Made by a program: the position numbers and the translations under genes
Part shown: piece after piece, positions 1 through 64,000 of the stretch
Layout of the letters: each line of letters begins with the position of its first letter
How positions within the stretch are numbered: the first letter of the stretch is position 1
Assembly (NCBI RefSeq): GCF_035084215.1
Contig: NC_090328.1
Location: forward strand, 86,304,001-86,368,000
Length of the DNA: 64,000 bases
Source of the DNA: Heptranchias perlo
Taxonomy: Eukaryota
Reading direction: 5' to 3'
The notes under the pieces: model-generated
Database searches by the model: none
What the model was told of the DNA's origin: nothing
Seen by the model: only the letters and a program-made list of their open reading frames with translations

Positions 1-819
1 AGCTTTTACTGAGCACTGCTTCTGCCTGTTAGGATGAGAAATGGCAAAAAACTATATAAATGTCACTTGGGATTTAAATGATGGGCAGCTCCGGGACTCC
101 GCCTGTGACTATTTCTTTGTGAAGTAAGCGTTTATGCCTCTCTTTTACTAGACCAATTATTCTTTTCCCCACCCTGAGCTCACCACACACGTCTGACCCT
201 TTAAATCAAAGGACAAAATAACATGCATATAAAATATTTAACTAATAATGGATTACTGCCTGTACTATAACATGGAACTGAGAGCAGGCAGGTCGATTTG
301 AAGGACGAGCCCACAGTTCGAGTCCTTTAATTTGACTCCTTTACTCAATTGTCTGGTGCAGTACAAGCAGAGTCCAAGACAACTATTCAATTACCTTTCT
401 GCTATGTGCAATTAGAAATATATTTATAACTTTCTAAATTTTTTTCTTAAATTTCAGAAATGTACCATTAAATTTGAAAATATCATAATAAATTTCAGAA
501 ATTTCTTGTTGGTTGGGAAACAGCAATGCAATTCTGAAATTATCGACAAATTCTGAAACTTGGCGATTTTCTTTATCTCTATCAAGAAACTCGATTAGCA
601 AAGAACTCTTCTTTGGTCCTGAATTTAAGCAATGACTGGTTGGCAACCTTCACTTGTTTGAATATTTTGTATCCTCCAATACACCTACTTGTCTTCAGTT
701 GAGATTGCATCCTGCCCAAACAATCAGAGCACTGGACTTTGGAGCTCTGTTAATGGATCACATGGAAAATCCACCATATGGTTTGGTACTGAAGCAAACA
801 GATCAGAAAGGACCAACAT

Positions 820-1183
820 TCAATCTCCCCGGAGGAACAGGATCTATTCCTCCCATCCATGGCCTGGACCAGGGCCTTAAATGTGGCATTGGAGAACCCG
901 GGGGCCTGATCTGCAAGTCTTGCAGCCCTTTGTTTCTTCAGAAGTGTTTCCCGCTGTCTGCAGCCAGAGTGCATCTCTGCTTTAAGATGTTCGGGCTCCC
1001 TTTAAGTGGCGTCAGTCAAGCCTGATTTCCCCCCCTCACAAAAGAGGCATGCAGCCAATGAATAGGGTGGGTAGCACTTTCTGCATGCCTGCCTCATGAT
1101 AATGAGCTGGCAGCACCAATTTCACAAGGAGCACCTGCACCACCCCCTGCATACCCATTTTTGGGCATGATCGAATTTCTAGG
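820..1183 (-). mobile_element. PIF/Harbinger remnant: terminus plus degenerate Myb/SANT-like exon 1
   Basis: Minus strand reads AARLADQAPGFSNATFKALVQAM, matching APKFSDDALEALVEEV at 15054 and VPRFSDAALEALVQV at 28765. The reverse-complement terminus GCCTAGAAATTCGATC..CCCAAAAATGGG matches 28490-28520. Confidence 0.75.
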
Positions 1184-1289
1184 CGAACAGCTTGCTTAGC
1201 TGCACACACAATGACAGTTCCCCTTGAACAAATAGTTGCTGAGTGTAAGGCCACTGGAATGATTTGAGAAAGCACATAAAGCTGAGATG

Positions 1290-2030
1290 ATGAGCATTTC
1301 CCAGCTTTTGCCAGCCTTCTTGCCTTCAACCTCGACCTCTCCCACAGGTTCTCCTATCTGCTGGCCCACAATTTGCAGCACCTCCTCTTTATTTGTGCTG
1401 CTCCTACTACTCTAGCAGTATTTCTTTGATGCTGGCCATCTTTTGCATTGGAGGGTGTTAAGACAATATTACGGGCATGTGAGCTCATGGATCCCATAAT
1501 GATGAAATGTGGAGATACATTGTCCCTTTAAATGAAGTGTCCTTGATGACTAGCTGTAGCCCTTGTGGCAGGCAATGTAAGATGGCAGAGTAGTTAGTGT
1601 AAAGAAGGTGCTTTAGTGTTTGCCGAGGTTTCAGTTTGCATAACTGAGTTCCCCTGACACCCAGATGCTGATAAAGAATATGAGAGGTAAGGGGGTGAGT
1701 GAAGGCTGTCTGAGTGGTAGAGGTAGGAGATATCTGGCACAAGACCTCCTCATATGCAGACAGTCAGGTCCAGCAAAGTCTGAGGTCAGCCAGGTTTTGA
1801 AACATAAATCTGCAAGGGTAAGTTTCCGCCAAATTCAGAAGGAGAATACAGGAAGATAGTTAGGACTTATTTTGTTCCAATTCAAGTAAGACAGCCCATT
1901 GATGTGAAGAGGTGTATCATGTTCATTGTTTTGTATTATTGCATGAAGCAAAGTTGTACTGATTGAAGCCAGCACCAATTTCATATGGAGCGCCCACACC
2001 ACCCCCTGCACACCCATTTTTGGGCGCATC
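1290..2030 (-). mobile_element. Second degraded Harbinger remnant (exon-2-like piece, intron-like piece, subterminal copy)
   Basis: 1970-2030 closely repeats 1111-1171. Minus-strand EEVLQIVGQQ resembles exon 2 EETVLGII, and 1690-1730 resembles the intron at 29030-29065. Confidence 0.45.
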
Positions 2031-2509
2031 ATAGCTATTGCTCTGTATGTTCACTTGCTGTAAAATAAAGCAGCTTAACAATTTGCCTCGTCTCAGTTCA
2101 CCTTCGAAAAAACTGGAGGGGCATATGCAAAAGACATGAATATCCAGTTCAGATCACAATGGGGTCATATTGTTACACCCCTGCATTACACAAAAGTATA
2201 AGTGGATATGAGGCCGTGTGAGTCAAATCCGGCTCATGAGGAGCAGGGGATCCACTTATCGGAGTGACTCACACCACTGAACTCAAGAGTGCATCTAAGG
2301 CAGACCTGAATTTGTAACAGTTACATAAATCAAAAAAATATTGATGGGGTGGCTAGCACTTTTTTATATGAAATAGAATCCACTTAAACAACTTATTTAG
2401 CATTGAAGCATCAAATTATAGAAATATGAAGATTTATGTATATTAAAATGGACTTACTTTATATTAGAATAACTCAAATTACTATTTCATCAGAATAACA
2501 CAAATCACT

Positions 2510-2695
2510 ATTATCTGGTCATTTATTGCATTGCTGTTTGTGGGATTTTGCTGTGTGTAAATTGGCTGCCGCTTTTCCCAACATTACAACAGTGACTACA
2601 CTTCAAAAGTACTTCATTGGCTGTAAAGCGTTTTGGGACGTCCTGAGGTCATGAAAGACGCAATATAAATGTAAGTTAGTTCTTTCTTTCTTTCA
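2510..2695 (+). mobile_element. tRNA-derived Deu-type SINE (SacSINE1/AmnSINE1-like), 3' portion
   Basis: TTGCTGTTTGTGGGA..AAATTGGCTGCC..ACATTACAACAGTGACTACACTTCAAAAGTAC..TTTGGGACGTCCTGAGG..TATAAATG followed by a (TTTC)n tail; same family as four other copies in the window. Confidence 0.8.
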
Positions 2696-3055
2696 CTGTC
2701 TTCCTTGCTTTCTTGCTTTCTTTCTATTCCTAATCAATACTTAGTGCATTTCAGTTCTCTGAGATCCACATTCACCTCATTTCTTATCCATAGTTTGGGA
2801 GTATACTTCACATCTCGGTGGTGCTGACTACAAAAGTCTTTTTATTCTGCTAGTGAACCTGCTGAGGCCCCCAAGCTTTTAAGCCTCCTCCTAATAAAAA
2901 ATTTAAAAAGATATTCTAGAGCTTTAATTCACAAGGGGTTGTGAGCATCGTCTAATTAATGCACAGTCATTAAAGCTAAGCCTAGAGCATATAAAAAGGT
3001 TCAGAAGAAAGCCGATGCAGAGACAATTTCAAACTTCCAGTTCAATCAGAAACAA

Positions 3056-3828
3056 GGGCCCCGATATTTACGAAGAGGGGGGTGGGAGCCAGGAAGTGCA
3101 GCAGAGCGGGGAACACCCGGTGGATGCTGGGACGTGGAGGTCCTGCTGAATTTAACGGCAGAACCTCATTATAATTTTTTTCTTCCGTTTCCTGCCTGAC
3201 AGCCAGCCAAATTGACAGGCTGGCCGGCTGCCAGATGGGAAAACCAGCGGCAGGAGGCCTCAACCAAGAACCCTTGGAACGGTCCCCGGCAAGTGGGAAA
3301 AGGGCTGCAGATCGGGGCTTGGTGGAGGAGGGGGAGGGTGGTCAGTCGTAACAATGGGGCAGGCTGCAGGTTGGAGGTTGGGGAGGGAGGTCGGCGATCG
3401 CAGCAGGGCTAGAGAGAGGCCGAGATTGGCAGAAAGGAGACCAAAGGGTGGGAGCACTCCTGCTCCTCCTGGCCCCCAAGGAGTTCTATAAAAGGCACTT
3501 ACTTTCTGGAGCTGTCAGCTCCCGCCTCCTTTCGCTGCCGAGTTTCCCGAACCTTGGAAAATCCTCACAACAGCAGTTAAATTTAAATTAGGCTCCCAAT
3601 TTCAATGTGGGAGACTAATTTAAATATGTTAATGAAGTGTCCCACCTCGCCAAGACGGGACACTCGCATGGCACACTACCCACACCATACAAATAGCGGC
3701 AGGCACGTACGTGTCGAGTTGGGATCGCATTTTGCGTTTTTTAGCAATTTAATGTCCTGCCTGCAGCGCAACGAATGGGTGTGGGTTAATCGTGGACTGC
3801 GTTTTCAGGGCTTATCCAATTTAACCCC
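3056..3828. mobile_element. Non-autonomous Harbinger-type element (GC-rich MITE family A)
   Basis: Right end AATTTAACCCC and subterminal GTTAATCG match the Harbinger end at 15270-15330. Internal blocks (ATTGACAGGCTGGC; GCACTCCTGCTCCTCC..AAAGGCAC) are shared with 20150-21040 and 35101-35952. No clean TSD. Confidence 0.65.
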
Positions 3829-4532
3829 TTAGTTTCCAGTCTGACATTAATAGATGCTATTTTTTTTGCCAAACTTCCACTCTGGGATCGATACCCTGAC
3901 AAGAATATTCATCAAGAGCATTCCTTGTCAAAGAACTGTCTATGGTTTAATGCCCAATCTATGCCAGGGCGTGAATGACGCCTACATGTGGCACGCTGAA
4001 CTATTTTACATCAACTAGTTTGGATTATATTAGCATTTACATCAGGGTCCACACAAGCTACTGAGTAAATGAATTACCCCTTGCCAATTATCAAAGAAGT
4101 TAGAGAACAAAGTCATGAACTAATAATTGTTTATTAAGCATAGCATCATAATTAACAGCACCAAAACTTAAACATTGAGTAAGTCAATAATAGTAGATAG
4201 GGTAAATTGACAAAATAAATAATAGAAGCTACATAGCTACACAAGTTAAGCCACAGTAATTCAGCATTAACTACTTGCTGATTATAAATCTATAGTTGAA
4301 ATTAGTGCCTGAGATTGATATAAATTGGTGAGAACAATTTATGATTAAACTCTTTAGATAGCTGACAAGTCAACAGCATTAGATATCCAGTCCATAGAAT
4401 AGATTAAAGTCTATATGCAATGTTTCCAGAACTGATATGACCTTGTCCTTATGACCTGGCATGCATCAACTGTTTGCCTCGCCTCCCTCTAGGAGGATAG
4501 TGTTAGCCTTTTGAGACTTCAGAGTGATGAAT

Positions 4533-6994
4533 AGAATGGACTCTGGGTGGAGGACTTCAATGTCCATCATCAAGAGTGGCTCGGTAGCACCACAACTGAC
4601 CGAGCTGGCCGAGTCCCGAAGGACATAACTGCCAGACTGGCCTGCGGCAGGTGGTGAGAGAGCCAACACGAGGGAAAAACCTACTTGACCTCATCCTCAC
4701 CAATCTACCTGTCGCAGATGCATCTGACCATGACAGTATTGGTAGGAGTAACCTCAGCACAGTCCTTGTGGAAAAGAAGTCCTGTCTTCGCACTGAGGAC
4801 ACCATCCATCGTCCACTGTGCTATATGGGATAGCTTCAGAACAGATCTAGCAGCTCAAAACTGAGTATCCATGAGGCACTGTGGGCCATCAGCAGCAGTA
4901 GAATTATATTCCACCACAATCCGTAACCTCATGGCCAGGCATATTCCTCACTCTACCACTACCAACAAGCCAGGGGATCAACCCTAGTTCAATGAGGAGT
5001 GTAGAAGAGCATGCTAGGAGCAGCACTAGGCATCCCTAAAATTGAGGTGCCAACCTGATAAAGCTACAACACAGGACTACAAGAATGCTAAACAGCGGAA
5101 GCAGCATGCTATGGACAGATCTATGCGATCCCACAACCAACGGATCAGATCAAAGCTCTGCAGTCCTGCCACATTCAGTCGTGAATGGTGGTGGACAATT
5201 AAACAACTAGCGGGAGGAGGAGGTTCCGTGAATATCCCCATCCTCAATGATGGCAGAGCCCAGCTCAGGTGTGCAAAAGACAAGGCTGAAGTGTTTGCAA
5301 CCATCTTCAGCCAGAAGTGCCGAGTAGATGATCCATCTCGGCCTCCTCCCGATATCCCCACCATCACAGGAGCCAGTCTTCAGCCAATTCGATTCACTCC
5401 ACGTGATATCAAGAAAAGGCTGAGTGCACTGGATTCAGCAAAGGCTATGGGCCCCGACAACATCCCAGCTGTAGTGCTGAAGACTTGTACTCCAGAACTA
5501 GCTGCGCCTCTAACCAAACTGTTTCAGTACAGCTACAACACTGGCATCTACCCGACAATGTGGAAAATTGCCCAGGTATATCCTGTCCACAAAAAGCAGG
5601 ACAAATCCAATCCAGCCAATTACCACCTCATCAGTCTACTCTCAATCACCAGCAAAGTGATGGAAGGTGTCGTCGACAGTGCTATCAAGCGGCACTTACT
5701 CACCAATAACCTGCTCACTGATGCTCAGTTTGGGTTCCGCCAGGACCACTCGCCTCCAGATATCATTACAGCCTTGGTCCAAACATAGACAAAAGAGCTG
5801 AATTCCAGAGGTGAGGTGAGAGTGACTGCCCTTGACATCAAGGCAGCCTTTCACCGAGTGCGGCATCAAGGAACCCTAGTAAAATTGAAGTCAATGGGAA
5901 TTAGGGGGAAAACTCTCCAGTGGCTGGAGTCATACCAAGCACAAAGGAAGATGGTAGTGGTTGTTGGAGGCCAATCATCTCAGCCACAGGACATCGCTGC
6001 AGGAGTTCCTCAGGGCAGTGTCCTAGGCCCAACCATCTTCAGCTGCTTCATCAATGACCTTCCCTCCATCATAAGGTTAGAAATGGGGATGTTCACTGAT
6101 GATTGCACAGTGTTCAGTTCCAGTCGCAACCCCTCAGATAATGAAGCAGTCTGTACCCGCATGTAGCAAGACCTGAACAGCATCCAGGTTTGGGCTGATA
6201 AGTGGTAAGTAACATTCACGCCAGACAACTGCCAGGCAATGACTATCTCCACAAGAGAGAGTCTAACCACCTCCCCTTGACATTCAATGGCATTACCATC
6301 ATCGAATTCCTCACCATCAACATCCTGGGGGTCACCATTGACCAGAAACTTAACTGGACCAGCCACATAAATACTGTGGCTACAAGAGCAGGTCAGAGGC
6401 TGGATATTCTGCGGTGAGTGACTCACCTCCTGACTCCCCAAAGCCTTTCCACCATCTATGAGACACAAGTCAGGAGTGTGATGGAATACTCTCCACTTGC
6501 CTGGATGAGTGCAGCTCCAACAACACTCAAGAAGCTCAACACCATCCAGGACAAAGCAGCCCGCTTGATTGGCACCCCATCCATCACCTTAAACATTCAC
6601 TCCCTCCACCATCGGTGCACGGTGGCTGCAGTGTGTACCATCTACAAGATGCACTGCAGAAACTCGCCAAGACTTCTTCAACAGCACCTCCCAAGCCCGG
6701 AACCTCTACCACCTAGAATGACAAGGGCAGCAGGCACATGGGAACAACACCACCTGCACGTTCCGCTCCAAGTCACACACCATCCCGACTTGGAAATATA
6801 TCGCCGTTCCTTCATCATCGCTGGGTCAAAATCCTGGAACTCCCTACCTAACAGCACTGTGAGAGAACCTTCACCACACGGACTGCAGCAGTTCAAGAAG
6901 GCGGTTCACCACCATCTTCTCAAGGGCAATTAGGGATGGGCAATAAATGCTGGCCTTGCCAGCAATGCCCACATCCCATGAATGAATAAAAAAA
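4533..6994 (+). mobile_element. 5'-truncated CR1-group (Zenon-like) LINE, decayed APE endonuclease and RT
   Basis: EN motifs (DFNVHHQEW, PTRGKNLLDLILTN), RT motifs ([26 protein letters not shown]), C-terminal WNSLP, 3'UTR hairpin and A-rich tail; several stops and frameshifts. Exact clade uncertain. Confidence 0.9.
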
Positions 6995-8842
6995 CCCTCC
7001 ATCTGTGCTTTCTGTTCCTCCTGAATCCTCTGCTCCTGGATAAATTCACCTTTTGTGCTGATATCTGGACTAGCTGGCTTAAATCTCACCTCCATTGATC
7101 TCAGGGAAACTTGTACATCTAAGTGACACATTTATATCTTCCCATATCTAGCTGGTATCACCATACTACCTAACTACTGTAACCTTTCTCTCTATCTGTT
7201 GGAGATGCACTTTCTGATTTTACAGAGACACTCTTCTACATATACTCAACAATGAACTCCCACACCTTCTACTATGAAGATAAGTAAAAGAACTAGAACT
7301 AAGCTAATAACTGAGACTGAGGATTGAGACTAAGGACTGAAGACTGAGGAGTTTAGTGTCAAAATACCATCTTATATATCCTTAATTTCCAAAGAAACCT
7401 CTTCAATTCTGTTGACCAATCTGAGTGGCACATGTGTTAGAAGAGTTCAACCCTTCAGGTGTCACCTCATGTAGCCCTGTTGGTGCCTTCGATGACCTCC
7501 AAATCAATGAAGCACCAGCACTTGCACATGCCAGGTTGCTCGTTTGCTCCCTACCTTCTCAGGCGTTTGCATACAAGGGGGTTGCACACAGGTCCAGATG
7601 AGGCAGGGCATCTTTATGTCCCCCTTAACAAGTGATCTCTGGGCCTGTAGTCTTGATGAGTTCTATCATTGATAAAAAGTGTTTCGTTTGTAGAAGGCTT
7701 AATGGTTTGAGTGGCATTAGCCCTTTCCTTTCATGGCATTCAGTCTGGCACTGACTCCATTTTGAGCACACATTTAAGGCAATTCTTAATCCATTTGTCC
7801 TACAATGTTTATGCCAAGAACACAGAGCTGTTATAGCTGCACCTCAACATTCTGTAACAATTCAGAACCTCTGCATGGTATAACAGTAATGAAACAGTAC
7901 AGGTCATGTAGGCCAATCTCTCTCTCTCTCTCTCAGTGTTTTCATCTGAAACTCTCTCTGTCTTGTAAGGTGCAGCTCAGGTTGTAGCATCACCATCTGT
8001 GAGAGTTATTGGGCATGCACAAATCATGAGAGGACTTGAGCTTGCCTTGGAAACCACAGTTATATCTTCTGGGCTCTAAAAAACTAATGCTGTGAGATGT
8101 ACATTCAATGTAGCTGTGTCTATTTGTACCCTGTTCCTGCCTGATATACCAAAAATGAACAGAAACAATAGTGGTTTATGACTGCACTCAAGCAAAAGCA
8201 TACATGTTTGTGTTTATTTTAGTAAAATGGTGTTGCATTGAAAACAAATTCATTTAAATATCTTGGTGATCCACGACAAGTGCTAAATCTTAACTTTTGC
8301 AAGAGAAAGGGAAATCAAAAAAGATGCGTTTTATTTCAGCACCACAGTATCTGTCTGACTTAGTTAAAAACAAATCTTAAGTGGTGCTGTGCTGACGTAG
8401 GAATGAGTGAAACCCATCAATGGTGATTAAAGTGCTTGCAATTAGTATAAGTTATCAGCTGATGTCTGGGTATATGTATATCAGGTTCATGGTCGATCCC
8501 AAATCTTCCAACCAATCCTTAAAACTAATTATTTTAATGGCACTGGATGTACTTCAGACATGTTTATAGCTTTGGTGATGATAGATCAGACACACTGTTG
8601 AGCACTTAAGTGACATCACTGCATGGGGTTTATGACAGTTCAGTTTTGATTTTATTTTTGGAAAGCCTAAAGACTGTGCAACTATATTTTGGGGAAAGGC
8701 ATGTTGCAACAGCCTGACCTTCCTTTGTTTTGCAGGGCAATGGCACATCTGAAAAGTTAAAGCAAAAATTTAACCTTTTGAGTACTGATTCGCACAGCTC
8801 CAGGAAGTAATGTGAACATGAACAAGCTCAGAACTAGACTAA

Positions 8843-9503
8843 TGTCTGAAAGACTGGTGTGGGATGGAGGGATTCCATCTTATGGAACACTAGCACCAGT
8901 ACTAGGACAGGAAGGAGCTATACCGCTGGGATGGGCTCCACCTGAGCTGGAACAGGACCAGTGTCCCAGCGGAAAGTATGAACAGGGCTGTGGATAGGAC
9001 TTTAAACTAGTAAGACGGGGTGGGGGAGGGATCTGCTGAAAATAACGTAAGTCCGAAGATAAAAGAAATAGGAGATGAGAGTAAAGGTCAGACCAAGGTA
9101 AACAATAAAGGTAACATAAACAGTCAGGAAACAGACACATTTATACAATCTAAGTATAAAATGACTGTTAAAAATAAAGTGAGTGGAACAATTAATCAAA
9201 ACAAATTAAATTGCCTGTACTGCATTGTGCGCAGCAGCCGAAACAAAATGGGGGAACTGGGGGCAATAATTCGTAGCGAGGAGCTAGATGTAGTGGGGAT
9301 AACTGAAACATGGCTACATAAGAAGCAGGACTGGCAGTTAAATATTGCAGGATATAACATATTTAGAAAGCAGAGGGAAGGAAGAAGGGGGTTGTGGGAT
9401 AGCTGTACTAATTAGAGATAACAATGGCAATAGAAGAAAGGGACATAAATGACATTAAGAGAGAAAGAGAATCCATATGGTTTGAAACAAAGGATGAGAA
9501 GGG
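8843..9503 (+). mobile_element. CR1 LINE 'A', 5' part (end of ORF1 esterase domain and start of ORF2 endonuclease)
   Basis: 8882-9010 reads MEH*HQY*DRKELYRWDGLHL..RAVDRTLN* (DGLH motif of CR1 ORF1), then LDVVGITETWL..NIAGYNIFRK..ESIWFE. Confidence 0.85.
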
Positions 9504-12452
9504 ATGGGGAAGGTTTAAACTAGAATGGCACGGGGATGGGAACCTGAGCAGGGAGACAGAGGAGGAGAAAACAAGGATAGAAACAAAAGACAGAAAGGAA
9601 AGAAGCAATAGTGGAAGGCAGAGAAAACAAGGGCGAAAAACAAATAGGGCCATAATGCAAAATAATACTGAGATGACTAGCAATCTTAAAAAGACAAGTC
9701 TAAAGGCATTGTGTCTGAATGCATGGAGCATTCGCCATAAGGTAGATGAATTAACAGCGCAGATAGATATTAACGGGTATGATATAGTTGCAATTACGGA
9801 GACATGGCTGCAGGGTGACCAAGGATGGGAACTGAACATCCAGGGGTATTAAATATTTAGGAATGACAGGCAAAAAGGGAAAGGAGGTGGGGTAGCAATG
9901 TTAGTAAAGGAGGAAATCAATGCAATAGTGAGGAAGGATATTGGCTCAGAAAATCACGACTTGGAATCTGTATGGGTGGAGCAAAGAAACACCAAGGGGC
10001 AGAAAACGTTGATGGGGGTTGTCTATAGGCCCCCAAACAGTAGTGGAGATGTAGAGGAGGGCATTAAACAGGAAATTAGAGGCGCATGCAAGAAGGGTAC
10101 AACTATAATCATGGGTGACTTTAATTTACATATAGATTGGTCAAACCAAATTAGCAATAATACTGTGGGGGAGGAATTCCTGGAGTGTGTACGTGATGGA
10201 TTTCTAGACCAATATGTTGAGGAACCAACTAGAGACAGGCGATCCTAGACTGGGTATTGTGCAATGAGAAAGGATTAATTAACAATCTTGTTGTGCGGGG
10301 TCCCTTAGGGAAGAGTGACCATAACATGATAAAATTCCTCATTAAGATGGAGAGTGAAGTAGTTGAATCCAAAACTAGAGTCCAGAATCCAAATAAAGGA
10401 AATTACAAAAGTATGAGGTGTGAGTTGGCTAGGATAGATTGGGGAACTTTACTAAAAGGGATGACGGTGGATAGGCAATGGCTAATTTTAAAGAACGTGT
10501 GCAGGAATTACAACAATTATTCATTCCTGTCTGGCGCAAAAACAAAACAGGAAAGGTGGCTCAACCGTGGCTTACAAAAGAAATTAGGGATAGTATTAGA
10601 TCCAAAGAGGAGAATATAAAATCGCCAGAAAAAGCGGCAAGCCTGAGGATTGGGAGCAGTTTAGAATTCAGCAAAGGAGAACAAAGAGATTGATTAAAAG
10701 GGGGAAAATAAAGTATGAGAGTAAACCAGCAGGGAACATAAAAACTGACTGTAAAAGCTTCTATAAATATGTCAAGAGAAAAAGATTAGTGAAGACAAAT
10801 GTAGGTCCCTTACAGTCAGAAATGGGGGAAATTATAATGGGGAACAAAGAAATGGCAGAACAATTAAACACAAATTTTGGTTCTGTCTTCACAAAGGAGG
10901 ACACAAATAACCTCCCGGAAATGTAAGGGAACCAAGGGTCTAGTGAGAGGGAGGAACTGAAGGAAACCAGTATTAGTAAAAAAATAGTGCTAGGGAAATT
11001 AATGGGGCTAAAGGCTGACAAATCCCCATGGCCTGATAATCTACATCCCAGAGTACTAAAGGAAGTGGCCCTGGAAATAGTGGATGCATTGGTGGTCATC
11101 TTCTAAAATTCTACAGACTCTGGAACAGTTCCTACAGATTGGAGGGTAGCAAACGTAACCCCACTATTTAAAAAAGGAGGGAAAGAAAAAACAGGGAATT
11201 ACAGACCAGCTAGCCTAACATCAGTAATGGGGAAAATGCTAAAGTCTGTTATAAAGGATGTGATAACAGAACACTTGGAAGGCATTAACGGGATTGGACA
11301 AAGTCAGCACAGGTTTATGAAAGGGAAATCCTGCTTAACAAATCTACTGGAGTTTTTTGAGGATGTAACTAGTGGAATAGATAGGGGAGAACCAGTGGAT
11401 GTGGTGTACTTTGATTTTCAGAAGGCTTTTGATAAGGTCCCACACAAGAGGTTAGTGTGTAAAATTAAAGCACATGGGATTGGGGGGAATATACTGGCAT
11501 GGATTGAGAATTGGTTGACAGACAGGAAACAGAGAGTAGGAATAAACGGGTCTTTTTCCGGGTGGCAGGCAGTGACTAGTGGGGTACCGCAGGGATCAGT
11601 GCTTGGGCCCCAGCTATTCACAATATATATTAATGATTTGGACGAGGGAACTGAATGTAACATTTCCAAGTTTGCAGACGACACAAAGCTGGGGTGGAAT
11701 GTGAGTTGTGAGGAGGATGCAAAGAGGCTCCAATGTGATTTAGACAAGTTGGGTGAGTGGGCAAGAACATGGCAGAGGCAATATAACGTGGATAAATGTG
11801 AGGTTATCCACTTTGGTTGTAAAAACAAAAAGGCAGATTATTATCTGAATGGTGATAGATTGGGAAAAGGGGAGGTGCAACGAGACCTGGGTGTCCTTGT
11901 ACACCAGTCGCAGAAAGCGAGCATTCAGGTGCAGCAAGCAGTTAGGAAGGCGAATGGTATGTTGGCCTTCATTGCAAGAGGATTTGAGTACAGGAACAGG
12001 GATGTCTTACTGCAGTTTTACAGGGCCTTGGTGAGACCACATCTGGAGTATTGTGTGCAGTTTTGGTCTCCTTATCTGAGGAAGAATGTCCTTGCCATGG
12101 AGGGAGTGCAACGAAGGTTTACCAGACAGATTCCTGGGATGGCAGGACTGACGTATGAGGAGAGATTGGGTCGACTAGGCCTATATTCACTCGAGTTTAG
12201 AAGAATGAGAGGTGATCTCATCGAAACATATAAAATTCTAACAGGACTAGACAGACTAGATGCAGGGAGGATGTTCCCGATGGCTGGGGAATCCATAACC
12301 AGGGGTCACAATCTCAGGATACGGGGCATGCCATTTAGAACCGAGATGAGGAGAAATTTCTTCCCTCAGAGGGTGGTGAACCTGTGGAATTCTCTACCAC
12401 AGAAGGCAGTGGAGGCCAAGTCATTAAATATATTCAAGAAGGAGATAGATAG
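9504..12452 (+). mobile_element. CR1 LINE 'B' nested in CR1 'A'; near-complete ORF2, 3' end missing
   Basis: Restarts at ORF1 end GEGLN*, then a new EN (AITETWL, YRPP, GDFN, SDH) and RT ([25 protein letters not shown]; open 11227-12452). Stops abruptly at KKEIDR with no 3'UTR or tail. Confidence 0.92.
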
Positions 12453-12976
12453 GATCACTGAGGCACTGTACGAGCTATGCAACAGATTCAACAGATTCCC
12501 ACTTGACAGAGAGAAGCAGAATGAGTGAGCACGAGGGTTTGCTCGCATTGCAGGATTCCCCAGGGTGCAGGGTGTCATTGACTGCTCGCATATTGCCATG
12601 TGTGCTCCACATCTCAACTCGGCCATCTTCATGAACAGAAAGGGATTCCACTCCCTCAATGTGCAGCTGGTGTGTGACCACACTCAGCGCATCATGATGG
12701 TCAATGCCAGATACCCTGACCGGAGCCCTGCAGTGTTCAGCCGAGTCAAGATACTTTGTTGAATGCTGTATGCTGCACAACCTCGCCCTTATGAGAGGTC
12801 AGCCCTTGCCACCGCCCTATCCAGCAAGACCCTGAGTCAGAGGAAGAGGCGGAAGAGGCGGAGGAGGAGGAGACGGAGATGGAGGAGGGAGTGGAGATAG
12901 AGGCAAGGAGGCAAGTTGCACAGATCTTGTCTGCCAGGGCTCTGCGTGCTCACCTTATTCATAAGTGATATCAGTA
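12453..12976 (+). pseudogene. Harbinger (HARBI1-family) DDE transposase fragment
   Basis: GFARIAGFPRVQGVIDCSHIA..NRKGFHSLNVQLVCD..ARYP, then after an internal deletion near 12720 GALQCS..CCMLHNLALMRGQPLP and an acidic tail. The segment expected to carry the second D and the E is missing. Confidence 0.9.
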
Positions 12977-13174
12977 ACCTCAACGACACCTCCCAAGTCA
13001 CCAACAGTCCCACACTCCTCACCTTTCCTCTCCCACATGACCATCAAATCACCCTCCTTATAATTACACAATGTTTCTTCCCATAGCTCATCGCATAAAT
13101 AAAAAACACCACCAACTTCAAATTCAAATACAAGTTTATAAACTTACACATGACATCATGTATACAACATTACA

Positions 13175-15054
13175 CTATTCGCCCTTGTGCATTCCCTCAG
13201 TGCCTGTCGTTTGGGCGCCTTTTCCTTTCATAGTACTCCTATGAGGTGCACCCCAAGTGGCTGGAGCATGGGTGGTGGAAAGCTGCTGACTTTCAATTGA
13301 GGAGCGTGTAGTTGGCTGTGAAGGATGATCTTGAGCAGCTCTGGGACGGGAGGGCCCGGCTTCAGACTGCACCATCTCAGCCTGGGCTGCAGCAGTCTGG
13401 CCTGGCTGGCTGACAGGCAACAGCAAGGTCACTGGTGGAGAGGTACGGATGGGAGCAGGAATGCTGTCGTCCAGAGAGAGGACAGCAGGGTTGGGTGCCA
13501 CGGTGCCACTGCCACTTGCACAGGGCGGCGCCTCAGCAATCCCGGTAATCTGCTGGAGAACAGATTGCTGGAGTGCTGTGACGTCCTGGAAGCCCCGTTC
13601 CACAGTGGCACCCAGAGCTACGATAGCAGCAGTCTGAGCCTGTAACGCAGCAGTCTGAGCTTCCAAAGCAGCAGTCTGAGCTCCAAATGAAGCGTGCAGA
13701 CCTTTGATTGCATCTGTTTGTGCTGCAATGGAAGCTGAGAGAATCGGACATCAGATGCAGCATCATGGTGGGATCCACAGGTCTGCGGATGGAGGTGACC
13801 ACCAGTTCCATGTGGGAAAGGATGGGCTCCAAGCTCTGCGCAAAGCCCTGTGCCAAGTTGGAGCCGGACTCCTCCATGCCCCTTGACAGTGTGCGCAGGC
13901 TTTCCAATGCACCAAGCATTTGGTTGTGTACGCCCATCAGCCTTCTTCTGTAGCCTGGCCCATCAAAGCCATCATCCGACTCCTCAGCAGCAGAATTAGT
14001 TTGAAACCTCGCTCTCCGGCGAGCTGGCACCTGTGGTATCCATTCCCCCTGCTCTGGCTCATGTGCACTTGTGCTCAGTGTCTCACCACGTGCAGATCCC
14101 TCCTCTAACCTAGCCTCTAAAGCAAGTGCAGTGTCAATATCTGAGCTGGTGGATGCGAGTGTCAGATCAAGTGACAGTGTGGCTTCATTATCACTGCCTT
14201 CTTCCCCCTCCATCTCGGACAGTGCCAACTTCAGTTCTTGGGTATCTACAATGACAAAAGGAGATGGGTTGAGTTGTGGAGAGGGGAGAGGAGCAAGTAA
14301 GACGTGCGCGCTGACACCATCTGCAGCATGTGAGTCAGAAAAGATTGTGGGATGAGGGAGATGTGGGAAACGAAAAGGAGGATTAGGTATCCAGAGATCC
14401 TCATCATCGATACTTCCAGCCGCAGCAATGGTCCACCGAATGATCCCCAGCACGGTCTCCTCCACGGAGGTGAGGACGTGTAGGCGTGCCTGTCCTCCAT
14501 CTGTTCTTTCCTGCTGTCAGCTGTTATGCGCCACCTTCTCCTGCATGACAGACGGAAATGTGTCAGTGAGTGTCCTGCAAGATGTTTAGGTGATGTGCCT
14601 GTCATGGTTGAATAGCTGTCAGTGTTTGTGACCTGTGAGTTGTGGGTGTGTGGATTGCAAGAGTGGTACTGTGTGAGGGTGAGATGCAGCATCTGAAGTG
14701 CAGCATTGCGTACGGATGGAAAGTGTTTGTTGGTGGGTGGGTGACCGGGGGTGTCGTGCGAGGAGCAGTGGTGCAGTTGGTAGGATGTGCTGCTTGACAC
14801 TTGCATTCGCTCACCTTGACCACTCGTGTCAAATCATTGAACTTTTTCCTGCACTGCATCCACATGTGTGGTGCAATGTTCCTGGCATTCATCTCCAAGG
14901 ACACTTCCTCCCACTGCCTCCGCAGCTGGTGTCTGGAGGGTCTCCTGCCACCCTGTAGATACAGGATAGCCCTGCGTGCATCTACCTCCTCCACCAAAGC
15001 CTCCAGTGCGTCATCGGAGAACTTCGGTGCACGCTGTCTTGCAGGTCCAGCCAT
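13175..15054 (-). pseudogene. Harbinger Myb/SANT-like (MSANTD/NAIF1-type) DNA-binding protein gene, three exons
   Basis: Exon 1 15054-14815 is 80 open codons (APKFSDDALEALV..QWEEV..WMQCRKKFNDL) ending AAG|GTGAGC. Exon 2 starts at 14540 after TGCAG (one TGA). Exon 3 starts at 14245 after TTGTAG and runs to MHKGE* with a frameshift near 13740. Confidence 0.85.
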
Positions 15055-15330
15055 TGCACATGTCTTCCTCCACTGATTGCATTGACAGTGCACATCCCCT
15101 TTAAGAGGTGCAGGCTGCCTTTAAGTAGTACTGGCTATGCCCCATATCGGGCCTACTGCTGGTGCGTGCAGCCACTCAATAACGCAGGTAGCGCTGGCTG
15201 CTCACAGCAATCATGGAGATGAGCCAGCAGAATGAATCTCATGCGCTGCCTGCATCTCAATGACCGGGCATGAGTTAATCGCACACCACGACCCCCGCAC
15301 TCAGACTCAGGGGTTAGCGAATTTAACCCC

Positions 15331-17570
15331 CATAGAATAAAAACCATGGGAGATTTCAACTACCCCCAAATAAACTGGCATGAAGGGGTAGGGAAAAGGG
15401 AAAAGGGAATGGAGTTTTTACAATGTGTTCAGGGCTCCTTTCTTACCCAGAACATAAGAAGCCCAACAAGAGAAGAATCAATACTGGATCTAGCAATGGG
15501 AAATGAACAAGAGGAGATAAAAGAAGTCAGCATAGGGGAACATCTAGGCATTAACGATCATAACATAAAGCAAATAGATTTAAAATAATGATTGAGATAG
15601 ACGTAAGAAAGACAAAGACCAAAATAATAGATTGGAAAAAAGTTAATTTTGAGGGGATGAGAATGGAACTAGAGCAGGTAAGCTGGAAAAGAATGTGGAC
15701 AGACAAATAGATAGAACAGCAGTGAGAAATATTTAAAACTCTGATCAATAGAGTTCAAGAGAAATAAATTCCTCTAAAAACAAGAACAAACTAGCCAATA
15801 ATGCAACGCCATGGATGAATGAAGAGATAAGGGTAAACTTGAAACTAAAAAAGGCATACACTAAGTACATAGGCAAAAAAGGAGAGGATGACAAAAGGGA
15901 ATATGATCAGGAAAGAACAAAAAAAAAATTAGGAAAGCAAAGAGGAACTATGAAATTAAATTATCGAGGAATATAAAAAGAAATACTAAAGTATTCTACA
16001 GAAACATAAATAACAAAAGAAAAATCAGGATAGAGATAGGGCCACTAAAGGGTACGCACGATAAACTCACAACTAATGATAGTGAAATGGCAGAAATATT
16101 GAATAGTTATTTTGCCTCAGTATTTACCAGGGAGACTAACAAGGGGATACGACATTAGAAGATCAAAAAAGATATAAAAACATTTAAGATAGAAAGGGGG
16201 GAGATCATTGATAAACTATCAAACTTAGAGAGGATAAAACCTCTGGTCTGGATGGATTGCAACCGTGCATAATAAAAGAAGTTAGGGAAGAGATAGCAGA
16301 GGCACTATTATGTGTATATAAAAATTCATTAGAAAAGGGAATAGTGCCAGAGGACTGGCGGAGAGCTAATATGATTCCTATATTTAAAAGGAGAGAGAGA
16401 ACAAGTCCAGGGAACTATAGACCAGTTAGCTTAACGTTGGTGGTAGGAAAGATAATGGAATCTTTATTCAAAGATGTAATACAAAAACATCTAGGAACCA
16501 AAAATATAATAAAGGGTATTCAGCACAGATTTCAAAAGGGAAAGTCATGCTCAACCAACCTTACTGAATTCTTTGAAGTAACAGAAAGAGTAGACAAGAG
16601 TAATGCAGTAGATGTAATATATTTGGATTTTCAAAAGGCCTTTGAAAAGGTACCACATAGTAGACTCATGACTAGAGTCACAGCATATGGAGTCAGGGGA
16701 GAATGGATAGCAAACTGGCTACAAAACAGAAAACAGGGAGTAGGGGTTAAGGGTAGCTACTCAGACTGACAAAAGGTGGGAAGTGGTGTTCCACAGGGAT
16801 CGGTGTTGTTCACAATTTACATTAATGATTTGGACTGGGAAATTGGAAGTACAATTTCAAAATTTGCAGACGACTCCAAATAAGGGGGTATAGTTAAAAC
16901 AAAGGAAGAATGCGACAAAATACAGGAAGGCATTAATAAACTTGCAGAATTGCTGTGTAAATGGCAAATTAATTTCAATATAGATAAGTGTGATGTGGAC
17001 CAATTTGGTAGGAAAAATAAGAAGGCCACAAACTGCTTGGATACTAAGAGTCTAAATGGTGTAGAGGAGCAAAGGAATCTCGGGGTACAGATACACAAAT
17101 CACTAAAGGCAGCGACACAGGTTAATAAGGCCATTAAGAATGCAAACCAAGCACTGAGGTTCATTTCAAGAGGGATAGAATTCTAAAGCAGTGAAATTAT
17201 GTTAAACTTGTATAGAACCTTGGTTAGACCACACTTGGAGTAGTGTGTACAGTTCTGGTCTCCATATTTAAAATGCATATAGAGGCATTGGAGAAAGTGC
17301 AAAAAAGATTCACAAGGATGATACCAAGGATAGACTTATCAGGAAAGGCTGAACAGGTTGGGGCTCTTTTCTTTCGAAAAGAGGGATGACCTGATAGAGG
17401 TCTTTAAGATTATTGAAAGGGTTTGATAGGGTAGAAATAGAGAAAATATTTCCACTTGTGGAAGTGTCCAAAGATAGATGTCATAAAGATACGATAGTCA
17501 CTAATAAATAGTCACTAATAAACCTAATAGGGAATTCAAGAGAAATTTCTTCACCCAAAGAGGGTAAAGG
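15331..17570 (+). mobile_element. CR1 LINE 'A', continuation (EN C-terminal half and RT), decayed
   Basis: MGDFNYPQINW..PTREESILDL..NDH; NYRPVSLT; YLDFQKAFEKVPH; FADD; RNFFTQR. Same A-rich composition as 8843-9503. Confidence 0.9.
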
Positions 17571-17995
17571 ATAGTGTCCTAATTCACTGCACCATCCATT
17601 GTGTTGAATGTGGAGACAAACTTCAAAGTAGAAGTGACCTGAATTGCGCTCATTTTGGGCTAATCAACAAAATATTTGAACTTTGCCTGGCGCAAAAACT
17701 TGTAAGAAGCAAGTTTTCAGATATTGGAAGGTTTGGTGATATTAGAACATTAGAACATTAGAATAGCAGTGCTGTGTGGTTTGACATAGTTGTCCACTGG
17801 GGACTGATGTTGCTATTGTTTCCGATGTTGGAACCAGGTTGGTAAAGATGTTATAAAAACACCAATAAAACTCATAAATGCAGGGTGAGGAAGGGTAGTT
17901 ATCCAACTAATGTGAGCCATATTTCAGTTTCTATATACTTGGGAACCCAGCAGACCTGTCATTCATAAATCCAGCTCAGCTGATATTAACAAGAC

Positions 17996-18454
17996 GAAAA
18001 AAAGAAAAAAAAAGAAAAGGAAGGCTTGCGTTTATAAAGCACCTTTCACAATTTCAGGACATCGCAAAACGTTTTATACACAATGAAGTACTTTTGAAGT
18101 ATAATCACATTTGTTATGTAGGAAACACGGCAGCTAATTTGCGCACTGCAAGGTCCCACAAACAGCATGTGATAATGACCAGGTACTCTGTTTTTAGGTG
18201 TTGATTGAGGGATAAATGTTGGCTAGGACACCAAGAAATCTCCCCTGCTCTTCTTCAAATAGTGCCAGGAGATGTTTAATGGTCCACCTGAGAAGGCAGA
18301 CGGGACCTGTGTTTATCATCTCATCCGAAAGACGACACCTCCAATAGTGCAGCCCTCAGTACTGCACTGAAGTACGAGCCTAGATTATGTGGGCTTGAAC
18401 CCACGAGCTTCTGACTCAGAGGCGAGAGTGCTAATACTGAGCCACAGCTGATAC
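17996..18454 (-). mobile_element. Full-length tRNA-derived Deu-type SINE
   Basis: Minus-strand head TGGCTCAGT (A box) and GGTTCAAGCCC (B box), conserved core TGCAGTACTGAGGG..TCTTTCGGATGAGA, L2-like tail and TC-rich end. Confidence 0.85.
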
Positions 18455-18659
18455 GTTGGCTTGTCTTATTGGCTATTAGACCTTGCAAATTTAGAAAAAA
18501 TACTTTTTCCATCTGATTCCTTCCTACCACATGCTTCCAGATCAGCAATGACTAGCGCAGATAACTTTACCTTTGATGTCATTGCTGAGCCAACTCACCT
18601 CACTGCCACTCCCTCCGATTTTGCCACTGCTTATTCTCGTGTTACAATTTGATTCATCA

Positions 18660-19830
18660 GGGGGCTGTTTTCAACTGGAGTGCACATCGGGCGGATGGAG
18701 AAATTGCAATGCCCACCTAATGGCTCCAGCGAGAGGTTCAAATCATTTTCATGATCAGTCCTCATTTAAATATTTTGGGCCTCATTTAAATATTTTGCAT
18801 GACCTGCCAGTTCCTAGTGAGTGCACACAGGCAGCTCACTGCTGCGGGAGGGGGTCAACAAATCTGACGGCTCCTTTGTGGAGCTGAGCTGGAAGTCAGA
18901 TCCTGAGTGGGGGGGAGGAGACAAACCAGGAGGGATGGCCACTGAGCAGTCCCTTTAAGGACCACTGGCTGTGCTACTGAGCACCTGGTACAATGGGTGA
19001 AGCACATGCTCCATTCATTGGTACTTGAAAATTGCAGTGGGGTCCTACAACCGGCATGGGACCCCCATTTAAATATTTTAATAAGGCTCCCACCTGTTTC
19101 CCAAGGTGAACAGAAGACTGCAGTACACAAATGATAATTGACAGAAAATCAGGCACACGGCTCCAAATTTTTCTGCTAGCATTCCCTGCGACCGTCATTC
19201 TGCGCCAGAGGTGCCTACTCGTGGAAACAGCCCTAATGGCTGGGTTTCTCCTCTTGAGGGCGAGACTTTTGCCAACTCTTCCAAATTTGCTCCAACCCAC
19301 ATCCATTTCTCTGGGTCTAGGTCCTCTTCACAGCCCCAGGAAGCAGTAGTAACATGGGCGAATTGGAGAGAAGTCTGCTGAGACCTGGATCCCATCCCCT
19401 CATTGCCATTTATGTGTGGTGGGCATGGAGCAAAAGGCCAGTGGAAATCCTGACAAGGATGGGGTGAGGGAAATATAGGACAGACAGCGGTAAGCATCTC
19501 TGCCCACATTTTCCTTCATTCTATGCTGCTATCCCTCCCGAGTTCAGCCAGAATCACAGGGGAGAATCCCGGCCAAGATGTGCATAAGATATGAAGTATT
19601 TTTTCTTTTCATGTTTTTTTATCTGTGAATGCATTTGAGAGCTTGGCAGTCTCCTGGCTTTAGTTTAAAAAGATTGGCCGCAATTTTACCTCCGGGCAGG
19701 TTTTGGGTGGGTGGTGGTGAGGTGAGTTGGAAACTGTTCCAGAAATGAGGCCTGGGCTATTTTAACTCCCATCTTGCCAGCCGACTTCCCACTCAGAACG
19801 GGCGCGAAATCAGTGGGAAGCAGCTGACAT
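18660..19830. mobile_element. Cluster of degraded MITE-like GC-rich repeats
   Basis: Several Harbinger-like termini (GGGGCTGTTTTC 18660, GAAAATCAGGC 19144, GAATCCCGGCC 19564, GGCCGCAATTTTAC 19677) and CCCTTTAAG; individual boundaries unresolved. Confidence 0.35.
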
Positions 19831-20149
19831 CAATAATGCTTATTGTGAAAAAGCTGGAGGGAACTGACTAATCACATTCTTCAAAGAAAGCAAGTTAGAT
19901 GTTCCAAGAGCAAATGTGATCCGGATCATGGAGGTAACCTGTAAAAACAAGTAATTAAAGTCCAAACAAGATGGTTAATACTCCTATCTATTTCACCAGT
20001 GAGTCATAGAATCAATAGAAAAGGTGCTTGTCATCCATTAAATATATTTCAAGCCCTCAGGTACATAATGTTTAGCCCACATGGGTAATTTTTCTACAAT
20101 ATTGTTCTCTCCTTGAGGTGAGACAGATACTGTTGTTCTAAAACATGAT

Positions 20150-21040
20150 GGGCACAATTTTAAAAGTGAATAACAGGTGGGTTGGGAGCTGGGGGGCATT
20201 CAAATTCGAATCATTTCAGACCCACCTCAAACCCGCCCTTTTCCGGTTTTCACCAGGGCGGGATGAGGGGCAGGTGATGAACCCACTCCCAGGATGCGGG
20301 TCGGACCTTTAAACCTTTCAGGGAGAGTGTGGGCCTCCATTTTTCCACAGTTTCCGATTTCAACCCCGGGGGGCTGGGATTCCCGGGCCTTCTCTTTCAC
20401 ACCACATGAAAGGAGGTGAGAAGGCCTGAGACTAACAGGTAGGTGCCTTTCTGGCACAGCTTGTGGGCCCGGAGGAGCAGGAGTGCTTCCCCCAGGCCCA
20501 ACAAGCCGACCTGTAGCGACCCCCGCAACGATCGCGGACCCCCACCCCCAATCCCCAATCCCCTCCACAACGATCGCGGACCCCCGATCCCGAACCCTGA
20601 TTCCCCCAACGATCGTGGACTCTCGCGATGAACCCCGACTCCCCCCAACGATCGTGGACTCCCGCGATGAACCCCGACTCCCCCCAACAATCGCGGACCC
20701 CCGCGATGACCCCCGATCCCTCCCCCCATGACTGATTCCCCCTGTGACCCTTGTGCCAACCCATGCCTCCATGCCAGCCCATGCCCCCGCCAACCCATGC
20801 CCTCCCCCCCCCATCCATATAAACAAAGACTTACCTGAAGACGTCCTCTTCCTGGCTGCTCTCCCATGTGACTGAGACTAACCAGTCAATCAGGCCGGTC
20901 AGTCGGACAGGAAACCAACAAAAAAAAAGACGTCCTTACGTTAAAATCGTAAGGTCATCCAGGGATCCTGCACTTCCGGGTTTCCAGTCTGCAATTTGAC
21001 ACCACCGCCCCCTTCCCGGCTCGGAGTCAAAATCATGCCC
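20150..21040. mobile_element. Complete Harbinger-type MITE (family A) with TIRs and 3-bp TSD
   Basis: GGGCACAATTTTAA ... TCAAAATCATGCCC (imperfect 14-bp TIR); GAT on both sides (20147-20149, 21041-21043); no coding homology. Confidence 0.85.
20515..20720. repeat. C-rich ~39-bp tandem repeat inside the MITE
   Basis: Repeated CCCCAACGATCG(C/T)GGAC(T/C)CCCGCGATGAACCCCGA units with a CGATCG palindrome, about five degenerate copies. Confidence 0.85.
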
Positions 21041-21739
21041 GATATCTTTGTTAAAGTTTCAATCTAAATTCATGAAGTCAGGAATCTTGGAATAGCAAGA
21101 ATGTAACTTTAACAAATGCCTACCAAACTGCTCATTAAACTCTTACCAGCAAAAGTATCATTATAGTTTGCTGGATTTACATAATATTGCAATAAAGAAA
21201 GACTTGTTGCTTCCAGAAGTGAAGGGGGTGATAACACAGATGAAGGTGGGGGAGGTTAGGACCTCTATCCCCACAGCATGAAAAGGGTGCACAAGGAGAG
21301 AAGCGCATGGAACAGAAGAGCCAACAGCCAACAGCCAGAGAAAGGAGACAATTTATAGCCTAGTGGTTTCAATAAGCAAAAGTTGACACACTGAGTAAAG
21401 TCACTTCACACGTCTGTAGTCTCCCTCCACCCCACCACCCTCAAAAAGTCCCTCATTGTCAAATCTTTCAGCCTATTTCTTTCATTAGACAAAAGTTTAC
21501 ATTTCCTCTGCTATCCTCCAACTCCAAAAAGTTGCAAGCATACACAGAAATGAACTCAGAGCCTTATGTAGTCAAGACATGATTACTTTGCAGAACAACG
21601 TTCACCAAAAGGTATCAAAAAATCTATTCACTCTTTCTACAGCTACTTCTTAACAGTATGTCTCTCCTTTATGCCAGCAAATTTACTTGCTTGAGCTCCT
21701 AATCTCCTAATTCTATGAAGTGCTCTCTGAGTGAGATAA

Positions 21740-22570
21740 GGTTGAGTGGTTGACTTTCATCTGAGTGAAGCAGTTGTCCCAGAGGGACCAGCTTTCAGCA
21801 GCCATTCTTCTGCTGTGTCAAGGGATGGCGCGCTCATGTTTGAAACTAGTCTCATGTGCAGGCATTGGAAGGGGCCCATTGGTACTTTCCAGAGAGACAG
21901 CGACATCTGCGACTATTTTTTGCACTCCATGGTGTAGGGCAGAGGCTGTGAGTGCTAAAGTGTCATTACAGACTGAAAAATCCCAATCAGGTCTTGGAAG
22001 TATTGTGCAAATATGATGTTGCGAGCTGACTCTCAAGGCATCTATTGAAGCAGTGACAGCTGCCACTCTGAAAGCTACCAGTGTCCTTACTACCTCCTCC
22101 TGGCACCTTGTTGCTGCAGAAATTTCTTGGACTGTCACTCTCTTCGGGGTGTTCTGCACATCATGAAAAACCTTCTGCAAGGTGTTGCAGATGCATTTAG
22201 TGGACTCCTCTCACTTCATCATCTCAACCATATGCATGGAAACCATCTCCATTGCCTGCACATGAGATCAATGCTCCCTAATCATAGCTCTTCTAAAGAA
22301 TGTGCCCCTGGGATCTGGGTCCATGGGCTCTTCAGCCGAGGCTGGCTGTTTCTCCACTCTCCCTCTCCTTCAGTCCTAGATCCTTTTTAGTGCTCGGCGC
22401 TTCACCCAATGAAAGCCCTGTTGATTCACTAATTACCTTCTCCCATGTGGATACCTTTGGGCTGGTGCTGGAGTACGTGGTATGCCATGACAGAGTTGGT
22501 GAAGACGTGGTAGTAGTTGTTGATCATGACGTGGCACAAGTTGTGGATTTGGAAGTTCAGAGTAGCTAGC
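21740..22570 (-). pseudogene. Probable diverged Harbinger Myb-gene last-exon remnant
   Basis: Minus strand DPRGTFFRRAMIREH..EESTKCICNTLQKVF parallels DGPGYRRRLMGVH..MEESGSNLAQGF in exon 3 of the 13175-15054 gene. Similarity is weak and judged by eye. Confidence 0.4.
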
Positions 22571-22579
22571 ATTTTCCTC

Positions 22580-23438
22580 TAAGGCATAAGCATAAAATTA
22601 CAAAGAGACATTGATAGATTAAGTGAGCGGGCAAAACTGTGGCAGAAGGATTTCAACTCAGGTAAGTGTGAGGTGATTCATATTGGACCAAAAAAGGATA
22701 GATCTGAGTATTTTTGAAATGGTGAAAAGCTAGGAACAGTGGAGGTCCAAAGAGATTTAGGAGGCTATGTACACAGATAACTAAATTGTGGTAGTCAGGT
22801 ACAAAAAATAATCAAAAAGGGTAATGGAATGTTACTCCTTATAACTAGAGGGCTAGAATATAAAGGGGAGGAAGTTTTGCCTCAGCTATACAAAGCCCTG
22901 GTTAGACCAGATCTGAAGTACTGTGCACAGTTCTGGGCACTGCACCTTAGAAAGGATATATTGGCCTCGGAAGGAGTGCAGCACAGATTCATCAGAATGT
23001 TACCAGGGCTCCAAGTGTTAGATTATGAGGAGAGATTACATAAACTAGGCTTGTATTCCCTGAAATATAGAAGGTTAAGGGGTGATTTGATTGAGGTTTT
23101 TAGGATTTTGAAAGGAATTGATAAGGTAGATAGAAACTTTTTCCACTGGTGGGGGAGTCTAGGACAAGGGGACATAACCTTATAATCAGAGCCAGGCCAT
23201 TCAGGAAAGAAGTTAGGAAACACTTCTTCACGCAAAGAGTAGTAGAAGTGTGGAGCTCTATCCCACAAAAAGCAGGAGATGCTAGCTCAATTAATAATTT
23301 TAAATCTGAGATCGATAGATTTTTGCTAGCCAAGGATATTAAGGGATATGGAACCAAGGCAGGTGGATGGAGTTAAGATACAGATCGGCTATGATCTCAT
23401 TGAATGGCCTACTGCTGTTCCTATGTTCCTATGTTCCT
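22580..23438 (+). mobile_element. CR1 LINE 3' fragment
   Basis: LYKALVRPDLKYCAQFW..RRLRGDLIEVF..FFTQRVVEVW and a (GTTCCTAT)n tail. Confidence 0.92.
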
Positions 23439-23457
23439 GGAAGAGCTGTGCAAACAG

Positions 23458-23555
23458 TGGAGTAGATCTTGACTTTATGCGATAGTGTAAAACGGGTGAT
23501 AGCGAGTTAGCAGCCCATTTTACATTTCTTCCGATTTTTATTTCCATTGACTTCA
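23458..23555. repeat. End fragment of a short MITE-like repeat; an inverted copy lies at 32377-32431
   Basis: GAGTAGATCTTGACTTTATGCGATAGTGTAAAACGGGTGATAGCGA aligns with the reverse complement of 32377-32431 (GGGTAATTTTGACTTTGTGCGAAAGTGTAAATGGGTAATAGCGA). Confidence 0.65.
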
Positions 23556-23669
23556 AGGGATATGGAGCTAAGGCAGGTAAATGGAGTTGAGGTACACATC
23601 AGCCATGATCTAAATGAACGGTGGAGCAGACTCGAAGGGCTGAATGGCCCACTCCTGTTCCTATGTTCC
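23555..23669 (+). mobile_element. Short CR1 3'-end insertion
   Basis: AAGGGATATGG..GGAGTTGAGG..CAGCCATGATCT..GGGCTGAATGGCC..GTTCCTATGTTCC, as at 23341-23438 and 45691-45805. Confidence 0.8.
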
Positions 23670-24814
23670 AACCTTGTCTTGCCAACTCCCCTACCTGTCT
23701 GCCTATTATCTGCAGAGCTTCCTATTCATGTGGATTCAGGGTTTTCAGTATTGGTGATCATTCCTCAGTTGCTGTTCTCTGTTGATGGTTATGTGCAACC
23801 TTTTCCTTTGCAGGGAGAGAACACAATGTTAAAGGAATATGAATAGCAAGGATACTTGTTTCCCCCATATGAGCGCATGTATCCAATGATGATCAGAGCT
23901 GCAGGAGCACTGTCTTTTCAAATGAACTTCCCTTCAAGATTAGCAGAACCTCTTGTGGCAGGAAATTTGTGTTCACAGAGTACTTTTGAATTAAGATAGT
24001 ATTGCAGTGATTCAGAAGTTTTCCTTTGCATAATTCAGTTTCCCTCACACCTATTTGATGATATAGAAAGAGCATGAGATAAAGAGGTGAGTGAAACCTC
24101 TATCATTGATACAGGATGTGCATCGAGAACAGTGGCTTGACTTACCTTGGCCACCCTTATGAGGTCACTGAACCTCTTTCTGCATTGTGTGGCAGTTCTT
24201 GGAGTAGTGGAGGCTGCATTGACTGCTTCCGTAATCTCCCTCGATACCTCTCTCTTACGGAGCTATGTTCCCTCAGCCCCCACCAGTTGATCCTTTCTGG
24301 CCCTTACTTCAGCCAGTAAAACCTCCATGGATGTATTTGAGAAACTTGGAGCCCTGCCTGCTGCTGACTTCCCCTACCCCAAGGCTGCTGCTCCTTCAGA
24401 CATTTTTCCACTGTGGCTCCAGCTCTGTAAAAAGTCATTAGTTGTTTTAAATGCTAAAGAACCACGCTATTTATTTCCCTACCAGAAGCAATATTGCCGC
24501 TCCTAAGCTGCCCTGCGTGTATAATTAGGGTCCCAAGAGAAAAATTGAGTGAGTTAGCAGCTGAATCACATGGGTGGGCAGAAATCTCATCCCATCATGA
24601 ACCTCTCAATGAGAGGAGAATCCAGCCCATGGTGTAGGACGGAAGGTTTTAGATTTTGGGGCATTGAGATGAGTTCTGGGACAAAGGGTGGCTTTATAAA
24701 CAGGATGGCCTTGACCTGAGCCATCTGGACACTAATATACTGGTAGGCAGGATATTATGGAACACTTAAAGGTCAGGATATAAACAGCATATAATTAAAC
24801 CACATAGTAAGCAC

Positions 24815-26379
24815 ATTGAAAGTAGGGAATTTAGAGCAGGTGAAGAATGAGAGTAGAATAAGAAAGGAGGAGCAATCAGGAGAAGTGGGAAAACCAGTGA
24901 GGACTGCATCAAGGAGAGGAGGTAAATGCAAGGAGCTATACAAAGTTTTTATGGTATGGGAAGTAGGACTAAGGGTAGAACTTTTCCCATCTGCACTCCT
25001 GCCATACACCTGGAGCGCATATTGCAAACTAAATTAGCAAATCTCAAGCTGGGAATGCACGGTTTTGCAATATGCACTTCTGGTACTTGTCAGGAGCTCA
25101 GAAATGGAGTTTTAAGCCCAAGCTTTTTCAGAGAGGGGATACAGGCACAATGAGCCAGCTAGCCTTCTTTCAAGCTGTAAAATTCTATGAACAATAGTTT
25201 TTGCATATCCCTTTAGCTGTTAAATGCATTTAAAATGTATAATTTTAATTTTTTAGATATTTACCTAACCTTATTTTGTACTCATTGCATGTTACATTTT
25301 TAATATGGTTTAATTTATTGCCATTTAATGGTCCATTCGCATTATTTAAAACCTATTTCACTGTTTACCATTCAGTATGTTCAAATCTAAAACCCACATT
25401 TTCACAACAAATATCCTAATAATAACATTTTTTCAATGTTTCTATTGAGCACTTTCAGCGAAAGTAGATATTTCGGATCCTATAATAAAGTTTTTCAATC
25501 ACATATCTTTTCAAATAAACTGAAATCAACAATTTTTTTTCTACATTGAATGTTGCTGAACAAATTCTCATCTCATCATCAAAGGGTGAACTAGTCTGTG
25601 CATTCCACATTATCTACATACACAAAACAACACTATTAAACTGTTTCCACAGATCAGGATAATGTAGTGGGGTTGAATTCCCACAGTGTTAAGGACTGCA
25701 TTAAAATAACTTTACACAAATACGTTAACCTGCACACTACCAGAGGAAATTAAACCCCAGTCAGATCCTGGAGTACTGAACATTACTGCCAGGCTTTTCA
25801 GTATATTGTCAGCATCTATTCACCAACCACTAAGTCAACTTGGTAGCACTTTCATCTCTGTATCAGAACATGTAATCTAAGCTGACACTTCAGTGCAGTA
25901 CTGAGGAAGTGCTATGCTAGAGGTGCCATCCTTTATTTGAGATGTTAAAGACCCCTTTCTACTGTTTTGGTAGTTCAGAATGTTAAGGATCCCATAGCAC
26001 TATTTGAAGGAGAACAAGAAAGTTATCCTAGTGTGCTGGTTAACATTCCTCCCTCAACCAACACCACTAAAAACAGATTAACTGGTGATTCATTTCATTG
26101 TTGTTTATGGGATCTTGCTGTGTGCAAATTGGCTGCCATGTTTGCCTAAATAATAGTCACTGAACTTCAAAGCAAATATATGAAGCACTGAGAGACATTA
26201 TAAGGTGCAATATAAATACAAGTCTTTCTTTCTATTATGAAACTTTAAAATGATTACACAGCATGTTTTTTAACAATTAGTTTGTAATAATATTGTTATT
26301 GAAAGTAGGGAATTTAGAGCAGCTGAAGAATGAGAGTAGAATAAGAAAGGAGGAGCAATCAGGAGGAGTGGGAAAACCA
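24815..26379 (+). repeat. 82-bp dispersed direct repeat (24815-24896 and 26298-26379)
   Basis: ATTGAAAGTAGGGAATTTAGAGCAG..GTGGGAAAACCA occurs twice with two mismatches. Confidence 0.95.
25835..26233 (+). mobile_element. Deu-type SINE, diverged
   Basis: GCTGACACTTCAGTGCAGTACTGAGG core, GGGATCTTGCTGTGTGCAAATTGGCTGCC, tail TATAAATACAAGTCTTTCTTTC. Confidence 0.8.
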
Positions 26380-27399
26380 TACTAACAATTATCAATATAT
26401 TTAAATACTAATAATTATCAATCTAGTTACAAACTGCATGACTACAAGTTATCTAACATTTACTGACAAGCAAATCTGCAGCCAGCTATAAGGCCCCTGT
26501 TTAATTGTTGGCCCACATGTTGACCACCTGACTTATTTATATCAGCTATTAAAGCATTTCATAGACTCTTTCAAAGGCCGTCAGTAATCATCAACAGAAC
26601 ATTAAAAGGCTGTCTAATTTCATCAAAAGTAAAAAATTATACACATTTTCTATAAAGGTCATTTCAAATACCACGATATTTTATTTTCTCCAGGCCATTC
26701 TACACATCTTTTATATCACTGATAACATAAAATTAGTACCTGGTTTAATAATGAAGATATGAAAATGTAGGCAATAGATAAAGAATGAGATGGGAAACTG
26801 AGATCTAGAATTGGGCTTGAATCCAGCCCAGGCCAATGGGAGGAAAATATTCTTTCTCCAGGCCAAAGTGTCCAAAGTGACATGAACTTGGGCCCTCAAT
26901 TCATTTTCTGTAGATACAGGTGCATAAGACAAGATTTTCCATAACTTGGCATCTCACTCAGAGAGGCCACGAGGATACTGTTACTGGTAAGAGGTGCTAT
27001 TCTGAGATTATGATTAAAGATTATTGTTGGGGCAGTGTAGAGAGAACTTGGCCAGCATTTTCTACATCAGCACCGCCAGGGCATGCATGTCAGGAAATTC
27101 TGGACTTCCAATTCGTGATTTTCCAGTCATTCATTTTGATGAAAATCATGGGTTGAAAGTGCACAATTTCCTGCTATGCACTCCCAGCCTACATCAAGAA
27201 CACTGAAGCAGAAATTCCCAGCCCTTGACTCTGGATTTGGTCTGCGTCATGCCTGAACTGGGAGTGCTGAAAATAGAAATTAAATTTTTAAAAATGTACC
27301 TATCAATCATAACTGTAAATATCAACCATAAACAGCTATAGGTATTACTAAATTTTCTGCATATCCTATGTTGGGAACTACTAAATATTTAGAACATAA

Positions 27400-27760
27400 C
27401 CTAACCCATATGGTATTGGGAAAGTTATCTCTCCTGAGACATTGGGGTACAGCTCCAAAGACAGTTCTCCAATATCTGGCCCAAGTGCCCATTCTTCATA
27501 CGTTCGCCTACAAAGTGAGTGTCAGAAGCCTATTTGACTACAGAGGGCATCATAGACCCTGTCCTCAACTTGCATCCACTTTCAAGCAAGGTTCCTGGAT
27601 AACAAACTGAAGTAAAACCCCCATCCATTTTTTATCATCCCTAAACCAAAGGCACTGGGGCCATTTTTAAACTACCACCAGCTAACTCAGCACATATCAG
27701 GAATTGAATTGGAATCTTCTGGTCTACAGGTCTTGTGCTACACCAGGTGGTGGTCTTTAA
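27400..27760 (-). mobile_element. Possible old tRNA-derived SINE of a second family
   Basis: Minus strand has a degenerate B-box-like TTCAATTCC followed by TGTGCTGAGTTAGCTG; recognised from memory only. Confidence 0.3.
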
Positions 27761-28488
27761 TAGACCATTTATTTAAAGTAGTTAAGGAATGGATGACTCT
27801 GAAAACTCTAAAATAGATATGCTGAAGTCAAATGAATTTAAGTCTTTTGAGACAATTGATGTTAATAGCTGATTCTATATAATCTTCTTCACATTCAACA
27901 GACTCCTTTGCTTCCACTTACTCAATGATGTTTTCAGAGAAGAACTGGAAAATCATGAAGACTGCCACAGTGGGCTGACAGTTCACTGTCCCTGGTGTTT
28001 AAAGTAATTTCCCTCATGGAAATGACAGCTGGAAGAGGATTGGTGACTTTGAGTGTTCAGTGGTTTGAGGCATGACAGACAATGCAGCTTCAACCTTCTT
28101 GGATTTTATAATAAATCTCTGCCAGTCTTTTGATTCAATACTTTCTGACCTTCCTTGCAATCTTTGATAGAATCCACATGCTGCGAAGTCATGGTTGAGT
28201 GGCAGTTGTAGCCGCAGATAAAAAGAAAAGTTCAACCTATATTTTAGCATCAAGGAAGAGCATAAAGGCCTAATCTTCAAGATATTTTGGCTGCAAAATA
28301 ACAAATTTTAAACAAGATGCAATTAATTTTCATGCGCCAAGCTGGACTTGGAACCAGGGAGGTTCTATCAAACTTGTTCCAGCATAACTGCAACTGATAC
28401 TTGACAGGAGTAAAAGAACTGAAAAGGAATAATATAGGACATTATGTAAGCATACAGGCCAGAGAAGCTCACATGAAGCAATGATAAT

Positions 28489-29335
28489 GGCCTAGAAACT
28501 CGATCGCACCCAAAAATGGGCGCGCGGGAGGAGGACCCATGCTGCTTATGGCTGTTCATGCGGCTGCAGGGGCCACGTTATATTGGTGCTGGCAGCTCAT
28601 TATCATGAGCCAGGCATGCAGCCATTGCTACCCGTGCTATTCATTGGCTGCAAGCCAGTTTGTATGGGCAGGAAATCAGGCTGCACTGACACCACTTAAA
28701 GACAGCCAACACCTCGTAAAGGGGCGATGCACTCTGCAGACAGTAGGGAACACTAAGGAGAGAAATGGCTGCAAGAGATCCAGAGAGGGTACCCAGGTTC
28801 TCAGATGCAGCGCTGGAGGCCCTGGTCCAGGTAGTGAACAGGGGAAGGGAGATCCTGTCTTCCCCTGGGTGGGGGTGAGCTGAAATCCCTCCAAGCAAAA
28901 CCTCCGCTGCTATTGGGAAGAGGTCGCTGAGGGAGGTTAATGCCAAGAGCTTAACTCCCAGGACATGGCTGTAATGTAGGAAAAAGTTCCACAATTGTCA
29001 AGGTAAGAATATTGCTCTCTTACTCTCCGCTCACACCTCCACCACCGACAGCCTCACTACTCACAATACTCCCCTCCCCCGCTTCCCATCACTCTTCTAC
29101 AATCACTGCACCACACTTCACTGCACCTCCTCACACACTCTGCACCTTCTACTCCCACCACTATTGCAACCTTCACTTCGCCCACACTTCACATCTTACA
29201 CACAACATACGAATGATTCGACCATAACACCTCATGAGGATGGAACCAACATACTCCTTTCTTGCAGGAGAAGGTCGCGCAGGAGGCTGCGACTGGAGGA
29301 GATCGAGACCGCCTGCACATCCTGTCCCCTGTGGA
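28489..29335 (+). mobile_element. Harbinger remnant: terminus, Myb exon 1 (28765-29002), intron, start of exon 2 (29268)
   Basis: MAARDPERVPRFSDAALEALVQVV..TPRTWL*CRKKF, donor AAG|GTAAGA, acceptor TTGCAG|GAGAAGGTCGCG matching the exon 2 start at 14540. Confidence 0.85.
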
Positions 29336-30624
29336 AATCATTTTGATTTCCCAGCAGTTCCATGTTTAATGTCCACGGGCTTTTATTACATGGAGTTCCA
29401 TGTTTTTTCTTAGTCTAAATCTCCTTGAAGCTTTTTGGATTTATTGAACATCTTTTCCTGTATTTTTGAGCCTTTTCAGTTTTCTTCTCATATCAGTTTG
29501 GATTTACGGAGTCATTTTCCGATTTCACGCTGCTCATCACCGGCACCTATCAGAAATCTGGGTGTAACGCTGCGTGTGATTTTCTGGCCATTTACAAAAA
29601 CATCTGGAAAACCATGCACTGCACCCAGCCAAATTTCCAATATGTGTTAGTGGTGTTCGAGGATTCCCGCCAGCAGCATGAAGTCAGTACATTATCCCTT
29701 TATTTTGCAGTTGAGGCAAGCTTATCCCAATGAATGAAAGTGTTTCGGCCTCAATACCTGCTTATGCTTCCCTCTGGTGGCTCAATTGGTTCGGCATTAG
29801 TTAATGGAATTAGCCAAGTTGATTTGAGCATCAATCTCTGGGGAGGAAGGGTATTGGTGTTCTTTAATTCTGGAAAAGTTTCGATTTCTCAAGTTTATTC
29901 TTTTTTATTTGTTTGCACTTTCTATTTTTAATGCCAGTTACTTTGTTATTTTTAGGAGTATTTCAAGGCTTTTCTCAATTTACTAAGAACTTTTCTTAAG
30001 TTTATTAATAAAATTTATTGTGTCTATTGTGTACATCAAAGTCTGTCGAATCTGTTATCTACCATCGAAGCTTGGCCAATTTTCTTCTTTATTGATTAGG
30101 GTTAGGTATTGTTTAAGTGTTTAAGCCTCTGTTTTTTTCTTCTTTTTAATTGGTTATTTTCTGCTTTTGCTATAGTTTTGTCTTTGAACAGCATATTGCA
30201 CAAAACCTTTCTCCTCAATCACATCCCAGCAAAAAAAAACTCCAAGATCCAGCACCTCTTTCTCCCTCATCCTACCAAATGCCCGTAAGAATTAAATTTA
30301 TCACGTAACGAACATAATAGTCACTAACAGACCCATAAATGTGACTGCAACAACTTCTTCCCCTTTTCCCCAATTCCTGGATCCTGAGTACATTCTTAAC
30401 CCCCATACTTCACAATCTCAATGGGGCCAGCTAACTCCTCACATTCAGAGGCCTGATGTAAGAACCCCAGTGTAAACAAATTGAATGCACATGCCCATTT
30501 CTAATTCTCAGGACCAGTGGTTAAAGTGCAATTTGTTAAGAAGGAATACTGACCCCTCTATGGCCTTGTGTAGCTATTGGCCCAACCCAGCAACCACTAC
30601 CCCCACCCAACAACCTTTAGGATT

Positions 30625-32022
30625 TCATAGAATCGTAGAATCATAGAATGGTTACACCACGGAAGGAGGCCATTCGGCCCATCGAGTCCGCACCGGCTCT
30701 CTAGCAATTCAGCTAGTCCCAATCCCCCACCCTATCCCCGTAGCCCTGCACAATTTTTTGTTTCAAATACTTATCCAGTTCCCTTTTGAAGGCCATGATT
30801 GAATCTGCCTCCACCACCCCCTCGGGCAGTGCATTCCAGATCCCAACCACTCGCTGTGTAAAAAAGTTTTTCCTCATGTCACCTTTGGTTCTTTTGCCAA
30901 TCACCTTAAATCTATGCCTTTGGTTCTTGACCCTTCCGCCAATGGGAACAGTTTCTCTCTATCTACTCTGTCTAGACCCTTCATGATTTTGAATACCTCT
31001 ATCAAATCTCCTCGCAACCTTCTCTGTTCCAAGGAGAACAATTCCAGCTTTTCCAGTCTATCCACATAATTTAAGTCCTTCATCCCTGGAATCATTCTAG
31101 TAAATCTCTTCTGTACTCTCTCTAAGTACTTCACATCTTTCCTAAAGTGCAGTGCCCAGAACTGGACACAATACTCCAGTTGTGGCCGAATTAGTGTTTT
31201 ATAAAGGTTCATCATGACTTCCTTGCTTTTGTACTCTATGCCTCTATTTATAAAGCCCAGGATCCCGTATTTTTTTTTAATCGCTTCCTCAATCTGCCCT
31301 GCCACCTTCAACGATTTGTGCACATAAACCCCCAGATCCCTCTGTTCCTGTACCGCTTTTAGAACTGTGCCCTCTAGCTTATATTGCGTCTCCTCATTTT
31401 TCCTACCGAAATGCATCACCTCACATTTTTCCACGTTAAACTTCATCTGCCACGTGTTCACCTATGCCACCAGCGTGTCTATATCCGCTTGAAGTCTATC
31501 ACTATCCTCCTCAGTGTTCACTACACTTCCAAGTTTTGTGTCATCTGCAAATTTTGAAATTGTGCCCTGTACACCCAAGTCCAAGTCATTAATATATATC
31601 AAGAAAAGTAGTGGTCCCAGCGCCGATCCCTGGGGAACACCACTGTACACCTCCCTCCAGTCCGAAAAACAACCGTTCACCACTACTCTCTGTTTCCTGT
31701 CATTCAGCCAATTCTGTATCCATATTGTCCCCTTTATCCCATGGGCCGCAATCTTAATAGCAAGCCTACCATGTGGCACTTTATCAAACACTTTTTGAAA
31801 GTCCATATACACCACATCAACTGCATTGCCCTCATCTACCCTCTCTGTTACCTCATCAAAAATCAAGTTGGTTAAACACGATTTGCCTTTAACAAATCTG
31901 TGCTGACTTTCCCTAATCAATCCACACTCGTCCAAGTCACTGTTAATTCTGTCCTGGATTATCGTTTCCAAAAGTTTCCCCACCACCGAGGTTAAACTGA
32001 CTGGCCTATAGTTGCTGGGTTC
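30625..32022 (-). mobile_element. CR1 LINE 3' half (RT) with (ATTCTATG)n tail
   Basis: [41 protein letters not shown]; CATAGAAT repeats at 30626-30649. Confidence 0.93.
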
Positions 32023-34764
32023 ATAAGTACTTAGTTATACTCCCTTAATAAGGTCAAAGAGCAATTTTTAAATTTTTCTGAAAATATAACAAGCTCGTAT
32101 ACTTGTTGCAATACAGATTTTTCAAAAGCTAGCAGATCTCCAATGGTGAGTTTGAGGATACGGTGTTTTATAAAATAATGGTTTCATGCCTTGTAGGGCC
32201 ACTGATTTACAGTAACTGAGTAAGTCAGCACTGTTTTGGTGATTGAATTCTGCGACTCAATTCATTATTTTAAACTGTAAATAGGTTGCAGCCTTTACCA
32301 GTCTATTTATATGTAATGTATGTTATATATATAAATGCTAAGAGAAGGTATTTAAAACACACATATATATATCACAGGCAGTCGATTCGCTATTACCCAT
32401 TTTACACTTTCGCACAAAGTCAAAATTACCCACTTTATCTCTAATGTTTAATGTTTTGAGAGCACTAATTTCAGCAACTGGTTTCTTGATACATTAGAAA
32501 AGATCCTGCAATACATTTAGGAAATGCACACAAATTTCACTTTTTAAACCCATTTTCACACCACACTCGAATTATACTCCACACAGGGTCAAGCCCAAGC
32601 ATTGTGAAATACCCTTCCCCAAAGAGACTCACGCAGCTTGCCTTTCGTGCATTCTGGAGTCAGATCAAAACCTGATTCCAAAGTTAACCTGCAACTTTCA
32701 CATCAATGTGCAGCCAAAATTGCTTTGCAATGATGCACTATAACTGCTACCTAAATCATATTCACCAGAGGCTGTTCACTTCAGATCTCATCTGTCATAG
32801 ATCATAATGTGCACTCATGTTGGGATAGGTATTTGACCAAGATCTAGTGCCTCATTTCCAATTTTATAATAACTCAAGCAATGAGACTAGCATACGAGAC
32901 CTCTCTATCAAGCATACTGGACCAAGTATTAGCTGAGTAACTAGAAAATCCTCAGCTGTTTGGGTTCTGTGGTCATTACAGTTGTGTACTATTGTCTGTA
33001 TATTGATTCAAGAAATTCAGTGGCCATTAATTCCCACAGGTGCCAAAATATAATCTGAGATGGTAAGGCATTGAGGTGAAATCTGGGGGTTAAAAACAGT
33101 GCATCAGTTTTCCTTATTAACATCTTTGGATCACTGACACCTTAACTACAAATGTCATAGTTGACAGGTTAAATCTGATTCCTGAAAAACGTCTCACAAA
33201 CAAAACTGTCAGACTGTACAGTTCCCAACTTCTGAACTTCTGAGGAGTGGCTGCATTTATACATAGATGTGAATTTTCTCTATTTTTAAACAAGTTTAGA
33301 TTATGTGTGTTATCTGTGAAGATACCGATCAAGTAAGCTGCAAAGTACTGATCTGTTGGTAGCCAGGAACATCAGTGATCTGATTAGCTGCCAGTTCACT
33401 TTACTGTATATTGAATGTGATGATGGTTGCATTTGTACTGCTACTTCTGCCTCAGTGCAAAATGGCTTTTGGTGCACATCAATACAAAAATGGCAATATA
33501 ACTCAAAAGCCTACTGAGTGCATTAAGGTCCTGAGCTGTGAGATCTGCTCCAACAGGCTAATTCATACTGCTTAGGGCTCACAAAGCATGTAGTATTTTG
33601 AAATTTTAAAAAATGTAGTATAAATCTCACCTAGGTGGCGTGGAAATGACATGTAAACTAGTCATTCCAAAATGATCTTTTTTCAATTTGCTGTCTAACT
33701 GTTGATTTAAAACACAATATTAATGAAGGTAATTTGTTAGTTACTAAGCTGATATGTTGTATAATGGTTATCTTGTGCAGTGTTTAACGCATTGTATTTA
33801 GAAACTGATGAGCATTTGTCAATCAATATTTTGCTAATATGATGAAAAATGTTTTGCCGACTAGACCTTTGCTAGATTTAAAATACAGTTTAGGTGAATA
33901 GATTTCAAGGAAACTCAATTAATCCACATAGACCCTTCAGGTATTATCATGAAATAAAGTAATAAAATTGTGCCACCTGGTGGTGGTCTGAAGCATTTCA
34001 CAACCTTTTACCCAATACAGTGGAAAGAGTATTTTTGACTGAGGAGTTTATAATACACAGATGATTTGGGAGAAAATCAATTCTTATTGATTCGCCAGCT
34101 AAAAATCCGAGAATTTAATGGTGGAAATCATTCAAAACTTATTTTAAATATACCACTTACAATACCAGCAATGATATAATACTAAGATTGGGAATAGTAG
34201 GACTGGAATTCTCGAATGCAAAAATAAAATGGAATGTTCTCCTTAAAGTTCCTCCCAAGAATGTGCAAAATGGGTGAAAGTGACTTTCTGATTGTTGTGG
34301 TGCCATCCTAAGACCCACTAGGGTGTTTGGTAGGTTTACTCCCCCCTTAGATACGAGCAATGAACAGATTACATTGGGAATCAGCTTAACACACATACTA
34401 GGCAAGAAATGCACTGCCCACTAAGAAGTCCTGCAGCAATTTTAAAAACACCGAGATTAGTAATTCAGTAAGTTGTCTAAGTAATTACATAGATATCAAT
34501 TTCCATGGTAATGGTTAATATTAGTCACTTTGTTGGAGTGTCTCACTGTGAAGTTTAACACAGAAAAGACTAGAACAAGGTAAAGCTGGTGTGAGCCATT
34601 TAGAAATCTGGGAGGCACTATTGATGTACTAAATTACCATTGGAGTTGTGATAATACAATGAAGTTTCTCTATAATATAGGCAAAATTTGCATTTCATGT
34701 TTTACTTGTGACAAAACCTATAAAGAAATTATTGCTATTTGATGTACTGACTTTGTTTTGAGCA

Positions 34765-34862
34765 TTATCAAATTTTGTTTGTTAACGCTCCTGTGAAGCA
34801 TCTTGGGACGTTTTAATACTTTAAAGGCGCTATATAAATGCAAGTTGATGTTATTGTTGTTA
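34765..34862 (+). mobile_element. L2 LINE extreme 3' end
   Basis: CTCCTGTGAAGCATCTTGGGACG..AAAGGCGCTATATAAATGCAAG(TTG)n, as at 50195-50290. Confidence 0.65.
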
Positions 34863-35044
34863 GTAGTACGTTAGCATTGGTTAGATATTGGCTGCTGGCT
34901 CACTTTACCGTGTGTCAAATATTGCATTTATACTGTCATTTTTGCAACTATGCAAAATGGTTTTAGATGTAAATCAATGCAAAAATGGCAGTGCAACTCA
35001 GAAGATTATTGAGCACCCTGAGGTATAAACCCCTTCTCGGAGGT

Positions 35045-36145
35045 TCAACTGCATCTCCCAGCTCTGTGACCTCCACCACTGAGAAGGACTTGGACATATA
35101 GAGCCTGATTTTAGCTCAGAGCTGGGAACCCAGTGCGTCTGCAGATATTGGTGTGGGGAACCTGGAAGCCAAATGAAGGTAAGTATTTGTGTTTCTGGGT
35201 TTCCCACCGCCAGGCAGCCAGATTGACAGGCTGGCTGCCTGTCAGAAGTGAAAGGAGCTGTGATTCGGAGAGGGGGAGGGAGGGAGAGATTGTGGGCCAT
35301 GGAAGAAATTGGAGGAGTGGGGGGAGGTGAGGCGACATGAACGACATCGGGTGGGCCTTGGAGGACTTCGGGGTCCAGCGTCGGGGGTTCAGCATCTGGG
35401 GATCCAGCATTTAGGGCTCCAGCATCGATGGGAGGGGCCAGCACCGGAGTCGGGGGGGGGGGTCCAGTATCAGGGCAGGATCCAGCATCAGGGAGCGGGG
35501 GGGGGGGTCAATCGATCGCGGGGGTCCTATCAGCCAGGTGAGCTTGTTGGGCCTAGATGAAACTCTCCTGCTTCTCCGGGCCCACAAGCAGTGCAATAAA
35601 GGCACTCACCTCATGGATCCAGCCCTCCCCACCTGCTTTCACCTGACGTGAATCGGAAGCGATGGGAAACCCGAACAGGTAAGGTTAAATTTGTTTGACA
35701 TTTCTAATACACCAAAAATTAAGTGCGTCAACTATTGCAATGAGGTACATTTCCCCTTTAAGTAACGACCCACCGGCTTTAAGAAGGGATGGGACTTCTG
35801 GGTTTCTGTTGTGCACGTGCATCCAAACGCGCCTGGGTTAAACCCGGAAGAGGGCATGTTGGAGCCGGGATGCGTTCTCGCTCCAAAAATCAACCATTTT
35901 TACTGCCTACCCACCCCCTACCCACCCATTCTTGGGGGTTAAAATTACCCCCATCGTATCATTCCTTCATCCAGAATCAAAATCCTGGAAGTCCCTACCT
36001 AACACCATTGTGGGAGCACCATCAGCACAAGGACTACAACAGTTTGAAGGAGAGGGCCCACCATCACCTCCTCAAGGAAACTCGGGATGCAGAGTAAATG
36101 TGAATGTGTCAGCATCGTCCATATCCCATGAATATTTTTTTTAAA
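35045..36145 (+). mobile_element. Old Zenon-like LINE 3' fragment interrupted by a MITE
   Basis: GACTTGGACATATA|MITE|ATCGTATCATTCCTTCATC..AAATCCTGGAAGTCCCTACCTAACA aligns with 6787-6990 once the insertion is removed. Confidence 0.7.
35101..35952. mobile_element. Harbinger-type MITE (family A)
   Basis: GAGCCTGATTTTAG ... TTAAAATTACCCCC; flanks ATA/ATC; internal blocks shared with 3056-3828 and 20150-21040. Confidence 0.75.
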
Positions 36146-36372
36146 ATTCCATCTAAAGTAAAAGAGAGAATCTTTGGTTCACAGCCAAATGCATGGCAAT
36201 CAATTGAGAAGATATCCCTGGTATTCAACTTCAAGATCACAGTCTTTGTTTTACATGAGTAATTCATCAAAAGAAGATGATTGATTGAGAATGGTGATTG
36301 AAAGTGATTGGGAAAGATTTGGAACAGCGAGAGCTGCTTTGCGATGGCTCTGTTGGATTTGAAGGGACAACA

Positions 36373-38478
36373 GGGCTGAATTTATGAGTCCACACTGCTG
36401 GTGAGGATCTTGCCAGCCAGCAGCATATAATGGTAATTCAAATGTGCATTACTCACAATTTTCTGATTTGATTTGAAGTAATGGACTTCTGAGTTGTACT
36501 GCCACGAATGCATTGATTTGCATCTAAAACCATTTTGATGCAAAAATGGCAGTATAAATCCAACCTTAACCATATTTGATACATGGTAAAGTGAACCAGC
36601 AGCTAGTATATGACCAATGTTACTACCACCAGTTCCTACTCCCATCCACAAACCATGGGTGGTACAAGTCAGGAAACAGCCATTTCCAGTGATATTTAAA
36701 GGGATCCTCGGCTGCTCTCAGGTCAAGGTGTAAAGAGTTATGGGAGATATCTTGCTTGTGTTAGATAGTGAGCTGTTTCCTGGGCTGTCCTTTCCATCTA
36801 CATCTACTCCTGCTCACTTGTGCTGGGTGAATCGTCCAGTGCAGACCTCTCTAAATCATTATCTATGCTACTCAGGGTCCTGACTTCTGTGCTGGTGCTT
36901 AGAAGGATCACAACGCGTGACTGCGCATGTTCAGGTGGTTCTCCACCTCAGTCTGTGTGACTAAAATGCCTGAGTCATCTGATGGGTCTAGAAAAAAGGA
37001 AGAGGGATAAGGGTTAGCACATTGTGACATGGGTAAACAGTAACAGATGAGTAGCATGCCGATGTACCACCAGGTTGTCATGCTAAATGCATGACTATGT
37101 GAATGTGTTGTGCCTGCCTGCAGCCTGGTCACCTTTGATGCTGCATGCCCTCTTTCTGCCAATAATGTTAATGGTAGCCTCTTCCATTAGTGTCAGCATC
37201 TGTTGAGTGGCAGGACCTCTTTTGGTTGTCTCCCTCTGTTGTGTTCCAGCTGCTCCTGTAAGAAGAGTGGAAGTGGGTTAAAATGTGGAAGGGTTTTCAA
37301 AGATATACACGGCAATTTAGTATAGTGTCTATGATGAGAGTAAGAAGGAGCAAGTGAGGCAGTAGCAGGTTTTGAGGGTACAAGTGCAAGCAGAAAGGAG
37401 GTGCAGTAAAGTGTTCCCTGCTGACTTGAAGAGAGCCATGAGAGTGGGGAAGGGAAGGATTTAAGGCTAAGGCAAAGGTAGGCTCCTGCAGGGCTGCGAA
37501 GAGAGTGTGAGAGATATGAAGGAGAGTCTTACCTTGGTCATCCTGATCAGATTGTTAATTTTTTTCAGACACTGCAGCCAGGCCTTAGGCACAATGCTGG
37601 TGACATTAATATTTTCTGACACCTCTCTCTATGCCTGTTAATTGATTTGTCTTGGCACCTTTCACCCAACAGAGGGGAAAAGGACCTCCTTCCTGCTACT
37701 CATTTTTTTTTAATTCATTCATGGGATGTGGGCGTCGTCGGCAAGGCCAGCATTTATTGCCCATCCCTAATTTCCCTTGAGAAGGTGGTGGTGAGCCGCC
37801 TTCTTGAACCACTGCAGTCCGTGTGGTGAAGGTTCTCCCACAGTGCTGTTAGGTAGGGAGTTCCAGGATTTTGACCCAGCCACGATGAAGGAACGGCAAT
37901 ATATTTCCAAGTTGGGATGGTGTGTGACTTGGAGGGGAACGTGCAGGTGGTGTTGTTCCCATGTGCCTGCTGCCCTTGTCCTTCTAAGTGGTAGAGGTCG
38001 TGGGTTTGGGAGGTGCTGTCGAAGAAGCCTTGGCGAGTTGCTGCAGAGCATCCTGTGGATGGTACATACTGCAGCTACGGTGTGCCAGTGGTGAAGGGAG
38101 TGAATGTTTAGGGTGGTGGATGGGGTGCCAATCAAGCGTGCTGCTTTGCCATACGTTCAATCAGAACCTCCACTGCTGCATCAGGGAACTTGGGGGCCCT
38201 GTTCAAAGTTCAAAGTCATTTTGCCTGCTGATGCACAGTGTCACTAGTCACTGTCCACCACTATAAAAGCACCTCCCCTTTAAGGTGCTACTAGATGCCT
38301 TTAAGCAGCAGCCACCTGCTGGATGTCCCACCCTTCCGATCAGTGAGCTGCCTATAGGGGATGCATTTCGCACTCAACAAATTTAGGCCTGGTACATGCC
38401 ATTTGAGGATTCTTTCAGGTGGGGTGCAGTGCATACCCAATACCCGCTCAATATGCGCATCACACAAAAATCACCCCC
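36373..38478 (-). mobile_element. Internally deleted Harbinger element retaining Myb exons 1-2 and the exon 3 start
   Basis: Minus strand RAPKFPDAAVEVLIERM [LINE insertion] SRKEVLFP..WLQCLKKINNLIRMTK|GTAAGA; exon 2 after TTACAG (EQLEHN..LTLMEEATINIIG); ends GGGCTGAATTT and AAAATCACCCCC. The left boundary is less certain. Confidence 0.75.
37702..38148 (-). mobile_element. Zenon-like LINE 3' fragment inserted into Myb exon 1
   Basis: High identity to 6553-6994 (IHSLHH..WNSLPNSTV..HHHLLKGN*), including hairpin and tail. Confidence 0.92.
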
Positions 38479-39799
38479 AATAATTCTATAGCAGGAATGT
38501 CCAAGCTTTTACTATTCCTGGGCCTTAAAAGCATACCATATAAAATTTAGACCAACCCTTCCATTAATTTGCAAATACATTTTTAAAATGCCTCGGCTAA
38601 TGCCTCTGCTAAAATAGCAGAGAATGAAATAGAATTCCAGACCAATTCATTAAACTTTGGTAGGCTGGTATTCTACTCATTTCAGGAGTGAAATTCCTTT
38701 CCCCACCTGCCCAGGAAAAATACAAACAGAAGTGTGTTAATATCTCTATAACCCTCAATTCCCTCTTCTTGATGGAAGCCCTACCAGAGCAGTCATGCTA
38801 ATCTCCTCATTACCTTTTTTGTTGTTGTGATAGGATCCAGTCTGTTTACAGGGTGGGCTCAATTATATCAATGGTCACTCTATGTGACGGACTTTTTGCA
38901 TTATTCAAAATAACTGTAATGGGAAAACTGGGAGTTTCTTCTTCCCATTCATCAAGACAATGGAGGTGAATTTCAATGCATTAACACTTTATAAACTGCA
39001 CAGCAATATTTTTTTAGCCAGGAATCTACCTGATATCTTCTATTGAAATGCTTCTCCCCAGTTCCCTTGAATTTTGTGAGTCTTCCCGTGATTCGCACGC
39101 TGAGTCTGGGCTGACCTCATTTGCATACATCATAGTGAGGACCAGTGGCACTGCAGCTCCCAATTTCTTAAAGTACTCAATAGTCTCAGCTTTATAAGGT
39201 GCAGCAGCTGCCAGGAACAACTGGTCAAGGCAGAAGTAAGGAGTTTCCGACACAGAAGAGTTTGGAGATTTTGAATACAGATATCTGAATTTGGGAAACA
39301 CTTTTTAAAGTATTTTTTTGCCATTCTGCCTATAGGCAGTGGGACTTGCTTCTGCTGCTTATGCAGACAGACCATCGGCAAATTTTTGCACCCCCCCCCC
39401 CCCACCTGCAGTGAGGGCTTATCAATAACAGATATGGCTTTCCCTACAGACACACCCTTATATGCCATTATCTCGAGGAGGACATCACAGCACGTCTCAT
39501 CACCAAATAATTCTCCTCTGTGCAACACAGTCTACCTTTGACACTACAGCCTTACCTCTTTCTCCCCCACTTTCAAATAAAGGGACATTTCCTCAATCCA
39601 TTACCCATCCTAAAACATGACAACACATCAGCCCTCCTTGCCCCTACAGGGCCGTGGCAATCATTATTGCCTGAGTGAAGATACCCAGATCAAAGTAGTG
39701 CACTTTTTCCTGAATGACTCTAACCTCCATCAATAATAAAGCACCACATAAGTTCACATTCTACTTGGTTACACCATGCTTTCCTTGGTACCATCATGT

Positions 39800-40790
39800 G
39801 TCTTTTTTAAAATTTATTCTCAAGCTTCTTCTAAGTGCTACCTGATGGCCAGGATTGCGGCTGATGGTTGGTTCCTCCTGCTCTACAAAAAGCCCATGGG
39901 ACTGAGGTTGCCCTCGTAACTTGGCAGCTTGTTCCTAGCATGGAGCTGCTGCTGGCTGCATCTCTGGAGCTTGCTCCTGGGCAGCCTGGTGTCACCTTTC
40001 ACAATCCACTGGCATGGAGCTCGGACAGGGAAGGACAGAGGCCTGGCCTGAGAGATGGCAGTATCAGCCAGGTAGTCACCAGCCATCGCCATTCCACTGG
40101 ACCCTGGATCTGTGGTCCCAATGATCAGCAGGATGCTGATCTTATGGTAGTTATCAGATCTTCAATACCCTGCGACACTGCGATCACCATGGTCTGATAG
40201 CCGCTATGCAGGCTGCTGTCTATTCTCCCCTGTATTGCCACCAAAGCTACAGACCATGCTTCCGTGGAGGTGGAGACACTGACTGGTCTGTGGCCACTTC
40301 TTAGCTGGGGAACTGACGCAGATTCCAATGAAGCTGCCACTGTTGGTGCCTGCAACAAGAGAAAGCTTCTGGGATATTGCTGCAAAGGACAGCTGTAGAC
40401 TCGAGAGCCACACCTGTCAGTTGCCAAAAATCCACAGAAATTGACCTCAGAGCCTGCACGTAGGTCTTCAAACATTATTCTTTTCAGGCGCGTATCCATG
40501 CATTCTGGGATCGACAACTCCAAAGCCATTGGCAACCTTCTTCTCAACCTCCACTGGGAAAGTGGTACATCATCGTCCACTCTCATGCTTCTGGTTCCCT
40601 CATGCTCTGTGAATCACTGATTGCCACACCCTCACGAACACTATTTAATTACCCCCAGATGAAAGTATCAGAGCTGGTGCTTGGGAGTGAGGAAGTAAGT
40701 GCCACAAGGAGTGAGTTAGAGGGGGTTGGGGCAGGGGAAGATAGGGCAGGATCATGCTCCGATTCCTCGATCATCCTCTTCCTCATCATA
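39800..40790 (-). pseudogene. Harbinger Myb-gene last-exon remnant
   Basis: Acidic stretch then LPSTSSDT (cf. LASTSSDI at 14140-14160) and WRLRRRL (cf. YRRRLM). The acidic stretch appears to continue at 43790-43830, beyond the CR1 insertion. Confidence 0.55.
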
Positions 40791-40791
40791 A

Positions 40792-43782
40792 TCGAACAGG
40801 AAGAAATGTCAGGAAGGGTAATAGTGCATCAGTAAATAAGGTCAAATCAGAGAAAAATAGTATAAACTTAAAATTAAAGGTGCTTTACCTGAATGCACAA
40901 AGCATTCGTATCAAGATAGATGAATTAATGGCACAAATAGAGATAAATGCGTTTGATATAGTAGCCATTACTGAGATATGGTTGTAAGGTGACCAAGGTT
41001 GGGAACTAAATATTCCAGTGTACTTGACGTTTCGAAAAGACAGACAGAATGGATGAGATAAAGATAGTAGTGAGAAAAGATCTTGGCTCGGAAGATCAGG
41101 AAGTAGAATCAGTATGGGTGGAGATAAGAAATAACAAGGGGCAGAAAACATTGGTGGGAGTAGTCTATAGGCCCCCTAAGAGTGGTTATACTGTTGGACA
41201 GAGTATTAATCAAGAAATAAGAGGAGTTTGTAACAAAGGTAATGCAATGATTGTGGGGGATTTTAATCTTCATATAGACTGGGCAAATCAAATTGGCAAA
41301 AGTAGTTTGGAGGATGGTTTATAGAATGATTTGAAACATTTTTCTCGAACAATAAGTCGTGGAACCTACCAGGGAACAGGTTATTTTAGATCTTGTCTTG
41401 TGTAATGAGACAGGGTTAATTAGTAATCTCATAATAAAGGATCCTCTAGGGCAGAGTGGTCATAATATGATGGAATTTCGAGAGTGACATACTTAAGTCC
41501 AAAACTGGGGTCTTAAACTTAAACAAAGCCAATTATATAGGTATGAGGGGCAAGTTGGCTATGGTTGATTGGGAAATTAGATTAAACGATATGAAGGTAG
41601 ATAAGCAATGGCAAACATTTAAAGAAATATTTCATAATTCTCAATGAATATACATTCCATTGAGCAACAAGGGATGGGCAATAAATGCCGACCTCGCCAG
41701 CGACGCCCACATCCCATGAACGAATTTTTTAAAACTCCACGAGAAAAGTGATCCATCCATGGCTAACTAAAGAAGTTAAGGATAGTATTAGATTAAAAGA
41801 AGAGGCTTATAATGTTGCCAAGAAGAGTAGTAAGCCTGAGGATCGGGAGAGTTTTAGAAACCAGGAAAGGATGACCAAAAAATTGATAGAGGTAGAAAAT
41901 AGAATGAGAGTAAACTAGCAGAAATATAAAAACGGATTGTAAGAGCTTCTACATGTATGTAAAAAGGAAGAGAGCAGCAAAAGTAAACGTGGGTCCCTTA
42001 GAGGTTGAGACAGGAGAAATTATAATGGGGAATAAGGAAATGGCAGAGACATTAAACAAATATTTTGTATCTGTCTTCACAGTAGAAAACACAAAAATCA
42101 TATCAGAAATAATGGAGAACCAATGGCTTAAGAGAGTGAGGAACTTAAAGTCATTAATATTAGCAAGGAAAAAGTACTGGAGAAATTAATGGGACTAAAA
42201 GCTAACAAAACCCCTGGACCTGATGGCCTACACCCCAGGGTTCTAAAAGAGGTGGCTGCAGAGATAGTGGATGCTTTTGATCTTCCAAAATTCCCTAGAT
42301 TCTAGAATGGTCCCAGCGGATTGGAAGGTAGCAAATGTAAAACAGCTATTCAAAAAAGGAGGGTGAGAGAAAACAGAGAACTACAGATCAGTTAGCCTGA
42401 CATCAGTAGTCTGGAAAATGCTGGAATCTATTATTAAGGATGTGGTAATGTGGTAGTAGAAAAACATAATATGATTAGGCAGAGTCAACATGGTTTTATG
42501 AAAGGGAAATCATATTTGACAAATCAATTAGAGTTTTTTGAGGATGTAACTAGCAGGGAACATAAAGGGGAACCAGTAGATGTAGTATATTTGGATTTTC
42601 AAAAGGCATTTGATAAGGTGCCACACAAAGGGTTGTTACACAAGATAAGGGCTCATAGTGTTGGGGGTAATATATTAGCATCAATAGAGGATTGATTAAT
42701 GGACAGAAAACAGAGAATAGGAATAAACAGGTCATTTTCAGGTTGGCTGGCTGTAACCAGTGGGGTGCCGCAAGGATCAGTGCTTGGGCCTCAGCTATTT
42801 ATAATCTATATTAATGACTTAGATGAAGGGACTGAGTGTAATGTATCCAATTTTGCTGACGATATAAAGCTAGATGGGAAAGTAAACTGTGAGGAGGACA
42901 CAAAGAGTCTGCAAAGGGATAGAGACAGGTTAGTGAGTGGGCAAGAAGGTGGCAGATGGAGAATAATGTGGGGAAATGTGAGGTTATTCACTTTAGTAGG
43001 AAGAATATTAAAACAAAATATTTTTTAAATGGTGAGAAACTATTAAATGTTGGTGTTCAGAGGGATTTGGATGTCCTTGCACAAGAAATACAGAAAGTTA
43101 ACATGCAGGTACAGCAAGCAATTAGGAAGGCAAATGGTATGTTGGCCTTTATTGCAAGTGGGTTGGCGTACAAGAGTAAGGAAGTCTTGCTGCAATTGTA
43201 CAGGGCTCTGATGAGACCACACCTGGAGTACTGTGTACAGTTTTGGTTTCCTTACCTAAGGAAGGATATACTTGTCTTTGAGGCAGTGCAACGAAGGTTC
43301 ACTAGATTAATTCCTGGGATGAGAGGGTTGTCCTATGAGGAGAGATTGAGTAGAATGGGCCTATACTCTCTGGAGTTTAGAAAAATGAGAGGTGATCTCA
43401 TTGAAACATATAAGATTCTGAGGGGGCGTGACAGGGTAGATGCTGAGAAGCTGTTTCCCCTCGCCGGAGAGTCCAGAACTAGGGGGCATAGTCTCAGGAT
43501 AAGGGGTCAGCCATTTAGGACTGAGGTGAGGAGAAATTTCTTCACTCAGAAGGATGTGAATTTTTGGAATTCTTTACCTCAGAGGGCTGTGGATTCTGAG
43601 TCGTTGAGTATATTCAGGGCTGAGATCGATAGATTTTTGGACTCAAAAGGAATCAAGGGATATGGGAATAGGGCGGGAAAGTGGAGTTGAGGTCAAAGAT
43701 CAGCCATGATCTTATTGAATGGCGGAGCAGCTTCGAGGGGCCATATGCCCTACTGCTGCTCCTATTTCTTATGTTCTTATGT
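40792..43782 (+). mobile_element. CR1 LINE with near-complete decayed ORF2 and tail
   Basis: [66 protein letters not shown], (TATGTTCT)n; possible TCATAA TSD. Confidence 0.93.
41670..41730 (+). mobile_element. ~60-nt insertion consisting only of the Zenon-like LINE 3'UTR
   Basis: AGGGATGGGCAATAAATGC..GCCAGC..GCCCACATCCCATGAA matches 6932-6990 and sits within an A-run of CR1 ORF2. Confidence 0.88.
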
Positions 43783-43830
43783 TCATAAATACCTTTCCTG
43801 CTGCTTCTCCTCCTCCTCAATCTCCTCCTC

Positions 43831-44105
43831 CAGAACAAGGACATAGATATAAGATTGAATGTTCCAGATTTAGCAGGAGAAACTTTGTTTACGCAGAGGG
43901 TTCTGAGGCTGTGGAATGCACGGCCAGAGTTAGTGATTGAAGCAGAGACCATGTCAACGCTTAAGAATAGGTTACATAGGTGGCTGAAGGAAAGGGGAGT
44001 AAAGGGATATGGGAACAGAGAACATGGGATTAGGACTATTGTTCGTGTGGAGGATGAACACCAACACGGGCTGATTGATGCAATTTCTGTGTAATTCTAT
44101 GATTT
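43831..44105 (+). mobile_element. CR1 3' fragment of a different subfamily
   Basis: LFTQRVLRLWNARPELVIEAET..KGYG with an ATTCTATGATT tail. Confidence 0.8.
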
Positions 44106-45074
44106 TGAACAACTCATAGGCGTATCTGCCTGGAAATGTTTAGTAAATATGCTTTTGCACCAATAGGGGCGTTCAGATGGTCTGGAGTACTGTGTCCACA
44201 GGATTCCTTATTAGGATTTTATTGGTTGACGCGGCACCAAACTGACACTAGAGCTGTCCGACATATATTAGTGCAGCCACTTCCTGGACACTAGTCAGTC
44301 ACCAGAATTATGTAAAAATAATACTGTGGGGTTGGACGGAGCAGTCTGCGGTGTAGTACAGAGCTGGCTTAGTGGACGGGACATATCTAATTCTCTAAAA
44401 TGTGTACACTTTGGAACAAAGGAATCAAAACAGAAAAATGGGTTCTCCTGTTACGTTAACGGGCGGACTGTGTATTTACAGCAGTTTTTGTTTCTATTTC
44501 AGATTGCAGTATTTACTGTGTTTTTTTCTTTTTGTCCCCTGTAATTTATTAAAAATGAATACAAATCGACAAGTAAAGCTATTGAAATGATATGGTCTAT
44601 TTAAATGGCACAAGTTGAAATATACGCACGTCAATTGCCACCTCTGCAGTGATGCACTCGGTGTGATCTTGAGCATTGGCGCAATGCAACGTTGCAGTTA
44701 TGTTTGTGTGGCTGGAGCTGAGAGCTCTCGGTTTCTGCGTGGAAGTTTGAAAGCAATCTGATAATAAAACACTTACTTTTGCAGTAGTTTTTCAAAAAAA
44801 AATCATTTGGTTTATTACGCGGCCACATTCAGCTGACATGACATATGGAACCCAGTAAAAATAAAACTTCTGACAACCATTTGGAATGATTCAGACAAAC
44901 GGGAGATGCCGTGCAATTGCGGAATGAGCTTCTTGAGACCAAACTTTACTGCAACCATTAATGTCTCCTTTGCAACAAAAAATATTAGTATTAACAAAGT
45001 TCTATCGATGTCCTTATTCGCTCCAAATACTCTTCATTCCGCGGATAAGTTCCATAAAACCCAGAGAGAAATGC

Positions 45075-45805
45075 TTCTAAGTTAAAAACAGTGGATGTCC
45101 AAAGGGACTTAGGGATTCAGGTACATAGTTCATTGAAGTGTCATGAACAGGTGCAGAAAATAATCAAGAAGGCTAATGGAATGCTGGCCTTTATATCTAG
45201 AGGACTAGAGTACAAGGGGGCAGAAGTTATGCTATACAAAACCCTGGTTAGACAGCACCTGGAGTACTGTGAGCAGTTCTGGGCACCGCACCTTCGGAAG
45301 GACATATTGGTCTTGGAGGGAGTACAGCGTAGGTTTACTAGAATGATACCTGGACTTCAAGGGTTAAGTTACGAGGAGAAATTACACAAATTGGGGTTGT
45401 ATTCTCTAGAGTTTAGAAGGTTAAGGGGTGATCTGATCGAAGTTTATAAGATATTAAGGGCAACAGATAGGGTGGATAGAGAGAATCTATTTCCGCTGGT
45501 TGGGGATTTTAGGAGTAGGGGGCACAGTCTAAAAATTAGAGCCAGACCTTTCAGGAGCGAGATTAGAAAACATTTCTACACACAAAGGGTGGTAGAAGTT
45601 TGGAACTCTCTTCCACAAACGACAATTGATACTAGCTCAAATGCTAAATTTAAATCTGAGATAGATAGCTTTTTGACAACCAAAGGTATTAAGGGATATG
45701 GGCCAAAGGCAGGTAAATGGAGTTAGATCACAGATCAGCCATGATCTTATCAAATGGCGGAGCAGGCACGAGGGGCTGAATGGCCTACTCCTGTTCCTAT
45801 GTTCC
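45075..45805 (+). mobile_element. CR1 3' fragment, relatively young
   Basis: Open 211-codon ORF2 C-terminus (QRDLGIQVH..WNSLPQ..GKWS*) and GTTCCTATGTTCC tail. Confidence 0.93.
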
Positions 45806-46094
45806 TCGTGTATGTAACTTGTATAATAGAAGAATCATGACAGTTAGCTCTGATGATGCATCCTCCTTAATTACTGGATGTCCCATTGATTGGACAATGC
45901 TCTTCTAAATCATCTTTTACTAGGAAAATTGAACTTGGAAACCAGCGGGATGTAAACAGTGGGACATGTGATCTTACCCCACCTCCTGTCCTCTTCTTCC
46001 AGTAGTGTGTTTTAGGTATCCCTTTGTTTTGAATTTAATTTTTAACAAAATCTTGTTTGTAATTAATTAAGACACAATATAATATCCATAACTG

Positions 46095-46220
46095 ATTACA
46101 TAGATTACATAGAATTTACAGCATAAAAACAGACCATTAGGCCCAACTGGACTATGCCGGTGATTATGTTCCACACAAGCCTCTTCCCACCATACTTCAT
46201 CTAACCCTATCAGCATAACC
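46095..46220 (-). mobile_element. CR1 3'UTR fragment
   Basis: TTACATAGATTACATAGAAT tail followed by GACCATTAGGCCCAAC, typical of CR1 3' ends. Confidence 0.55.
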
Positions 46221-47779
46221 TTCAATCTTACACTCTGCTAACCCATATCAATTAGTGTGAAATTGAAATACCTTATTTTGTGTAACATGAATTAAAAATA
46301 AAAGTGCTTGAAATATATCAGAAGGTTTCACAAAGTGTCAACACCCCAAACCTTTTTTTCACAGATGCTGACGGACCAGCTGTGCATTTTGTTCTGATTT
46401 CAAATTTCCAACATTTGTGTTTTTATAACATGTATTTCACTGTCTGTCACTTGTACAATAAAACAATCTCTAATAACACATGGCGGATGTTATTCCATTT
46501 TGAAATCGTTCCGTTGCCGGTTGTTAAACCGACATTATACGGGAGTGTATTAATTAGTGAACTTTTATCTAGCGTATTTGAATATTGAAAAAATTGAAGG
46601 GTCAAGTCACCGGCTGTGGCCTGACCATCGGTTTTAAAATCCCAACCACCAGATGTCCCGATTTAATGATTTATCATTCAGACCCCTGTAAACACACACA
46701 CCATTTGGCAGAAATATGTGTCAAAAATAAAACGACGTAGTGTGTCCTAAATGATCAGATTGCTACCTGATTTTGGCAGACGAGCTCCAGGTGTTTGAAA
46801 ATCTGATCTCGGGGTAGGGTTTGAAACTTCATCATCAGATCGTATCAAGTCGTGGTGAAGAAATGTATTATTAAAGTCGGTCTGCTCAATTCAACACACC
46901 TCATTAAAATCCAACGTTTGAAAAAAAAATAAAACCTTTATAGTTAGGGTGACTTTTTGAACACCCTGAAATAAAGTTGCGTTGATTTATTCGAAAGGAC
47001 GAAGCATTAGGACAAGATTAGGATAGTACAGATAAATCAACTGCCGCATTATACCGACTCTCTATTAAGTATAGCTAGTTTTAAACTGCACGGAACCTTG
47101 ATATTTGGTCGATGGATTTGCATCATTGGAACTGCGGTTTAAAAACCTTTGCATTATTAACATTTAGACCAATGTTGTGTCCTATCACATCCAGACCTGC
47201 AAGTGTTTCCAAGTTTATTCTATTATAACGTCAGGCATTAAAATGCAACACGCCGCCGTCTTGTTGATGTTAAAACAAGCACATGGATTTGAATGGGGTT
47301 GCATTCTTATTCAGGAAGTCCTGGAAGTGCTTGAGTTGGGAGTTTAGCATTAAGGTAATTATTGATGGAGATGTTAATGCAGTCACCAGGACGAGTGAAT
47401 GGTTGATAACACCTTTAAACTTAAATGAAGGTGAATAGATATGTAGATCACTTTGTTGGACAAAGTCATTATTGTTAGAAAAAGAGTGCAGGGAAGTTAC
47501 ATTTTAAAAAGCAGCAAATAGCTTTGAATGGACAACCACGATGAGTAAATATTTGTGACCTGGATGTTCAGAACGTTAATGACTAAACTATTTGAATTTA
47601 AATGATTCCGATCGTTATTTCATGCATTTTTACTGTGTGTTGTTTTGAATAAAATAAACTATTTGTACATTTTCTGTTAGGAATCCTTTTACGAAAACCT
47701 AGAATCACACGCATTAATAATGTTCGCAACGATGTAATTTACAATCCGTCATGTTTATTGCACTTAATGCACTGTTACG

Positions 47780-48070
47780 ACAAATTACAGAGGAGAAAGC
47801 CCATTCAGTCCATTCTAATTCCACATTCTAACCACTCTCTGTTCATTCTTTGCATGAAGAATTTCATTATGTCAGACCTAAAATTATTATTTTATTTGTT
47901 TGAACCTGTGTCCTCCTAGCTCTACTCCCACAGTTTAAAGCAATATTCTGCTTTAACTTTTTCAATATCCTTAACAATTTTAAATACCTCCATAAGATCA
48001 CCTCTCAGATACCTCTTTTACAGGCTGAAGAACCCAAGAGGTTCCAATCTTTCCTCATAACTTAAGACAC
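47780..48070 (-). mobile_element. Old CR1 3' fragment
   Basis: Minus strand SYEERLEPLGFFSL..YLRGDLMEVFKIVK. Confidence 0.7.
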
Positions 48071-48234
48071 TTGGTAATGGGAGATTGCATATCTGTAATA
48101 TTACTGCAGGCTCTAATTAAAGGAGTGGAGTCCATAAACGGTATTGTTAGCAGTAAAATTGCCAATACTGAGATTCTATAACCTGCAAAATAAATGTTGC
48201 TTTTACACGAATGAAGAATGAATATGAAATTTCG

Positions 48235-50300
48235 ATAGTGTCTCTTTTATCTCCCCTCATGCCTTCTCTGAGCTTATCTTGTGCACGAGACCCACCTCCT
48301 GCTCTCTTAACCCCATTCCCACTAAACAGTTGACCACCCAACTTCTTTTCCTGACCCCATAGTAGCTAACATTGTAAATGGTTCCCCCTCCCTTTCAAAA
48401 CCACTATCATCACCCCTCCTCAAAAAACTCACTCTTAACCCTCTGCCCTTGCAAACCACCGCCCCATCTTCAAACTTTCTTTCCTCTTCAAAGTCCTTTT
48501 ATGTGTTGTCGTCTCACAACTCTGTGCCCAAGTTTCCTGCAATTCTGTGTTTGAACCTCTCCGATCAGGTTTCCGCCACTGCCATATCACTGAAATCGCC
48601 CTAATCATAGTCACAAATGACATCCTATATGACCATGGGGCATTTTCCTTCCTCATCCTCCTCAAACTCTCTGTAACCTTTGACATGGTCAATCATTCCA
48701 TCCTCCTCCGACACCTCACCTATGTTACTCAGCTCAGTGGGACTACCCTCACTTGGTTCCACTCTTACCTATCCAATCATAGCCAAAGCATCTCCAGCAA
48801 TGTCTTTAATTTCAGTCCCCACAATGTTACCTCAGGAGTTCCTGAAGGATCTATCCTTGGCCCCCTCCTTTTCATCATCTACAAGCTGTCCTTTGGCAAC
48901 ATCATCTGAAGACATGGGGTCAGCTTCCATGTGTATGCTGATGACACCCAGCTTTGCCTATCCACCACCTCTCTTGACCCCTCCACTGCCTATGTTCTGT
49001 TTGGCTGCTTGTTCAACATCCAGTCTTGGATGAGCCATAATTTCCTCCAGTTAAACACTAGGAACACCAACACCATCGTCTTTGGCACCTGCCACAAACT
49101 CTGTACCTTTTCCAATGATTCCAATCCCCTCCCCAGCCACTGTCTCAGGTTGACCAGACTTTGGCATCCTATTAGACCACAAGCTGAGCTGCCAACCCCA
49201 TATCCTCTCCATCACAAAGACCGCTGACTTCCACCTCTGTAACATTGCCTACCTCTGTCCCTATATCAGCCCATGTAATGGTGAAACCCTCATCCAGCCT
49301 TTACCATCTACAGACTTGACAATTCCAATGCTCTCCTTGCCGGTCTCCCATCCTCCATGTTCTGTAAACTTCAGCTCATCCAAAACTCTGCTGCCCATAT
49401 CCTATCCTGCAATAAGTCCCGTTCACTGCTCACCCATCCTTGCTGACCTACATTGACTCCTGGTCACCCCCCCCCCAGAGTCTCCAATTTTAAATTCTCA
49501 TCCTCACATTTAAATCCCTTCAAGGCCTTGCCCCTCCCTATCTCTGTAACCTCTTCCAGCCCTACAAATCCCCAGAACTCTCCATTCCTCTGAGTCTGGC
49601 CTCTTGTGCAAGCCCCTCCCTAATTCCACCTTTGACAGCCGTGCCTTCAGAATCTGGATTCCATGTTCAAAAATTCCCTGCCTAAGCCCCTTCACTTCCC
49701 TTTCCGCCTATAAAAGCTCCCTTAAAGGTGTTGGCTTTGGCTCAGTGGTAGCACATTGGCCTTTGAATCAGAAGGTTATAGGTTCATAGTCCCACTCCAG
49801 AGACTTAAGCAGATAATTTAGATTGACACTTAATTGCAGTACTAATGTAATGTTGGATGTAGATGTTAAACTCACAAGTAGACCTAAAAGACCCCATGGC
49901 ACTATTGGAAGAAGAGCAGGGGAGTTGTCCCAGTGTCCTGGTCAGTATTTATCCCTCAGCCAACATTACTAAAGCAAATTATCTCATTGCTGCTTGTGGC
50001 ACCTTACTGTGTATAAATTGGCTTCCATGTTCCCCTACATGAATACACTGTGAAGTGCTTTGGGAGGTCTTGAAGTTGTAAAGGCATTGTATAAATGCAA
50101 GATCTTGCTTAAAATCCAACTCTTTAACTAAGCTTTTAGTCACCCCTACGAATATCTCTTTTTTTTGGATTGGCATCTATTATTGTCTGAATATGTCTCT
50201 GTGAAGTACTTTGGGACATTTTTCTATATTATAGTTGCTGTATAAATGGATGTTATTATTGTTGCTGTTATTGTTGGTGTTGTTGATGATGATGATGATG
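48235..50300 (+). mobile_element. L2 LINE, RT and 3' end, decayed
   Basis: SGFRHCHITEIALIIVTNDIL, LSVTFDMVNHSILL, GVPEGSILGPLLF, MYADDTQL, LQLIQNSAA; (TTG/ATG)n tail. Confidence 0.9.
49727..50107 (+). mobile_element. Full-length Deu-type SINE inserted in the L2 3' region
   Basis: TGGCTCAGTGG A box and GGTTCATAGTCCC B box; CTTAAA duplicated at 49721-49726 and 50108-50113. Confidence 0.88.
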
Positions 50301-50609
50301 CCGATGTTGAAGTGGAGTAGTAGTCCTGTCTCACCAGAGTTAGTATTTGATTGTTAGACTTCTATTTCTGCCCAGCTACGGTCTAATGCCACTACCCATG
50401 TAGCATGTGCTTGTGAAAGACAAAGATAGGCCTATTATTGCATCTATCATCAGCAAAAGACAGGTTGACTAAATCAAACATGTGAAAGAAAAAAGATAAA
50501 CCTGTATTTTAAAAGGTGCATGATGAAAACGATGGTCCTTTATTTTATCATACACTAACAAGCCATACCAACATATGTACTCAGATTGTTGGTGGCTAGA
50601 ATTGCAGTT

Positions 50610-50720
50610 TTAATGCTGGAAACACTCAACAAGTCCGGTACCATCTGTAAAGAGAACAGACAAGTTGACATTCCAGGTGTGGGCCCATAATCAGAACTAG
50701 AAGATATTACAGATAGTCAG
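50610..50720. repeat. Decayed arm of the 53758-54038 palindromic family (another at ~46295-46420)
   Basis: AATGCTGGAAACACTCAACAAGTCCGGTACCATCTGT..TTCCAGGT..ATCAGAACTAGAAGATATTA aligns with 53807-53905. Confidence 0.65.
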
Positions 50721-50769
50721 CATTTTAAAAAGAACAAAATAAAAAGATCCCATGCATTAAAAAGAACAA

Positions 50770-51310
50770 AAGAGCCTTTATAAATCGTTGGTTCGGCCAC
50801 AACAGGAGTATTGCGTCCAATTCTGGGCACTGCACTTCAGGAAGGATGTGGAGGCCTTAGAGAGGGGTGCAGAAAAGATTTACTGGAATGGTTCCAGGGA
50901 TGAGGGACTTCAGTTACGTAGATAGAGTGGAGAAGCTGGGATTGTTCTCCTTAGAGCAGAGAAGGTTGAGAGGAGATTTGATAGAGGTATTCAAAACCAT
51001 GTCTGGACAGAGTAGATAGAGAGAAACTGTTCATATTGGCGGAAAGGTTAAGAACCAGAGGACATAGATTTAAGCAAAAGAACCAAAGGTGACATGAGGA
51101 AAAACTTTTTTATACAGTGAGTGGTTAGGATCTGGAATGCACTGCCCCAGGGGGTGGTGGAGGCAGATTCAATCGTGGCTTTCAAAAGGGAATTGAACAA
51201 GTACTTGAAGGGAAAATATTTGAAGGGCTATGGGGAAAGGGCACGGGAGTGTGACTAGCTGGATTGCTCTTGCAGAGAGCCGGTACAGGCTCGACTGGCT
51301 GAATGGCATG
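50770..51310 (+). mobile_element. CR1 3' fragment, same subfamily as 30625-32022
   Basis: YKSLVRPQQEYCVQFW..EQRRLRGDLIEVFK..IWNALP and matching 3'UTR. Confidence 0.88.
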
Positions 51311-52094
51311 CACAATACTCACATATACACGCACACAAGAAGGAATGGAATAACTTGTGAGGTGCTTCAGTAGAAATAAGAGATGGTTAAATGGCAGAAG
51401 TGATATTAGGATAGTGAGCATAGGGAGCGAAATCAAAGGAATTAAAGACATATATGAGACACAGAGAATGTATGAATAACTCAGGAGGTGGAGCACAGGG
51501 CACCTAGAAATGGAAACAGAAAAAACTGGCAAGAAGTAGGTTCCGGCAGCCCAGAAGCCAGAAGAACAAAAGAGAAGGACCACACTAAGGATGCAGACTG
51601 GCCCAACAGCACAAGGTTCCGATCGAAGATCAACTCGTCTTGCTCTTCCCTGAAAAGCCGTCACACCCGTCCCGGATTACAACAGTTCAAAAGTACCTTA
51701 TTGGCTGTAAAGCGCTTTGGGACGTATGAGGTGCTGAAAGGCACTGTGTACATGCAAGTTATTTATTTCTTACACTTCATCAACACTTCCTACCAAAAAG
51801 AAAGTGGGAGTTATAGTTAAGATCTCCAGTTATTAAAGTCGATATTAAAACCAGAGGGCTGCCGAGTGCCTAACAGAAAAACATGGTGTTGTTCCTCAAG
51901 CTTGCGTTGAGCTTTATTGAATAATTAGAGTTAAGTTTGCTTAAATGTCCCGTCAAAAGATGGAGTCCTTGTAAACGTTTGCCTTAAGATAGCATTCTGG
52001 GCCGACAATAAAAAAACACTTGGCCTTGAAATTACCCTGTGGATAACAATACATACGTTATCGTGTTTGCCTGATATTCCTCTATTATTTTAGC

Positions 52095-52252
52095 CATGAT
52101 GTGGAGATGCCGGTGATGGACTGGGGTTGACAATTGTAAACAATTTTACAACACCAAGTTATTTGCCTGAGGAAGGAGAAAATCTCCGAAAGCTTGTGAA
52201 TTTAAAATAAAATTGCTGGACTATAACTTGGTGTTGTAAAATTGTTTACAAT
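52095..52252 (+). mobile_element. Penelope-like-derived mini-insertion with 31-bp inverted repeat and 12-bp TSD
   Basis: TATTATTTTAGC at 52083-52094 and 52253-52264; perfect IR 52132-52162 / 52223-52253 enclosing a hammerhead core. Confidence 0.8.
52161..52201 (+). ncRNA. Putative minimal type-I hammerhead ribozyme
   Basis: CUGAGGA (52167-73), extra A, stem II GGAGA-AAA-UCUCC, GAA, palindromic AGCU, U; stem I AUUUGC/GUGAAU with wobble pairs. Confidence 0.6.
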
Positions 52253-53757
52253 TATTATTTTAGCGGAGAAGTTAGCGTGTATAAAATAAACGAGTGAAGA
52301 TGCCTCCATTACAAACATCAAAACTGCCACCGTGTCATTTCAGTGTCCATACCTAGGTTTAGTCAATAGTCATGCAATTTTAACTGCTCTCAGCGTCATT
52401 TATATAATCGTTTTCGTAACTTTATATCAAAAATGTGTGAAGACACATTTTACATTAGGTGAAGTTTAATTAAAACGAATTATTGGGAATTATCCGATTG
52501 CATTTTATTTCGAAAAATTCCAGAAGCGTCTCAAATTAAACGCGTGTTTGTCATTAATTCTATATCCGCTAATAAAATTGTCTTTCTGACACAATAAAAG
52601 TAATCCAGAGTTGCATCTGCACGGGCAATTGCGTGATATTTCTGTTTCACGTATTTTGTTGCAATTCTAAGATGTTCAATATCAATCATTCACCCATATC
52701 CCCTTTTCGTTTAAATACTGTCAATCCAAGGGATCCAGAAATTACATTGAAAAATAACCTAAGGTTGATCACCTAAGACAGTTTAACAGTAGTTAGTTTC
52801 GAGGTATCTGAAACGATAACTGGACCTTAAACCGCTACAGCTTTCCTCAGAAGTGGAATTTAGGTACAAAGTCAACAAGTTGCTTGATTCGGAAATCCTA
52901 TGTTGTTTATATATGACTGTGGATCACACATCGATACTGTTAGGGAGAATACCCCTACATTTCTAAGTTTTCATTCTAAATATTTGGCATATGTGAGCTC
53001 CCGTCACTATAAGCTCATTTCTCCTGGAGATCGAAGTATAACGGTGTTTAAATAAAGGCTGTTTAAGGACTTTCTTTATCTTCTCCTTTTCCAAATGGTT
53101 GCAACCATATCCTTTGAGGCGATTGCTACTGTGCCATTTCCTATATGCGATTCATATGCGGAATGGTGGGATTAGGGTCTGGTTTAACACCTCTGCTCGC
53201 CCAGGCGGGGAGTCCCCGAGAGGCAGTCGCCAGACTAAACTCCCAACAGCTGGGGGCGGCTCAAGGAAACACCTTTTAACAATGATTTTAACATCGACTG
53301 GACGAAGCTCTCCCAAATATGCAGGCACACTGCAAAACGTTTTCGTTTCGGTAAGTGTGCCACGCTGAGTTGTTTCACAGAATCCCCACAATAAGTTACA
53401 ACCCATAACCTTATCTCCCCGTGTTTATTTACCTCGGCACATCCCAAAACATCGGCAAACTTCTCGAAATACCAGTCAGATTTTCCTATAACTCAACAGA
53501 AATGAATCCTACGTTTCACTATTTATACCAACTGGGGTCGGATTTCCAAGAAGAACAGAGCTAGATTGATTTCAGTCCTTTACATTCACTAATTTACAAC
53601 TGTTGTGAGTAATCATTGGGCTGTAGATATTAATCTTCGACCCGTTTAAAATGCAAGGCTGCCTCACACTCGTCCGCACTGGCTGCACAGTGTTATCACA
53701 GTGATAGGATTTATTGCTCAGATATCCCGTACCCGTTTATGCCGAACACACCTTGTA

Positions 53758-54038
53758 ATTTAAAGCAAAATACTGCGGATGCTTGAAATCTGAAATAAAA
53801 ACAGAAAATGCTGGAGAAGCTCAGCAAGTCAGGCAGCATCTGTGGAGAAAGAAACAGAGTTAACGTTTCAGGTCAAAGACCTTTGGTCAGAACTGGAAGA
53901 TGTTACAAGATTTTTTTTTCCTTCTAACATCTTCCAGTTCTGACGAAAGGTCTTCGACCTGAAACGTTAACTCTCTTTCTTTCTCCATAGATGCTGCCTG
54001 ACTTGCTGAGCTTCTCCAGCATTTTCTGTTTTTATTAT
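53758..54038. mobile_element. Palindromic Penelope-like-derived element: 112-bp inverted arms, 10-bp TSD
   Basis: Arms 53794-53905 and 53925-54036 are near-perfect reverse complements around a 19-nt loop; ACACCTTGTA at 53748-53757 and 54039-54048. Confidence 0.88.
53936..53972 (+). ncRNA. Putative minimal type-I hammerhead ribozyme
   Basis: Stem I AGUU/AACU, core CUGACGA (53940-46), extra A, stem II AGGUC-UUC-GACCU, GAA, palindromic ACGU, GUU cleavage triplet. The mirror copy on the minus strand (53858-53894) has CUGACCA. Confidence 0.65.
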
Positions 54039-54724
54039 ACACCTTGTAGTTTTTTTCTGTCCCTTTCCCGCTAAACATTCTCCGAACAAAATAGTTTCCA
54101 GTTCTGTCCGCGTGTTTACTATCTTGAAGCCGATTACTAGTTTTTAGGAGACCGTCTTCGTCATGTTTTTTTCGCACTGAGGTTTTTATTGCATCAATTC
54201 GCTGAGCTGAATTTGTTTTACAGGATTAGAGGCGACGCCGGCCGAGACCCGCTCTGCAGATACAATAAAGTGTCGATTTTAATCGATTTGTCCTTCACGG
54301 GTAGAATGTCAACCATTTGGGGAAGTGTGTAAACAGCACGGCAAAGAATCGCGAAATGGGAGAAGATCCTGGGATTTATTTCTATCACAGTCTGTCGATC
54401 ATTGCTTGCGGCGCTTTTTAAAATACATCATTTCAAATGTCTTGTGTTAACAGCAACCTGTGAGCATGATTCCATTCATTTTAATCTAAACAAATGATTT
54501 TTAGACCACACCAACTACATTTAGTCGGAAAGTTGGATCGAAGCAGAAAAAGTTCCATTAATTTTATTGCCTGGACTATTTTCAGTTGATTTTATAACCA
54601 TCTCCCTCTTACTCCATAAAAATCCTCAATCCCCAGCTCCTTCTCTTTACCCCATTCTCCCAAGCTCCTATGTTCCTCCTCTATCCCCTTTTCCCATCTA
54701 AATCCTTATCCCAGATACCTGGAG

Positions 54725-54790
54725 ATCCACTTCCTCAACAAAGCCATGTGGTCTCCGCAGCGCATGCGCCAAATCATCCTATAAATCTTT
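54725..54790 (+). promoter_or_regulatory. FoxD5 core promoter candidate
   Basis: CACTTCCT (ETS-like, 54728), AACAAAG (Sox-like, 54737), GCGCATGCGC (NRF1 palindrome, 54760), TATAAA (54780), about 300 bp upstream of the ATG. Confidence 0.65.
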
Positions 54791-55085
54791 GGCCAAACTC
54801 TCCTCTTTGCCAGAAAGAACCAAGAATCCGCAGATGCACCTCAGTTAAAAGGAGAAAGGTATCTTCATCTCAACCAGAAGACGCCCGGGAGCAAATCTCA
54901 GCTCCGGGCCAAGTGTTGGTGCACTCAGTGAGTCACCGGGAGCAGATAGCAGAAGATCAGTCTGAAAAGAGCGAGCCCTTTCCTTTCGCCCCGACCCCTG
55001 AAGGATCAGGCGAGGCTGGTGTTGGGACAAGTGCTTGAGGATTTTGCCCTTTGGGGGCTGAAGGATCCCGCAAGAATTAGTGCTC

Positions 55086-56174
55086 ATGACACTGTGTGGA
55101 GATCCGAGCGGTGGGGGCCAGCAGAAGATGGTGGGGCCCGAGGAAGCAGAGATCGACATCATTGGGGATGAAGATGGGGAGGAAGAGGAGGAGGAGGAGA
55201 CCACCCAAAGGCAGGGGCTGTACTTTCTCAGTGCGAGAGGGGACGGAGAAACACTGGCAACAGGAGAAGCGGAGCAATCCGAGACAGACTGCTCTCTGGA
55301 CTCGGAGAGCAGCGAGGTGTGTCTCAACACCAGCGGGAAGCCCAAGGTGAACGTGGTCAAACCTCCCTATTCCTACATCGCTCTGATCACCATGGCCATC
55401 CTACAGAGCCCTCAGAAGAAGCTGACTCTCAGCGGCATCTGTGAGTTCATCAGCAGCCGCTTCCCTTACTACCGGGAGAAGTTCCCCGCCTGGCAGAACT
55501 CCATCAGGCACAACCTGTCCCTCAATGACTGTTTCATCAAGATCCCCCGGGAGCCCGGGAACCCAGGAAAGGGCAACTACTGGACCTTAGATCCGGCATC
55601 GGAGGACATGTTCGACAACGGCAGCTTCCTCCGCAGGAGAAAGCGATTCAAGAGGCACCACCACCAGACTGAGTTGATGAAGGACCGCGGCGGCCTCATG
55701 CTCTACCACAATTTCACCTGTTACGGCCGGCCTTACCTTCTCCACCCGCAGACATTCATCCAGCAGGCGCCCTTCAGGTACATGCCCATCCCCGATGGTG
55801 CTGTCATCTCCACCCCTGCCCACAACCTACCCTACCAGCGCTTCAGCAGAAAGGTTCACCACTCGCAGCCCAACAGCTCAGCTCTGCAGATACACCTTCA
55901 AACCATCGGTTCAAAGCCCAGCGCCGCTAGTTCCAACCGGGCCTCGTTCAGCATCGAAAACATCATTGGAAGTTCAAATGCTCCATCGGGGTTCCTGCCT
56001 TCCTGTTCAAACCCTCAGATCCAGTCTGATTATTGCAGCCTTCTCCAATCGGCCCCCTGTCTGCTGTCTACGGTTTTAAACATGTCCACACGAACTGTCT
56101 ACAGCCCCGGGAACAATCCTCTGATCGGGGCGCTCTCAACCAGGCAGCAGCTCCCTCCCTGCTACCCACCATAA
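55086..56174 (+). CDS. foxd5: Forkhead box D5 (FoxD4/5, FoxD4L1-like) transcription factor, single exon, 362 aa
   Basis: MTL start, EIDIIG acidic N-terminal motif, forkhead domain [77 protein letters not shown] block and eh1 motif FSIENII. FIKIP, DPASED and YGRPY favour D5 over D1/2/3. The ORF track's GTG start at 55080 is not used. Confidence 0.93.
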
Positions 56175-56876
56175 AAGAAGTTGCATTGCCTTGCAGCTCC
56201 CCTTTACCAGTTCACCCGAGGGACATTGCATTGCCAAAGCCCGCTACTTAACCGAGTCCCGGACTGTCCATAAAGTCGTCATTGCATAACTGACCGTACA
56301 ATTCGTTTTACGATTCAATCTGTAATTTCCAGGGTTGTAGATTTTCTTTTGCAATAGCAACGAACTTGTTGGTTCTTTTACATTTGTGCTGAACGGTGTA
56401 CATATTAGCGAATGAGATGGAAAGGTATATGATATCGACATGTCACACTGAGTTTGAGATGATTCATAATTCATTGATTGCCAAGAACTCGATGGTGTGC
56501 ATTTACAGTAAATAATCGTTATAATTAACATAGGCATAGACTAGTATTTATATATTTAAAATATAAAACAGACGTGCACTATTCGGCAATAATGCACATG
56601 TCCCTCGCCATGGCTTTACAGGGTTCGGTTTGATTCTTACATTCCATATTTAGTTGCTGAAAGTGCGTTTCAGCACTATCTTATTTGAAGTTACGGGCTA
56701 CTAAACAGGTTACAATTTCAAGCAAAGATTCCATATCTCGAACAGGGCATCTCGCCGTCCTATTCATAGTTGCAAGCTGCATTTGCGGTGCAACATCCTT
56801 TCTTCAGTGCGAAAGATTAACTCTTGAGATACGAAGTGGTAACTGCGTGCGTTAGAATATTGCGAATTTACATGTA

Positions 56877-56882
56877 AATAAA
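56877..56882 (+). terminator. Candidate FoxD5 polyadenylation signal
   Basis: First AATAAA I found after the stop, directly preceded by TGTA and followed by T-rich sequence; alternatives at ~57104 and ~57223. Confidence 0.5.
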
Positions 56883-57251
56883 GTGTGCTTTATGGAGAAC
56901 TATTTATTTTTAAAAATCGCAACATATTTGACAAACTCCTAGTTGTTACCAATCGACTGCAGAAGCAACTTATTCCTGTGCGATAGATGAAAAGAATTGT
57001 GCTCTAGTTTCATGTAATGCTGAGTTTCTCGGTTGGTGTTTTCTGGCATCCTTTATGAAATCGCTTGGGTTTTTATTGCAACTTTTAACCTTGAAAATAT
57101 TCCAATAAACTATGTTTGATGTTGCAGTATCAGTTGATTTTACCTTGGTAGCATCTTTGTAAAAATAACCCAATTTCAAAACGTTCCTTCCATATTGTAT
57201 CCTTGTTTCTCAAGTTTAAGTGAATAAAGGAATGTACTCTAACGCTATAAA

Positions 57252-57650
57252 GGCATCAGCTGTGGTTGAGTAGGTTGCACTGTGGTCTCCCAGTCAGAAG
57301 GTTATGGGTTTAAATCCCACTCCAGAGACTTAAACAGAATATCACACTGTCTTTTGGGTAAGAACCAAGGCTCCATATTCCTTCTTATAGAGTAAAAGAT
57401 CCCATTTGAAGAAACACAAGGAAGTTCACCCCGTGTCCTAGCCATCTACCCTTCAACCAACATCTCTAAAAGCAGTTGATCTGGTCATTATCAAATGGCT
57501 GTATATGGGATCTTGCTATACGCAAATTGGCTGCCCTTGTTTCCTGCATTAAAACAGTGTCTACACTTCAAAAAAGCACTTAATTGACTGTAAAGCGCTT
57601 TGGGACGCCGGAGGTCGGGAAAGGTCCTATATTGATGTAAGTCCATTTCG
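57252..57650 (+). mobile_element. Deu-type SINE
   Basis: tRNA-like head (GGGTTTAAATCCC), GGGATCTTGCT..AAATTGGCTGCC, TACACTTCAAAA, AAAGCGCTTTGGGACG tail. Confidence 0.82.
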
Positions 57651-57880
57651 CCTTTAACAGCGAAATATATTTAACTAGCTGAATCCATATTCATCTATTA
57701 CGAATATGATTACGTGATAGCAAAACCAATTTTGCATAAATATCTAATTATACAGGTGCTTGATTTTATTCAAGTGTTGCAGGGAAAATATTAATCAAAG
57801 CATCCTGAATGATGTAAAACATCGAAAGATTCTAGGAACTTGGTAATTAATTATCGAGAAAAGAAGGTATCGAATTCCTG

Positions 57881-58013
57881 ATTCCTGTACATGTAAAGGA
57901 TAACACAATCCTGTACATGTAAAGGATAACACAATCATATACACGTAAAGGATAACACAATCCTGTACATGTAAAGGATAACACAATCCTGTACACGTAA
58001 AGGATAACACAAT
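57881..58013. repeat. 26-bp minisatellite, five copies
   Basis: AATCCTGTACA(T/C)GTAAAGGATAACAC repeated from 57881, 57907, 57933, 57959 and 57985. Confidence 0.95.
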
Positions 58014-59402
58014 TATATTTAATGAGGCTTACTTTTCTGTATCTTTTAAAATAAATGGCAGACTACTAAAATGCGAGCCGTGCTCACTATAATTACCGTC
58101 GTAACCTTTCCTTGACAAAACGAACGAAAATCGTCTTTAAAGAATAACTAGAGGATGAGGACAACCAAACGAATATCATGTTGCAAATAAACAGGCTCCA
58201 CCTCTAAGAGAGTAAGATTAAACAAAGAAAACGGCGCAAACTTACAGATCATATGTATTCAAGCCTTAAAAAAAGTTGATGGAGATTAAAAGATTACGTT
58301 AGAAAGGAAATATACTTAATTTGGATCTCAGTGGATCTTAATAAATAGGTTTATATGGAATGACAGACAGGTGAAGTGAAAACTTAGGTTCAGCTCCGAC
58401 GTTCAAGCCTTAATTTTGCACCAGACAGATCTGTAGAGAAATCAGAGAACACCGCCACCTCTACACTTCAGAAAGTCAGTAATCCTTACTCATGTTTGTT
58501 TTTATATCGGAGGCATTCTCTGAGGTGCACCGCTGATCAATCGGTTAGAAAATTGTCATTATTCACAACATTATCACTCTGTAAAGCTATATGAAGACCT
58601 AAAGATTTATGTGTTCCGAGGAAACACGGGCAGCAGTCCCATGATGCGACATACAGCCAGCTTAAATTGGATAAGATAATAATGAACACACATGATCGGT
58701 GTCAATAATATTATTGTTCGAACACCTCCTAGATTCTTATTTGTTAATCTTATTGTTTAATGTAACTACCTTCAGAGTGAAGGAAGGAAATATTTGCATA
58801 CTGCGATTAAAATACTTTCTCATCGGTACCGTCTTTACACCCTCTTAAGACCGTCATTATTTTCAGCAGGGCACAGCAATTGGTTATTTTTTGCAATTTT
58901 ATAATGGGACTAAAGTAATGTTCTGGAGGTCATTGCACTCTAGATTCTATAAACGTTTATGGGGTCGCGTTGTTCCTATTTGTATATCTTGTGACCAAGG
59001 ACAAACTGCTTGCTGAGAAGCTACACATTTGCACCATACAGATCCTCGTATAGCTAACTACCGGCAGCAGTTTATTGAATGCCCTATTTATATGGTGCGA
59101 TACGGGATCGTTTCGATTCTATGACTGCCCCAGATTAGTTCCAACCAGTTCATATAACATTTTCGGGAACTTTTATTTAGGAAGCAGGTAAAGCAATATT
59201 AAAAACAAACCGTAATACATAGATATCAGAATACATGTTTCAAAATGTGATTACAGTAGATCGTTATTTAAGTACAGCAAAGTATGTGGAAGATTATTTT
59301 AAACACATTCTCTCGTTAAGGTTGTAGTTTCAACTCTCACGTGGTAGAGACTGCCAGTATGTTTGGTAAATAAAAACACAGGCAAGGTCATGGCGTATGG
59401 AC

Positions 59403-60530
59403 ACGGCAACTTGCATTTAGATATCACCTTTAACGTAGAAAAAGTCCCAGTGCGCTTCCCAGAGAGGTAATAAGGCAAAAAAGGATGTGGGCCAGAGAAG
59501 GAAATATTGGGCCAGATTTTGCTGAGTGGCAAACAAATGGCGCCAGCCTTTAGTTAAACTTGTACTTGCCCATAGACTTTCTATGGGGTTTTGCAATGCA
59601 AGTTTAGTGCAGTGCCCTCTATAGGGCATCTGGGACCTGTGTGGACAGGGCAAGCAACTGTGTATCTCCTGAACCAATCAGATTGAAGAATCATTAATAA
59701 ACAGCTGAGTCAGAACCAGGAAGTGTAAGTTAGAATAGTGAATTCAATGTCAAATCAGGTACAGAAAGCAAAATGGAAAGAAAGATTAGATTGAGAGAGA
59801 TAAAAGAGGCAGAAAGAAAAAGTAAAAACTTTTATTTACATTCTTTTTTAAATCTCCAACAATAATTAAAAGTTGAACAAAGAAACTCCATACTTGTAAA
59901 TGTTAATTTTCAGTGCCAGAAGTTATTTGGCAGTAAATAAGACTTACTACCCCATTAAAAGGGCACTTAGACTGGAATGGACAAGCCCTAACTTTTTGTG
60001 GCAAGTTTAGACCGTATCTGCTTCAGTACAGGAACTTCACGCCGTTCAATACATTTGAAGGGGGAGCCAGAAGGTGAGATGCCGTTTTCGCGCAGCTTAC
60101 GGAGAGGCAGCACATCTCGGACAGCAACTTCTGGATTTTTGCATTTAACTGCGCATGTGCACTCGCTGGAAGTTGCTGTCCGATTTGCGTATAAAGGTGT
60201 GCGCCGTTAACCTCACCAATATTTTCACAGCAAAATCCAGCCCATTAGCGGCGTGACCAATATTTGGTCTAAAAGGTGGGCTTTAAGGAGAGTTTGAAAA
60301 GGAGAGAGGGAGGTGGAGAGGTACATTCCCAGGTTTAGGGAGAGAATTCCAGTATAGAAGCTGAAGGCAGGGCTGCCTAAGGTGGGGTGAATAGGTGGGG
60401 CAAAGTAGGTGGTCTTTAGGCAGAGGGGGAAAGAAAAAAATGGAGGTAGAAGTAGGTGGTTTTGGTGATGGAGAGGAGATGAAGTTGGAAGCTCAGTTTG
60501 TGGTCCAATAGGATACCAAACAATCTGGAC
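59403..60530 (-). mobile_element. Old L2 3' fragment split by a MITE
   Basis: CAACTTGCATTTAGATATCACCTTTAACGTAGAAAAAGTCCCA is the reverse complement of the L2 tail; the sequence continues after 60246. Confidence 0.7.
59509..60243. mobile_element. Complete Harbinger-type MITE (family B) with 16-bp TIR and 3-bp TSD
   Basis: GGGCCAGATTTTGCTG ... CAGCAAAATCCAGCCC; ATT at 59506-59508 and 60244-60246. Confidence 0.88.
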
Positions 60531-63500
60531 AATTATTGTAATTAAATATTTGTTTGTAAACTAGCCTGACATAAAAATGTTAAAAGAGGTACCAAGTATA
60601 ACTCAACCTACTATCTAACCATGTCTTGTACATGTTCAAGTTGAAAACTTAATACAAGCATTCATACTGTGCTATTACTCAAAATTAAGATAAACTAAGA
60701 CTAGCAACCCCCATTACAGCAATTGGTTGCAGTTTATTATGGTCAGCAGGCTTCAATCTAGTTGGCTATAGTGATTGTATACTGACTGGTATTTAGAAGT
60801 CATATAACATGAGGAATTCAGACTCCTCCAGTGTCCAGAGTTTAATAGGACAGGTGTACTGCTTATTTTATACAGTTTGATTTTTTTCCCCCTAATTTTT
60901 GTCATATGCTTTATTAGTGAATGTCCTATGGGAACTAATCAAGGTATCATCCACCAGGGATGGCAAAACACTGATCTAACACTTATCTTTCAATAATCAG
61001 GTCATCAAGTGAAATGTGTCTAGTTTGGGTGCAAAACAAACCTTCAATTGTGAGAAGATATCCATTCTGTGAGGCAGTAGGATCTAATCTCTATTCGGTG
61101 CTGGGGTGTCTAAGAACCATAGTTTGCACAGCCAATGCGTATAACCGTTAACTCTGCTTTTACTTTTGAACTCCCTTTTGTATCAGGGAAAATGGAGAGA
61201 TTGCATACACAAACCTCCTTCACCTCCAGGATCCATGAAAAGGCTACATACTGCCTCTGTAATTGAGCAGAAATAAAGGAACCGGTGGTTGTCTAGAGCA
61301 TCACACAGGCCTATCTCCAGATGTTGTGATTTCCTGAACTACCTCTAGGAGATTCTTCCACTTGTGGGGGTAAGCTATGAGATGACTGTCACTATGGTAT
61401 CTACTCTTGCTAAATGTTGAATCGAGAGAGTAATCTCGTGATCCAGACTGGCATACTTGTAGCAGTGCACCATGATAAAGGGAGTAGTGAGCCATTGTTG
61501 CATTGTCAGCTACACACTGAAACATTAGGGAACTGCAAGTTCATCATATATAAAGATATTACCTCCTAGATTTACTTAAAAAAATTTCAACTATTTTCAG
61601 GGGAATAAAAAAAGTGTAATACATCTCTACCCATAAACTTGGATTCACAACCAAAGCTTGTTATGTATACTCACTGACACCTGTCCTCAATTATCTGGGG
61701 CAGCTCTGCATTCCTGTTAAGTCACCAATAATTTGCTACTTCCACTAAAGTTCTATTAATAAACAGATGAGAACTGAAGCTCAATCTTGAAATGACGTAC
61801 AAACTTGTTCAGATGGCATTATTTAAACCTTTTGATTGCATGATGTTGTATTTCCTGGCAATTCTTTTCCAACCTTTCTACCAAAGGAAACATTCCACAT
61901 GATGTATTTCCTGCAGGAAAACTAAGGGATTTATAGATCAGCTTCATTTTCTAAGACTGACTTAAATGTTTTGGCTTTTGCCTTCATGTATTTTCATTCT
62001 GTAGGTGGTAGACAAAATGGTATGGAGAGCAAGGATTAACTAGCACAAAGAAATCCAGAATATTATTTCAAAGTGTGTCAACCAGCAATTCAGCCTAGCA
62101 GCTTCTGGTGGATACAAGTGTCACACCACACAGTGCATTTACCCATTAAGTTATTGGGGAGCTTGGTATGTGTACTTTTCTGCGCAGGCCTGTAACTAGC
62201 AAAGCTAAATCCAATCAGAAACGTCTACAGTGTCAATCTTTCCCTTTCACCTCCCCCCATCCTTGCAACGAAGACATCATTAAATATTCAGACCAAACTA
62301 GATAGTATGGTGGGTATAACATTAAAGAATTACATTGAAAACTATTGAGTAGGTTTAAGCCTATAAGCATGATTTTTATGAAAATGTCTTAAGCAGTCTT
62401 TTAGCTTGAGCTGGTAAGACATTGCCATGTGTTTTACAAAAGAGTTATGCAATTAGTGGTTTAGATGCAACATCACAAGCAGATTACAGTTTGAATATAA
62501 GCAAATTTTGACTTTGTTGGGCAAAATGATTGTGCAAGGAGTAGAAAGGTGAAAGGCCATTACTTAAATTGAAATGTTGCATGAATTACTGTATTACATT
62601 CTGTAAAGACATAAAATCTCAATTTTGATTTTAATAGGCATTTTTGATAACACTAACACAAAGGGCATGAATAAATGACAGTTGCTACCATTTATATTGA
62701 ACAATGCTCCAATTTAATTTGAAATAAATTTCATTCTTGTCTCTATTCATCATCTCTCTTTACAAGCCACTATCCAGGTGGCATTTTTCTCCAGCGAGAA
62801 GGGCAAGATAATCTAAGGCCTCCCTATAGCAGACTTCCAGGCACAAAAATGACCCAAACACTGAGCTTGTAATCTTGCTGATGTGTCAGGAGCACAAGTT
62901 TCATGCTTCTTCCCAGAGAGAATCACAGACAATGACTCCTAGTTGCTTCTGTGTAACTGCCATAGCTGGTTACAGAGACTCATTGATATAGCCCTGAATG
63001 TCGCCTGTTGGAAGAATGGGTTATGGAATGGAAACCTGAAAATGGAACTTGAGAAAATAAATAACAACATCCACCTCCATTCTCAAGCACCCTTCCAAAA
63101 AAGCTTGCTTTCATATAGCACTCATATCTAGCAATCTTGGGAATACATCATTTCTCAACAAGAAAAAGAAATCTAAAAGACAGGCAGTCTCAACCTTCTG
63201 GTTGGAAATCAAGTACTCAACCAGTCTGAAGTACCAGCACTGCAGGAATCTAAGGGGAGATTTTCTGCTTTGGCACTCCAAGCACATGCCAGAAACACAT
63301 ATTGGGAGCGCCAAAGCAGAAAATATCCCCTTTAATTTTTAAAAATTAACTATTTTCCCCTCATGATTTAATGTAGTAGCCCAATTCCAACATTGATATA
63401 TTATGTACGCCAAAGCTGAGGGCTTAAGTGGATTTTTAAAACCTAAAAGATATTTATATAGTACAAAAGACAAAATCTTAGAGAACTGCACACATTCTCA

Positions 63501-64000
63501 CCTATGCTGTAGGCAAACTGCGCAGAAAACATATCTAATTAAACTGTTCAATACATCAATGATTCTCAAAACACCACTGATGTCTGATGATCAAGAGTGC
63601 AACATGAACAGAATCTGTCACTTGATCAGTAAGCCAAATTCCACCCAGTCCTGTAGAACTACACTCAACAGCTGCTTGGCCAAACAACACGGAAAATGAG
63701 TTGGACAGATGTGGAGCACTGCATAAATATACAAGGTGCATCTTGTATTCAGTTTCTACAGGAAGTTCAAAACTTGCATCATTAGTTTGGAGCAGTAAAC
63801 CACTGTAAATCTCTAACACATCAACACTGTCTGCAGTTCCCACATCTGTTTTTAAATATGTGTCATATAATTAACAGATTGTGTATAAAGTAATTCTCTG
63901 TCAAATCATCATCTTATAGCTAAGGATTCTGATAAACCAATGAATATATCTCTCTTATTCCCAACTGTGGGAGGCATTACTAGACTTATGATTTGTTTCA

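Follow-up and report, generated by a model that had tools for sequence, protein, structure and literature searches.

Two head-to-head 3′ ends of a Penelope-like retrotransposon upstream of a probable FoxD5 gene in Heptranchias perlo: likely one insertion with two cDNAs

The fold-back upstream of a probable FoxD5 gene in the window (the whole 64-kb stretch of DNA analysed) is read here, with high confidence, as two 5′-truncated 3′ ends of a Penelope-like element (PLE) placed head to head between target-site duplications (TSDs), likely made in one insertion from two cDNAs and likely a dead end. A preliminary description made from the sequence had reported a young fold-back with back-to-back hammerhead ribozymes at this place, and as an observation this was confirmed as a whole. 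The layout itself is already in print: the available parts of PMC8557442 and PMC3846280 describe PLEs with an inverted pseudo-LTR (pLTR) plus a 30–40-bp tail, and that of PMC4209133 describes opposite-strand hammerhead pairs in metazoan PLEs. Coordinates are collected in Table 1.

The insert is bordered by an exact 10-bp direct repeat (53748–53757 and 54039–54048), as first reported, which extends to a full duplication of 14 bp with one mismatch. Once the 14-bp TSD is set, the insert spans 53762–54038 and measures 277 bp, not the 281 bp originally given for the unit. The inverted arms are real, each 116 nt long, with 5 mismatches between them and an 11-nt spacer; the earlier figure of 112 bp omitted the four innermost pairs, and the 32-nt tail on the left arm was absent from that account. 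Loose ends pile up at 53762 in all four sequencing runs examined. Folding of the whole unit gave −202 kcal/mol (z = −27.9), a value that 0 of 200 shuffles equalled, and isolated arms of 66–86 nt had folds no more stable than those of their shuffles (z −0.4 to −1.1). At 4 of 104 sites, arm-to-arm divergence is the third-lowest among 53 inverted insertions, which makes the insertion young, as it had been called, only in relative terms. Two pyrimidine-rich pseudo-LTR tracts with a terminal AG, at 53971–53990 (+) and 53786–53800 (−), resemble splice acceptors by eye; the second coincides with the inner start site of the family.

Table 1. Positions of the insert, its hammerhead motifs and the neighbouring gene in the window, with genome positions of inverted pairs that carry G8C in both arms
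Feature	Position	Strand	Basis or remark
Left target-site duplication	53748–53761	.	10 bp exact, 14 bp with 1 mismatch
Penelope tail, 32 nt, left arm only	53762–53793	-	53762 is the family outer end
Left arm, pseudo-LTR 3′ end	53794–53909	- (sense)	
Minimal hammerhead with G8C (53885), predicted inactive	53858–53894	-	sequence; G8C effect from the available part of PMC11167929
Junction filler T9CC	53910–53920	.	specific to this insertion, one genome match
Right arm, tail-less pseudo-LTR 3′ end	53921–54036	+ (sense)	ends at second start site
Minimal type-I hammerhead, intact core	53936–53972	+	sequence motif; GUU triplet, A-U closes helix II
Right target-site duplication	54039–54052	.	14 bp with 1 mismatch
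TATA-like box TATAAA	54780–54785	+	sequence; contigs from two related organisms cover this region
Intronless Forkhead gene, probably FoxD5/FoxD4L	55086–56174	+	Pfam Forkhead, E 1.1e-38
G8C in both arms	G000:C1:53924119, C1:102454591, C33:20772731, C33:34308623		

The arms correspond to the final ~150 nt of an element of ~3.3 kb that has reverse transcriptase (RT) and GIY-YIG-type domains. Locus L036 holds a broken, near-full copy of this element, and all twelve single-arm copies run past the arm into common longer sequence. Across the 3.25-Gb genome, the unit gave 3929 first-look candidates (40 of them scored) and the RT piece 15213, and one 19-nt hammerhead motif has 2826 exact copies. Open frames in L094 and L114 lead from the RT through a CX4CxxC linker to a GIY-YIG/CCHH-type end that stops beside the arm; the linker reads CERRRCNTC in L094, the same pattern recurs in L036, L114 and L117, and the DKG motif (KPADKGG) is present in L113 and L118. 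Pfam matches on the parent ORF pieces fell below cut-off (RVT_1, E 5e-4; GIY-YIG, E 0.1), a PDB sequence search with the parent ORF gave 0 matches, and no intact full-length ORF was found among 150 scored, the longest open frame having 659 aa.

By the motif definitions in the available part of PMC8557442, the parent would be classed as an endonuclease-positive PLE of Neptune/Nematis type. It combines an RT with DKG and a following GIY-YIG with CCHH (weak in Pfam), an inverted 5′-truncated copy with a 30–40-bp tail at one end (32 nt here), TSDs of variable length in AT-rich DNA (14 bp here) and a CX2-5CxxC Zn-finger-like linker between RT and endonuclease; in the same excerpts, this linker is absent in Penelope/Poseidon. 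The parent ORF appears, from one broken copy, to begin just after the tail, whereas that of Poseidon PAc of Anolis begins inside the hammerhead (PMC11167929, in the part available). A search of open-licence papers and preprints found no study of this element family in cartilaginous fish. At 51801–51919, 1.8 kb upstream of the insert, lies a decayed remnant (119 bp, 72%) of the endonuclease region of the parent element.

In the plus-strand hammerhead, AGUU (53936–53939) pairs with AACU (53969–53972) as a 4-bp helix I, the core CUGACGA (53940–53946) is followed by one unpaired A, and a 5-bp helix II (53948–53952 with 53956–53960) is followed by GAAA, a C-G pair and UU, with the predicted cut after 53968. 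The core that had been called complete thus reads intact, and the minus-strand mirror copy with a G8C change was found as described. The assignment to Penelope-type elements also holds, since the motifs are minimal type-I PLE hammerheads with a conserved core, a short helix I, an unpaired base before helix II and a palindromic 15.2-16.2. Metazoan PLE hammerheads in the available part of PMC4209133 show the same short helix I, unpaired base between 9 and 10.1, palindromic 15.2-16.2, lack of a helix III and back-to-back pairing. They differ in their conserved G10.1-C11.1, in place of which the 5-bp helix II here is closed by A-U in 116 and by G-U in 17 of 139 arms, and in the spacing of the opposite-strand pairs, 100–700 bp there against ~45 nt at helix I here.

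No hammerhead family in Rfam matched the window at E ≤ 1 or the right arm by itself at E ≤ 10, and the ribozymes are therefore called by reading the motif against the accessible text of PMC4209133. Only hairpin-driven miRNA matches far below gathering scores were returned, and a miRNA identity was rejected; short hairpins at 34928–34996 and 63242–63342 of the window also have weak Rfam miRNA matches of this rank. Inherited hammerhead variants lie mainly in loop II and occur as G-U wobbles, and stem double changes among ~139 arms, copies too alike to be telling on this point, comprised three U-A to C-G, one G-C to A-U and one C-G to U-A. Co-folding two hammerhead copies gave a lowest-energy state other than the hammerhead dimer, in programs that do not model the core. 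In the full unit, helices I and II have a predicted pairing probability of 0.000, and for an RNA that begins at the junction, helix II is predicted to form at ~0.97. An RNA read through both arms is predicted by these folds to zip into dsRNA that hides the ribozyme, as had been proposed, and is expected not to cleave.

Genome-wide, exact-pattern searches recovered 49 fold-backs with a gap of 8–38 nt between the anchors and 222 inverted pairs with a gap of 39–400 nt, with 0 in the controls of either search; sizes form a continuum, with the short palindromes at its lower end. Among 65 loci examined, 53 held a full inverted pair and 12 did not, and 36 of the 53 inverted insertions had their own TSDs of 12–17 bp (at most 2 mismatches; 73% AT). 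A sample unselected for inversion was formed by the first 62 of the 2826 hammerhead-motif matches in list order. Of these arms, 28 start at the tail end, 22 at position 25–45 and 12 elsewhere, and 12 of the 62 have an inverted partner within ~1.5 kb. Their 5′ extents range from 135 to more than 1700 nt, with 9 of 62 ending at 135–146, where the search motif itself forces an extent of at least 135. The family therefore has outer ends fixed by two start sites ~32 nt apart, located 68 and 100 nt after the predicted cut, and inner ends that vary, moderately enriched in the stretch that directly precedes the hammerhead. In 42 of 65 tail-bearing inverted insertions the second arm starts at 29–36. 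A pile-up of 5′ ends at 617–618 was discarded as an artefact caused by rearrangement of L036, the copy used as reference.

We propose a mechanism drawn from how the anole element behaves in vitro, for which the available part of PMC11167929 reports that both strands are nicked and extended and that two internal RT start sites delimit the tail. The element protein would nick both strands ~14 bp apart in AT-rich DNA; one nick would prime reverse transcription at the outer start site and give the tail arm, and the other would prime at the inner site and give the tail-less arm. Both cDNAs would stop after 115–150 nt, just past the hammerhead, and would be joined by end-joining with a short filler. 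G8C would most likely have arisen after insertion, at a CpG. Two cDNAs, one per nick, would explain the tail on one arm, the common duplication and the head-to-head join. Poseidon PAc of Anolis shares the two internal start sites downstream of the hammerhead, the AT-rich targets and a G8C variant (PMC11167929, in part).

Published PLE inserts with an inverted pLTR, such as Adineta Pen2a (PMC8557442; PMC3846280, both in part), likewise have an inverted 5′-truncated copy beside a direct copy, a tail at one end (31 bp against 32 here), a TSD and a pLTR hammerhead. Unlike the inserts in those excerpts, both halves here are only ~115–150 nt long with no coding sequence left, and the TSD is 14 bp rather than the 8–10 bp of Adineta. 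Our literature search (open-licence papers and preprints) found no relevant work on Penelope twin priming with an inverted copy and a tail.

The arms themselves bear on a different origin, in which a single cDNA snaps back near its 3′ end, self-primes or template-jumps, and copies back to the inner site; self-priming is proposed in the available part of PMC3846280. Among the 53 of 71 insertions that offered 90 or more comparable sites (two twins excluded), the two arms of an insertion were closer to each other than shuffled pairs (0.082 vs 0.109), and non-CpG minor alleles common to both arms numbered 96 vs 35 ± 6 in shuffles, the rare ones 14 vs 1.4, an excess of the kind that snap-back would leave. 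It persisted within subfamilies (p 0.001 and 0.006, for 24 and 11 insertions, with 18 others left out). Many junctions are also patchworks of scrambled TTAA-rich fragments derived from the stretch immediately before helix I. The tail arm of the FoxD5-side copy is as long as the other arm, so at this locus the scheme would be workable. Three common inherited non-CpG variants, however, are shared between arms within subfamilies only at shuffle level (both/one arm: 3/11, 5/6 and 3/6), and most of the 22 sampled arms that begin near the inner site have no inverted partner within 1.5 kb. In seven insertions (L039, L040, L126, L129, L130, L162 and L188) it is the tail-less arm that extends deeper into the element. 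Neither arm could have served there as template for the other, and a single snap-back is inadequate. We therefore regard snap-back as an unlikely origin. The simplest reading of these alleles is that the two arms would come from co-active sources, sometimes the same and often different RNAs; arm likeness beyond the shuffles may also fit fold-back copying, arm-to-arm conversion or mutation hot spots. As a separate observation, a tandem array of 628 bp made from an internal piece of the element lies between the arms of a long inverted insertion at L040:1280-1909; these arms differ at 1 of 104 sites.

The preliminary description had gone further and proposed that the fold-back is a non-coding unit mobilised in trans, that is, a palindromic, retrozyme- or MITE-like mini-element copied as a unit by Penelope protein. 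This reading would suit the short fold-backs, of which there are at least 49, alike in size and with outer ends in common. Against it, the FoxD5-side junction occurs a single time in the genome, 46 distinct junction strings are present among 49 short fold-backs, and the sizes of inverted pairs are continuous; breakpoints that vary across copies, which the genome-wide comparison thus found, had been named in advance as refuting the proposal. On the same variable junctions and gaps and the single FoxD5-side junction, a fixed-size master palindrome was rejected. Non-LTR retrozymes, as presented in the available part of 10.64898/2026.07.22.740005, are also non-coding and PLE-derived and carry a type-I hammerhead. 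They are defined there as head-to-tail tandem repeats, whereas the insert is a single head-to-head pair with an unrepeated junction; the 64-kb window holds two arms only, in opposite orientation and with no tandem arrangement, and a retrozyme identity was rejected.

The exception to unit immobility is small and concerns two other palindromes. Of the duplicated junctions, one pair is a plain duplicate (641/641 identical), and two pairs are twins with identical junctions, different flanks and the tail on opposite sides: L007/L013 (G000:C41), 0.52 Mb apart, whose four arms have a rare hammerhead variant in common, and L072/L073 (G000:C14), 0.55 Mb apart. Although such twins are what a mobile unit would produce, their distance of ~0.5 Mb points to local copying rather than dispersal, and they suggest local re-use of a junction through repair templated by a nearby copy, paired insertion or ectopic conversion. 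The same-junction twins go beyond the published work searched (open-licence papers and preprints). We consider the mini-element reading very unlikely overall and largely refuted for the FoxD5-side copy. An older fold-back copy was multiplied within a segmental duplication at L043/L044, whose flanks are identical at 5318 of 5731 positions, and at four more places on G000:C38.

The difference between the two hammerheads, which had been taken for a possible strand-asymmetric switch, matches independent CpG decay. G8 lies within a CpG and is kept in 76% of arms, within the 66–88% of other CpG positions; most non-CpG positions, in or outside the core, are 91–100% conserved across arms, with values at positions 127–137 biased by the search anchor. 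Of 106 arms, 70 retain an intact 11-base core. Both arms had an intact core in 24 insertions, one arm in 22 and neither in 7, against 23.1, 23.8 and 6.1 expected under independent decay (p = 0.59); since pairs with one live and one dead hammerhead occur at chance frequency among the 53, the asymmetry is not a design.

A count by hand gave 46 G8C and 35 G8U arms genome-wide beside the 2826 unchanged ones, and G8C as the mark of a large dead sub-lineage was rejected. The FoxD5-side insertion has G8C in one arm only. G8C is present in both arms of four inverted pairs and G8U in both arms of none, against a rough expectation of 0.07 that assumes 20% of arms to be paired; some G8C may therefore have been inherited from the source or spread by conversion or homogenisation. 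According to the accessible part of PMC11167929, G8C abolishes cleavage, and the anole element inserts normally with it.

The neighbouring gene is probably FoxD5/FoxD4L. Its Forkhead ORF starts at ATG 55086, and the TATAAA lies ~0.73 kb downstream of the insert, in agreement with the ~0.7 kb first given. The only cobW/CBWD match in the genome is on the same contig, ~80 kb from the Forkhead gene, and Cbwd3 neighbours FoxD5a in frog (10.1101/2025.06.11.659201, in the part available), a synteny that supports the FoxD5 label used from the start. Contigs of two related organisms, which hold the same repeat family, cover the flanks (~10–15% other letters) and the promoter region. On the left flank, their match ends at 53763 and 53746, beyond which 93 and 114 letters of the contigs remain, and a contig from the own sample runs from the left flank into the element. 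The ends of the related contigs are a weak hint of an empty site; among the matches listed in the read and contig comparison, no joint skipped the whole insert. One run guessed to be RNA, from another organism, covers only the repeat (4 of 30 bins) and is uninformative on the FoxD5 locus.

Elsewhere in the window, broken LINE-type RT fragments were recognised by eye at 5042–6933, 9020–12528, 16257–16769, 30901–31986, 37767–38135, 42956–45726 and 48547–48909. The stretch at 13175–15093 presumably resembles a Harbinger-type Myb/SANT gene.

The position of the insert upstream of the TATA box, with an intact hammerhead on the gene's strand and a read-through RNA predicted to form ~116 bp of dsRNA, could be taken to mean that it was co-opted as a strand-asymmetric RNA switch or a dsRNA source tuning FoxD5. 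The chance rate of live/dead pairs speaks against this, as does the weak hint of an empty site from contigs that stop at the duplication. With thousands of arms in the genome, one beside a developmental gene is unsurprising. In the available excerpts, moreover, monomers of minimal hammerheads fail to cleave in vitro (PMC4209133), and the hammerhead of the anole element needs protein (PMC11167929). We judge co-option extremely improbable. A FoxD5 gene tuned by the insert would be a rare example of a transposon with a ribozyme being recruited by a developmental gene, and nothing found points there.

The fold-back is thus an ordinary PLE leftover, likely inert, and not a self-spreading RNA switch. 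As one of thousands of family arms, the single copy matters little, and its value is collective: taken together, the copies yield figures that can be tested (two start sites, arms of independent length, alleles discordant between arms, and G8C in both arms) and that bear on how PLEs build head-to-head inserts and on what the hammerhead does. Tentatively, and as a possibility somewhat short of probable, this population of copies may be a record of a dimeric Penelope protein priming two cDNAs from two nicks, often on different RNAs, of G8C-dead sources that transpose, and of junction re-use ~0.5 Mb away with the tail flipped. If this reading is true, it would fill unvalidated steps of the PLE cycle, and the hammerhead would be dispensable for insertion in vivo.
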